DNA of 49,644 bases from a virus. Lineage: Duplodnaviria; Caudoviricetes. The position numbers and the translations under genes are program-made. Shown here piece by piece: positions 1 through 49,644 of the stretch. The stretch is from IMG/VR virus record IMGVR_UViG_3300017985_000026, positions 1 to 49,644 of that record. One strand, written 5' to 3'. The first letter of the stretch is position 1; every line of letters starts with the position of its first letter. The notes beneath the pieces are model-generated. The model was not told where the DNA came from. It saw only the letters and a program-made list of their open reading frames with translations, and did no database searches.

Positions 1-225
1 CATGTGTACATAACAATCAGGACCAGGATTGGACAACGGAGCACCGCACAAGCAGTAGTCGCCGTCAAAATCACCTTCTTGGTTTAGGAAACGATCAAAC
101 TCGTCTAAGGAGGAACCCTCAAACTTAGCGTTGGCAAACTTCTCTGCCATTTCGTCGGACATGCCCATTGCAAGTCCTTCATCAAAAGCGTTCTCTAGGA
201 ACATTTCATTAAATATATTAGACAT
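1..225 (-). CDS. Hypothetical early protein, runs off the window edge (MSNIFNEMFLENAFDEG...YCLCGAPL...)
   Basis: Not in the ORF track; open frame read by hand from the ATG at 225, with AAGTGAGG SD upstream and a sigma70 promoter at 258-285. Confidence 0.75.
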   Translation of the reverse strand, partial: MSNIFNEMFLENAFDEGLAMGMSDEMAEKFANAKFEGSSLDEFDRFLNQEGDFDGDYCLCGAPLSNPGPDCYVHM

Positions 226-257
226 TTTTAACCTCACTTTTTTCTAACTATGCCACT

Positions 258-285
258 ATTATAGCATCTTTTCTGCAAATGTCAA
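258..285 (-). promoter_or_regulatory. Sigma70-type early promoter TTGACA-N16-TATAAT with TGn extended -10
   Basis: Minus strand reads gcTTGACAtttgcagaaaagatgcTATAAT. Confidence 0.85.
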
Positions 286-299
286 GCAGAATCAGCACA

Positions 300-458
300 T
301 TACCACAAGAAAAATGCTGTTTTTAACCACCCTAATATGATAAGAAAGGCAACAAAGCCTAAACAAATAACTGCCGCCTTGAACCCCACCTCAAGAACAG
401 TGGGGGCTAACTTAAAGGCGATATAAAAGAGTGCAATAAAACCGATAATTTCTAACAC
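300..458 (-). CDS. Small 52-aa membrane protein with two hydrophobic segments (MLEIIGFIALFYIAFKLAPTVLEVGFKAAVICLGFVAFLIILGWLKTAFFLW)
   Basis: Hand translation from GTG at 458, which overlaps the stop of the upstream gene, to TAA at 300; fills the gap exactly. Confidence 0.65.
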   Translation of the reverse strand: MLEIIGFIALFYIAFKLAPTVLEVGFKAAVICLGFVAFLIILGWLKTAFFLW

Positions 459-667
459 TAGTAAGCCTTACGAGCGCTTGGACACGCTTCGTTGTCTGAA
501 TAACCTTTACTGTACTCTACAATCTGCTGAGGAGTCATATCTTCTAACTCAACTCGTTCTGATTGATAAGTACCACCCACATAATAATGAGGGTTATAAC
601 CACGCTGGTAGTAGCTATCAGCTGCTCCGCGATCATATGGACTACCGTTACGCTTATCGTATGACAT
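458..667 (-). CDS. Hypothetical early protein (GSPYDRGAADSYY motif)
   Basis: ORF coupled to its neighbours; resembles small hypothetical proteins of T4-like aquatic phages. Confidence 0.75.
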   Translation of the reverse strand: MSYDKRNGSPYDRGAADSYYQRGYNPHYYVGGTYQSERVELEDMTPQQIVEYSKGYSDNEACPSARKAY

Positions 668-912
668 TATGCTGCCTCCGCTACAAGGTCAATTGCTTCT
701 TCAATCAAGTCACGTGCATCGTTATAATGATTGAAGCCGTATTCATCTGCAAAGTCAATGCTGGATGAACAGAAGATATCATCTGAATCGACATTAACTT
801 TAGCTTTAATTAGGAGTTTGGCAAGTCCAGTTGCAGTTTTAGAAGAACCAATCTTCTTCTGTTCTACACTGACTTCAACTTTACCGTTATCTGCACCAAA
901 ATAAACAAACAT
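667..912 (-). CDS. Hypothetical early protein
   Basis: Likely ATG at 912 after AAGTGAGG SD, directly downstream of the promoter at 955-983. Confidence 0.75.
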   Translation of the reverse strand: MFVYFGADNGKVEVSVEQKKIGSSKTATGLAKLLIKAKVNVDSDDIFCSSSIDFADEYGFNHYNDARDLIEEAIDLVAEAA

Positions 913-954
913 ATATTTCCTCACTTTTGCTACGTTTCTTTAGTTTATGTGTAT

Positions 955-983
955 ATTATGCACTCTTTTGGGCAAGAAGTCAA
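955..983 (-). promoter_or_regulatory. Sigma70-type early promoter TTGACT-N17-CATAAT
   Basis: Minus strand gcTTGACTtcttgcccaaaagagtgCATAAT; shares the flank caagcagaatcagcac with the promoter at 258-285. Confidence 0.8.
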
Positions 984-1053
984 GCAGAATCAGCACTTTT
1001 AGGCATTGCTAAGTGCTTGATTCTACTAGAGATGTGAAAAAAGTTGAATTTTT

Positions 1054-1494
1054 TTACTTGGATCTGACTGCAGACCAGCCGAAAACCCGTACAGCTGCCC
1101 ATGCACTCCAGCATTTCCAGGGGGCAACCACAGGCTCTGACTGTGCCATGGCATCTTTAAATACCAAATCGGCGGCTTGTCGTAGTTCTGACTTCATCTC
1201 GCTATCGCCATCGCGAATAGCTTTGTATAACACATCATGAATAACTGCTGCTCTAGCAACATCAAAAGGCGCAATAAACATCCAACCAGCTCTTGGTACT
1301 GATGCTAAATCAGTATCAAAACCTTTAGGGGCAGTAATTTTACCTTTAACAGTAATTCTAACGCCCAATCTTTTAAACTCTTTTACTTGACTTTCTGTTA
1401 ATACATCAGTATCGTAAGATAAAGCGGTGTTTAAAACCCACCTGCTAGGCGGAGTATATGTTGCGTCTAATAATCGATTAAATCGGCCCATCAT
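1054..1494 (-). CDS. DUF1353-like protein
   Basis: APKGFDTDLASVPR...AAVIHDVLY...ADLVFKDAM...WAAVRVFG signature; GGAGG SD; late promoter at 1526-1533. Confidence 0.8.
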   Translation of the reverse strand: MMGRFNRLLDATYTPPSRWVLNTALSYDTDVLTESQVKEFKRLGVRITVKGKITAPKGFDTDLASVPRAGWMFIAPFDVARAAVIHDVLYKAIRDGDSEMKSELRQAADLVFKDAMAQSEPVVAPWKCWSAWAAVRVFGWSAVRSK

Positions 1495-1503
1495 TTCCTC
1501 CAA

Positions 1504-1511
1504 TATAAATA
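1504..1511 (+). promoter_or_regulatory. T4-type late promoter TATAAATA for the plus-strand block
   Basis: Exact TATAAATA ending 33 nt before the ATG at 1544. Confidence 0.75.
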
Positions 1512-1525
1512 TGAATAAACCTATT

Positions 1526-1533
1526 TATTTATA
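1526..1533 (-). promoter_or_regulatory. T4-type late promoter TATAAATA for the DUF1353-like gene
   Basis: Exact TATTTATA on the plus strand. Confidence 0.7.
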
Positions 1534-1543
1534 AGGTACAAAT

Positions 1544-2887
1544 ATGGCAAATCTAAGTAAAGCAAACTTATTAAACAAGAAATACACAAGAGTCGTAACA
1601 TTAGTGTCTATGATTACTAAAAACACTCCTCTTAAATTAGAAAAAGGAGGTTCTGTTACAGTTAAAAAACTCAATATAGACGGCAAAGAGTATAAAGCAA
1701 ATACATCAGCAGCTACTCTTGTTAATGCTATTGAGAATTTAAAGGCAGCTAACTTCAAAATGTATGATGTAGCAGGCAAGGAATATCACAACGGCATGTT
1801 ACTTAAATCAGAAGAGTTTAAGTCTGGTGGTGAGATGGGAGAGAGAAAGTCTTACAACAAAGGCGATATGGCAGAGGGCATATTTGGTGCCGCTGTAGCT
1901 GCTAGATTTATTAATAAAAATCAAAGAGTATCTCCTTCTGATGTAGAGAAGGTGTTGCGTAAACTTAGCGCTAATCAAACCAAACAAGTCTTAAAATTTG
2001 ACTCACCCAACAAGAATCCTAAAATTAAGGATAAGGTGGTATTTACTTTAGGTTTAGCATTAAACAACATGAAAGCACTGACAGATCCTTCAATTAGAAA
2101 ACTCAAAGATATTCAAGACGTTGTAAATGCTGCATGTTCTTATGCAAATGGTATAACAGTTACACAATGGTCTAAAGAAGTATATGAGAACAATACCTTC
2201 AATGAGATACATGTATTGTCAGATGGATTAGAAGACCAAACAGGAACAAAGGTTGACGTTCGTGTCATGATATCTAATCATGATGGAGATATGCTTCCTG
2301 TAAACATCAACGTGTCATTAAAAGCAGGTGATGTGAAACAGTTTGGTCAAATGGGAGGCTCGAACTTTGAAACATTCCAAGATTTCTTTAAAGATCTATT
2401 TGGCATTACAATTACAGAACTTAGATCAAAATACGATGCTAAAATTAAGGCAGGCGATTTAAAAGGTGCCATTAGTGAAGTTTACAAAGGTGTAGAACCT
2501 AAAGTAACCAAATTATTATCACAAGACGATAAAAAGACATTGAAACATTTTGCTGATGCTATACAGTGGCACGCTACTCGTAACGAAGAATATGTAACTC
2601 TTGTTCAATTAAATCGCGGACAAGCTAAAATCTATACCTTTGACAACTTATTTAAAACATTTGATGCGTTATCTCCAATCAAAGGAGAGTATAAAAGAGG
2701 TAAAGAGAGAGGTACAGGCAAACCAGGACTTCCTCAAATAGATTTTATGACAAAAGACGGCACAACATTAATACGACTTAGAGTTAAAGGTGGAGACTAT
2801 AGAGCAGATGGCTCTCCATATTTCCGTAATATTATTGAAAAACTAGATGGATTAGGCAAATTGATTGCCAAATATGCTGATGAGTAA
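1544..2887 (+). CDS. Hypothetical protein with probable PD-(D/E)XK nuclease-like fold
   Basis: 447 aa; GDMAEG...TKVDVRV...INVSLKAG pattern resembles the restriction-endonuclease-like E...D...(S/E)xK motif. Confidence 0.5.
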   Translation: MANLSKANLLNKKYTRVVTLVSMITKNTPLKLEKGGSVTVKKLNIDGKEYKANTSAATLVNAIENLKAANFKMYDVAGKEYHNGMLLKSEEFKSGGEMGERKSYNKGDMAEGIFGAAVAARFINKNQRVSPSDVEKVLRKLSANQTKQVLKFDSPNKNPKIKDKVVFTLGLALNNMKALTDPSIRKLKDIQDVVNAACSYANGITVTQWSKEVYENNTFNEIHVLSDGLEDQTGTKVDVRVMISNHDGDMLPVNINVSLKAGDVKQFGQMGGSNFETFQDFFKDLFGITITELRSKYDAKIKAGDLKGAISEVYKGVEPKVTKLLSQDDKKTLKHFADAIQWHATRNEEYVTLVQLNRGQAKIYTFDNLFKTFDALSPIKGEYKRGKERGTGKPGLPQIDFMTKDGTTLIRLRVKGGDYRADGSPYFRNIIEKLDGLGKLIAKYADE

Positions 2888-3392
2888 CGCTTATAGACTC
2901 AAAAATCTTCTTACTGAAGAAGAAACCCAAGAGTTTTTAAACATGGCATATGAAACAGTCTGGAAAGATTATCATCTGGACGAAAATGGCCAAGTGTGGT
3001 TGCGTGATGGAGAAGAAAGCACCAATTACTTAGGTGTGCAAGTACAAGTAAATAGAACAATTATCAAGGTTGCTGGAAAATATGGAGTTAATAGAATATC
3101 AGGCTCAACCTTGATAAAATCTCGTCCAAATACACAAATAGATTGGCACACAGATCCTGACACAAGACAATCAATGTTTACAATTCCTCTTACTCCAGGC
3201 GTAAGAGAGTTTCATACAGAAGAAGGTGTTTTTAACTACGATTTTCCTGTTGTATGTAATACTCGTGTAGAGCATAAGGGAGTATATAAAGGTGAGAGTG
3301 GAGAAGATTCTTATGTATGGCAATTTTCTACAAGTGAAGAGTGGGACAGTTTAATACAAAGACTAAGAAGAAGGGATTTGATCGTTGACTAA
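2880..3392 (+). CDS. 2OG-Fe(II)/cupin-like oxygenase
   Basis: WHTD (HxD) plus distal H in NTRVEHKG. Confidence 0.55.
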   Translation: MSNAYRLKNLLTEEETQEFLNMAYETVWKDYHLDENGQVWLRDGEESTNYLGVQVQVNRTIIKVAGKYGVNRISGSTLIKSRPNTQIDWHTDPDTRQSMFTIPLTPGVREFHTEEGVFNYDFPVVCNTRVEHKGVYKGESGEDSYVWQFSTSEEWDSLIQRLRRRDLIVD

Positions 3393-3906
3393 TCTTTTTT
3401 TCTTATTCCAATGTCGCGATGGCTTATACATAGTAGACAGTAACCATGTACAAGATGTTCCAAAACCGCGTGAGTTAATCCGAAGAGTTTCAACTGTAGA
3501 ACAGTGTCGAGAAATAGCAGAACAAATTGGTTTACCTATCGTATCCGATACTGCTAGAAAGAGAACTAGAAAGCACACTGAAGAAGGCAGACAAAGAATT
3601 AGAGAAGCTAAACTAGGTGACAAACATCCTCACAAAGATGGTTTAAAAGATGAACACAAAGAAAGAATATCCAAGACTATGCAAGGTACTAGAGGCGGTG
3701 AGAATAATCCAATGTATGGCAGACGCCATAGAGTAAGCACTAGAGAAAAGATGCATGAGGCTTGGGTAAAGAGAGAAAGACGTTATTGGGTATGTGATCC
3801 AAATGGCAAAGCAACAACAATACCGAAGTCCCAACCGCTACCAGAGGGCTGGCAACGTGGTAGGTTCTTTGATCCCTACAAACCAGATACAGACGAGTTA
3901 TTATGA
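3385..3906 (+). CDS. NUMOD3-repeat DNA-binding protein with no obvious nuclease domain
   Basis: HTEEGRQRIREAKLG, EHKERISKTMQG and GENNPMYGRRHRVSTREKM motifs. Confidence 0.7.
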   Translation: MTNLFFLFQCRDGLYIVDSNHVQDVPKPRELIRRVSTVEQCREIAEQIGLPIVSDTARKRTRKHTEEGRQRIREAKLGDKHPHKDGLKDEHKERISKTMQGTRGGENNPMYGRRHRVSTREKMHEAWVKRERRYWVCDPNGKATTIPKSQPLPEGWQRGRFFDPYKPDTDELL

Positions 3907-3907
3907 A

Positions 3908-4333
3908 ATGCTTAAACAACTTTTATCATTAGATGATCCCGCAGCAGAACACATTGCTAAAGATCCTGTTAGAGGACATATACCAGCAATAGACAGAATT
4001 TCCAATAACAAGGAAGTTTATTATTGGGAAAAAGACGGAGAAGTAGCTGCTATGGTGTGTGTAGCACACTGTAGTCATGTTCCAGAAGATGAAGATGAGA
4101 TTAATAATGAGGGTACAGACTTTCCTATACTCTATACCATTTGGTCTTATTCTCATTTTGCTGGGAGAAGATTAGCACTCTCCGTTGTCGATCACTTTAG
4201 GCAATTAGGCATTGCCAAAGGTGTTTATACACTTAGCCCTAAAACAGACACTGCCAGAAGATTTCATATGGCAAACAGGGCTACATTATTTCGTGAGAAC
4301 GAAAACACATATAATTTTTATTACAAACTATGA
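3908..4333 (+). CDS. GNAT-like hypothetical protein
   Basis: ATG at 3908 right after the upstream stop; YTIWSY...AGRRL...TLSPKT..ARRFH pattern. Confidence 0.5.
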   Translation: MLKQLLSLDDPAAEHIAKDPVRGHIPAIDRISNNKEVYYWEKDGEVAAMVCVAHCSHVPEDEDEINNEGTDFPILYTIWSYSHFAGRRLALSVVDHFRQLGIAKGVYTLSPKTDTARRFHMANRATLFRENENTYNFYYKL

Positions 4334-4764
4334 AAATATTAATTTGCGGCTTACCAGGTTCTGGTAAATCTACGTTAGCAAAAGAATTGGCGTATCATTT
4401 CCTTTTGCCCCACCATAATGCTGACACCATCAGAGAACTATACGACGATTGGGATTTCTCTGAAGCAGGTAGATGGCGTCAGGCACTTCGTATGAAAGAA
4501 TATTATGGTATACTTGACTTTGTTTGTCCAACCGCTTATACTAGAGAGCTAGTACAAGCAGACTATATTATTTGGATGGATACTATCAAGGAAGGCAGGT
4601 TTGAAGATACTAATAAAATCTTCGAGCCTTTAGATAATTACAACATAAGGATAACAAAATGGATTGGACAAAACCAACTACGCAACTCCTTGGAAGGTTT
4701 CAACCCTGGCATAAAGGGCATACAGAACTTTTTAAGCGAGCAATTGACAAAACTGGCCAAGTAG
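4330..4764 (+). CDS. cysC: Adenylyl-sulfate (APS) kinase-like P-loop kinase
   Basis: GLPGSGKST P-loop, NADTIRE, DWDFSEAGR, DFVCPT, FEP motifs typical of CysC. Confidence 0.75.
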   Translation: MKILICGLPGSGKSTLAKELAYHFLLPHHNADTIRELYDDWDFSEAGRWRQALRMKEYYGILDFVCPTAYTRELVQADYIIWMDTIKEGRFEDTNKIFEPLDNYNIRITKWIGQNQLRNSLEGFNPGIKGIQNFLSEQLTKLAK

Positions 4765-5045
4765 CTATTTTACTCAGAGCTTCTGATGGGACAGATGAAA
4801 ACCCATACGACTTTGATCAACGTTCTACACAGATTGTAATCGCTCTAGCTAAAGAGGGATTTTATTCTGGCGAAGACTACACCATCATTAATGTACCTAA
4901 CATTGAACATATTACATATGGTAGAGATGTAGGTTACACCATTGAGCAAGAGAAGTTAGAAGACAATATCGAAGCAATTTCTGCTACTAATATCCGTAAA
5001 GGACTGCAACAAATTGCAGCCACTCACCCTAAGGTAGATGGATAG
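4659..5045 (+). CDS. Small HIGH-superfamily nucleotidyltransferase (possible minimal ATP sulfurylase)
   Basis: GRFQPWHKGH, YGRDVGY and ISATNIRK motifs; TAAGGA SD. Confidence 0.7.
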   Translation: MDWTKPTTQLLGRFQPWHKGHTELFKRAIDKTGQVAILLRASDGTDENPYDFDQRSTQIVIALAKEGFYSGEDYTIINVPNIEHITYGRDVGYTIEQEKLEDNIEAISATNIRKGLQQIAATHPKVDG

Positions 5046-5226
5046 CGTTAGTAAGACTATAGCAAAAACTCTTAGCTGGAGAATAGTCGCCACAGTCACT
5101 ACAATGATAACAGCTTGGATCATTGTAGGTGACTGGCGAGTAGGATTAGCGATAGGAACCGCAGAGTTCTTTATTAAGATGATTGTGTATTACATACACG
5201 AAAGATTGTGGACTAGGGGCGAATAA
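5038..5226 (+). CDS. DUF2061-like small membrane protein
   Basis: KTLSWRIVAT...YYIHERLW signature. Confidence 0.75.
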   Translation: MDSVSKTIAKTLSWRIVATVTTMITAWIIVGDWRVGLAIGTAEFFIKMIVYYIHERLWTRGE

Positions 5227-5830
5227 CTGTAAAGCCCTGCTTACTGACAACTTCAACTTCAGCATTAGGATACACTTCCTTAATAGCCTTTTGAGTACCT
5301 GGCCAATTAGGTGTGTTATCGTGTACACACATAATGCCTCCTTTGACGAGTCTGCGTTGCCAATATTCTAGAGCGTCTTTACATGCTTGGTAATTGTGAT
5401 CAGCGTCATAGAAGACACAATCTACCATAACATTCCATTCAAACTTTGGTGTAAAGAGCTTCTTTTGAACAGTGATATTATCAAAGCGCTCAGTGTTCTT
5501 TTTAAAGTTACTGTATTGCTCTTCACCGGTGCATTTAAACTGCTTCATGTGTTCCATTCTTTCGTCACTACCCATGTACTCAACGTTGAGTCCTGCTGCT
5601 TTTGCCTTGTTTAGTTCATCTTGGGTGGGACGTCGAGGGTTCAGTCCCTCAAACTTATCAATTGCATGGATTTTAAAGTCTTTATTATTAGCTTCAAATG
5701 CTTCAGCCCAGGCAACTGTACTCTTGCCTTGGAAACATCCAATCTCTACAAGAATACCTTTTTCTGGAAGTAGAGCTGAAACGACTGCATTAACTGCGAG
5801 GACATCGTCCTCGTAGAACATACCGATCAT
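5213..5830 (-). CDS. Class I SAM-dependent methyltransferase (Methyltransf_24-like)
   Basis: VEIGCFQGKST, AIDKF, FYDADHNY, GGIMCVHD. Confidence 0.85.
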   Translation of the reverse strand: MIGMFYEDDVLAVNAVVSALLPEKGILVEIGCFQGKSTVAWAEAFEANNKDFKIHAIDKFEGLNPRRPTQDELNKAKAAGLNVEYMGSDERMEHMKQFKCTGEEQYSNFKKNTERFDNITVQKKLFTPKFEWNVMVDCVFYDADHNYQACKDALEYWQRRLVKGGIMCVHDNTPNWPGTQKAIKEVYPNAEVEVVSKQGFTVIRP

Positions 5831-5835
5831 GTATT

Positions 5836-6342
5836 TTATACCTTTTTAGCTGCTGCCTTAGTCTTTCGACTTCTTTTTGCTTTTGGTTTTTCGGGTTTGT
5901 TGTACTCTGTGATACCTAGAAGTGGTAACATGCCTTCAAGTTTAGGGTACATGTCTAACAGTTTACCATCTTTAACTGCTGTTAGAACTTTTGCCTCTAA
6001 ATGATGCAGTCCTTCTAAAATTTGTACCCAATTAGATTCTTGTTTCCAAGTAGGTAGCTTTTTCATATTAGAACCAGGTTCCATGAACTGTCTAACACGT
6101 CTCCATTCTAATGTAAGAGTCGTCTCTCCCATACCGTCAGGAATATCTTCTTGAAGTTTAGTAGTAGAAGGCATACCTTCTGGCAAGCCCCAATCAGGTT
6201 TTTCAGCACCAACACCAATACGAACGATTGGTACTAGTGTTTGGTTAGTAGGGGCCCATTGTTTTAGTCTTGCGACTTGCTCTTCTGGGGTGTCGACTTT
6301 AAATACCCATTCAAAGCCTTCGTTGATTTGTCTGAATTTCAT
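5836..6342 (-). CDS. Conserved T4-like hypothetical protein downstream of RNase H
   Basis: ILEGLHHLEAKVL motif; late promoter at 6452-6459. Confidence 0.6.
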   Translation of the reverse strand: MKFRQINEGFEWVFKVDTPEEQVARLKQWAPTNQTLVPIVRIGVGAEKPDWGLPEGMPSTTKLQEDIPDGMGETTLTLEWRRVRQFMEPGSNMKKLPTWKQESNWVQILEGLHHLEAKVLTAVKDGKLLDMYPKLEGMLPLLGITEYNKPEKPKAKRSRKTKAAAKKV

Positions 6343-6353
6343 AGTGTCTCCAT

Positions 6354-7253
6354 TTAAAAATCTTCTATCACTTCCATCATTAGTTTCATTCTGTTCTTGA
6401 TGAAGTAGTTTAACAACTGGCTTCTATCGCCACCTTGTTGTCTTTCATAACTATTTATAATACTTTCTTTAATATCTTCTGGTGTCTTAGACAAGTCTAC
6501 TAGAAGTTGATTACGGTTAAACCCATGAGCCATCTCAGAGTTCACTACAAACTCCTCTGGCTTCATGCCTTTCCACTCTGCCAACAATGCCTTTCTAATA
6601 GGTCGTTGTCGTTTACCCTCAACAAATGTATCGTCTGCAGACAGCATATTAGGAATGCCGTCACCTTTATCGCCTGTAATAATATGTTCCATGAGAACTT
6701 TATCGGCAGGCTCTTTAATCTTAACCCACTTCTTAAATGCAGGAGCAAACTGTTTTACATTACTCCACTTCTGTAGCTGATTAAAGTCATGATCACCTGA
6801 GATAATAAGAAAAGGTTCAGGTGTGGGATCGTCAAACAATCCACCTACACTGTCCCCAGATGTTTGACTGTACTCTGCCAATGTACCAATAACATCATCG
6901 GCTTCAGCACCGTCTACATCAATTACAGGATAAGGAAAAAACTCCTCTAACTCTTGTCTAATGATGTGCAATGCATCAAATATAGTACTCCAATCAAGAG
7001 CGCTTTCTTCTCGCACTTTTTTGCGGTGAGATTTGTAGAAAGGGAACACTTTTCTGCGCCAATAGTGCCTGTTATCCATAGCAATTACTAGTTCACCATA
7101 TTCAGCACCAAACCTATTACGATAGGAACGTAATGTATTTAGAATCATATGCCTAAGTAGATTAACGTCTACATCTACACTGGCATCCTTACGGTGTCCA
7201 ATCTCTGCCATAAAGTTGGCAATGGCGACTTGATTAAAGTCTACAACAATCAT
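6354..7253 (-). CDS. rnh: T4-type RNase H (5'-3' exonuclease)
   Basis: MIVVDFNQ, YWRRKVFPFYK, EADDVIG, SGDHDFNQL, GDKGDGIPN. Confidence 0.95.
   Translation of the reverse strand: MIVVDFNQVAIANFMAEIGHRKDASVDVDVNLLRHMILNTLRSYRNRFGAEYGELVIAMDNRHYWRRKVFPFYKSHRKKVREESALDWSTIFDALHIIRQELEEFFPYPVIDVDGAEADDVIGTLAEYSQTSGDSVGGLFDDPTPEPFLIISGDHDFNQLQKWSNVKQFAPAFKKWVKIKEPADKVLMEHIITGDKGDGIPNMLSADDTFVEGKRQRPIRKALLAEWKGMKPEEFVVNSEMAHGFNRNQLLVDLSKTPEDIKESIINSYERQQGGDRSQLLNYFIKNRMKLMMEVIEDF
6452..6459 (-). promoter_or_regulatory. T4-type late promoter TATAAATA inside the 3' end of rnh
   Basis: Exact match about 110 nt upstream of the gene at 5836-6342. Confidence 0.5.
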
Positions 7254-8392
7254 TCTTTAATCCTCAAAATTACAGAGTTAGGTTGTACCCTAGTCTTAAC
7301 TGCCATCTTTTTACCACGGATATTATCCATGAACTTGTGCAAGCCATTGGCTCGTGCCTTCATAAATGCTGGCACCATCTCTTCAGGCTTTCTAATCGTC
7401 TTTTCGTAAGACTTAGAATCTGAATAGTTTTCAATAGCAGTGCCTTTAACACTGAGTCCGCCATCATACTCTGAGGCGTATACACAGAGTCGCTTACGTT
7501 TAACATCATACATCCAAACCTCAGTAGCACCAATAATTGCTACAGGGTTTACAGAGGCAATACCCAAGTCTTTATCCTCAGCTAGGTAGCGTAGTCGACG
7601 TACAAGTTTGTTCTTGTCTGTAGGACGCTTCTTCCTAATACGAGTAATTTTCTTGGCTGTCTTCTCATTCATTAGAAAGCCTTCACAAGCATCATAGAAC
7701 TCGATAATCTTTCTAACTGTAGTTACCTTTAGATTAGAAAAGCCTTCAAGTAGCTGCTTGTCCCAATCGCTAGGATCTTTTAACTGACGAACTTGCTGGA
7801 GTTCCACCATCTCGTCTTTGTATTTGCCTAACTCTGCAAACATTTTATTAATCTCAGCATTGTTTAGTTTAAAATCTCGCAATGCTGTGACACTCCGTAC
7901 ATTTTTACCGTCTACAATCTCATCAATACCCAACTCAACAAAGCACATTGCTTCATTTAAGTTCTCACGCATTGCCACAACCTTCTTAGGTTTAGGTGCG
8001 GGTGCGTCTTCAGTATCTTCTTCCCAACTAGACTTAGGGTTTGTTTTTGCTTTTTCTAGAAACTGTTGTAGTTTCTTATCAATATAGTTTCTAGCAGACT
8101 CTGTCATCCACCCTGTCTTAGAATGGACAAAACAATACTTGCCTACATGGTTAAAGTTCCAATCTGACAAAGTTAGAATAGCAGATATCTCTTCCTTAGT
8201 CAAACCAGAGTCTTTACGAAGCCAGGTTTTAAATGCTGCTCGTAGAATTTTGTCTGCGATTTCGTACCGGACAAAGTAATCAATATCTTTCCACTCTTGT
8301 TCTCGTTGAGTGTTGTCTTCAATTAATGCTAGCTTTACCCAATGAGGTTCAGTCATCACATAGGTGCTGCGTTTACGTTTAGTTTGTGCCAT
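7250..8392 (-). CDS. Conserved hypothetical protein
   Basis: 380-aa ORF with AAGGAG SD and its own sigma70 promoter; coupled to rnh. Confidence 0.75.
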   Translation of the reverse strand: MAQTKRKRSTYVMTEPHWVKLALIEDNTQREQEWKDIDYFVRYEIADKILRAAFKTWLRKDSGLTKEEISAILTLSDWNFNHVGKYCFVHSKTGWMTESARNYIDKKLQQFLEKAKTNPKSSWEEDTEDAPAPKPKKVVAMRENLNEAMCFVELGIDEIVDGKNVRSVTALRDFKLNNAEINKMFAELGKYKDEMVELQQVRQLKDPSDWDKQLLEGFSNLKVTTVRKIIEFYDACEGFLMNEKTAKKITRIRKKRPTDKNKLVRRLRYLAEDKDLGIASVNPVAIIGATEVWMYDVKRKRLCVYASEYDGGLSVKGTAIENYSDSKSYEKTIRKPEEMVPAFMKARANGLHKFMDNIRGKKMAVKTRVQPNSVILRIKE

Positions 8393-8418
8393 AGAAGGAC
8401 TCCTTTATTAATCTACTA

Positions 8419-8447
8419 ATTATAACATCGGTAGATCAGGATGTCAA
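8419..8447 (-). promoter_or_regulatory. Sigma70 promoter TTGACA-N17-TATAAT
   Basis: gcTTGACAtcctgatctaccgatgtTATAAT; an atctac/gtagat inverted repeat (8411-8436) spans the -10. Confidence 0.9.
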
Positions 8448-9065
8448 GCATTTTTTTGGCAGGTACTTGTACTTCTCAATCTCTTCGCCATAGTGTTTCT
8501 GTATAACATCAATATAATCTTGAGTGTAGTAAGTTGATTTTCTGTATCGATAAGGCAGAACATTAGCTGGTTTTAATGGATCTGGGACAGCTAGAACCTC
8601 TTTAATTATTTTAAATTGATTGTGTAAGTTTTCATATTGGAGAACAACATTTACACCTTTTAACCATTCTATTAATGAGCGATTCCAGTGAGTATATCTT
8701 GAGGATTTGTTGTCGTTAATCCAATCAGTGAAATACACGATGCCTTTTTTATGAGCCTTTGTGTATAGTTTCCATTCTTTGGTTTTTTCTCGTCGTGTTA
8801 CTGGTTGTAATCCAATATGGTTATACACACTTATCATTCTATCATATGTATTTCTTCGCACACCAAATATAACATACGGGTCTATATCTGTGTATTGTGA
8901 CAACGGCACTTTATCACCTGTTCCATTTATTTCTTCAAGTGTAGCATGTCCACAATGATCAAGAACAAAGCTATGTTTTTGACTGTTTCTATTCGCCCAT
9001 TGAATAATCGCCGTGCCAGCAGTTTTAGGGACATGTACAAATACTGCCCGGCGCAGAGGACGCAC
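8436..9065 (-). CDS. Sulfotransferase family 2-like protein
   Basis: FVHVPKTAGT (5'-PSB) and VRRNTYDRMISVY (3'-PB) motifs. Confidence 0.85.
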   Translation of the reverse strand: MRPLRRAVFVHVPKTAGTAIIQWANRNSQKHSFVLDHCGHATLEEINGTGDKVPLSQYTDIDPYVIFGVRRNTYDRMISVYNHIGLQPVTRREKTKEWKLYTKAHKKGIVYFTDWINDNKSSRYTHWNRSLIEWLKGVNVVLQYENLHNQFKIIKEVLAVPDPLKPANVLPYRYRKSTYYTQDYIDVIQKHYGEEIEKYKYLPKKCLTS

Positions 9066-9067
9066 GA

Positions 9068-9346
9068 TTACAATACTTTAAATGAGATAACTTTGTCCCA
9101 CGGAATAGTTCTCCAACCAGAAACATCAGTATCAAATACTGTAAGATTCTTATCGTTGGGAGCTTTAGGATTAGTAACAGCAGGCACTACACTAGGATTT
9201 AATGTGCAGTTCATTTCTCTAAGTTCACCATTTTGTTTTTGAAACTTAAAAAAGCAAGTGCTGTTAGTTAAGAACTTTCTAACTCTAGATTGCCACTCTT
9301 GGCTATTTCTTTCTGCAAAAAAGTCTGATTCAATCACGTTTGGCAT
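9068..9346 (-). CDS. WYL_2/DUF2693-like SH3-fold protein
   Basis: FQKQNGELREMNCTL...VFDTDVSGWRTI. Confidence 0.7.
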   Translation of the reverse strand: MPNVIESDFFAERNSQEWQSRVRKFLTNSTCFFKFQKQNGELREMNCTLNPSVVPAVTNPKAPNDKNLTVFDTDVSGWRTIPWDKVISFKVL

Positions 9347-9350
9347 AATA

Positions 9351-10280
9351 TTACTCCTTTTGTTTACGTTTACTATCAATTAACCATTTTAATCTTTTAC
9401 GATCTTCTTCATTACCTTTAGACGCTTGTCCGTATTTTTTTGTAATCCAATTATCTACGTCTTTATCATCTTCAGGTATATCTGTAATGTCTATATTATA
9501 CTCTTCTAACTCTTTTGTCAAGTCTTTTTCACTAATAAAAGTAATTGATTCGCCTTTACGTTTCTTAATAGACATGTTAGCAGCAACTACTAGAAGAATA
9601 GCTAATGGATCAAATACAAAAATAAGTAGCATAATGATAATTCTAACTGCACTATCTACACTAGATTTGTCTGATGTAGAATAAAATAGTTCTGCGATAT
9701 ATTTGATAGGACCTAGCTCTGCGTCCATTTGTGCTACTTCTTGCCTCATTGGCAAGAGCTCTAAGTTTAGTGCATCGATATTAGCTACTGCCTCATCCAT
9801 CTCTGCATTCAACTGTTCTCTTTCTTCTCTCTGTGTTCTGTTCACATAGTTTTTATCTTCACCACGTGATGTTCTGAGAGTATCGTCTAAACCAGATAAA
9901 CGATCTCGGGCTTGTTGTAATTTACTTCTTTCTGCGTCTAGTCTAAACTCAATGACTTCCATGTTTAGTGTATAGTCTTGATTAGTAGCAGTTTGATCAA
10001 TATGTGCTCTTGATAGAAAACCAAAGATACCTAAAGATGTAATGACAGAAAGAATAACAACTGCCGATACAAAATATGTCTTTAATAGTTTTGATGAGGT
10101 TGACCAATATTGATACACCCAAGATGCTGTTACAAGTTTAGCAATCTCAAGAACTACTCCCATACCAATAATCTCGGCATAAGCTGCCGGGAATATAGTG
10201 GTTAATCCAATGATTGAAAAATATGCTGCTACAGAAGATACTGCAAGAGCAGAAAATAAAAGTAAAATTATAAATCCCAT
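9351..10280 (-). CDS. Multi-pass membrane protein with a long coiled coil
   Basis: Three N-terminal TM segments, heptad-rich middle, C-terminal TM IFVFDPLAILL. Confidence 0.75.
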   Translation of the reverse strand: MGFIILLLFSALAVSSVAAYFSIIGLTTIFPAAYAEIIGMGVVLEIAKLVTASWVYQYWSTSSKLLKTYFVSAVVILSVITSLGIFGFLSRAHIDQTATNQDYTLNMEVIEFRLDAERSKLQQARDRLSGLDDTLRTSRGEDKNYVNRTQREEREQLNAEMDEAVANIDALNLELLPMRQEVAQMDAELGPIKYIAELFYSTSDKSSVDSAVRIIIMLLIFVFDPLAILLVVAANMSIKKRKGESITFISEKDLTKELEEYNIDITDIPEDDKDVDNWITKKYGQASKGNEEDRKRLKWLIDSKRKQKE

Positions 10281-10897
10281 AAAAATTCTTTCGTTACTCG
10301 TTCGCCGAAGTAATTAACTTTAGTAGAGGTGAGAACTAAATCTTTATATACTTCTGGCTGTATTACCTCTTTTTTCATTAACGCATTATATGTATCCATT
10401 TCTCTGTCTAAATTAAACTCTTTGGCAAAATTTGTTACTATACCTTTAAAAGTTCTTTTTCTGCCGTCTAATGGTTTCTCATCATTAGGAGAATTAACAT
10501 AGCTTCCAATATTATCATATGGCAATATCTGAAAATTTAATTTGAGATCAAATTTTTGTAAGTATGGATCACCGTGAGTGTGCTTAATGCGATCTCTATT
10601 TTCTACAAACTCTTCAAAAACTTTTGTGTTGCCAAAAGTATTTTTTTGGCCACAATACACCCAAAAATCTCTATGAATTCCTGAAACTAATCTATCAAAA
10701 GGATTTCTTAGTACTAAGATAACATGTTTGTAATTAACATCCTGAGCGTACTCGTTTAAACTGTAGTATCTTTGACGAGATTCTGCTTCAAAATGTGTAC
10801 AACCAAAAATCTCTCTTGTGATTACTTTAGAGGCAGATCTTAAAGGAATACTCATTACAAAATTATTTGTCTCAACAATTATGTCTTGGGCTGCCAT
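10268..10897 (-). CDS. Divergent sulfotransferase-like protein
   Basis: IPLRSASK (PSB-like) and VLRNPFDRLVSG (3'-PB). Confidence 0.6.
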   Translation of the reverse strand: MAAQDIIVETNNFVMSIPLRSASKVITREIFGCTHFEAESRQRYYSLNEYAQDVNYKHVILVLRNPFDRLVSGIHRDFWVYCGQKNTFGNTKVFEEFVENRDRIKHTHGDPYLQKFDLKLNFQILPYDNIGSYVNSPNDEKPLDGRKRTFKGIVTNFAKEFNLDREMDTYNALMKKEVIQPEVYKDLVLTSTKVNYFGERVTKEFLWDL

Positions 10898-11217
10898 TCT
10901 ATTTCTTCAAACTCCTTTAAAAATGTCATTCTCAATCTGATGTTAATCATATCATTAATACAATTATCATCGTGTCTGTATTTCCACTGTAACAAAAACT
11001 CTTGCATTTTAGCATGTGCTTTGCTTTCATATGTTGCAATAGTTTCTTTGGTTAGTTCGCCCTCATATTCTTTTACAATAGTTGAACTTCCAAAATACTT
11101 TTCAAACTGCCTTTCAGTTTTACAAGAGTAACCAATATAATATCTGCCGTCTGGAAAATAAGTACAGTATACTCTATGTACTTTCTTCTCTTTCGGTTTT
11201 TTCGCTCGTGCCATCAT
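10879..11217 (-). CDS. Stand-alone GIY-YIG (Seg-like) endonuclease domain
   Basis: RVYCT...YYIGYS...YFGSS...E...CIND. Confidence 0.7.
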   Translation of the reverse strand: MMARAKKPKEKKVHRVYCTYFPDGRYYIGYSCKTERQFEKYFGSSTIVKEYEGELTKETIATYESKAHAKMQEFLLQWKYRHDDNCINDMINIRLRMTFLKEFEEIEWQPKT

Positions 11218-11380
11218 CTACTACCTCGTCTATGGTAGTAGTATTTATGTCACCGTCCCAATTAAGATCTGTCACCATGTTTTGCTTTACCTTTTGGTTT
11301 TTACCAAAGATGAGATCCCAATTACTTGCGAATGTATCTTTGTCAACGCTAAAAGGTCTAGGTTTACTTCCCTTACCCAT
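11174..11380 (-). CDS. Hypothetical protein
   Basis: MGKGSKPRPFSV...NWDLIF; coupled to neighbours. Confidence 0.7.
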   Translation of the reverse strand: MGKGSKPRPFSVDKDTFASNWDLIFGKNQKVKQNMVTDLNWDGDINTTTIDEVVDDGTSEKTEREEST

Positions 11381-11673
11381 TACTCCTCCTTCACAAAGAC
11401 GCCGTCAACCATTTTGCCTTTGCGATCCTTAATGTCGTTGTATGCTACCGACATACAATGCTCTAGTGTTAATCCATTTCGTTCTGCGATATTGATAAGA
11501 ACCACAATGCAGTCACCAATATCATCAGAAACATCACGACCTTTGCAAACGTTATCACTTAGCTCTCCAACTTCTTGAATTAGTTTACATACTTGATCTT
11601 TGTCTGTAGCACCATCAATGAGATTTCTATCTCGATGCCATTGTTTAATCAATTCTTCATACTGTTCTAACAT
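11380..11673 (-). CDS. mazG: MazG-like NTP pyrophosphohydrolase
   Basis: KLIQEVGEL...DDIGDCIVVL...IKDRKG. Confidence 0.85.
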   Translation of the reverse strand: MLEQYEELIKQWHRDRNLIDGATDKDQVCKLIQEVGELSDNVCKGRDVSDDIGDCIVVLINIAERNGLTLEHCMSVAYNDIKDRKGKMVDGVFVKEE

Positions 11674-12595
11674 CTAAGTTTATCCTTGTTCCAAGCATTT
11701 GTTTTACTTTAAAGTCAGCATTATTAGACCAAACCAACACCTCTGGATCATCATATAAAAAGTCACAGTTCTTGCAGTATTCGATATCGTCGAATTGTTT
11801 GAAGGCATGTTTTAGTCTTAGCTGATTATACAGTTCTCCATGATAAATGTCAACTAGTTTTTCACTATTTGTATCACCAAGAACACTTTTTTCCTCGTTA
11901 GGAGGACCCATAGTCTGACAGCAAGGTGTTACTTTGCCGTTAGCTCTAATTGTTATTTCGTTGGCAAATGGCCTGCCGCACGACTTTCTTACACTAGTAT
12001 CTCTAACATACACTGGTTGCCAATTACCACTCCAGTTATGTTGTTTCCAAATATATGCTTCTGTTCCTACTACATCAATAAAGTTTTTCCTATATTGCTC
12101 TACTTCGTACTCCATTTGATGGTTGTCTAATATCAAATGATAACTGCTAACTGTGCATGTCTTTGAATACTCTTGTAGAGCTGTTACATTGTCTATGATT
12201 GCATCAAAATTATCAGCAGCCATCCACTCTATGTACTTCTCTCTATTGTAACCTATGACACTGACACGAATAAAATCTATACCAGCGTCTACAACATCTT
12301 TCATGTATTGCCCTTTTAGTCTAAAGGCATTAGTAAACATGTAACTCTTAAATCCGTATTTGTTACAGAGCTCAATGTACTTAGGTAGATCTTTGGCAAG
12401 AGTAGGCTCGCCGCTACCCTCTAATTGTATAACTGTTTCTGGATTTGGCTCTAACTGCTGTAAAATGTTTTCAAATGATTTGAGTGGCATCTTTTTTGTC
12501 CACTCTTTGCCTCTGCCTGTTGTTTGAGGACACATCTGACATTTGTAATTACATCCGCCTGCAACTTCTATGACAGCTCTTTGTACATCAATCAT
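11657..12595 (-). CDS. Radical SAM/SPASM-domain protein
   Basis: CNYKCQMC, GSGEP and C-terminal C...PCC...CKNC. Confidence 0.9.
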   Translation of the reverse strand: MIDVQRAVIEVAGGCNYKCQMCPQTTGRGKEWTKKMPLKSFENILQQLEPNPETVIQLEGSGEPTLAKDLPKYIELCNKYGFKSYMFTNAFRLKGQYMKDVVDAGIDFIRVSVIGYNREKYIEWMAADNFDAIIDNVTALQEYSKTCTVSSYHLILDNHQMEYEVEQYRKNFIDVVGTEAYIWKQHNWSGNWQPVYVRDTSVRKSCGRPFANEITIRANGKVTPCCQTMGPPNEEKSVLGDTNSEKLVDIYHGELYNQLRLKHAFKQFDDIEYCKNCDFLYDDPEVLVWSNNADFKVKQMLGTRINLDVRTV

Positions 12596-13488
12596 TGTAC
12601 CTCTACTGTGATATTATCACATTTATATGTTTTTAATTCATCTGTTGGAAACGCTGATATAATCATTGCCTTTGTTTGTAGAAATGAATCATCAGGATCT
12701 TTTATTGTAATTTTTATAGTATTTTCTAATGCTTGTTCTTTAACACCTAATATATCTTGCCCTACTGCAAAATTAAATATAAACCTATTGTTACTATAAT
12801 GACGGAATATTCTATTATGTTCCATCATTCCATTTGTATGATTAGTTTTGCTATCAGTTAAAATGTGAGGTATAAGAGTGCCTTTGTCTGGCACTATTTC
12901 CATATAAAAAGGTAGCGTATTTTCGCTAACCTTTATTTTACTTCTATAATATGCTATAAGTTCTTCTGGGTTCTGAAAAATCTTATGCATCGGATACGGT
13001 GTAGGTTTACCTGTTGTAGCATAAGTAACTGCTTCAAATGTTTTTTCTTTGTCTAAAAAATAATAATATATGGTTTGCCTAGATCCTCCTGGGTGTATTC
13101 TCCACACTCCTTGATCTCTGATAGGCGGCCATTCATCTTCAAAACCAGCATAGTCATAAAAAGGATCCCATATAACACCAATAGGATTGTTAAATTTTCC
13201 AGATTTTAAAAACTCTCTAGCTAGCCATACTGTTTTAGGAAACCGTTCAAATTCTAAAAAGTCTTGTACTGACTCGACCTCGCCTTTCCATAAATGTTTT
13301 GTGAAGTAAGGAACAACTTCACACGACATAAATTCCCTTGTTCCTAGTTCAAAGTAAATGTTCTCTTTTCTAAATAAAGATAACCCAAGGGCTTCTTTTT
13401 CTTTTTTTGCCTTCCAAAAAAACTCCATAGCAGCAGTATGACTACCAAGAGTTTCGTTTAATGTTTTTGATATGCCAGTAAGTAGCAT
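12592..13488 (-). CDS. Hypothetical protein
   Basis: 298-aa ORF coupled to neighbours; WRIHPGGSR weakly resembles a ParB/Srx-like motif. Confidence 0.7.
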   Translation of the reverse strand: MLLTGISKTLNETLGSHTAAMEFFWKAKKEKEALGLSLFRKENIYFELGTREFMSCEVVPYFTKHLWKGEVESVQDFLEFERFPKTVWLAREFLKSGKFNNPIGVIWDPFYDYAGFEDEWPPIRDQGVWRIHPGGSRQTIYYYFLDKEKTFEAVTYATTGKPTPYPMHKIFQNPEELIAYYRSKIKVSENTLPFYMEIVPDKGTLIPHILTDSKTNHTNGMMEHNRIFRHYSNNRFIFNFAVGQDILGVKEQALENTIKITIKDPDDSFLQTKAMIISAFPTDELKTYKCDNITVEVQ

Positions 13489-13658
13489 TAGTATTCTTCG
13501 TCAGTTAACTGATCGTAAAGTTCTAGTTCTTCTTCTATTTCTAATTCTGTACCACAAAAGACACAAAATTTTGGCTCATAAAAATGATCGTCCATGTCGT
13601 AACTTACTTTAAAAACAGCTTCACAACTCTCACATTCTAAGTTTTTTGGTTTTGCCAT
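13488..13658 (-). CDS. 56-aa zinc-ribbon protein with acidic tail (MAKPKNLECESCEAVF...FCVFCGTELE...)
   Basis: Hand translation; two CxxC motifs; GAGG SD; stop overlaps the next ATG. Confidence 0.75.
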   Translation of the reverse strand: MAKPKNLECESCEAVFKVSYDMDDHFYEPKFCVFCGTELEIEEELELYDQLTDEEY

Positions 13659-13661
13659 GTA

Positions 13662-14105
13662 TTACCTCTTGGTGACATTTATCCGTGCTTCCCTCAAAAA
13701 GGCAACACCACTGCCGCATTTTTGTGAAGCATACCCATGTATATAGTAGACATGAGAAATGCCAGCTTGGTAAATAAGTTTGGCGCATTCTAGACATGGC
13801 TCGTGGGTACAAAATAAAATAGCACCCTCACTTGATTCTGTGGATTTAGTTAGTTTCATTAGAGCGTTTGCCTCAGCATGCAATACTTCAGGTTTTGTAA
13901 CCAAAGATGGTGCAATGTCTCCAGGCAATCTATACTCAATAGTTTCACAATCGTTGCTCCATCCACTTGGAGTTCCGTTGTAACCAATAGAAAGGATGCG
14001 ATTATCTTTTACAATAACCGCCCCCACTTTTAGTTTTACTGCTGTAGATAGCAGAGCTGTTCTCTCAGCAATACTAAAAAAGTAATCAATGAATTTGGGC
14101 TTCAT
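13662..14105 (-). CDS. cd: dCMP deaminase
   Basis: GYNGTPSG, HAEANA, PCLEC; likely start MKPKF. Confidence 0.92.
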   Translation of the reverse strand: MKPKFIDYFFSIAERTALLSTAVKLKVGAVIVKDNRILSIGYNGTPSGWSNDCETIEYRLPGDIAPSLVTKPEVLHAEANALMKLTKSTESSEGAILFCTHEPCLECAKLIYQAGISHVYYIHGYASQKCGSGVAFLREARINVTKR

Positions 14106-14119
14106 TTTATTTCTAAACT

Positions 14120-15097
14120 TTAAGAGGCCCATACCTGCTCCCAACCTCCAGTTAACGCACCTCTTGCATAATCTGTTGCTCTGTTCTCAAAGAAGTTTGT
14201 ATGGGTCGGGGCGTTGATCATTTCCTCTACCCAAGGCAAAGGATTCTTTTTAACTTTAAAAATACCTCTCATACCTAAACTAATAAGACGTCTGTCTGCA
14301 ATATAACGAATATACTTTTTAACTTCCTCAGGTGTCAATCCTTCCATAGGACCCATAGCAAACGCTAAATCAATAAACTTATCTTCAAGCTCTACCATTT
14401 TTTCTGCAATGGTGTATATTTGTCCTTTAACTTTGTCATTCCAAATTTCTCTATTTTCTTCAACATACTGGCGGAACAATTTGATCATTGACTCTGCGTG
14501 CATAGTCTCGTCTACAATAGACCATGTAACAATCTGTCCCATACCTTTCATCTTGCCATGACGCGGAAAGTTTAGTAGCATAATGAATGAGGAAAAGAGT
14601 TGCATGCCTTCTGTGAACGCTGAGAAGGCGGCAATGTTAGTCGCAACTGATTCTCTTGTGCCGTTGGCATTAGACAAATCAGTAAAGTAATCGTGCTTAG
14701 CACGCATAGCTTCATATTCAAGAAATTCATTGTATGTACTCTCTGGCATACCCAATGTTTCAATAAGATGGGAATAAGCGGCAACGTGCAATGCTTCTCT
14801 TGCCGCAAAACCAGCAAGCATCATTCGTACTTCTGGCTGTGGGAAATATGGTAGATAGTTATTTACATAACCTCCTGCTACATCAATATCTCCTTGTGTA
14901 AAGAATCTAAAAATGTTTGTAAGGAATGCTTTTTCTTCGTTTGTTAATCTGTTCTTCCAGTCTTTTACGTCTTCTGACATTGGTACTTCTGTATGTAGCC
15001 AATGAGACTGCTCATGCTTTAGCCATGCGTCATAAGCCCAAGGGTAGTTAAAGGGCTTAAAATATGTTCTTTCATCTGTTAATTTGCTTTTTACCAT
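14120..15097 (-). CDS. nrdB: Ribonucleotide reductase class Ia beta subunit
   Basis: FFTQGD, EALHVAAY, EGMQLFSSF, DETMH, NFFE; likely start MVKSK. Confidence 0.95.
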   Translation of the reverse strand: MVKSKLTDERTYFKPFNYPWAYDAWLKHEQSHWLHTEVPMSEDVKDWKNRLTNEEKAFLTNIFRFFTQGDIDVAGGYVNNYLPYFPQPEVRMMLAGFAAREALHVAAYSHLIETLGMPESTYNEFLEYEAMRAKHDYFTDLSNANGTRESVATNIAAFSAFTEGMQLFSSFIMLLNFPRHGKMKGMGQIVTWSIVDETMHAESMIKLFRQYVEENREIWNDKVKGQIYTIAEKMVELEDKFIDLAFAMGPMEGLTPEEVKKYIRYIADRRLISLGMRGIFKVKKNPLPWVEEMINAPTHTNFFENRATDYARGALTGGWEQVWAS

Positions 15098-15098
15098 G

Positions 15099-15707
15099 TT
15101 ACTCTTCTCCAATATCTCTGTAACTATTTTTTTCGAATGCCCACTTTCTTTCTGTACACCAATAACAAACTCCACATCTACCCTTGTTTTGTTCTGTACA
15201 ACTGTGGGTAATAGGCATTATAACATCAGCAATTCCTAAGTCAAATCCTAATTTTACTGTTTCGTCTTTTGTCATGTCCTCGAAAGGCCATGTTACATAC
15301 TGTCTTTGTTCTTCAGTAGGCTCGAATCTAGGATGCGGATCCTCATTCTCATGCCTATTATGTACTTCTTGTGAGTATGCTGTCATACCAATAAAAAGGT
15401 GATCAATGTACTCTTCACCAAATACTTCATATGCACCGTTTGTAACATAGTCCCAAGGATTGTTGGCAAGCTCTTTACCTACAACAATTGGCTCTTGTAC
15501 GGGAGCACCTAATAATTTATTAATTGTCTCTACAACTAATTTTGAATAATGTAACGCTCCATCTAGTTTAGGTACTACAAATGGTGTACACTCTTGCCCA
15601 CTATCAAGACAGGCAGACTTCACTAGATACCAGAGGACGGCGCTATCCCATCCCCCAGAAACCATTACTCCTATTCTTTTATCTTTTGGAACGCTTATCC
15701 TTCGCAT
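15099..15707 (-). CDS. QueC-like PP-loop ATP pyrophosphatase
   Basis: SGGWDS PP-loop; THSC...RCGVCYWCTER zinc site. Confidence 0.75.
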   Translation of the reverse strand: MRRISVPKDKRIGVMVSGGWDSAVLWYLVKSACLDSGQECTPFVVPKLDGALHYSKLVVETINKLLGAPVQEPIVVGKELANNPWDYVTNGAYEVFGEEYIDHLFIGMTAYSQEVHNRHENEDPHPRFEPTEEQRQYVTWPFEDMTKDETVKLGFDLGIADVIMPITHSCTEQNKGRCGVCYWCTERKWAFEKNSYRDIGEE

Positions 15708-17491
15708 GCTAAACATGTTCCATCAGCCAAGTCATCAATTTTAATTTCTTGAATAATCTCTCTTTCAATTCTCTTAGATACTTTGTCAGCTTTGCCCAGT
15801 TTTTCTGAACGGCAATAATAAAGTGTCTTTAATTCTGTTTTCCATGCCAAATAGTGTACTGCGTGTAGGTACTTAATATTTACATCTGGACGGAAAAACA
15901 GATTAAGAGACTGTGCTTGATCAATAAACTGCTGTCTATCAGCACCATGTTCAATTACCCAACGCTGATCAATTTCCATAGCAGTTTTAAATACTGCTTT
16001 TTCTTCATCTGACAAACATGTTACATGTTGTACAGAACCATCGTTTGCTATGATTGACGACCAAATTTCGTCAATATCCAATTTTTTATTTTTATCCACC
16101 TTATCTCTAAGTATGTTATTAAGATACTTGTTCTTATTGAGATGCGATCCAGATAATGTGTCCTGTCTGTAAGCATTTGCCCTAAACGGTTCAATAGACG
16201 GCGAAGTGTTTCCCATAATAATACTGCTACTAGCATTGGGAGCGATAGCCATAACATGACTAAACCTTCTTCCCGTGCCGCTTGCGTCAGGCGCTTCACC
16301 TCTGTCACTACCAAGTTCAATGTTTGCTTCATCTAATTTACTCCTAATGTGTCTAAACATTCTAATATTAGCACCTTTGGCTTGCGCGCTTTCCCATGCA
16401 ATCATATTCTTTTGTAGATAAGCATGAAAACCTAGCGCACCGACTCCGATGCTTCGTTCTCTCATAGCAGAAAACTTCGCTCTAGATACTTGGTCTGGTG
16501 CATTGTTAATAAAATACTCCAGAACATTGTCTAGCATTTCTGCAATGTCCTTTAAAAACTGTGGATTTTTAGACCATGAATCATAATGCTCTAAGTTTAC
16601 AGACGACAAACAACATACTGCTGTTCTATCTTTGTTTGTCGGTAAAATAATTTCTGAGCATAAATTAGACTGATGAATTTTTAAACCTAGTTCCTTTTGA
16701 AACTCTGGTAGATATTTGTTACTTGTATCAACAAAGTGAATGTATGGCTCGCCAGTTTCCATTCTCAACTCTAAGATTTTTTGCCATAAAGACTTTGCTG
16801 ATACTGTATCGCGAATTTGTCCGCTATGAGGATCAATTAAGTTCCATCCATCGTCAGCGGTAGGGTCTTGCATACATCTTTCAATCAATTCCATAAAGCG
16901 ATCGGTAATGTTAATACCATGATGTAGATTTAGACATCTAACATTAGGATCTCCTGTAGGCTTTCTCATTTCCAAAAACATTACAACGTCCGGATGAGAA
17001 ATGTCAAGATAAGTAGCGTAAGAGCCGCGTCTAGTGCGCCCCTGGCGATAGGCGAGGCATGACGAATCGTAAGTCTTGAGATGAGGCATAACACCAGTAG
17101 ACTTGTCATCACTGGCACGGATACCAAAACCAATGCCAACACCACCACCCAACATAGATAACCAATTTGTTTCACTTAAATTCTCCACCAATCCTTCTGC
17201 GGTATCATTAATATAATTTAGAAAACAAGAAATAGGCATTCCCTTTTTGGAACGCCCAAAAGACAAAATAGGAGTAGAATATGACAGCCAGTGCTTGCTG
17301 GAGTACTCATACAACCGCTGGGCATGTTCTGGATTAGAACCAAACGACTTACTGACAAAAGCAAATCGTTGTTGAGGAGATGTTTCCTCATCTGTCATAT
17401 AACTCTCTTTAAGCCTAGCAAGGCCTAACTTATCAAATAACTCATCTCTCGATGTGTCAATTTGAATCCCTAAATAATCTTCTTTTGACAT
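15695..17491 (-). CDS. nrdA: Ribonucleotide reductase class Ia alpha subunit (short, no ATP cone)
   Basis: ISCF, SNLCSEI, VCCLSS, APNASSS, KTLYY, terminal CLACEG. Confidence 0.97.
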   Translation of the reverse strand: MSKEDYLGIQIDTSRDELFDKLGLARLKESYMTDEETSPQQRFAFVSKSFGSNPEHAQRLYEYSSKHWLSYSTPILSFGRSKKGMPISCFLNYINDTAEGLVENLSETNWLSMLGGGVGIGFGIRASDDKSTGVMPHLKTYDSSCLAYRQGRTRRGSYATYLDISHPDVVMFLEMRKPTGDPNVRCLNLHHGINITDRFMELIERCMQDPTADDGWNLIDPHSGQIRDTVSAKSLWQKILELRMETGEPYIHFVDTSNKYLPEFQKELGLKIHQSNLCSEIILPTNKDRTAVCCLSSVNLEHYDSWSKNPQFLKDIAEMLDNVLEYFINNAPDQVSRAKFSAMRERSIGVGALGFHAYLQKNMIAWESAQAKGANIRMFRHIRSKLDEANIELGSDRGEAPDASGTGRRFSHVMAIAPNASSSIIMGNTSPSIEPFRANAYRQDTLSGSHLNKNKYLNNILRDKVDKNKKLDIDEIWSSIIANDGSVQHVTCLSDEEKAVFKTAMEIDQRWVIEHGADRQQFIDQAQSLNLFFRPDVNIKYLHAVHYLAWKTELKTLYYCRSEKLGKADKVSKRIEREIIQEIKIDDLADGTCLACEG

Positions 17492-17499
17492 ATTTTCCT

Positions 17500-18585
17500 C
17501 TAAATTGGTTGTTCTCTATAATCTTTGTGAAAGAGTGGTAGTTCTTTGGTAAAGCACCGCGGATCTATTATTTTGTTTTTGTAATCTACGCCGGAGATAG
17601 ATATATATTGATCTAAGGTTCTTGCATCTCCCAATCCATAGATATCATCTAATTGATCTCTAAAAATAAGCGTTTGTCGTTTGTGAGATTGCTCATCTAT
17701 ATCCCACCATTGAAAATCTCGGTTGTCGCATGCTTGTTGATCCCAATACAACAAACCCTCTCTATATCCTCTTCCATAATAATGTCTTGTTGGATAATCC
17801 CACATATGAAAAATGTTATAACCGTTTGTCCATGCTCTAAGGGCTAAACTAGGCTCTTCTCCATGGAAAAATAATTTTTCATCATATGGCACCTCTTCAA
17901 CAAAAGTACCTAATGTAAATACAGTGTTAGCACTAAAAGCAAACCCATGTACATAAGGCTGTCCTGTTTCCATGTTTCGGCAAATATAAAAATGCTTCCA
18001 CCAGTCTAAAATGTCTTCAAATTTATCTACAATCTGCCCTCGATAGTTTACAGTTCCATCTTCGTGAAAGGTCGTGTCAGAACTTCCTAAACACAACAAA
18101 CGCATACTATATTTTCCTGGTTTAGGCTCGTATGGCGGAAGATGAGAAACAGGCAATGGATTCCTAATTATATCATCATCTATTGCCGACATTGGATCTG
18201 GGTAACCAGTAATTAAAGGTTTTTCGTGGTACTGTTGCAAATGTGCAATTGAACTAATAAACTTTAAATCCCACTCGGTCTCCCAACCTGTATGAGAGTC
18301 TATTTGGCAATAATACTTTTCGCCATTATAAGGTTCCTGTGCTCTAGTTCTTGCCCAGCAACATCCCAAACTTTCATGAGGCTCATAATGTTGATAATGA
18401 ATTTGATCTCTAAAATTATCAAAACATGGCAAGGACAAATCTAGTTTTTCTTGTGGAAAGGATTGATCGACGATAGAAAAAACTAAATTATTTTTATAAA
18501 CAGCATTGTCCCAGCAACGAACGATAGTATACATCAATAGGGGATCCCTAAAAGATGCAATAGAGATAAAAATCTTATCCTTCAT
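17500..18585 (-). CDS. GlcNAc-transferase-like glycosyltransferase (Skp1-hydroxyproline GlcNAc-T / GT60-like)
   Basis: IFISIASFRDP, GCCWAR, QIDSH, FHGEEPSLALRAWTNGY. Confidence 0.8.
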   Translation of the reverse strand: MKDKIFISIASFRDPLLMYTIVRCWDNAVYKNNLVFSIVDQSFPQEKLDLSLPCFDNFRDQIHYQHYEPHESLGCCWARTRAQEPYNGEKYYCQIDSHTGWETEWDLKFISSIAHLQQYHEKPLITGYPDPMSAIDDDIIRNPLPVSHLPPYEPKPGKYSMRLLCLGSSDTTFHEDGTVNYRGQIVDKFEDILDWWKHFYICRNMETGQPYVHGFAFSANTVFTLGTFVEEVPYDEKLFFHGEEPSLALRAWTNGYNIFHMWDYPTRHYYGRGYREGLLYWDQQACDNRDFQWWDIDEQSHKRQTLIFRDQLDDIYGLGDARTLDQYISISGVDYKNKIIDPRCFTKELPLFHKDYREQPI

Positions 18586-19273
18586 TAACTGCCTCTACTA
18601 CTGAAGGGAAATGTGTTTCAATAACTCTCCAGCATTTTTCTGCTACTACCATGTGTTCTTTTTGTGTGCCGTTTGCCATGCGCAACTGACAATAATGAAC
18701 CCAAGAACGCAATGTGCCTGCCATGTAAAGGGTAGTTTCTGTATTACCCTCAGGTAGTACTGCGCGTGCTTGTTCCTTAGCGATACCTTGCTTCAATGCC
18801 CACTTATAATTTCTCTCAGCGAGATTAATTACTTCTCGTTGCCTCATATTCCATTCTTCGTAAAGACGCTCGTGTTGCGTCTTATTACCACCTTTACCAA
18901 AATCATCAACATTGTCAAGTTCAACAGAGTTTTGTCTGTTTTTAGGATCTTGCAAACGTGCTTCCCGACTAACAAACGTATCACTTTCAGCGTATCGTTG
19001 ACTAAATTCCTGGAAACTAAAACTGCGGTGCCTAATAATCTGTCGACTAATGTCTCGAGTAGTCCTAATCTCCATTGTTAAAGAAACCATCTCGAATGGG
19101 CTCCAATGAGCATTTTTTATTAGGTATTTGAGTAGTTTTGGTGCCGTTTCGGCATTGTTTTGATTAATAGGGTTACTTACACGGGCAGCGTGTGCTACTA
19201 ACTGTTCTGCATTATTACAATCACTCAACGCTGTCGGCATCGACATTGATACCAAAGTTACGCTAGACATCAA
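18575..19273 (-). CDS. thyX: Flavin-dependent thymidylate synthase
   Basis: HWSPFE, RHRSFSFQEFSQRY, EQARAVLP. Confidence 0.97.
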   Translation of the reverse strand: MMSSVTLVSMSMPTALSDCNNAEQLVAHAARVSNPINQNNAETAPKLLKYLIKNAHWSPFEMVSLTMEIRTTRDISRQIIRHRSFSFQEFSQRYAESDTFVSREARLQDPKNRQNSVELDNVDDFGKGGNKTQHERLYEEWNMRQREVINLAERNYKWALKQGIAKEQARAVLPEGNTETTLYMAGTLRSWVHYCQLRMANGTQKEHMVVAEKCWRVIETHFPSVVEAVNEG

Positions 19274-20288
19274 TTTTTCTCCATGTGTTAAATTTAAATT
19301 CGGCTCTTAGGCCGCTGTAAGTATTTTGTTCAATTATATTATGAATTTCAGTTACTGTCAAGCCTGACATAACCATATCGTTAATATCTTTTTCTTCAAG
19401 TGTTTCAGGCCAGATACAAATTTTTTGTCCGGCGCTTATATACTTATACATTAATTTCGTTATCTCTTTATTTCTTGGCTGATTATCAAAAATAATTGTA
19501 TAATCTTTTAAACCAAGTTCATCGACTCTATTAAATGCCGATCCACTAGCAGCAATAGCATTATCCAAAAACAAACTATCAATAGGTCCTTCAACCACTT
19601 TAACATTTCTTGTTTTGTCTATGTCGTCTAGACCAAAGATAGTGGGAGCGTCCTCATCAATTTTTAGATTAATGTATCTCAAAGACTCCCCACGAATACC
19701 TCTCATAGCCATGCCTGTTAGTTTACCTTCTGTGTTAATAAAAGGCAGTATTAAGCGAGGTTGTTCAACTGTAAGAGAAGAGGTGTACTTTGTGTTTAAC
19801 TGTGCTGCTTTTCTAATATCGTCAAGAAAGTATAATCTGTTCCAAACTTGTTTTGGAATCATTCTCGACTTCACATACTCTATGACTTCATGATCTTCAG
19901 GCAAAGTATCCAATCTGTCCATTAATTCATCAATAAGAGTTTTAGGACGAGATTTAGGTTCCTTAAACTCAAAGTTAAATTCTGGCTTTTGATTGGCCCT
20001 GTTAGAAGGTAATCCTTCTTTGTAGCGTTCTACAACATACTGTTTATGTAGAGTACCATCTAGTGTCTCTAGAAGTCCCCCAAATGTTTTACCTGCTCCA
20101 CAATTATGACACTTGTAGAACATATCGTTTTTAACTTTGTACAGGTATCCGCGAGCCTTATTCTTTTTTGTGCTACTATCGCCACAAATAGGGCATCGGA
20201 AATTAAAGAGGTACTGATCCTTTTTCTTGAATCTCTCAAGCCTAAAGGATACCTGATTAATATATTTTAGATCAATAAACAAAGACAT
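19263..20288 (-). CDS. 61: T4 gp61-like DNA primase
   Basis: CPICGDS...CHNC zinc finger, VEGPIDSLF TOPRIM, KDINDM. Confidence 0.95.
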   Translation of the reverse strand: MSLFIDLKYINQVSFRLERFKKKDQYLFNFRCPICGDSSTKKNKARGYLYKVKNDMFYKCHNCGAGKTFGGLLETLDGTLHKQYVVERYKEGLPSNRANQKPEFNFEFKEPKSRPKTLIDELMDRLDTLPEDHEVIEYVKSRMIPKQVWNRLYFLDDIRKAAQLNTKYTSSLTVEQPRLILPFINTEGKLTGMAMRGIRGESLRYINLKIDEDAPTIFGLDDIDKTRNVKVVEGPIDSLFLDNAIAASGSAFNRVDELGLKDYTIIFDNQPRNKEITKLMYKYISAGQKICIWPETLEEKDINDMVMSGLTVTEIHNIIEQNTYSGLRAEFKFNTWRKIDV

Positions 20289-20315
20289 AAAAAAACCTAT
20301 ACGATTAGTATAGGT
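20289..20315 (-). terminator. Intrinsic terminator-like hairpin immediately before the primase ATG
   Basis: Minus strand ACCTATAC-taatc-GTATAGGT followed by TTTTTT then ATG. Confidence 0.6.
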
Positions 20316-20318
20316 GCT

Positions 20319-20347
20319 ATTGTAACAGAGTGTTATCTATTTGTCAA
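20319..20347 (-). promoter_or_regulatory. Sigma70 promoter TTGACA-N17-TACAAT for primase
   Basis: TTGACAaatagataacactctgtTACAAT. Confidence 0.8.
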
Positions 20348-20811
20348 GAAGAAATGTGGAGAAATTCTACAATAATTGGTAGGGCAAAACCAGTAATGAT
20401 TACTGCACCAACTACAATCCAACGCCATTTTTCTAATGAGGATATGCGTTGATCTTGCTCAGACAATCTACCAGACACATCCATTTTAAGAGACTCAATA
20501 CTAGCCAAGACTTTCTCCATATCAACCTGGTTTTGTTTTGTAATCTCTCTTTGTGCGGTTGTTAACCTAGAGTGTAGTTCTTTAATGTCGGCTTGGTGCT
20601 CTTTTCTATGCATCTCTATTTGTTCTTTTAGCTCGTCTGCGTAATCTTCTTGGTTATTAAGTCTTTCATCGTGTACAGCTAACATCTGACCGATATTATT
20701 GCACACTTCTGTAATTTTGTCAAGAGCATTTTCTAATTTAAGAAAAAGCTGGCCAATCTGATTTACTTCGTTCTTGACTAACGCAATCTCAGTTTCTGTA
20801 CTATTTGCCAT
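20344..20811 (-). CDS. Coiled-coil protein with C-terminal TM anchor (XhlA-like architecture)
   Basis: Heptads followed by LEKWRWIVVGAVIITG. Confidence 0.65.
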   Translation of the reverse strand: MANSTETEIALVKNEVNQIGQLFLKLENALDKITEVCNNIGQMLAVHDERLNNQEDYADELKEQIEMHRKEHQADIKELHSRLTTAQREITKQNQVDMEKVLASIESLKMDVSGRLSEQDQRISSLEKWRWIVVGAVIITGFALPIIVEFLHISS

Positions 20812-21328
20812 CTTTCTTCTTTTTCCTTCTCACCATTGGCTGCATTACAGGATCTCTTCCTGGCTCGCCCTTGGGCCCGATGCCAATACCATGAATTGCA
20901 CCCCCACCCACTGCGTTTGCTGCGACTTCCTCAACAAACCTGTGGTTTTTAAATGACATAGTATTGTGTTCTAATAATTTTACCTCATCTTGAACATCAT
21001 CGAACATTGAGTATAAATCGAGTTTTGTTTCAAACTCCTCATCACTCATATTGAGATTTTTCTCTTCACGCAGAATTGCTAGAGCCGCTGCAAAAGTAAG
21101 AAGTCTCTTTGCATTTCTATCAGGAGACTTCATCAATGCACGTTTTACTTTAAAAATGAATCTATTAAGTAAAGTATATGAATCTAATTCTTGAGACGTT
21201 ACCGGGTCTTTAATTTTTTCAGCATCTTTATTAATGATGCCAAAACGAAATGCGTCAGATTGTTCTATTGGTTGCGCTAACAACCTTAACAGCCTCAAAG
21301 CTATCATACCATCTAAAAATCTTGACAC
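20801..21328 (-). CDS. Conserved T4-like hypothetical protein, possibly head-associated
   Basis: AFRFGII, YTLLNRFIFKVKR; internal MSFKNHRFVEE followed by a Gly/Ala-rich tail. Confidence 0.65.
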   Translation of the reverse strand: MSRFLDGMIALRLLRLLAQPIEQSDAFRFGIINKDAEKIKDPVTSQELDSYTLLNRFIFKVKRALMKSPDRNAKRLLTFAAALAILREEKNLNMSDEEFETKLDLYSMFDDVQDEVKLLEHNTMSFKNHRFVEEVAANAVGGGAIHGIGIGPKGEPGRDPVMQPMVRRKKKKDGK

Positions 21329-21705
21329 TATAGTTTCCTTAAAATCCCAATTAACTCATTATTGAGTGGTATATTTGTCTCTGGAATGCCCTTACTAACT
21401 ACTGTTTCTAATGGCATTCTATTTAAAAATACTAGATATGTTTTTAAGTCTGTCCAGTATTCTTGTTCTAACTTGTAAAATAAAATATCTGTTGCAGCGT
21501 TACCAAAAACATTATACAAAACGATCAAATGGTTAATCACCAATCTTTCGTTTACCTCACCTGTTTTATGATAACGATTAAGTAATCTCTTAATATATTT
21601 TATTCTTTTTAAATCATCTTCTAGTTCTTGCATTCCCATACAACCTGGGTTGTAATAGTGTTTTATTGCATAAACTAAAAATGTATTCTCATCAAGTTCA
21701 ATCAT
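21328..21705 (-). CDS. Conserved T4-like hypothetical protein
   Basis: Likely start MIELDENTF; YAIKHYYNP...ERLVINHLIVLYNVFG. Confidence 0.75.
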   Translation of the reverse strand: MIELDENTFLVYAIKHYYNPGCMGMQELEDDLKRIKYIKRLLNRYHKTGEVNERLVINHLIVLYNVFGNAATDILFYKLEQEYWTDLKTYLVFLNRMPLETVVSKGIPETNIPLNNELIGILRKL

Positions 21706-21722
21706 ACTGTTATTTATTTCCT

Positions 21723-22160
21723 TTACGATACAGTAGCAGTACCTCCAATGAAATACCATTTACTGTTAGTATATAGTAACGTTGCAGTATCTCCTGCAGC
21801 GGAAAAGGAAATATCGTTTTGTAGATTTGCACCTTGTAGGGTAATTGTATGCCCCCCTGCATTAGAGGTCATGATTACAAATTTAACTTGTCCTGGGTCT
21901 CCATCGTTTATACCTAAATTACCTGCACTATCAATATCAGATAATAAAGTAATATTTGTTGTAGAAAGGATGGTACCCAATGCAGTCATCACGTTCTCGT
22001 CGCCAATTTTAACTTTATCATTAAATTTGACGGGTGTTGAAATATCAGCAAAGAGAGAAGCGACAGTAAGTTTTTTACTGTCGGTTCCCTGAACTATTGC
22101 AAATGTATCAACGCCTGCGGCTGCTGTAGCCGCCGTTAATTCTGAAAATTTCTTAGACAT
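21723..22160 (-). CDS. Probable virion structural or fibre-like protein
   Basis: MSKKFSELTA start, Gly/Thr/Ala-rich beta sequence, ATLLYTNSKWY end. Confidence 0.55.
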   Translation of the reverse strand: MSKKFSELTAATAAAGVDTFAIVQGTDSKKLTVASLFADISTPVKFNDKVKIGDENVMTALGTILSTTNITLLSDIDSAGNLGINDGDPGQVKFVIMTSNAGGHTITLQGANLQNDISFSAAGDTATLLYTNSKWYFIGGTATVS

Positions 22161-22173
22161 TAAGTACTATCTC

Positions 22174-22419
22174 TTATGCGTCTGGGAATTCGGCGTCGTC
22201 ATCGGCACCGCCAGCTGCTTCGTACTCAGTATCTGTAAAAGGATCAGCCATTGCTACTAGTGTTTCAAATGTAACTCTAGAACCGTTAACTGTTCTTTTT
22301 ACCCAACCTGGTTGTGTGATACCAGGTGTAGCAGCTACTTCGGCTTCATCAACCATAAAGATATCTGCGGGGTCTACACCTGTAATTACAGGCTTAACTG
22401 ATTTACTCCATGCGGACAT
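22174..22419 (-). CDS. Hypothetical acidic protein, probably structural
   Basis: PGWVKR...ETLVAM motif; lies in the late operon. Confidence 0.6.
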   Translation of the reverse strand: MSAWSKSVKPVITGVDPADIFMVDEAEVAATPGITQPGWVKRTVNGSRVTFETLVAMADPFTDTEYEAAGGADDDAEFPDA

Positions 22420-22428
22420 AGTTTTCTC

Positions 22429-23904
22429 CTATTTGATTTGTTGTAAAATTTGGTTTAAAATTGAAAAGGCTTCGTAACGATTGACACCAATTGCTGTTTC
22501 ACTAAGTTCGCCCTTAATGATATCTTTTAGCAAATCGATTTCTTCCTTTTTAACAGGCGCCATGCCCTTCTGAGCACCGGGTCTTGACATATCTCTTCTA
22601 GCGGCTCTTTCTGCATCTCGCTCGGCCTGTGCCTCTTTACGTTTACGGACTCTCGTTGCTGCTTGTTTAATCATTTCCAAGCGCTTTGCTTTTTGTTCCG
22701 GTGTCATTTCTTCATTTTGTTGATCATCTGAAGATGACATAACTTTTTTAACACCTGCTTTTACGGCTTGGCCGGTTGCAAATTGACCTACTTTACCCAT
22801 ACCAGCTTTTCTTGCAACTCCTGCTCCAAGTGCTCTAGCAGCGGCTGCTACTAGTGGGTTTTCAATCAAGTCGCTTGCATCAATATCATCTAAAGATTCG
22901 TTTGCTTGTCTTAAAGCTTTCTGGGCAGCTGGATGATTGGAAAGTCCTTTCTTGATCTTTTCCATTTTCTTAGCGGCACCGGTGTAGTCTCCACCCTTGT
23001 GTCTAGGATCGTTAGCAATGCCTCTAGCCATTTTAATTTGCTTGGCAGTGATGTATTCTAAAAGAGCGTCTTCATCGAAGTTATATTCGGTTTCTTCTCC
23101 CTGTACACCAGGAAACTTTTCCTTGTTCTTATTTTTTAATCTATCTCTAGCTGCATTTGCATCTTTGTTAGGAATTCTAAAACCGCCTGTATCATGAGAC
23201 TCTTTGTCTTTAGCCATCTTGCCTTCTTCGTCAAGATCGACTTCTTCCTTCTGTGCCATAGCCTTTTTAATTGCCTTGTCTCTTGATCCGAAGTACTCTT
23301 GTTTTTTCGTCTCAATTTTTCCATCACCGTCATGGTCCTTCTTGGCCATCTTTTCGTCGATACAGGCAAAAAATTCTTTCTTCTTAGACTCTGGTAAGTC
23401 TCTAATAGTAGAGACACCAAATTCTTCAAGAGCTTCATTAAACTTATCTTGATATAATTTATTTAAATCTACAATATCAAGTGATTCCTGTTGCTCTTCT
23501 TTTTCTTTTTGTTTACGGAGAGATTTTGCGAACATTTTCATTTTATCTTTTTTAGCCACTTTGCCTAGCTTTTTGGCTTTCACTTCGTCCTTCATTCTCT
23601 CCTCATCGCCGTCGACAACTTCGACGCCGTCAACCATTTTTTCGTCGAGTTGACTCACAATATGCTCCTCTGTTTGATATCTATTTCTTTGGGTATGTTG
23701 TTTGGCTCTATTAAATACAGTATCGTCTCCGAATACAATAAACATAAGTTCGTCCATAAACTTTTTAATGATTTCTCTTTCGTTAGGAAGTAACTGAGAG
23801 CCCATTTGTACTCGTGCAATAGCTCGTTTTAAAATTGGGAGATTTTGTGCAGGCATCATTCCCTGACGCACTAACATGTCTAATCTCTTACCTTGGTCTG
23901 CCAT
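22429..23904 (-). CDS. Putative internal head polyprotein with basic modules separated by acidic (L/I)xE linkers
   Basis: Late promoter at 23934-23941; repeated QLDE, CIDE, DLDE, ALLE, DLIE and ELSE sites. Confidence 0.6.
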   Translation of the reverse strand: MADQGKRLDMLVRQGMMPAQNLPILKRAIARVQMGSQLLPNEREIIKKFMDELMFIVFGDDTVFNRAKQHTQRNRYQTEEHIVSQLDEKMVDGVEVVDGDEERMKDEVKAKKLGKVAKKDKMKMFAKSLRKQKEKEEQQESLDIVDLNKLYQDKFNEALEEFGVSTIRDLPESKKKEFFACIDEKMAKKDHDGDGKIETKKQEYFGSRDKAIKKAMAQKEEVDLDEEGKMAKDKESHDTGGFRIPNKDANAARDRLKNKNKEKFPGVQGEETEYNFDEDALLEYITAKQIKMARGIANDPRHKGGDYTGAAKKMEKIKKGLSNHPAAQKALRQANESLDDIDASDLIENPLVAAAARALGAGVARKAGMGKVGQFATGQAVKAGVKKVMSSSDDQQNEEMTPEQKAKRLEMIKQAATRVRKRKEAQAERDAERAARRDMSRPGAQKGMAPVKKEEIDLLKDIIKGELSETAIGVNRYEAFSILNQILQQIK

Positions 23905-23933
23905 AGTGTGTACCCTTAGTGTGTTTACAAAGG

Positions 23934-23941
23934 TATTTATA
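23934..23941 (-). promoter_or_regulatory. T4-type late promoter TATAAATA
   Basis: Exact match 30 nt upstream of the ATG at 23904. Confidence 0.8.
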
Positions 23942-25508
23942 AGATCTTGAACTTCTTCTCTATGTATTCTTCAATAAATTTTTTATTATATTCTTCTGTA
24001 ATGCCGAGCTCAATCTGTGGTTTTTTCATGTCTTCCCATTTATACTCTGGGTTTGCTAGCCAATTGTGAAACGAATGTACTGCAGGACCAGACATTCTCA
24101 TATTTGGAGAAAACCATTCTTCTGATAAAAATTTAAGAATCTTGTACATATTCATATCACCGTTTTTCCAATTCATAAGAGTCATACCACGCAATCCTCC
24201 GTACTTACGCTCCCAGCCGTCTTCTTCTTTCTTACAGATATGATCGTACATATTTTGATATGATTTGTTGTAATGAGGAGCTTTAACACCCTGTCCTTCT
24301 GGGTCTGATTCTTTCATAGTAGTTAATGAGTAACCCCATTTTTCAGGGTCTTTAGAAAACTCACTATCTTCGTCATAAGGTCTATTGTTGGGAGAAATCC
24401 ATAAAGGCATAATTGCAGCCGAGTTACCTTTTGGCCACCAGTTATCAGAGAGCCAACTTAGTGTTTGCCTCATTGTATCTTCAGTGTCGCCAGGCAACCC
24501 AGCAATTAAACTAATATGTCCCCTATAAAATCCTTGTTTATTAAAAAACTCTTCAACTTTTAAAAGACCTTCTTTTAGTCTATCACCGTTCATTCCTTTT
24601 CCAATTATTCTAGATGCCTCATGATTAAAACTTTCTATCCCATAAAAGTGAGAGTCAAACCCTAAATCATTAATCATTTGCCAATCGTCTGGGCGAGCAA
24701 CTAATAAGTCCCCTCTAGCATATCCCCCAAAGTGTGGACGAAATGGTAATTTAGTTACAACTCTAGCATACCTCTCCAGTTTTTCGTGATAATCATTAAC
24801 AGTTTCATCAGAAAAAGTATATGTTGTGGTTCCCCATTTTTCATAATTTCTTAATAATTCATCATAAAAATTATCTTCACTCCTGCTGTGATCGCCTTTT
24901 ATATTTCTATGTACAAGTGTACAAAAACCACAATTAAAAATACAGCCCCTACCTAACTCAACTGTAAGACACTCTTGAGGCTGAATAAAATCTCTTTCCT
25001 CGTAATCTATTGTAAAGTCTTTTAGTCTTGTAGCGTCGTAATCATGTGTTGCATCTATGTAATTGTATGTTCCATGTCGAGAATATTTTAGATCAGTACT
25101 GATGCTTGTAAGGTGTCTTACAAGAGCAGCTATTGCAAGTTCACCATAACCGTGTAATAACCAATCAATAGGGAGGTTCGAGCAGTTATAATAAGATTGT
25201 GTACCTCCTACAATAACAATTTTTGGATATTTTTCCTTTACCCAGTTTAGAACATCTGTCATGTTATCAAAGTGCATGTCAAATGTAGAACTTACACCCA
25301 AAAAGACAGTGTCGTTTCTTAAAATTGCGCTAAGATAGTCTTTTAATTTGTCGACAGGCCAGTTGACAGAAAAGTCTATGACTTCAACGTCCATGTTAAG
25401 TTCTTTTCTAAGATAGGTGGCTATTCTATGTGCGCCAGGTGCTCTTTTTACAGATACTTGAGTAAAGTCTATAACAGACCCAAGAATAACAGCGTGCATA
25501 TTATCCAT
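23937..25508 (-). CDS. B12-binding-type radical SAM protein
   Basis: N-terminal Rossmann-like domain (IVGG, GYGE), GRGCIFNCGFC, GIES, IAGLPGDT. Confidence 0.85.
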   Translation of the reverse strand: MDNMHAVILGSVIDFTQVSVKRAPGAHRIATYLRKELNMDVEVIDFSVNWPVDKLKDYLSAILRNDTVFLGVSSTFDMHFDNMTDVLNWVKEKYPKIVIVGGTQSYYNCSNLPIDWLLHGYGELAIAALVRHLTSISTDLKYSRHGTYNYIDATHDYDATRLKDFTIDYEERDFIQPQECLTVELGRGCIFNCGFCTLVHRNIKGDHSRSEDNFYDELLRNYEKWGTTTYTFSDETVNDYHEKLERYARVVTKLPFRPHFGGYARGDLLVARPDDWQMINDLGFDSHFYGIESFNHEASRIIGKGMNGDRLKEGLLKVEEFFNKQGFYRGHISLIAGLPGDTEDTMRQTLSWLSDNWWPKGNSAAIMPLWISPNNRPYDEDSEFSKDPEKWGYSLTTMKESDPEGQGVKAPHYNKSYQNMYDHICKKEEDGWERKYGGLRGMTLMNWKNGDMNMYKILKFLSEEWFSPNMRMSGPAVHSFHNWLANPEYKWEDMKKPQIELGITEEYNKKFIEEYIEKKFKIL

Positions 25509-25532
25509 CCTATAGCTAATAAAGGTTTGTCT

Positions 25533-25979
25533 TCAGTGTTCATTTATATCCTCTATACGTTGATTAAATATCGAAAACTTTAATAGTAATCTTGGTTTAT
25601 CTCCTGTTCTTACAGAGTGCATTAATGTAGTATTTAGAAATGCTGCTGTATAATGATAATCAACGCCTTCTACATTTACAGGAACCGGATCGTCCGATAA
25701 CACAAAGTTCAATGAGCACAGTGTACCGTTATCAACGTGAGGGGGAAGATAAGAGTTAGGTTCTTGCCAATAGAATTTTGGGTGGTATTCTATGCCAAAA
25801 TCATCTGCTATTTTTTTAAGTTCAGGATGTTCGTAGGTGCTAATTTTCCACCAACTAAAGTCAACGTAAGGAAATCTATTATCAGTATAAAAGGTTGCTG
25901 AAGGATATGCTTCTTCAGCAATCTCTTTCATCCTTTCTATGTCTAAATCATAATCTACATGAATCAAAGGTATAGACAT
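25533..25979 (-). CDS. 2OG-Fe(II)/cupin-like oxygenase
   Basis: LPPHVD...NTTLMHSV...R motif. Confidence 0.6.
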   Translation of the reverse strand: MSIPLIHVDYDLDIERMKEIAEEAYPSATFYTDNRFPYVDFSWWKISTYEHPELKKIADDFGIEYHPKFYWQEPNSYLPPHVDNGTLCSLNFVLSDDPVPVNVEGVDYHYTAAFLNTTLMHSVRTGDKPRLLLKFSIFNQRIEDINEH

Positions 25980-27916
25980 TATCTTTTCTTTTTAGGTAAA
26001 TTAACCTTAAATTTTTTGCTTGTTTGTTTCTTTGCTATTGGTTTAGCTGGCTTGTACGTTTTAGATTTAGATGCTTTCTTCTTGTTGCGGCCTTTCATGC
26101 GAGCAATTTCCATTTTACGCATATTGGGTAACATCTTAACAGATAAGCGTTGTACAAGAGGAGCAAAACGTGCAACTAGTTTTTCAAATCTAGCCTTTTC
26201 TGCTGGGGGCATTGTCTTCTTATCTCTACCTCTGAGTAGACGCTTATAAACCATACCTCTTGCTCCACGAACAGCTCTTCTTTTTAATCTGTCAGGTGAA
26301 GATCCTCGTCTAAGTGCAATTTGTCTTGCTACTTTTAATTTTTGTCTGTTACGTCTAGCAGCGAAACGTCTTTTTAATCTACCTTGTGTTGATAGTTCCT
26401 CATCAAGTTCTTCGTCCCACTCTTCTGGTTCAAACTCCTCGTCGTCAAGATCTAAATCAACTGAAAAATCATCAAACTCTGAATAAAACTCTAGTTGATC
26501 ATATGTAATATTTGCTGCTTCATTTTCTAATTCTGCGACATCTTCTTGGGTGAGGAAGTAATCGGCCATTTCTTCGTTTTCTTGCTTATATTCGTGTTTA
26601 GAGTTATCTTTTTGTACGTCTATTTTTACTTCCTCATTTTCTTTTATCTCAATCGGAGTATCAATAGGTTTAATCATTTCTGTTTTTTTAGCTTTTTGTT
26701 CACCAGGTGTTAACTTCTTAAAATATTCTGTTCCCTGGTCTGTACCCCACTCCATACCACCAGGTGTAGGATCGTACTCAGCATCTTCTTTAAGTTTGTC
26801 TAAAATCTTTTGTCTAATATTAGGCTTTAAGTCTTTAAAATGAAATAAGTTTACGCTTTTCTCAGTGTGCTTCTCACCTGTCATTACTTGACCGTCGTGT
26901 GCGTGTTGTGGACCTTTCCACTCTTTACCGTCTTGTGTATAGTGTCCGTCTGTTTTCCAAGAATGCTCTTTGCCTTCGTTATGATGCATGTTTAACTTCC
27001 AGTGTGCTAACTTCTTTGCACCCGGGCTGGAATTAGGGTTGGATCTAATCTTTTTAAGTTCTGTTTTTGTAGCGTCTTTGGGTACACCGTGTCTGTTAAT
27101 CTCACCAAGTGACTCTTTCTTTCTTTTAGATGCGAGATATGCGGCAACTGCCATACTTCTACGTTTAGACTTGCCTTTGCCTTTAAATTGAGGTGCGTCA
27201 GACTTTTTAAAATCGCTAATGTAATCGCCGATACTGTTTTTGTCCGCGTCTAGTTTCTCTCTAATGTTTCTCTTTTTCATCTGACTATTTATCCATTCTC
27301 GAGCGTGGTGATTATTAGGGGGACGCCTTACCCACGCCCCAATTCTTCTATAGGCAGACATTACTCCGCCTTGTATATTACTACTTTCACTGTTATCTAC
27401 AATAATAAAGTTTTGTCCAAATAGATGTTGGAATTTACCAATGTTATTTTGTACATCACTCCACATTTTAGACACCATACCAGTGGGAAGTGTTCTTGTA
27501 CGAGCTTTGTTTCTTGCAAGTGCAGTATTTTTATCTGTATTAACAAATATCATTGCACAATCGTAACCTAAATGCTGAAGATGTGCCTTCATTGTTTGTA
27601 TTTTGCTATAGTCTTTACCTGTTCCGTCAATAACTAAACCAAGCCTGCCGTTAATGTAACTATCCATTAATCTTTCTGTGGCAGATTTTGCTCTGGCTCT
27701 TATAAGCTGTCCTTTTTCTGACTTTATGTTGTCTGGTGTAGGAGCCATGCCATGTTTAGCTAAGGCATACTCATACATTCTATCAGGATTAACTATTTTT
27801 AGCCCAAATGATGTTAAAGCAGTTTGTCCAACCACAAAGGATTTACCGCTTCCAGGCCCACCGGCTAGGAATACGGCTTTAAAAATACCAGGATCTCTAA
27901 TTCCTTCAGTTAGCAT
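25979..27916 (-). CDS. Zeta-toxin/AAA_33-like P-loop kinase fused to multiple small modules and an Arg-rich C-terminal domain
   Basis: AGGPGSGKS, VNPD, VIDGTG, ARNKARTR; followed by charged modules. Confidence 0.75.
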   Translation of the reverse strand: MLTEGIRDPGIFKAVFLAGGPGSGKSFVVGQTALTSFGLKIVNPDRMYEYALAKHGMAPTPDNIKSEKGQLIRARAKSATERLMDSYINGRLGLVIDGTGKDYSKIQTMKAHLQHLGYDCAMIFVNTDKNTALARNKARTRTLPTGMVSKMWSDVQNNIGKFQHLFGQNFIIVDNSESSNIQGGVMSAYRRIGAWVRRPPNNHHAREWINSQMKKRNIREKLDADKNSIGDYISDFKKSDAPQFKGKGKSKRRSMAVAAYLASKRKKESLGEINRHGVPKDATKTELKKIRSNPNSSPGAKKLAHWKLNMHHNEGKEHSWKTDGHYTQDGKEWKGPQHAHDGQVMTGEKHTEKSVNLFHFKDLKPNIRQKILDKLKEDAEYDPTPGGMEWGTDQGTEYFKKLTPGEQKAKKTEMIKPIDTPIEIKENEEVKIDVQKDNSKHEYKQENEEMADYFLTQEDVAELENEAANITYDQLEFYSEFDDFSVDLDLDDEEFEPEEWDEELDEELSTQGRLKRRFAARRNRQKLKVARQIALRRGSSPDRLKRRAVRGARGMVYKRLLRGRDKKTMPPAEKARFEKLVARFAPLVQRLSVKMLPNMRKMEIARMKGRNKKKASKSKTYKPAKPIAKKQTSKKFKVNLPKKKR

Positions 27917-28289
27917 TCTCTGTGTCTTCAGTTGGTTTTGGTTTTAATTGCTCTTCATAATATACTATAAGAGCTTTTTGTTGTTCTAAATATCTACGCA
28001 ATTCTGCTAAGTTTAATGACATATTTTCATAGCCAGGAACGCTCACCGCATAAAATACAAAGTCCCCATTTTCTTTTTCAAATCTTTCTCTAAACTCGTC
28101 AAAGTTTTCTGGAGTAACAACATACCATTCAACATCAAACAAAGATAATCCTTTAGGTCTTGCCTGTATTGGTATTTGTCGTTCTACTGTCTGAATTTGA
28201 GTTACAATTCTCTCTTTAGGTGCCATCAAAGAGCAACCTGAGACAAGAATACTACTCGTTACTAGTAGAAGTAATAGCTTCAAGTTCAT
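27906..28289 (-). CDS. Outer-membrane lipoprotein, o-spanin (Rz1-like)
   Basis: Signal peptide MNLKLLLLLVTSSILVSGC with lipobox; overlaps the upstream TM/coiled-coil gene. Confidence 0.75.
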   Translation of the reverse strand: MNLKLLLLLVTSSILVSGCSLMAPKERIVTQIQTVERQIPIQARPKGLSLFDVEWYVVTPENFDEFRERFEKENGDFVFYAVSVPGYENMSLNLAELRRYLEQQKALIVYYEEQLKPKPTEDTENAN

Positions 28290-28629
28290 CGAATATAGCT
28301 GCTGTTGCATTATTTACTCTCGTTTCTATGAGTCCAGGCTTTTGCATGGACAACATGGTTAAGTTATGTCTGCGAAGTTTTCCAATTAGTTCGTCTTGGT
28401 ATACTTCAGCTTCTGTTAATTGTGTCTGTAATTCCTCAACTCGTTGTTGAGTTTCCGCATTCTGTTCTACTAGGAGATCATATGCTTGTTTGTTAGCTTC
28501 AGCCGCTGTCTCTGCTCTTGCTAAATTAGCAGCAGCTAACTGTAATCTTTCTTGGGTATCTTTATAGTAGATGTAAGCACCGCCCAATGCACCAAGAATA
28601 AATAATAAAGGCATTAATCTAAATAACAT
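28252..28629 (-). CDS. Inner-membrane i-spanin (Rz-like)
   Basis: N-terminal TM MLFRLMPLLFILGALGGAYIYY plus coiled coil. Confidence 0.7.
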   Translation of the reverse strand: MLFRLMPLLFILGALGGAYIYYKDTQERLQLAAANLARAETAAEANKQAYDLLVEQNAETQQRVEELQTQLTEAEVYQDELIGKLRRHNLTMLSMQKPGLIETRVNNATAAIFDELEAITSTSNE

Positions 28630-28630
28630 A

Positions 28631-29227
28631 TTAACAATTCCATCTTCTTCTTGCAGCCTTACCTCTTTCTCCTGTCCAGCCTTTGGACCTTGCACAGAAT
28701 GACTTGCGTCTTTTAGCAGCTTTGCTACCAGGTTTTAGCTTGCTTGGAGGTGTAGTTACTGCGGTTTGTAGTTTACTTCCTGGGTTCTGACGTCTATATT
28801 TATCGACGCCTTTTTGTGTCAGGCCTGCGCCTGATTCTGTGGACCTTTTATGTCCACCTTTTTGTGTCATGCCTTCCATTCCTTTTTCTTCATGGAAGCC
28901 ACCTGCCATTTTGTTAAACATTTTAGCAGTTAGATCTGATTTTTTTGATGACTTATGTTTTTTAGCTTCAGATACAGATACGTTATCACCATCTACTGAA
29001 ACTTCTTTGGCATTGTTATCCCAATACTCACCACCATACGCACAATCTGAGCGTGTTTCTAGTTTCTTACACTTGGGGCAGTATTTAAGTTCTTCATCTT
29101 CTTTGACGCAATTGTTGACACGGACACCACCTTTAACTTTGGTGCCTTGTTTTTTGTAGCCGTCCCAACACTTAGGATCAAGTCTTTGTTTTTCTGCCTC
29201 TTCTAGCCACTGTTTGAAGTTTTGCAT
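28631..29227 (-). CDS. Putative internal head protein with CTS-like N-terminus and basic Cys-containing modules
   Basis: MQNFKQWLEE; CWDGYK...NNCVKE; KRRKSFCARSKG...ARRRWNC. Confidence 0.6.
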   Translation of the reverse strand: MQNFKQWLEEAEKQRLDPKCWDGYKKQGTKVKGGVRVNNCVKEDEELKYCPKCKKLETRSDCAYGGEYWDNNAKEVSVDGDNVSVSEAKKHKSSKKSDLTAKMFNKMAGGFHEEKGMEGMTQKGGHKRSTESGAGLTQKGVDKYRRQNPGSKLQTAVTTPPSKLKPGSKAAKRRKSFCARSKGWTGERGKAARRRWNC

Positions 29228-29534
29228 TTTTTAATTCCTGTATCTCTTTTCTTAATTCTTCTATTTGTTCTTGGAGTTCTGTAGCCCCTCCAGGAGCGAC
29301 TGGTGGGTGTGTCCACTCCTCCAATTTATCAATACGTTCTGCCAACAAAGGATAATCACGACGCCATTTAGCATCAGTCTTTGTTATATGTATATCGTAT
29401 TTATAAGAAACGTAATTGAGAAAACGATCTAATTTTTGTTGAAACCAAGTACCTGCCTTGGTTCTGAGGAACCACTCACCAAAAGATGAGCTGATTATAC
29501 CTGAGAGTATCGACTTTACTAAGAACCAGTACAT
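29178..29534 (-). CDS. Hypothetical protein with hydrophobic N-terminus and coiled C-terminus
   Basis: ORF coupled to neighbours. Confidence 0.6.
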   Translation of the reverse strand: MYWFLVKSILSGIISSSFGEWFLRTKAGTWFQQKLDRFLNYVSYKYDIHITKTDAKWRRDYPLLAERIDKLEEWTHPPVAPGGATELQEQIEELRKEIQELKNAKLQTVARRGRKTKT

Positions 29535-30157
29535 GAATGCTCCTTCAAGAAGGACTTGAAGCTATGGAAAACTTCTCCCTCCTTAAGTTGCATACCATGT
29601 CTCACAGCTTTAAATAATTTTTTAGCATGGGTTTGAGATGCTCTGTGATGTAGGCCACGTTTAAATGATTCAAAGTCATTATTAGCAGCGTGAGCTCTCA
29701 TTTTTGTGCCACTGATACCAGTAACACCGTCTGCATCAGGATCTCTATGTCCTGCTGAGACAACATTAATCTTTTTAAAATGATATTCTTTTCCAGGTCC
29801 GTTATACTTGTCTACAAGTCTTTGGAATTCATGTACTCTGTCAGATCCAGCAACCATTGTTACATGGGTGTATCCTTGTGAGTGCATGTTTTTTAGATGT
29901 GCTAAGAAGTGAGGACTCTCTTTACTAGAAGCCTCAAAGTTTACACCTGGGTGCACATGTTTTAGATAGTCTACTTTGTGATCGGAATGTAATGGATTCT
30001 TCTTAGAGTCCTGACTGTGGCTTACAATAACTTTATGATCTGCACCGTGTCCTCTTGCAACATCGTGTACAGCGTCAACTAACTTACTATGCCCAGCAGT
30101 AGGTGGGTTCATCCTTCCGAACGCAAATACCATATGTTTGTTTTTTCTAGCTGGCAT
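29519..30157 (-). CDS. Cytidylyltransferase-like (HIGH) nucleotidyltransferase
   Basis: FGRMNPPTAGH, KNPL, AGSDR, ISGTKMR. Confidence 0.85.
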   Translation of the reverse strand: MPARKNKHMVFAFGRMNPPTAGHSKLVDAVHDVARGHGADHKVIVSHSQDSKKNPLHSDHKVDYLKHVHPGVNFEASSKESPHFLAHLKNMHSQGYTHVTMVAGSDRVHEFQRLVDKYNGPGKEYHFKKINVVSAGHRDPDADGVTGISGTKMRAHAANNDFESFKRGLHHRASQTHAKKLFKAVRHGMQLKEGEVFHSFKSFLKEHSCTGS

Positions 30158-31335
30158 TATTTGTTCCCTTTAAGTGCGTCGCCTCTAGCAAAGTTAGCAG
30201 CACTAAACTCTTTTCTATCAACAAATTTAGAAGGACGGCCGCCTTTGTGTACAACAAAACCTTCAGGCTTCGTAGGCATTCCTCCAATCTCATGACCAAC
30301 GCTAGAATGGCTTGATAACGCGTCTGTTAAAATATCTTTTGCTTTTTGTAAGTGATGGTGCATTTTTAAAGCAGTTTCAATATGTCCTTTATCTGCTTTT
30401 ATTTTGTTTAGTGCAGCATCCCTTTTCTGTGTTCTGCTCTGTACTGCCTTTTCTAGTTTTACTTTAGCAATACCTTTGTCGTGTTTTAGTTTGTGATGAG
30501 CATGGAAGCCTTTATGAGAAGGATCCTCACCTGTTCTTACTGTATTGTTAATATATGTTTTAAGATGTTTTGAGTGTCCCATTACAGCCTCGTGCCCTTC
30601 TTTAGGCATCTTTTTGTAATGTTCCATAGCAGCTTTTACATGCTTCTGATACTCTTGTTGTGCTTCTAGAGGGTAGTGTGCCTTACTAATGTCATGATGA
30701 ACAGGCATCACGTGAACGTCTTCGTGTTCATTGTGAGTAATATCTGCACCGTGTTGTGCAACCATTTGATCGAGACTGTTACCAGTATATTTGGTATGAA
30801 TAGCAACACCAAATTTTGCCTTTAGAGCCTTCTTATAATCGTCCGAACCTTTTGGATGGTGGTATGTAATAGTGTTTGGTGTATACTCTGCACGATGTCC
30901 ACGATCCTTTACATCACCAGAGTGCATAATATCTGCCTGGTAAATGCCTTTGCCGTCGTGAATTTTGGGAAGGTGTTCTAAAGCAGCCTTGAGCTTTTGA
31001 ACAAGTCCAGGAGCATGTCCATGGTTCTTTTCAATATCAGCAGGCGTATAATTAATCTTAGGATTTTTGTTGAAAACAGACTTACTGCCTACAAAGAACT
31101 TTCCAGTTTTAGGATCTGTACCGTAAATAACTGCAGGACTACCATCATATTTTGTGGTAATTTTAGTGTCGTTTTTTTGTCCAGTTAGGTGTCCGTGTAC
31201 ATCATTTAGGGTGTGAAAAGCATGTGCAAATCCTTCTGCACCTCCATGCAAGACATGATCCTCTACATGTTCTAGATGCTTGAGTTTGTCTTCTTCAGCC
31301 GCTTGTTCTACTAGAAAACCCCTAAACTTCAACAT
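30157..31335 (-). CDS. DUF6267-like protein with ATP-dependent ligase / RNA-ligase motifs
   Basis: TTKYDGSP (I), FFVGSKS (Ia), IYQADIM (III), PEGFVV (IV), SKFVDR (V); N-terminal MLKFRGFLVE. Confidence 0.65.
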   Translation of the reverse strand: MLKFRGFLVEQAAEEDKLKHLEHVEDHVLHGGAEGFAHAFHTLNDVHGHLTGQKNDTKITTKYDGSPAVIYGTDPKTGKFFVGSKSVFNKNPKINYTPADIEKNHGHAPGLVQKLKAALEHLPKIHDGKGIYQADIMHSGDVKDRGHRAEYTPNTITYHHPKGSDDYKKALKAKFGVAIHTKYTGNSLDQMVAQHGADITHNEHEDVHVMPVHHDISKAHYPLEAQQEYQKHVKAAMEHYKKMPKEGHEAVMGHSKHLKTYINNTVRTGEDPSHKGFHAHHKLKHDKGIAKVKLEKAVQSRTQKRDAALNKIKADKGHIETALKMHHHLQKAKDILTDALSSHSSVGHEIGGMPTKPEGFVVHKGGRPSKFVDRKEFSAANFARGDALKGNK

Positions 31336-31368
31336 TATTTCTACTCTCTCTTAACAATTTATATTGTT

Positions 31369-31397
31369 ATTATAGCACATTTCATGCTAAATGTCAA
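31369..31397 (-). promoter_or_regulatory. Sigma70 promoter TTGACA-N17-TATAAT
   Basis: gcTTGACAtttagcatgaaatgtgcTATAAT. Confidence 0.9.
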
Positions 31398-31401
31398 GCA
31401 G

Positions 31402-31409
31402 TATTTATA
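31402..31409 (-). promoter_or_regulatory. T4-type late promoter TATAAATA
   Basis: Exact match just upstream of the sigma70 -35 element. Confidence 0.7.
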
Positions 31410-32127
31410 AGATTCTGGTATACGGAAACACTAATTTATTGGGCTGCGTACCCTTAAGAATGTTGAAATCAGGGAGTTCGTCTCTGTAGATTAGTTTCAT
31501 ATTTTTGTTATCGTATACCATTCTAGACTCTTGATCAGGATCAACATACATGTCTCTGCCACCCCTTTCAATTGTTAGAGTAATTCCTGTATTATTTTTT
31601 GTCGAAGCTGCTTCTAATCTTTCATGGAATTCTCTATCGCCATAATGCCAGCCTGTAAAAGATTCATCATAACCACCAGCGTCCCAATACGTTTTCTTTG
31701 TTGTTATAAACATATTGATATGTCCTGGACAAGGGACAAAATTCTTTTTGTGTCTGATATAAGCATTGAACATATAGTGACGTCCATCCTTAAATGCAAT
31801 ACGTCTTATACTTCCCACATCACAAGGATTGAGAGTGATATCCATATCTAAAAATAGAACGGGATCTGTAGGTGCATAAGTTGCAGCTAAGTTTCGACAA
31901 CCATGGGAGTTAAAACCAAGGTCCTCGTCTACTGTCCACAACTGTATATTAGGACCATATGGAAAATATGTTCTCTTTAAAATATCCAACGCAGGATATT
32001 TCTGTGATCCATCATCAACCACAAAAATCTCAACTCCAGGAGGATAGTCTTCCCAGAGTTGGGCTTGTTTTTCTAAAAGTTCAGGTTCCTCGTAATAGGA
32101 GTAGGCTATGGTTAGCCTTGGCTCCAT
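31405..32127 (-). CDS. GT-A fold glycosyltransferase (GT2 / GT7-C-like)
   Basis: VVDDGS, RNLA, FLDMD, GGYDESFTGWHYGD. Confidence 0.85.
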   Translation of the reverse strand: MEPRLTIAYSYYEEPELLEKQAQLWEDYPPGVEIFVVDDGSQKYPALDILKRTYFPYGPNIQLWTVDEDLGFNSHGCRNLAATYAPTDPVLFLDMDITLNPCDVGSIRRIAFKDGRHYMFNAYIRHKKNFVPCPGHINMFITTKKTYWDAGGYDESFTGWHYGDREFHERLEAASTKNNTGITLTIERGGRDMYVDPDQESRMVYDNKNMKLIYRDELPDFNILKGTQPNKLVFPYTRIL

Positions 32128-32134
32128 TTTATCA

Positions 32135-32488
32135 TCATTGAGGAATTTCCCCTGCGATTCCAGCCATTTCAGATCTAACATCGATTTGTGTAACATCCTC
32201 AGCGGGGAAGTCAATTGTTCCCCCTTGTTCTAATTGAAAGTTTTCTCCGTGTGTAAGAGAATTATTGCTATATAACTCAAACCCGATATAGGATTCTATG
32301 GTGTTATCAGAGATCCTACCTTCCAAGATGTGCATAAACTTTTTAACAGCATCTCCAATTTCAGGCCAAGTAGGTTCCTTTTCAAATCTTGCAATAATGT
32401 ACTCATTACAATCACAAGCCCTCCACATAGGGAGGTGGACATCTCCAAGGTTTTGCCAAACCTTAGTGCAGGCTACCAACTTTAGCAT
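32135..32488 (-). CDS. Hypothetical protein
   Basis: Likely start MLKLVACTK with GGAG SD; weakly resembles the gene at 39491-39967 (MKLVIWTQ). Confidence 0.65.
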   Translation of the reverse strand: MLKLVACTKVWQNLGDVHLPMWRACDCNEYIIARFEKEPTWPEIGDAVKKFMHILEGRISDNTIESYIGFELYSNNSLTHGENFQLEQGGTIDFPAEDVTQIDVRSEMAGIAGEIPQ

Positions 32489-32651
32489 TGTAAAACTCCG
32501 GTGTCTTTTCAATTTCAGTTAAATTAACATTGTATGTCTTTGCTAGTTTTGATGCCGTATCTTTCCAATAGGCTCTAAAACTAGGATCCAATGCCCTCTT
32601 GCTTGCCATAATACAGTTGGCAATTTTTCTTTTTGCTTGATCATTACTCAT
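32463..32651 (-). CDS. Hypothetical protein
   Basis: 62-aa ORF coupled to neighbours. Confidence 0.6.
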   Translation of the reverse strand: MSNDQAKRKIANCIMASKRALDPSFRAYWKDTASKLAKTYNVNLTEIEKTPEFYNAKVGSLH

Positions 32652-32827
32652 TATAATACTCCACTTCCAATTCTCTTTTCGAGAATTTCAATCATTTTTG
32701 TTTTACGCTCAGTCCATTTCTCTTCTGAGCGCTCCTTACCGTCCTTCATCTTCTTTGGGAAGAACTTTTGCTTCTTGAGATTCTCAAGAGCCACTTTACG
32801 ACGATTCGTTACATTACGCTTTTTCAT
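32651..32827 (-). CDS. 58-aa Lys/Arg-rich protein (MKKRNVTNRRKVALENLKKQKFF...)
   Basis: Hand translation; fills the gap exactly; GAGG SD. Confidence 0.6.
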   Translation of the reverse strand: MKKRNVTNRRKVALENLKKQKFFPKKMKDGKERSEEKWTERKTKMIEILEKRIGSGVL

Positions 32828-32830
32828 TTT

Positions 32831-33454
32831 CTATTCCTCAATGTTATAACCAAGTTCATTCATAACTTGAAAATCAAGATTTTCATTAATCAATTCTAAT
32901 GTAGACGGAGGAAGATACTCCATACTTAAATTTTTATCTACATCAGAATTTGATATTCCTTGTCCACTTATATATTGGCTAACATACTTTAAATTTTGTA
33001 CGTCTGTGCCTAATAAAAGATTTACCTTTTCAGCAATCACTGAAGGAAAATTTCTAAACTCTTCCACTTTTACAATCATACTATTTGATAATTTTTTAGA
33101 GAGTTCAAGATAACTTCTATTTTTTTGATTCCACATTGCAATGCTGTTTTCATAATCTTCTATTTGAAATTTTACAAAAGATTCTAAAGGGCGATCATGT
33201 GCTTCAGGGCAATGGAAATAATAGGGTTCACGGTGCATTGCCTGTATCCATGTGTACGGAGATCTAAAAGTAAAAACAAATAATGTTTTAGTGAGATCAA
33301 ATTTTTCCATCTCTGATAATGAAGGAGCTAAACGATGCTTCCAACCCAAATATCTGTAATCATGAGGGCGTAAATTAAAATTTTCTGTGAGAAACACTCT
33401 TACAGCATTTGTTCCTGTATGTCTTTCTCCAAAAATTTTACTAGTTTGGATCAC
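32831..33454 (-). CDS. Sulfotransferase-like P-loop protein
   Basis: FGERHTGTN, GWKH, FRSPYTWIQAM. Confidence 0.65.
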   Translation of the reverse strand: MIQTSKIFGERHTGTNAVRVFLTENFNLRPHDYRYLGWKHRLAPSLSEMEKFDLTKTLFVFTFRSPYTWIQAMHREPYYFHCPEAHDRPLESFVKFQIEDYENSIAMWNQKNRSYLELSKKLSNSMIVKVEEFRNFPSVIAEKVNLLLGTDVQNLKYVSQYISGQGISNSDVDKNLSMEYLPPSTLELINENLDFQVMNELGYNIEE

Positions 33455-33906
33455 CTTCTATCCTCATAACCAATTGTTGCTTCAACTACACGTTGACGTA
33501 AATCTGTACTACTAAAAGAATGTTTCCTAGTGTTATATATTACTTTGATAGGAAGTTCTTTTCCAGTAAAGGGTTTGTCTCTATATTCTTCGCCTATTAT
33601 ACGCACATTTATAGGTAATGTCAAGAGAAGATCTAATAAATCTTTCTCTGTATTATAAAGAACAATTTCGTCAATATACTTAACTGCTGCTAATTGAATT
33701 TGTCTTTCTACGACACTTTGTACGGGTTTATTCTTATCTTTTCTATCAATAGAAGGATCAATTTGCAAACCGACGACTAGATAATCACAATGCCTTTTGG
33801 CTTCTTCTAGCATTGTGATATGTCCTGCATGTAGTAAATCAAATGTACTACATGTAAAACCAATTGTCTTGTCAGCTAAGTCTTTATAGTTTAAAATCAT
33901 ACCCAT
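33451..33906 (-). CDS. Glycerol-3-phosphate cytidylyltransferase-like protein (TagD family)
   Basis: STFDLLHAGH, GLQIDP, KNKP, RKHSFSSTDLR. Confidence 0.85.
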   Translation of the reverse strand: MGMILNYKDLADKTIGFTCSTFDLLHAGHITMLEEAKRHCDYLVVGLQIDPSIDRKDKNKPVQSVVERQIQLAAVKYIDEIVLYNTEKDLLDLLLTLPINVRIIGEEYRDKPFTGKELPIKVIYNTRKHSFSSTDLRQRVVEATIGYEDRR

Positions 33907-34451
33907 TAATCATCTAAGGATTCAGACGCCCATTGATGCAAAATGTCGTCTAAGAAATCATGCCAACCATCATCATCAAAAATTTGATACTTTTTAGAAG
34001 GAATACGAAGCTGCTCTGCTCGCATTTTAATTAAATATTCCCCATCAACTTCTTCAACTTCAGAGACACCATTTGCCCATGTCCATACACCTACAAAGTT
34101 ATAAAACTCGTCAACGTATGTCATTTTTAGTTTTACGTCTGCATCAACTTCACTAAGATGCTCACCTAAAGTTTCCATAAACTGAAATGGAGCACACCAT
34201 GCCGAACAGACATGTACATACTCGTCAATTTCATCTTCATCGTATGCTTCTAAATTAGCCCACTTAGGACCAACGTTGTCATTCATCCAGCCATAAGACG
34301 CAAAATCTCCGTCCCACTCGGGCATAATGTTAGAGTATTCAAGTCCACACTCGTCAAGCCTTTTAACAGACTTAAATGCTTCGTTGAATCTTTTCGTAGA
34401 TGTTTTGTTTCCCTCTACAAAGGAAATATCACAGTAGACATGATTAGCCAT
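33906..34451 (-). CDS. Acidic hypothetical protein (YubB/Api92 ferredoxin-like motif)
   Basis: WMNDNVGPKW and SAWCAP motifs. Confidence 0.55.
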   Translation of the reverse strand: MANHVYCDISFVEGNKTSTKRFNEAFKSVKRLDECGLEYSNIMPEWDGDFASYGWMNDNVGPKWANLEAYDEDEIDEYVHVCSAWCAPFQFMETLGEHLSEVDADVKLKMTYVDEFYNFVGVWTWANGVSEVEEVDGEYLIKMRAEQLRIPSKKYQIFDDDGWHDFLDDILHQWASESLDD

Positions 34452-34453
34452 TT

Positions 34454-35284
34454 TTAACTCCCGTACAAAAGATTATTATCAAACATATGATTAAATTCCT
34501 GGGCAATATGCGAATGTATATCACTACCAGGGTGTAATAGGTCACGTGCTATTTGACCTACTTGGTCGTGATCGGAGTTATACTTTGCAGCAGTCATAAC
34601 ATATTTCTTTGTGAGAAACATATTACGTCTCCAACCATGATCTCCAAAGATGGGTGTATCCCAAGGTGTTTCCAAGAAATACAATCTAATACCCAAATCT
34701 TTTACCAAGTTCTTTATGGCGTCTAAGCATAAGCTTCTGTAAACGCCTTCTGTTCTTTCATTGTTTAAATATTCATTCCAGAAGTCTTTATCCATATCCC
34801 TCGAATTTTCTCCTATAATATGAGGAATAGAACCAGTATAAAACTCTGGACGCTTTTGTATAGGTTCTGCCATGTAGACAGCTTTAGGTTTAATTACAGG
34901 TAGCCATGACTTTAATAATCTGTAAATTGTGATAAATCCGGCACCTTGGCTACCTAGGTTAATAATGTCTCCTTCCTCTTTTAGGAAGTTAATCCAAATA
35001 TCTTCAAAACGAATTCCGTTTCCAAATGTAGAACTATCGCCAATACAAACGATAGGCTCATTAAACTCGTCCTCAAGTGACTTAAACATTCTAAAGCCTT
35101 GTTCATTTAGATCATACGTTAGATAGTCTTTTGTATAACCCATTCTGAGCAATTTTTCTTCATTACGAATCCAATTATCTTCACTATCAGTAGCAAAGAA
35201 ATTATGTACTTGCCCGCCCAACCAAGAGTTATCTTCTCCGCGGACTGCGTAAGGCTCGCCAAAATGTTTAGTACTTAGTTCCAT
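34454..35284 (-). CDS. SGNH/GDSL hydrolase-like protein
   Basis: IGDSSTFG, INLGSQG, DLLHPG. Confidence 0.7.
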   Translation of the reverse strand: MELSTKHFGEPYAVRGEDNSWLGGQVHNFFATDSEDNWIRNEEKLLRMGYTKDYLTYDLNEQGFRMFKSLEDEFNEPIVCIGDSSTFGNGIRFEDIWINFLKEEGDIINLGSQGAGFITIYRLLKSWLPVIKPKAVYMAEPIQKRPEFYTGSIPHIIGENSRDMDKDFWNEYLNNERTEGVYRSLCLDAIKNLVKDLGIRLYFLETPWDTPIFGDHGWRRNMFLTKKYVMTAAKYNSDHDQVGQIARDLLHPGSDIHSHIAQEFNHMFDNNLLYGS

Positions 35285-35292
35285 AGTGCACC

Positions 35293-35321
35293 ATTATATA
35301 GCCTTATAACTTAATTGTCAA
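35293..35321 (-). promoter_or_regulatory. Sigma70 promoter TTGACA-N17-TATAAT, probably giving a leaderless transcript
   Basis: TTGACAattaagttataaggctaTATAAT-ggtgcact-ATG. Confidence 0.85.
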
Positions 35322-36064
35322 GACTTTTTATTGAAAAATTTGTTTAACATCATACCCCACCAGTCATATTTTTCATGATATAAAACCGATCGAGGATTGT
35401 CGTGGTGGTTTCCGTGCCAGCCTTCTCCTGCTGAGATGAAACCTAGAAAATAATTGTTTGTTGCGCCTGGTACCATGTGTACCACTGATGTTAGATAGGC
35501 AAGTGTCATTCTTGATAGTCCAACCGGGACTAACCAAAAGTAAACTAATGCAAATGGATCAATTAATAGTAATACAAGAGCAAAGGTTATAATAACTAGC
35601 CAATAATATTGAACTTGCCATTTATAGAAAGGATCTGTGATAAGATGTCGTCCGTGAATGTATTTGACATCGTCTGTTAGATAGGGAAGAAAAAAGACAA
35701 CATTCCAAAAACCTTTATGGATTGGAGAGTGTGGGTCTTTTTCTGTGTCGGTATGAGCATGATGTGCAATGTGTTGTGCCACCCAATGAAAAGCCGGCCC
35801 TAAGCACATCATGTTTGCACACAAAGCAGTAAATCTCTTAAACCACTCTGGGCATTTGATTTGCCTGTGTGCTGCTATTCTATGATAGCCTGTAAAAATT
35901 CCAAAATTATTCCAAAGTACATACCCTATTGCAGCCATAGTCCAGTGAAAGGCTGTTCCGTTCATAATAAGAACTGGAATCAAAAATATTCCTAGAATAT
36001 TAATGTACTGTCCAATGGTAATGTGTAAATCTGAAGCTACACTAAATTTGAAAATGTTTTTCAC
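35318..36064 (-). CDS. Delta-9-type membrane fatty acid desaturase
   Basis: His boxes HRIAAH, HIAHH, WHGNHH; DPHSP; TM segments. Confidence 0.9.
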   Translation of the reverse strand: MKNIFKFSVASDLHITIGQYINILGIFLIPVLIMNGTAFHWTMAAIGYVLWNNFGIFTGYHRIAAHRQIKCPEWFKRFTALCANMMCLGPAFHWVAQHIAHHAHTDTEKDPHSPIHKGFWNVVFFLPYLTDDVKYIHGRHLITDPFYKWQVQYYWLVIITFALVLLLIDPFALVYFWLVPVGLSRMTLAYLTSVVHMVPGATNNYFLGFISAGEGWHGNHHDNPRSVLYHEKYDWWGMMLNKFFNKKS

Positions 36065-37437
36065 TGATTATGCTCTGCGTCTATACTTTGAAGATAACCT
36101 TCAATACCTGTACAGCCAGGACAGTCATTATATACTACATATTGCGGGGTGTAGTTAATTGTACAAAGACGTGGCCATGCTTTAGCAGGAATAAAATATC
36201 TTCCTTTTGTTATGTTGGGTGCAACGTCTGCTAATTTATAATCATTAATTTTAGCATTCGTTTCAAACAACTTCTTATTGTATTTATTAAAGCACCAAAT
36301 GTACCCTTGATAATTTTTTAGAATATATTCGTAAGTTCTTTTTACCCACCACTGATAAAAATCGTATGTATCTCCTCTGTACTCTGGGAGAGTGAACGAC
36401 CTTGTACCAATATTAGCATACTCTGTATCATGTAGTCTATTCAAACCACACCCTGATACAATTTTACCATCTTTCTTAAACAGTGTATAAAAGCCACCGT
36501 TTTCTTCGTCATAAATTTTTTGATAAAATAGTTTGTTTAGAAACTGTTCAGATTTAGATTCCCAATCCTCATCCCACATAATATCAGATCCAGGTCCTCC
36601 TGCTGCGTGTGCTGATTTAGCCCATTCAACAATCATCTTTGGATCGGATTTGCTGTTGACGTCAATATAGTTATGTTTCTCATATACAGCGTCAAGTGCA
36701 GCAATAGTGTTGTCTATTTCTTCTTTATTGCCGATAAAGGTACCCCAAGCTCCGTTTGTGTCGTAGTCCCAGACGTAAAGAAACTCGTCAGTATTGTGCT
36801 TTACTAACTTGTCAATGCTGTACAGCTCTGCAGATGCTACTACGTCCTCTGAGCCTCTCAGGTGTGTTAGATATCTAAAGGAGCCTGCAGCCTCTTGGGA
36901 CAGGCATAGGATACGATTGAGTCCATTCTTAACAGGGTGATTGTGTCGCCTCAGAGCCTTACCAAATCGTTTCCATGACTTAATTGTTGCCATGTCCCAT
37001 TCTTTAGCTTCAAAGACTTGTCTGGGTATAATGTCCTCTGCAATGTTTAGTCCAACACCAGTTTCCTGATTTGTTTGTACTAATACATCACATTCCCACT
37101 CATTAACAATTTCACATATACGAGCGAAGTCTTTAAGATAATCATCACCATCAACAGGGACAAGATAGTCATATGGTGTAGTTAAGAAATAATCTAGAAC
37201 GGTCTGCTTACCTTGTCCAGGAGTACCATTAGATTCTGTTACAATAAACTTACACTTATTTCGTTCTGCTACTTCTTTTGCTTTGTCTGCGTAAGTTGGA
37301 TCTAAACTGTTTGCTACAACGACGATATCAGCCCACAACCCAACAGGATTGTAATAAGGCTGATTAACATTGAGTATAGCTCTTTCTAGTTTCTCAATAT
37401 CGTCTGAGGTAAGTATACCAACTAAAAACCTAGACAT
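36061..37437 (-). CDS. GT2-like glycosyltransferase fused to a GNAT-like domain
   Basis: SNGTPGQGK, PVDGDD; C-terminal IVSGCG...RSFTLPEYRG. Confidence 0.65.
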   Translation of the reverse strand: MSRFLVGILTSDDIEKLERAILNVNQPYYNPVGLWADIVVVANSLDPTYADKAKEVAERNKCKFIVTESNGTPGQGKQTVLDYFLTTPYDYLVPVDGDDYLKDFARICEIVNEWECDVLVQTNQETGVGLNIAEDIIPRQVFEAKEWDMATIKSWKRFGKALRRHNHPVKNGLNRILCLSQEAAGSFRYLTHLRGSEDVVASAELYSIDKLVKHNTDEFLYVWDYDTNGAWGTFIGNKEEIDNTIAALDAVYEKHNYIDVNSKSDPKMIVEWAKSAHAAGGPGSDIMWDEDWESKSEQFLNKLFYQKIYDEENGGFYTLFKKDGKIVSGCGLNRLHDTEYANIGTRSFTLPEYRGDTYDFYQWWVKRTYEYILKNYQGYIWCFNKYNKKLFETNAKINDYKLADVAPNITKGRYFIPAKAWPRLCTINYTPQYVVYNDCPGCTGIEGYLQSIDAEHNQ

Positions 37438-37621
37438 CGTTTAATGCTGCTAAAAGATCCTTGTAGTGTGCCATCTGCTCTAACTCCTTTTCCACTGCCT
37501 CGGAAAAGTCAGTATGCTCAGGAATTGCACGGGGATTTTCCAAAAGAATATTAACATTCATTCGGTGCTTCTCTACCTGAGAGGCAAAATGGCTTTCCAT
37601 CACTTCTTTAATATGTTTCAT
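37430..37621 (-). CDS. Hypothetical protein
   Basis: AAGGAG SD; NPRAIPEHTD motif. Confidence 0.7.
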   Translation of the reverse strand: MKHIKEVMESHFASQVEKHRMNVNILLENPRAIPEHTDFSEAVEKELEQMAHYKDLLAALNDV

Positions 37622-37632
37622 AAGTTTCTCCT

Positions 37633-37668
37633 TATTATAATAGTAAGCGCTTACTTACGCGCGTAAGT
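37633..37668. repeat. Three chained perfect palindromes
   Basis: TATTATAATA (37633-37642), AGTAAGCGCTTACT (37642-37655), ACTTACGCGCGTAAGT (37653-37668). Confidence 0.85.
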
Positions 37669-37693
37669 TTTCTTGCGCCTTAATTTCCTAGGG

Positions 37694-38227
37694 TCAGGCA
37701 TAGTGTATACAACTCATGATAATATACTTGTCATGGTTAGTGGGCTCTTGTCCTCCATGTGGGTACAACCACAGTGGTGGGAACACTAATAGCCTGCCTT
37801 CCTTAGGTGTAACAGTGTAGTCTAGTCCAGGGAAATAAGTACACCCATCGTTATCATTTAAATATAGCATGAACACCAAACTACGTCTAGCACTAGCATG
37901 ATCTAAAACATCCACGTGGGTGTCAAATCTTTGGTTAGTGCCTACAGTATACTTTTTTATGCGAACTTGTTCAAATCCATTAAACGGTATGAACTCTTTT
38001 TTGTTTACGCTTATTATATATGACTGTATGCTAGGTAAGCATTTTTTAATAAAACCTTGTGCAGCGCCATAGGCACCTGCTTCGTTTAAGTTAAGTTGAT
38101 CAAACTTATAGCCAGGCGTGTCATACGTCTGGCTTTGACTGGAATTAAAAAGTTCTATGTAATCCTTACATTCAGTCTTTGTAAGTACATTATCATAAAC
38201 TTTAATGTAGTCTGTAAGTCTATCCAT
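37694..38227 (-). CDS. 2OG-Fe(II) oxygenase, prolyl-4-hydroxylase-like
   Basis: FDTHVD, LYLND, GRLLVFPP, YPHGG, KYI. Confidence 0.9.
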   Translation of the reverse strand: MDRLTDYIKVYDNVLTKTECKDYIELFNSSQSQTYDTPGYKFDQLNLNEAGAYGAAQGFIKKCLPSIQSYIISVNKKEFIPFNGFEQVRIKKYTVGTNQRFDTHVDVLDHASARRSLVFMLYLNDNDGCTYFPGLDYTVTPKEGRLLVFPPLWLYPHGGQEPTNHDKYIIMSCIHYA

Positions 38228-38322
38228 CTACCTCAACTTTGTCAAAATTCCTTAGCATATAAATACTTATACGAATTTTTCGGAGCCTTTTTTTTCTACA
38301 CATTTAGGGTGTAGGATAAAAT

Positions 38323-38398
38323 TGGTGCCGGATGCAAGAATCGAACTCGCGACCTTCTCATTACAAGTGAGCTGCTCTACCTGCTGAGCTAATCCGGC
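38323..38398 (-). tRNA. tRNA-Thr(TGT), 76 nt with encoded CCA
   Basis: GCCGGAT/ATCCGGC acceptor stem, GCTC/GAGC D-stem, CTTGTAA anticodon loop, TTCGATT T-loop, ACCA end. Confidence 0.95.
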
Positions 38399-38399
38399 G

Positions 38400-38480
38400 A
38401 ATGGGCAGTTTTACTTCTTGCCCGGGAAGTGCACCCAACGTTTTGTTCATCGCGAACAGGGTCTTGTTGGCTATACCCCA
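38400..38480 (-). ncRNA. Putative structured RNA (two pseudoknots) upstream of tRNA-Thr
   Basis: Pairings GGGT/ACCC with CCAAC/GTTGG, hairpin TGTTC/GAACA, and ACTTC/GAAGT with GGGCA/TGCCC; GC-rich in an AT-rich genome. Confidence 0.5.
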
Positions 38481-38493
38481 TCATGTAGAGCGC

Positions 38494-38757
38494 TTACTTA
38501 AAAACGCCTGCACCAGCTGCTTCAAAAGCAGCAGCTACCATTGCTCGGCTAGGGGTACCGAGGCGATAGACAGTCTTACCTGTCTTGGTAACATTCGTAT
38601 AAACAGGGTAACCTGCTGAACGAAGCTCGTTGATTCGAGCACCAACGGATTGAATACCAAACATTTTACGAGCCTGGTTTTCAGTTAGGGTTGCACCAGA
38701 TGAAAGGAAGTTAAGTACCTTTGCAGCCTGATTTACTTTTACAGTCTTAGTTGACAT
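38494..38757 (-). CDS. Winged helix-turn-helix DNA-binding protein
   Basis: LTENQARKMFGIQSVGARINELRSAGYPV...YRLG. Confidence 0.75.
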   Translation of the reverse strand: MSTKTVKVNQAAKVLNFLSSGATLTENQARKMFGIQSVGARINELRSAGYPVYTNVTKTGKTVYRLGTPSRAMVAAAFEAAGAGVFK

Positions 38758-38801
38758 ATTTCACTCCAATTAAGTTAATATTAAATTAATTACAAAATCC
38801 C

Positions 38802-39074
38802 TCAACTAGTTTTACGTCTACTAGTCTTGGGCACTCCACGATTAATGACTCGGAGAAACGCATCTTTAGTATCAGCACTTGCCTCTTTGTAGATAGCAAG
38901 AGCAAACTTTGATGCGTCTTTCTTTGTCATTGAAAAGGGCAACTCAACAAAATCAATTCCTGAATTATCCCTTAACCTCTTTACACTAGTTACTACGTCA
39001 TTTGAAAAACGAGCTTTTGTAGTCCCGTTAGGCATGACAGAGTAACCTGCGAATTTATATAATCTTTTATCCAT
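38802..39074 (-). CDS. Hypothetical early protein
   Basis: FAGYS...KARFSND...VELPFSMTK; own promoter. Confidence 0.65.
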   Translation of the reverse strand: MDKRLYKFAGYSVMPNGTTKARFSNDVVTSVKRLRDNSGIDFVELPFSMTKKDASKFALAIYKEASADTKDAFLRVINRGVPKTSRRKTS

Positions 39075-39081
39075 AACAGCT

Positions 39082-39110
39082 ATTATAATACCTTTCTATT
39101 TAAAAGTCAA
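39082..39110 (-). promoter_or_regulatory. Sigma70 promoter TTGACT-N17-TATAAT, probably giving a leaderless transcript
   Basis: TTGACTtttaaatagaaaggtatTATAAT-agctgtt-ATG. Confidence 0.8.
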
Positions 39111-39282
39111 GCATTTTTTCAGATTTTTTATCTAAAATATCTAGAAGATCCATTTTAAGCTCGTTGAGCAGAACAAATACGCCCATGTCAACAGCCTGCG
39201 GATTGACCGACAAGCACGAATGAATGCAATTTTCAGCAGTACGGATTGCATCCATCTTTTCCTTAATTCGTTCAATACTCAT
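39100..39282 (-). CDS. Hypothetical early protein
   Basis: 60-aa ORF coupled to the upstream gene. Confidence 0.6.
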   Translation of the reverse strand: MSIERIKEKMDAIRTAENCIHSCLSVNPQAVDMGVFVLLNELKMDLLDILDKKSEKMLDF

Positions 39283-39491
39283 ACACTAACTCCTGGCCAA
39301 TCATGTGGAATATACTTAAACTTTTCAAACTGCCTACGAGTACGAACAAGTTTCAATTTGCCACTCGGGCTTGTTCGAATTTCCATGCCGTGTTTAGGCT
39401 TGTAGGCAATAATCTTATCACCATCTACAAGGTAGGTATGATTAGGTTGAACATCGCCTACCCATTGGGTAACTTCTTTTAGTACTTGCAT
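39279..39491 (-). CDS. Hypothetical early protein
   Basis: LKEVTQW..PNHTYLV motif. Confidence 0.7.
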   Translation of the reverse strand: MQVLKEVTQWVGDVQPNHTYLVDGDKIIAYKPKHGMEIRTSPSGKLKLVRTRRQFEKFKYIPHDWPGVSV

Positions 39492-39967
39492 TATGCCACC
39501 ATAGCTGAGAATTGCTCAGGACTTACCCAGCCTTGAGCTGTTTTGAACTCACACTTATAGTCTGAGCGTTCTGATTGTGGGAGAGGAATCCATGATTCAC
39601 TCTTGGCGAGAATTTCACGACGCATGTAACCATGCTCGTCATTGTTGGTGAGGCGCTGACAAACCCAACGATCCATCTTCCAAACAAACTCGGTTACAGA
39701 GTCCCAATCCTCGCACTCCTTAGCAGAGTCCTCAAGGATCTCCCAGGAGATAATGTACTCCTCAGAAGCCTCGTTACGATACTCGATAAGATCGGTGAGA
39801 GTAGGAATACCCTCCTTAGCAATCTTGTTCATTTGAGCATTCGTGATGTCACGAACCACATAGGTGCTGCCACCCTTGAACTTCCAGTACTGAGGGCACT
39901 CACCCTTGCCGTCCCAATCATGGGCGCCATAGTTTTCTTTGTATTGGGTCCAAATAACGAGTTTCAT
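39491..39967 (-). CDS. Hypothetical early protein (TQYKENYGAHDWDGKGECPQYWKFKGG)
   Basis: Likely start MKLVIW with GAGG SD. Confidence 0.75.
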   Translation of the reverse strand: MKLVIWTQYKENYGAHDWDGKGECPQYWKFKGGSTYVVRDITNAQMNKIAKEGIPTLTDLIEYRNEASEEYIISWEILEDSAKECEDWDSVTEFVWKMDRWVCQRLTNNDEHGYMRREILAKSESWIPLPQSERSDYKCEFKTAQGWVSPEQFSAMVA

Positions 39968-39968
39968 A

Positions 39969-40241
39969 TTAAAGTGCCTCTTTAGCAAAAACTTCTGAAA
40001 TAGCGTTTGATACGCCGGTCTTAAATAACTCTAGTTCTGTTGGGTTGAGTTCAATTTCTTGCTTAAAAAACTTCTCAGCGTTTGCAGCGCCAATTACATC
40101 TCTAAGAGCCGATCTGTATACTGCGGCTCTATCACTTGAGCCAAAGCCTTGACCTTCTGGCCAGTCACCACATACCCATTCGGCTGCTTCTAAACACTTC
40201 CCAAAAACAAACTTAGGACCTTTTTCAAAAATTCTTACCAT
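39969..40241 (-). CDS. Hypothetical early protein
   Basis: ATG at 40241 after AAGTGAGG SD; first gene after the tandem promoters. Confidence 0.7.
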   Translation of the reverse strand: MVRIFEKGPKFVFGKCLEAAEWVCGDWPEGQGFGSSDRAAVYRSALRDVIGAANAEKFFKQEIELNPTELELFKTGVSNAISEVFAKEAL

Positions 40242-40276
40242 AAACACTAACCTCACTTCTCATTGTTTATGCGTAC

Positions 40277-40305
40277 ATTATAGCACCTATTTCAGTAAAT
40301 GTCAA
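40277..40305 (-). promoter_or_regulatory. Sigma70 promoter TTGACA-N17-TATAAT with upstream A-tracts (UP-element-like)
   Basis: ggcTTGACAtttactgaaataggtgcTATAAT. Confidence 0.9.
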
Positions 40306-40365
40306 GCCTTTTTTTAACTTTTTTCAACTTTTTTTTACTATAGGTATCAATAACTTATAAGGCAC

Positions 40366-40394
40366 ATTATAGCACCAAAATTTGTATTTGTCAA
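40366..40394 (-). promoter_or_regulatory. Second tandem sigma70 promoter TTGACA-N17-TATAAT
   Basis: ggcTTGACAaatacaaattttggtgcTATAAT. Confidence 0.9.
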
Positions 40395-40476
40395 GCCTAA
40401 ATTAATCTATAGAAATCAATGACTTACAGGCTCTGTCAGACGCTAGCAGAGCCTCTGTCTCACACGCTATTTTAGG

Positions 40477-41091
40477 CTATCCTAGGGTATATCTATGGTA
40501 TTTTTCGTGTAGCTCGTACTTCTCTGACGTTTCGTGTATCAAGTCCAGTACTCTACTGTATCTGTGATTCTGCTCTGCTTTAACATATTTGGTTGAAGTA
40601 CTGTATAAATCCTCATACCACGTGATAGGCTTCCAGTTAATGTAACAGTAATCTATTATGATACCCGTATACTTACCAAAGCGATCAATCATGTTAGGTA
40701 GCATCCATGAGAACACTGTGTCGGCGTCATCTCTCTGCTCTACCGTATCAACAATAAAGTTGAACCAGGACTTAACCATATTGGGAAAGTCTCTTCTTAA
40801 CAGAAAATAATCTGCAAAAGGAAGTATTGTTATTGGTGAATGAATGTTTGATTGAATAACATACTGCTCATGATTAGAAAGAGCTTTCATAAAGGCATGA
40901 GGTGTTCTAACAGGTTGGCAATTTGGTATTTCGTGATGTTTGTTCTTATGTTCAGCCAAACTTACAAATTTGTGATCATAATCTGTAGTATGATCAAAGC
41001 ACAGCTCCCCAAAATACTCTAAATTGTGCTCCTTTGCTAAGTCCATACAGAACTTAGTACCACCACTCCTGGGCAATGTAATTACAATCAT
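40477..41091 (-). CDS. Sulfotransferase-like P-loop protein
   Basis: Likely start MIVITLPRSGGT; LLRRD...KSW; WYEDL. Confidence 0.65.
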   Translation of the reverse strand: MIVITLPRSGGTKFCMDLAKEHNLEYFGELCFDHTTDYDHKFVSLAEHKNKHHEIPNCQPVRTPHAFMKALSNHEQYVIQSNIHSPITILPFADYFLLRRDFPNMVKSWFNFIVDTVEQRDDADTVFSWMLPNMIDRFGKYTGIIIDYCYINWKPITWYEDLYSTSTKYVKAEQNHRYSRVLDLIHETSEKYELHEKYHRYTLG

Positions 41092-42365
41092 TGCTGAACA
41101 TGGCTCAACATAGTATCGGTAATATAATCTTCTTCTTTTCCAGATTTCCAATACTTGTTAAAGTCTAATAGCATCTCTCCAAAAGGACCTTGTTTGTATT
41201 CATTTAACAAACCCACGTTTTCAGAATACAAAACTTTTCTATTGTGTTGTGCAATTTCAAAACATTTATCTCGAACCTTTTTGTACTCGTCAGCGGAAAG
41301 ATTATCGAGCCTTTTAATTTCTTTAGCAATAGCTCTTCTTCTTTCATCATTATCCTCAATGCTGTCGTAATCTTCATTTATATAAGGATGAAATGTTTTA
41401 TACCCAAGTGTTCGAATCTCTTTGATAAAGTATGGTGTGGTGTATGCTAAAAATGGGCGTCCGGCTGCAATACACTTATATGTTTTTTCTGTTAAGAACG
41501 CTGGCGAAAATTCCTCTACGGAAACGTTGCCTTTATAGCCCATAAAATTATTAAAAGGATCGTAATGTGACTCTACAATAATATGAAAGTCTGCATCTAT
41601 AAGAGAGTCCATAATAACATTAGTCCACTTGTCTAAAGATTCTCGTCTAGTATCCTCGATAGTATGGGGAATTTTATCAATCCATTCTTTCGTTTTATCA
41701 TTATACAAATCAAAATCTTTAGCATCTTGTATGATTTCTTCTTGTGTAAATACCTTTACTCTATCTTCAGGTTTTAATTCATGATTGTGTTCAATCATAA
41801 CATAAGGATTGAAATTATGAAAGGTAAGATTAAACTTGTCAGTCAATTCTCGCATAACAAGTTCTAAAAGTAATGCAAGTCTATGTTCATTATAGTTTCT
41901 GCTAAACACACTAAACTTTTTACTTGTAGTGTGTTTAAAATCAATATTTCTTACTCTTGTTTGAAGCGGGGAGTACACATGATATGTAATTTCATCTCCC
42001 ATTTTTGATCTTGCAAACCTTCTAAACAAATCGTCTTTCATAATCATATGAACTTTGTTTAGAGGAATTCTTTTCTCTTGAAGAACTCGATTAAAAGTTT
42101 TTGTATCATGAAGATTAAAATAATCGTCTGGGTAAAAGATCAATAGTTTTGTATCATTATTTCCTTTTAGATGTGAGACAACTTTAGGTGAAAGAAGATC
42201 TTCTAATTTGTATTGTCTTACTGCAAGGTCTAATCTATCATAAAGATAAATTGCTTTGTCGTTATAGATACCTTCATTTATAGGACGAATATATCCTTTA
42301 ATGTAACTATCGTAAGGTAGTTTTGTATCACTATAAACATTATTTACATAACCAAGTGCGCCCAT
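41088..42365 (-). CDS. Glycosyltransferase-like protein (GT10/fucosyltransferase-like C-terminal motif)
   Basis: FHIIVES...FLTEKTYKCIAAGRPF...LGYKTF. Confidence 0.55.
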   Translation of the reverse strand: MGALGYVNNVYSDTKLPYDSYIKGYIRPINEGIYNDKAIYLYDRLDLAVRQYKLEDLLSPKVVSHLKGNNDTKLLIFYPDDYFNLHDTKTFNRVLQEKRIPLNKVHMIMKDDLFRRFARSKMGDEITYHVYSPLQTRVRNIDFKHTTSKKFSVFSRNYNEHRLALLLELVMRELTDKFNLTFHNFNPYVMIEHNHELKPEDRVKVFTQEEIIQDAKDFDLYNDKTKEWIDKIPHTIEDTRRESLDKWTNVIMDSLIDADFHIIVESHYDPFNNFMGYKGNVSVEEFSPAFLTEKTYKCIAAGRPFLAYTTPYFIKEIRTLGYKTFHPYINEDYDSIEDNDERRRAIAKEIKRLDNLSADEYKKVRDKCFEIAQHNRKVLYSENVGLLNEYKQGPFGEMLLDFNKYWKSGKEEDYITDTMLSHVQQ

Positions 42366-42366
42366 T

Positions 42367-43104
42367 TTATCTCCTACTCGCTATATCATATGGCTCTTGA
42401 GCTTCTTTATCGTACCAATACAAGCTTCTATGCGGACGATCGTTTTGTTTATACTGCGCGTCGCTGTAATAATAGAATAGCCTAAACGTCGTCCTATGCA
42501 CATCAGCAGGACAATTAATTGGCTTGGGGTATCCGTGAAATCCTCTCGGACTGTAATCCCATATAATTACACTATTATGTATACAAGGAAATTCCTTGAC
42601 TGGTTTTTCCTTCATGTTGTCCCAAAACTCTAAAGCTCCATTCCACTCTGGTTCCCAATCGGGTGTAAGGTAAACAATTAGTGAAGCGGCTCTGTGAAGT
42701 TTTAGTTTATCTTGCCAGTTAAAATCTGAATGTACTTGTAGGAAATCTCCGTTATAACTTTTAGAGTAGCCTGCCCCTACAAGATATGGATCTCCCATAA
42801 TACCATCCATGCCTGTTAACGTGGAGATCCATTCAAGCCCTAAACTGCTGTGCATCTCATTTACAAATTGAGAAGCAACTGGTAGATGCTCTAGGACTTT
42901 ACACTCTTTCATATGGCTACCTTTTCTATCAAAAGTAGTCCACAAAGAATCATCGGCTGTACATGCTTCCTTGTACATAGCAGCCGCTAAGTCTTTTGAT
43001 AAAAAATCATTCAAATATACATGAGGCACTGGCATCTCTGTTGAGTACTCATCATGTAAGCGTCCGGCATCGTGCCTTCTTCTTATATCTTTAATTATAT
43101 CCAT
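42367..43104 (-). CDS. 2OG-Fe(II) oxygenase
   Basis: LQVHSDFN, VYLTPDWEPEWNGALEFW, FHGYP, R. Confidence 0.9.
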   Translation of the reverse strand: MDIIKDIRRRHDAGRLHDEYSTEMPVPHVYLNDFLSKDLAAAMYKEACTADDSLWTTFDRKGSHMKECKVLEHLPVASQFVNEMHSSLGLEWISTLTGMDGIMGDPYLVGAGYSKSYNGDFLQVHSDFNWQDKLKLHRAASLIVYLTPDWEPEWNGALEFWDNMKEKPVKEFPCIHNSVIIWDYSPRGFHGYPKPINCPADVHRTTFRLFYYYSDAQYKQNDRPHRSLYWYDKEAQEPYDIASRR

Positions 43105-43114
43105 AATTACCTAT

Positions 43115-43444
43115 TTACTTTTTAGTAAATGCCTGTGCACCAAAAAATGCTGCTACAATACCAGCAACTGCGACAAAGTAAGTTGGTGCCATGTCGCCTA
43201 ATGTTTCTTGCGCCTGTTCTAATCCTGCTAATGATGCAATTACCACAGCAAAAGGATAAAGTAACATGCCAAATAGTGCGAACCATGCCATGCTTCTCTG
43301 AGAGTCTCGCATTGCATCTTGGTCCTCAAGCTCCTTCCTCTTGAACTCCATATACATTTTATGTTCTTCGGCGTCGACTTTGCCATCGCCATTGCTATCA
43401 GCAGGATGGAAATTAGACGAAGATTTCTTTTCTTCTTCTGACAT
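43115..43444 (-). CDS. EF-hand-containing two-TM membrane protein (holin-like)
   Basis: DSNGDGKVDAEE 12-residue loop; two hydrophobic helices; late promoter at 43471-43478. Confidence 0.6.
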   Translation of the reverse strand: MSEEEKKSSSNFHPADSNGDGKVDAEEHKMYMEFKRKELEDQDAMRDSQRSMAWFALFGMLLYPFAVVIASLAGLEQAQETLGDMAPTYFVAVAGIVAAFFGAQAFTKK

Positions 43445-43469
43445 AATTAGCCCTCCTATTGAAGTCTAA

Positions 43470-44213
43470 TTATTTATAACTATAAGCTCTCATGTGTTTG
43501 ATAAAATCTTCCTTAGTCCAGTCTGTTCTTGTCATTTTTCCAAAAGGAATGTGACCAACAGCTAATTTAGGATTGTGTAAGGCATAAGGCATTTTATCTT
43601 TCATCTTTTTATATGTTACCCGAGCTTTTTCCCACCAGGCTTTTTCTTGCTCATCTGTCACATCATCACCTAACCAAATAAAGAAATCTGATCTAGCCCA
43701 ATACTGTGGCACAATTTGATTTGCTGGGATATGTACATCCTGACTCCCTACAATTTCTGCAAAATGCTTTCCTACATGAGTATAACCCATATAAAGATGT
43801 CCAAACTTTCTTTTAATTGTAAATCTTTCATAAGCATGTTCTGGGAGACGATATGTTGTTTGTCCATTAATGTACCCCCATCTGGCAGGTTGTCCTGTTC
43901 TTGCAAGTTCTAGTTTATGAATTGTATCATTCATTTTAGACAATTTTTTCTTACGTTCACCTTCCGCTTGATCATGCCACTGAACAAAGTTTGCATGTAG
44001 ATGATTCATAAGTCCTTCATCTAATGTCATGTTAGTCTGTATGTCTAATTCTAAACGAAGCGAATCAATTTCTTCTTTTAGAGCGATTGGATCTAAATCA
44101 AACCAAAAGATTTCATTTTCTGGTTTAATATCTTTTTCTACAAAGGCACCATGCCTAAGTGAAAATTCATCATCGTAGATATCAAAATCTACTTCATTAA
44201 AAGTTAATTTCAT
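43470..44213 (-). CDS. Hypothetical protein
   Basis: Likely start MKLTFNE; LYMGYTHVGKH motif. Confidence 0.65.
   Translation of the reverse strand: MKLTFNEVDFDIYDDEFSLRHGAFVEKDIKPENEIFWFDLDPIALKEEIDSLRLELDIQTNMTLDEGLMNHLHANFVQWHDQAEGERKKKLSKMNDTIHKLELARTGQPARWGYINGQTTYRLPEHAYERFTIKRKFGHLYMGYTHVGKHFAEIVGSQDVHIPANQIVPQYWARSDFFIWLGDDVTDEQEKAWWEKARVTYKKMKDKMPYALHNPKLAVGHIPFGKMTRTDWTKEDFIKHMRAYSYK
43471..43478 (-). promoter_or_regulatory. T4-type late promoter TATAAATA
   Basis: Exact match 27 nt upstream of the ATG at 43444, followed by AGGAGG SD. Confidence 0.8.
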
Positions 44214-45573
44214 CGTACTTTCCAGCTCCAAATCTGCCTTTATCAAATACAGGTCCTTGATCCTCTTCATCACCTGTATCCTGTAATCCCGCCTGTGGAT
44301 CTTCTATATCATAGAGCTTCATTCTAGCTCTATCTACTCCAACCATAAAGCGTTTGTTTCTTGTAGGATCACTGTAACGGTTCTTTAATTGTTTTACCAT
44401 TACCTGTCCAAGTTTTTCTATGTCCTCAGTACTTATAAGAGCAAACATCAAGTCTGCTGTAGCAGGCAAACCAAACGACTCCGAAGTATCTGTAAGTTCT
44501 ACATCGCTGCTGTTGTAACCACCTCTTGTTGTTTGTGTAGCTGTAACAAGAGGTACATCAAACTCTACAGCGAGGCCTCTAAGTTCTTCTGCGATTGCCT
44601 TAATAATTGTGTAACTATTCGCTGACGTACCTGCCCTATACCTACTAGAGCTGCAAATGTTAAGATAGTCCACAAAAATAATATCCGGGCTAAAATTTCT
44701 CTTGAGTCTAAGTTCATTTAACAGAGCCTTAAAGTGTCCAGCATTAGCAGACGCTGTCGGATATTCCTTGATGATAAGTCTGCCGTTAATTTTTTCGTTT
44801 AGTTTTTTAATCCTATCATCAAACATTGTCTTAGGAAGTTCCTTCAACTGCTGTATTGGAATGTTCATAAGATTAGCATCAATACGTTCAGCAATTCTTT
44901 CTTCAGACATCTCTAATGTTATGTATAAGACATTTTTACCTTGTGAGATACAATTACCTGCCATGTGACACATAAACAAAGACTTACCAACACCTGTACC
45001 TGCAAGAGCTACATTAAGTGTTTTGTTTACTAGTCCGCCTTCTGTAATCTCATTAAACATTTCTAGATCAAAAGGAAGTTTTTCTTCTAGTCGATGGTAA
45101 AACTCAAATCGAGATTCAGCATCATCAATATAGTCGTGTCCTATGTTAGTGTCGAACCCAACCGCAAGAGCATCGGATAAGATAGAAGGAAGCGCAGATG
45201 TAGGTTTGTCTTTGTCCTTGCCATCAATAATACTAATGCTTTCCATAACAGCAAGATAAAGAGCTTTATCTTTACAAAACTTTTCTGTCTCATTAAGTAA
45301 CCATTCTCTGTTTGTGTCTTCTGTATTTAAATTTTTAAGTACACCTTCTATCTCAGCTAGTTCTGCCTCGCTTACTTTCCTGTCTTCCTGTACAGCAATA
45401 ACCAAAGCATTTGTATCGGGAGTAGAATTGTATTTAACAACGTGTTGTTCAATTTTTTCAAAAAGGATTTTTTCACCAGGATTAAAGAAGTATTCTGCCT
45501 TAAGAAAAGGAATAACTTTTCTTGTATACTCCTCGTCCTTACAAAGTTCTGCCAAAATAATTCTTTCAATCAT
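44197..45573 (-). CDS. 41: T4 gp41-like replicative DNA helicase
   Basis: AGTGVGKS, ITLEMSEE, IKEYPT, VDYLNIC, SESFGLP, KQLKNRY. Confidence 0.97.
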   Translation of the reverse strand: MIERIILAELCKDEEYTRKVIPFLKAEYFFNPGEKILFEKIEQHVVKYNSTPDTNALVIAVQEDRKVSEAELAEIEGVLKNLNTEDTNREWLLNETEKFCKDKALYLAVMESISIIDGKDKDKPTSALPSILSDALAVGFDTNIGHDYIDDAESRFEFYHRLEEKLPFDLEMFNEITEGGLVNKTLNVALAGTGVGKSLFMCHMAGNCISQGKNVLYITLEMSEERIAERIDANLMNIPIQQLKELPKTMFDDRIKKLNEKINGRLIIKEYPTASANAGHFKALLNELRLKRNFSPDIIFVDYLNICSSSRYRAGTSANSYTIIKAIAEELRGLAVEFDVPLVTATQTTRGGYNSSDVELTDTSESFGLPATADLMFALISTEDIEKLGQVMVKQLKNRYSDPTRNKRFMVGVDRARMKLYDIEDPQAGLQDTGDEEDQGPVFDKGRFGAGKYDEINF

Positions 45574-45779
45574 TATAATAAATCCTTAGTATATTCTCCA
45601 TAAATTTCACTGATACAATTTTCACACAAATACAGTTCTTCTGTATCTGTGTGGAAACAAATTGCTTTATCGCCTTGCCAAATAGTTAATTGGCATCGGT
45701 CACATGCGCCTTCAGGCTTCTTCGTATGCTTTTTCGATGTCTTCTTCAGAAACTTCATCTCTAAAAATACCTGCCTCAC
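45573..45779 (-). CDS. Small zinc-finger-like protein
   Basis: CDRC...CENC; start uncertain, overlaps the end of uvsX. Confidence 0.55.
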   Translation of the reverse strand: MRQVFLEMKFLKKTSKKHTKKPEGACDRCQLTIWQGDKAICFHTDTEELYLCENCISEIYGEYTKDLL

Positions 45780-46785
45780 TAGAAATTAAATACCTATTTT
45801 CAATCCATTTGCTAAATGAGTCGTCTTTCAAAATAGGCAACCAAAAATCTTTGGTGTAAGTGTCACTGGCTCTAACTTTAGGATCAACTGCTTCACCTGT
45901 AGACATATCTACTCTCTGATACCAACCATTAGAAGGCTTAATTACATGTCCGGACTCTAGTGCAATGTCTAACAAACCAGACCACTTACTAATGCCTCCC
46001 TCAAAGGAAACTTCTACAGGGATCTTAGACTTCTCTCTCACATAACGAGACTTTTCAACATTAATAATAAAGTTATATCCTGTTAGATCCTTACCTGTCT
46101 TTTCTTGTTGCCTACCAATAATGTAAATGTTGTCGGCGCTGTAGTAAATGCCTGTACCACCAGACACAACATCTTTCGGAAATAAACCAATCTCTTTATA
46201 TGTATGGTTAACAACAACTGCAGGAATGTCTTTAATAGTTAAGTGAGGCGTAATCATTCTAAACAACGACTTCAATCCTTTAGCCCTTGTCATGTCTGCT
46301 ACACTCTTACCTTCAAGAGCATCCTCTACTTCTTTCTTACTCGCCAAGTTACCTACAGAGTCTACAATAACCATAACATGATCGCCTCTCTCAATGCCGT
46401 TAAGCTGAGACATGGAATCATGTTTTAACTGTTCAATATCTGTAATGGGCGTGTGTATAACCCTATCTGTATCAATACCAAAACTATTAAAATAGCTCTG
46501 AGGAGCACCAAACTCCGAGTCATAAAACAAAATGACACCATCATCATATTTGTCTAGATATGCCTTTGCCAACATCATAGCAAAAGCAGTTTTAAAGTGC
46601 TTACTAGGACCTGCAAAAACAGTTAGTCCAGGTGTAAGTCCTCCATCAAGTCTACCACTCAACGCAACGTTAAGTGCAGGAACAGGTGTCTGAATCAAGT
46701 CTTTAGATGTAAAGAACTTAGACTGTGTCAGGATCTCCGATTCCTTAATTGTAGAATTCTTTTTTAGTTTATCAATCAAACTCAT
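45712..46785 (-). CDS. uvsX: UvsX RecA-like recombinase
   Basis: AGPSKHFKT, FYDSEFG, DSVGNLASKKE, VSGGTG. Confidence 0.96.
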   Translation of the reverse strand: MSLIDKLKKNSTIKESEILTQSKFFTSKDLIQTPVPALNVALSGRLDGGLTPGLTVFAGPSKHFKTAFAMMLAKAYLDKYDDGVILFYDSEFGAPQSYFNSFGIDTDRVIHTPITDIEQLKHDSMSQLNGIERGDHVMVIVDSVGNLASKKEVEDALEGKSVADMTRAKGLKSLFRMITPHLTIKDIPAVVVNHTYKEIGLFPKDVVSGGTGIYYSADNIYIIGRQQEKTGKDLTGYNFIINVEKSRYVREKSKIPVEVSFEGGISKWSGLLDIALESGHVIKPSNGWYQRVDMSTGEAVDPKVRASDTYTKDFWLPILKDDSFSKWIENRYLISSEAGIFRDEVSEEDIEKAYEEA

Positions 46786-46796
46786 AATATTTCTCC

Positions 46797-47582
46797 TTAC
46801 TGGAAATGTGCATGGGCCGCGTCTAACATGGTTCCAATTTCTCTTATTTTACGAATCATATTAGCCTTAACAGCATCTTCCATTATATTGTAATCATTAT
46901 AACATAGAGTACTCATGTGTGTCAAGTCTTTTGGCAAACATTTTCCTCCGAAACCTACTTTGCCGTCTGGACCAGGTACCTGCCAATGTGTACCTCCAAT
47001 TACTTTGTCGCGACTAAGCATTCCTTGCAACACATCATAACCAACATCTAATCTGTCACAAATTTCTTTAAACTCGTTTGCTAATGCTACTCTCATAGCT
47101 AAAGCAGTATTACGAGCCATTTTAAACATGGAAGCCTGTTTGGCACTCACAAAAAATGTAGCACCTTTTCCTAACGTACAAGTTTTCATGTATAGTGGCT
47201 CACACCAAACATGTTCTCCGCCAAGAATGATAGGTATATCTTTATCGTCTACGTCTTCCTTCCAATGTTTCTCTCTTAAAAACTCCGGCATAATAATTGC
47301 TTCTGGAAATTGTTCTACTTGATCAGGACCAATAGTACTTCTAACGACAGTACGCCCTTTATCTTTCCATTCTTCATATACTGTTTTAAGAGTTTCAATA
47401 TTTAATTTTTTAGTTCCACTATCTAAATCAGTTGGTACGCACAAAAATATATAATCATACACTTGGTGTTTATTATTATACCCCTGTGCTGGATCATGGA
47501 TATCTAGTTCAACATTAGAGTCTTTAAAAAGATACTCTGTTGCCTTACCTACAAATCCATATCCTACAATTAATAATCTCAT
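46797..47582 (-). CDS. ugd: UDP-glucose/GDP-mannose 6-dehydrogenase, short form
   Basis: GYGFVG, CVPT, RST, PEFLRE, GFGGKCLPKD. Confidence 0.88.
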   Translation of the reverse strand: MRLLIVGYGFVGKATEYLFKDSNVELDIHDPAQGYNNKHQVYDYIFLCVPTDLDSGTKKLNIETLKTVYEEWKDKGRTVVRSTIGPDQVEQFPEAIIMPEFLREKHWKEDVDDKDIPIILGGEHVWCEPLYMKTCTLGKGATFFVSAKQASMFKMARNTALAMRVALANEFKEICDRLDVGYDVLQGMLSRDKVIGGTHWQVPGPDGKVGFGGKCLPKDLTHMSTLCYNDYNIMEDAVKANMIRKIREIGTMLDAAHAHFQ

Positions 47583-48101
47583 TTATTTTTTCCTGTATAT
47601 TGGCATGTTAACTGTATGCCTGTCTTTATCGCCTGTCCAAAATCTATGATAAGTTGGGTTATCGGAGGTATCGTTATACCAAGCCAAAAGACGATTATGT
47701 TTATATGGAATGGTTTTAGTCCATCCATCTTTATTTTTCATCTCATATTGACCGCATTTCACATCTCCTAAGTATAATATAATTTGGTATCGTTTGTCAA
47801 GCCCATCTGTGTGCCAATCTCTGATTAATTCTATTTCTGTTGATGCAACATGTACGTTTAAATTCCATTCATCAGAATAAACGTTTACCAAATCCTTATT
47901 AAATATACCTGACAACAAAACATTCATCTTGTACAGGCTGTTCATATTCTGATTCTTTAGTTCATCCCAGAGCTCTGTTTTTTCAAGAAATGTATCTGAG
48001 AGTTCTTTGGCAATGTCATCAGGCAAACAGTTATCAATTACAATGTGCGGCCAAGGACTTTCAAAGTAAGTGTATTTGTTTTGAAAAAGAAATAAATTCA
48101 T
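47583..48101 (-). CDS. 2OG-Fe(II) oxygenase-like protein
   Basis: PWPHIVIDNCLP, WHTD, ILYL, TYH..R. Confidence 0.75.
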   Translation of the reverse strand: MNLFLFQNKYTYFESPWPHIVIDNCLPDDIAKELSDTFLEKTELWDELKNQNMNSLYKMNVLLSGIFNKDLVNVYSDEWNLNVHVASTEIELIRDWHTDGLDKRYQIILYLGDVKCGQYEMKNKDGWTKTIPYKHNRLLAWYNDTSDNPTYHRFWTGDKDRHTVNMPIYRKK

Positions 48102-48325
48102 AATTTTAATGCTACTACAAACAATATAAACAACAAAAGAAGATTAGTAAAAAACAATTCTATTGCAAGTATTGTATGGTACCAAACCCAACGTGCTTGA
48201 TAAACTTTATTTACTTCACCTTCTTGTGGAAGTTTTTCTACTATCGCCTTATCGAGAGGATTTTCTTCCACCGGACGCTCAAACCACGCAACAATGCGTG
48301 CTACTAATTTATCCCACCAACTCAT
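48098..48325 (-). CDS. Small membrane protein
   Basis: Likely start MSWWDK; C-terminal TM after YQARWVWYHT. Confidence 0.6.
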   Translation of the reverse strand: MSWWDKLVARIVAWFERPVEENPLDKAIVEKLPQEGEVNKVYQARWVWYHTILAIELFFTNLLLLFILFVVALKL

Positions 48326-49644
48326 GAGAACAGATCTTCTAATGTTGCTTGAGGCTCCGTATTCCAACCTAGCGATTTAACGATAGTATCCATAGGCTCT
48401 AAAAATGCTTTCTGAAACATTGTGTCATAATCTATGTATTTGTGTACGCCAAACTCTTTCGGCAAAGTTCCAATAAATGCCATACAGTTCTCCTTAACTA
48501 CATTGGGCTCCTTGAGATACAAAAATTTAATCTTATCGCCCTCTTTAATGTCCTCATACTTATGTCCAACTTTGTTCTCTTTCAAATAATAATTGTACAG
48601 TAAACTACCTCGAACATGAATAGGTGTTCCTTTTTCATAAATGTGAGAAGCACTTCTATACTTTGCTAAGTTATTACAACCACGAGGGAAGGCAATCTCT
48701 TCAGGGCTCTTGTTGTTAAACTCCGCCTTTGTGTCATCTACAAACTTGTGCAAAGCATTTTCATCTTGTGTAAGACAGATACGAACTGCTTCTTTTAGAC
48801 TGTCTCGAACACAACCAGGAGTAGAGGAACGAACAATTTCTAAACCCATAACCTTTAGTTTAGGTTCCTTATAACGAACACCTTCGTTGTCGTAAACATT
48901 CATAGCGTATCGTTTTTTAGCAACCCAGATACAATTATCGGCGATTGCCTCACGCTTAAAGAACAATTTATGTTCAAAAGCATTTGTGTAGTTAGCTAGA
49001 TTACGCATTGCCTTATCAATACAAGGCTCTATCTGCTCACTACCAATCTTATCTAAAATGTCAATAATTTTTTCTTTAGGCTTGTCTGCAAAAAACTTAT
49101 CTACAAGAGGCTTTAGAGTAATGTAACATGAGTCTGTGTCAGAATAAAAACTGTACATTTTATTTTCAGTATCACACACCTTGTTTATAAACTTATCAAG
49201 TGCAGTAGCAGTTTGCCTAATAATATATTGTCCAGTCAGGGTAATGCCTTCTGCAATTCGATCGTCATAATAACGAAAGTATTCGTTAGCCATTGCACCA
49301 TATAAACTGTTTAGTTGAATCTTACGAGCCATCTGGAAGTTATTAAATTTAGATATATCCTTCTGATACTTCTTGTCTCCAGTTTCCTCATATTTGTTCT
49401 GAGCGTCAATCATTAGACGCTTATACTTTTGTCTGTCATCAAAAAACTTACTAACAATTTCAGGAAAGTAACCCATTCGTGTTCGTGTAAAACAATAACC
49501 ATTCGCAGTCATTGCATAGTCATCTTTCTTCAAATCAGATAGATCGTTTTTTCCATCTAACAAACTATCAACAGTTACATCATAAGTATTACCTGGCACA
49601 AGAGTTTCAGGAGACATATTGTACTGCATAATAATAGAAGGATA
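48322..49644 (-). CDS. 43: T4 gp43-like family B DNA polymerase, C-terminal part (continues beyond the window)
   Basis: KIQLNSLYG, YSDTDS, KKRYA, GLEIVRSSTP. Confidence 0.98.
   Translation of the reverse strand, partial: YPSIIMQYNMSPETLVPGNTYDVTVDSLLDGKNDLSDLKKDDYAMTANGYCFTRTRMGYFPEIVSKFFDDRQKYKRLMIDAQNKYEETGDKKYQKDISKFNNFQMARKIQLNSLYGAMANEYFRYYDDRIAEGITLTGQYIIRQTATALDKFINKVCDTENKMYSFYSDTDSCYITLKPLVDKFFADKPKEKIIDILDKIGSEQIEPCIDKAMRNLANYTNAFEHKLFFKREAIADNCIWVAKKRYAMNVYDNEGVRYKEPKLKVMGLEIVRSSTPGCVRDSLKEAVRICLTQDENALHKFVDDTKAEFNNKSPEEIAFPRGCNNLAKYRSASHIYEKGTPIHVRGSLLYNYYLKENKVGHKYEDIKEGDKIKFLYLKEPNVVKENCMAFIGTLPKEFGVHKYIDYDTMFQKAFLEPMDTIVKSLGWNTEPQATLEDLFS

Follow-up and report, generated by a model that had tools for sequence, protein, structure and literature searches.

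Gene layout of the phage locus

The window, by which we mean the whole 49,644-nucleotide stretch of DNA analyzed here, is a 49.6-kb fragment of a marine T4-like phage (virus record G000) with ORFs for RNase H, ribonucleotide reductase, primase, helicase, recombinase, and polymerase, most of these labels being read from translations. Three ORFs on the same strand, all intact, make up the locus. The first (4330..4764, + strand) encodes a shortened, CysC-like APS kinase of 144 aa, identified by Pfam, PHROG, and family-profile matches and by conservation. It overlaps a gene (4659..5045, +) for a 128-aa minimal nucleotidyltransferase of the HIGH superfamily, our candidate ATP sulfurylase, which was assigned from its match to PF01467 (E=1.9e-6), its homologues and their conservation, a structure model, and a fold search. 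The third gene (5038..5226, +) encodes a small DUF2061 membrane protein of 62 aa with two hydrophobic stretches by hydropathy, and it matches PF09834 over the full length of the profile (1-52 of 52, E=3.5e-20, 72.6 bits). A sequence-only reading had described a CysC-like kinase overlapping a small HIGH enzyme and followed by DUF2061, and the ORFs together with the Pfam and PHROG matches bear out this arrangement. Upstream, a 141-aa ORF (3908-4333, +) ends in a stop codon that overlaps the kinase start (ATGA). It has no Pfam or PHROG match, and a protein atlas places it in a viral family resembling the C-terminal part of malonyl-CoA decarboxylase (PF05292, score 0.98).

The small-enzyme ORF lies in the -1 frame relative to the kinase, with an overlap of 106 nt, and the two ORFs correspond to the two halves of a fused phage family, phrog_10255 (E=2e-23 and 3e-18). 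We rejected an assembly error joining them because an overlap of exactly 106 nt recurs in 14 of the 77 viral loci with a called gene and because two contigs from aquatic RNA runs, X1 (4120-4946) and X3 (4480-4773), cross the overlap without a gap or indel; these contigs are not evidence of transcription. A programmed frameshift is not favored either, since the small gene starts at an ATG of its own, with a Shine-Dalgarno-like AAGGA (4647..4651, +) seven bases 5' of it, although low-level frameshifting may still occur. The position of AAGGA suggests that the small enzyme initiates independently rather than as a frameshifted fusion. AGGA is found at the same place in 13 of the 17 long-overlap relatives shown, a conservation that may be codon-driven because the same bases encode kinase residues. 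The bases that encode the C-terminal 35 residues of the kinase (4659-4764) also encode, in the other frame, the N-terminal part of the small enzyme; this overprinting is conserved across relatives in this phage clade, and in fused relatives the same 35-residue tail is a helix.

PAPS, which is made by ATP sulfurylase and APS kinase, is the donor for sulfotransferases. Two sulfotransferase-like genes, both on the minus strand, lie 3 and 5 kb from the module. One of them (8436..9065) belongs to the sulfotransferase family and is a candidate PAPS consumer (PF03567 E=3.4e-5, over the cut-off; phrog_3347 E=1.5e-12), and the other (10268..10897) is a weaker case, with both of its matches below the cut-off (PF00685 E=0.002; PF03567 E=0.03). 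Two more ORFs, 32831-33454 (-) and 40477-41151 (-), have a sulfotransferase-like N-terminal loop by eye and no Pfam match, and were not counted. Elsewhere the window holds a minus-strand block (25979-31335) with a zeta-toxin-like P-loop kinase of 645 aa, a second HIGH nucleotidyltransferase (29519-30157), and a DUF6267 gene. A third, cytidylyltransferase-like gene lies at 33451-33906 and glycosyltransferase genes at 17500-18585 and 31405-32214.

Resemblance of the kinase to APS kinases

Both its sequence profile and the fold of a fused relative place the kinase nearest to the APS kinases. The best solved matches of its family profile are APS kinases (2yvu, E=1e-15). The window kinase keeps the P-loop along with D32, R35, F43, R48, R54, F64, and P67, so that the residues aligning with the substrate positions of APS kinases (D/R/F/R/R/F-x-x-P) are all present, and the lid region is reduced. 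Searched individually, it matches the Pfam APS_kinase profile PF01583 at E=0.003, with 17.9 bits against a cut-off of 21.1 (profile 5-65 of 152), and the PRK05541 subfamily weakly (E=1.7e-4). Relatives pass the PF01583 cut-off (31.5 and 54.1 bits), yet they match only to profile position 91.

The fold test was run on a model of the fused bacterial relative P0300 (pLDDT 91), standing in for the window kinase. Its best match is the APS kinase 4rfv (Z 18.5, rmsd 1.8, 128 residues aligned; Foldseek E=4e-9). The top five matches are all APS kinases or enzymes with that domain (Z 16.5-18.5), and gluconate kinase scores 15.9.

The small enzyme is a bare HIGH-superfamily domain

All three motifs that had been taken as parallels to Sat, QPWHKGH, ITYGRDVG, and ISATNIR, are present in the 128-aa protein. 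The parallel holds only in part: the HxGH-type and S-x-T-x-x-R motifs resemble those of Sat, Sat's QxRN reads GRFQ here, and the loop that stands where Sat has GRDHA is GR-x-x-G with a variable Asp, kept in only 364 of 516 sequences. Near-invariant across the same 516 sequences are G12-R13-x-Q15-P16-x-H18-x-G20-H21, R40, N48-P49, and P80-N81, joined in the C-terminal half by Y87-G88-R89-x-V91-G92-Y93 and S108-A109-T110-x-x-R113. Within the GRFQP stretch, G12, R13, Q15, and P16 are invariant, and in the GRD loop G88 (516/516), R89 (514/516), and G92 (516/516) are kept.

The structure model (pLDDT 85.8) is a bare HIGH Rossmann domain. NMNAT and PPAT come out best in the fold search (2qjt, Z 10.7, rmsd 3.1, 113 aligned), with the Thermus ATP sulfurylase 1v47 in ninth place (Z 8.6, rmsd 2.9, 116 aligned). 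Because NMNAT, PPAT, cytidylyltransferases, and Sat all fall at Z 8-11, this search cannot tell the substrate. A profile search of solved structures ranks archaeal NMNAT/NadM first (E=9e-14), and Sat is absent among the best 60 of the 83 PDB profile matches. Scores against curated families are low: 17 bits for Pfam ATP-sulfurylase (PF01747, E=0.004, cut-off 24.3), 32.9 bits for NF002243 (cut-off 127), and 28.7 for TIGR01527 (cut-off 181), the latter two over residues 10-84 only. Relative to NadM, a segment between strands 3 and 4 appears to be deleted, as judged from the fold alignment and conservation. We take this segment of NadM to be its NMN-binding part, with a helix that carries the nicotinamide-stacking Trp. 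In the small enzyme the distance from P80-N81 to G88-R89 is a constant 8 residues in 489 sequences, which would leave no room for a Trp-carrying helix.

Descent from Sat is not supported, since QxRN is absent and a profile comparison with five Sat proteins was non-significant (probability 1.5% over 26 columns, between shallow profiles). Instead, the small enzyme appears to be a distinct lineage, related to NadM, that fills the role of Sat. Sequence alone would favor a relative of NMNAT, and the argument for a sulfurylase comes from gene context.

Pairing with APS kinases in viruses and cells

Homologues of the small enzyme comprise 813 proteins of the same size and 1193 longer ones, and most of the best 120 longer homologues also carry an APS_kinase domain. 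A bacterial query returned 526 further matches, and we estimate that about 2700 viral stretches hold the pattern. We examined 80 viral and 80 cellular loci. Among the 77 viral loci with a called gene, the kinase is fused in 3, lies within three genes in 68, and is missing in 6; the 75 called cellular loci divide into 12 fused, 49 adjacent, and 14 without a kinase. An APS kinase is therefore fused or within three genes in 71/77 viral and 61/75 cellular loci. The cellular count misses the canonical CysC of a Flavobacteriaceae contig (L125), which the clustering did not catch and which the small enzyme follows. In haloarchaea, the small enzyme is fused to a full-length canonical CysC (PF01583 E=5e-44). 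Since it pairs with canonical CysC in both of these settings, the link is to APS chemistry and not to one kinase lineage.

The fusion also occurs in isolated phages (12 records), including Salvo, Sano, and DLP6. In a quick tree, the window copy falls among viral sequences within a set of 56 rows (98% support) to which SAR86 and some SAR11 copies also belong; the tree names no donor. A gene consisting of only a pyruvate-kinase barrel follows the small enzyme in L125 (1716-2720) and a canonical Sat in L205 (2094-3419), and a gene of the same cluster precedes the fusion in L141 (2141 region). It is possibly a shared accessory of PAPS cassettes.

Cellular copies and sulfur metabolism genes

In five loci of one SAR11 group (L105, L109, L290, L291, and L293), a lone small enzyme precedes aprM-aprB-aprA by 32-60 nt on the same strand, in the place of sat, and L111 shows the same gene order. 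AprA and AprB were confirmed by family match, and the aprM label was given by position alone, without a family match. Downstream of aprMBA in these loci are a TauE sulfite exporter and a dehydratase-family gene that we take to be SuyB-like, along with Xsc in L109. A HIT-family gene lies near aprMBA in L105, L291, and L293; presuming that HIT-family proteins act on APS, it could give APS another outlet. The kinase and small enzyme together converge on aprMBA in five loci of another group (L147, L148, L150, L153, and L295), and in most Pelagibacter the pair sits in a C1/methyl-metabolism region, not beside aprMBA. For A. vinosum, the accessible text of PMC3779200 places sat in the position relative to aprMBA that the lone small enzyme holds here.

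Another arrangement occurs in a Pelagibacteraceae MAG (G012, locus L110), where positions 3267-8404 encode, in order, a CbiX chelatase, a cysG-type tetrapyrrole methylase, a sulfite reductase, CysH, DUF2061, the kinase, and the small enzyme. The genome has no Sat or CysD match, and the small enzyme here takes the place of cysDN. The locus is a seemingly complete operon for assimilatory sulfate reduction in a lineage held to need reduced sulfur, and L098 shows the same downstream genes. Coming from one MAG, the operon could reflect a rare trait or mis-binning.

Lone copies are also found in three genomes without an aprA match (L149, L151, and L152), one of which has Sat. A gene of the inositol-monophosphatase/CysQ family lies beside the small enzyme in these loci, L149 and L151 among them, and L149 (6098-13639) additionally holds Xsc, a phosphate acetyltransferase, and a class III aminotransferase. 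In Microvirga, the fusion is situated between nodH and nodP-nodQ, and the NodQ (CysN-type) has no kinase domain and ends at its C-terminus in DUF2061. The small domain of this fusion, the sole copy found beside canonical NodPQ, has lost conserved residues (HxSH, and Leu for R89). In its accessible portion, bioRxiv 2022.04.26.489235 reports DUF2061 in the nodHPQ loci of Mesorhizobium.

Distribution in Pelagibacterales and other carriers

Our sample comprised 224 Pelagibacterales genomes at least 90% complete, including one unpublished genome (G091). The small enzyme is found in 181 of them, aprA in 187, Sat in 9, and CysD in 7. Counted by hand, 172 genomes have both the small enzyme and aprA, 9 the enzyme alone, 15 aprA alone, and 28 neither (Fisher, odds ratio 36); because the genomes are kin and the 2x2 counts are not phylogenetically independent, p-values overstate the case. 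One block of genomes, G053-G087, accounts for 25 of the 28 double negatives. When the 178 aprA genomes without a Sat or CysD match are considered, 164 carry the small enzyme. CysD occurs in 0/181 genomes with the small enzyme and 7/43 without it, and eight of the nine Sat-bearing genomes also keep the small enzyme. SAR11 carriers encode a separate NadD (4/5) and CoaD (5/5). Neither Sat (0/5) nor CysD (0/5) was found in five carriers outside SAR11; among the soil and marine carriers, 2/5 have no PF13469 match, and CysH is absent in 4/4.

This distribution can be set beside published accounts. In its accessible text, PMC5069961 describes Pelagibacter as having aprBA and lacking cysDNCHIJ and sat, and its Table 3, which covers seven strains, gives five orthologues each for cysC and aprA. 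AprAB is presented in the accessible parts of PMC12636525 and bioRxiv 2026.04.03.716430 as core, under strong purifying selection, and part of an incomplete pathway.

Sulfotransferases as candidate users of PAPS

A sulfotransferase lies beside the small enzyme in all four haloarchaeal plasmid loci opened (of 6 matches in all) and in 5 of the 30 cellular loci whose neighbors were scanned. The four opened plasmids (L004-L007) share a conserved cassette of sulfotransferase, CysC fusion, and YqcI/YcgG-family gene. In viruses, a sulfotransferase occurs with weak E-values within four genes of the enzyme in at least 6 of the 77 loci, in a scan that covered 119 of 182 listed neighbor representatives after common core genes had been left out. 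Co-occurrence with sulfotransferases across phages, which the earlier reading had proposed as a test, is suggestive locally; at the level of genomes, 4/27 carriers and 1/19 control fragments had a match (p=0.39, with fragments 9-86% complete, controls that include close kin of this phage, and one family run on the full set). The carrier G277, which is 84% complete, gave no match to any of four sulfotransferase families.

Among isolated phages, Salvo has a weak Sulfotransfer_4 gene (E=6e-4) three genes upstream of the fusion, and DLP6 has a clear sulfotransferase elsewhere in its genome. Salvo is a lab-grown 55-kb phage carrying the fusion (L001:6263-9251) and is tractable for finding a sulfated product. 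A hunt for phage sulfotransferases by motif regex was discarded because it missed the known one in L008.

A candidate third type of ATP sulfurylase

Two types of ATP sulfurylase are recognized, Sat and CysDN. Given the gene context and distribution, we think it probable that the 128-aa protein represents, in minimal form, a third type of ATP sulfurylase related to NadM/NMNAT. Together with the kinase, it would use host ATP and sulfate to make first APS and then PAPS, to be consumed by the products of the phage's sulfotransferase-like genes. With somewhat less assurance, we favor extending this to the whole NadM-related family of roughly 120 residues, which would then be a third ATP sulfurylase class across thousands of marine phages, SAR11, SAR86, soil alphaproteobacteria, and haloarchaea, would provide the missing Sat of SAR11, and would give phages an autonomous PAPS supply. 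The small enzyme is likely to be the sulfurylase reported missing from SAR11. The idea that phages make PAPS with this kinase and a tiny sulfurylase draws good support from cellular gene context, but its original form, a stripped-down Sat, is not supported, given the 1.5% profile probability, the closeness to NadM, and the absence of QxRN.

In the mechanism we propose, ATP would be bound by HxGH and SAT-x-R, the motifs that do so in other HIGH transferases. Sulfate may be held by the family-specific R40 and/or R13/R89 together with the backbone of the G88-R89-x-x-G92 loop, which aligns with the G295-R296-D297-H298-A299 loop of Sat. The kinase and a host pyrophosphatase would pull the unfavorable sulfurylase step, and such a pull by APS kinase and pyrophosphatase is established chemistry. 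The resulting PAPS would feed sulfation of a glycan or small molecule, and DUF2061 may serve as a membrane accessory of sulfate activation, either an anchor or a local sulfate supply. The small enzyme of SAR11 would work in the reverse direction, yielding ATP and sulfate from the APS that AprBA forms out of waste sulfite.

A different role in APS metabolism has to be weighed against this reading. APS is the metabolite common to all contexts, and the protein might handle it without being a classical sulfurylase, as an ADP-forming APS:phosphate adenylyltransferase, an enzyme that recycles APS/PAPS, or a regulator of the kinase that binds APS, with the phage using host APS. The missing sulfate loop of Sat, the inositol-monophosphatase/CysQ-family gene adjoining the lone copies in L149 and L151, and coexistence with Sat in 8/9 genomes would all suit such a role. 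However, net APS from sulfate is needed both for the L110 operon and for those sulfotransferase cassettes whose genomes have no Sat or CysD match, and HxGH and SAT-x-R, which act on the ATP/pyrophosphate side in the superfamily, are near-invariant. We consider this account unlikely.

We are more doubtful still that the pair makes another donor for sulfotransferase-fold enzymes, a 3'-phosphorylated nucleotidyl-X in which X is not sulfate. The CysC-like kinase of phosphoramidate synthesis in Campylobacter is presumably a precedent, and the window kinase is weak on APS_kinase (E=0.003) and PRK05541 (E=1.7e-4), has a shortened lid, and accompanies divergent phage sulfotransferases. Nevertheless, a non-sulfate donor leaves the positions beside aprMBA, cysH/cysI, nodH/nodPQ, and TauE unexplained, relatives of the small enzyme fuse to canonical CysC, and the substrate residues of APS kinases are kept. 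An NMN adenylyltransferase that forms an NadR-like NAD salvage unit with the kinase, as in jumbo phages, seems to us highly improbable, despite the best family and PDB matches being NMNAT/NadM and the fusions of HIGH nucleotidyltransferases with P-loop kinases in phage NAD synthesis and salvage that the accessible text of PMC7824862 describes. All NMNAT scores lie far below curated cut-offs (33 bits against 127) and cover only the N-terminal 65-85 residues, and in the fold alignment 110 residues of the model are spread across 138 of the M. jannaschii enzyme. Moreover, there is no NAD-salvage gene among 253 neighbors scanned, the kinase is an APS kinase by fold, and the hosts have their own NadD.

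The preferred reading, a third type of ATP sulfurylase, bears on how genomes are annotated. Those that have neither Sat nor CysDN are taken to be incapable of activating sulfate or of completing Apr-dependent sulfite oxidation, with Pelagibacter as the textbook case, and a small, easily expressed candidate makes this gap directly testable. If the SAR11 part is true, the ocean's most abundant bacterium recovers ATP from the sulfite of taurine and sulfonate breakdown and makes PAPS. The preferred reading would also change pathway calls for many marine genomes. With it, the apparently lone cysC of aquatic phages would be explained, and a PAPS synthase of roughly 250 aa would become available for possible use in enzymatic sulfation.

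Comparison with known enzymes

Phage APS kinases (cysC) are known, common in aquatic viruses, and transcribed according to the accessible parts of PMC10914622 and bioRxiv 2021.01.05.425418, which treat viral cysC as assimilatory sulfate reduction, without a partner sulfurylase or fused domain. We found no publication assigning sulfurylase activity to the small-enzyme family, in a search that had most subscription papers and supplements outside its reach; the accessible portions of PMC12135136, PMC8305020, and PMC2211403 hold nothing on the family.

Archaeal NMNAT/NadM (TIGR01527, NF002243; 1f9a, 1ej2, and 2qjt) is closest in sequence and fold and shares GRxQPxHxGH and the NP motif after strand 2. 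Unlike NadM, the small enzyme has a core about 30-40 residues shorter, a near-invariant R40 where aligned NMNATs have Gly-Ser, and loci without NAD-pathway neighbors.

With Sat (PF01747, TIGR00339; A. vinosum 4dnx and Thermus 1v47), the small enzyme has in common the HIGH Rossmann core and HxxH, both general to the superfamily, a GR-x-x-G loop at the place of Sat's GRDHA, and the S-x-T-x-x-R motif. Its partners, APS kinase and aprMBA, are also the same, and among the Sat-CysC and PAPSS fusions (2gks and 1x6v) its fused relatives compare with human PAPSS1 in having the kinase first. Sat is a three-domain chain of about 350-400 aa, whereas the small enzyme is a single domain of about 120 aa (128 here) without the N- and C-terminal domains, has GRFQP for QxRNP, and shows no GxxKxxD loop. 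The accessible text of PMC3779200 gives QxRN, the sulfate-binding loop, as the defining motif of Sat and has the Ala299 NH of the G295-R296-D297-H298-A299 loop bind sulfate. Most likely, the small enzyme works like Sat without belonging to the Sat family.

Compared with CysD/CysN (NodP/NodQ), the small enzyme would carry out the same reaction from the same operon slot (cysI-cysH-cysC), although it is of a different fold class and has no GTPase partner. DUF2061 is linked to both, and CysD and the small enzyme are mutually exclusive in the 224 Pelagibacterales.
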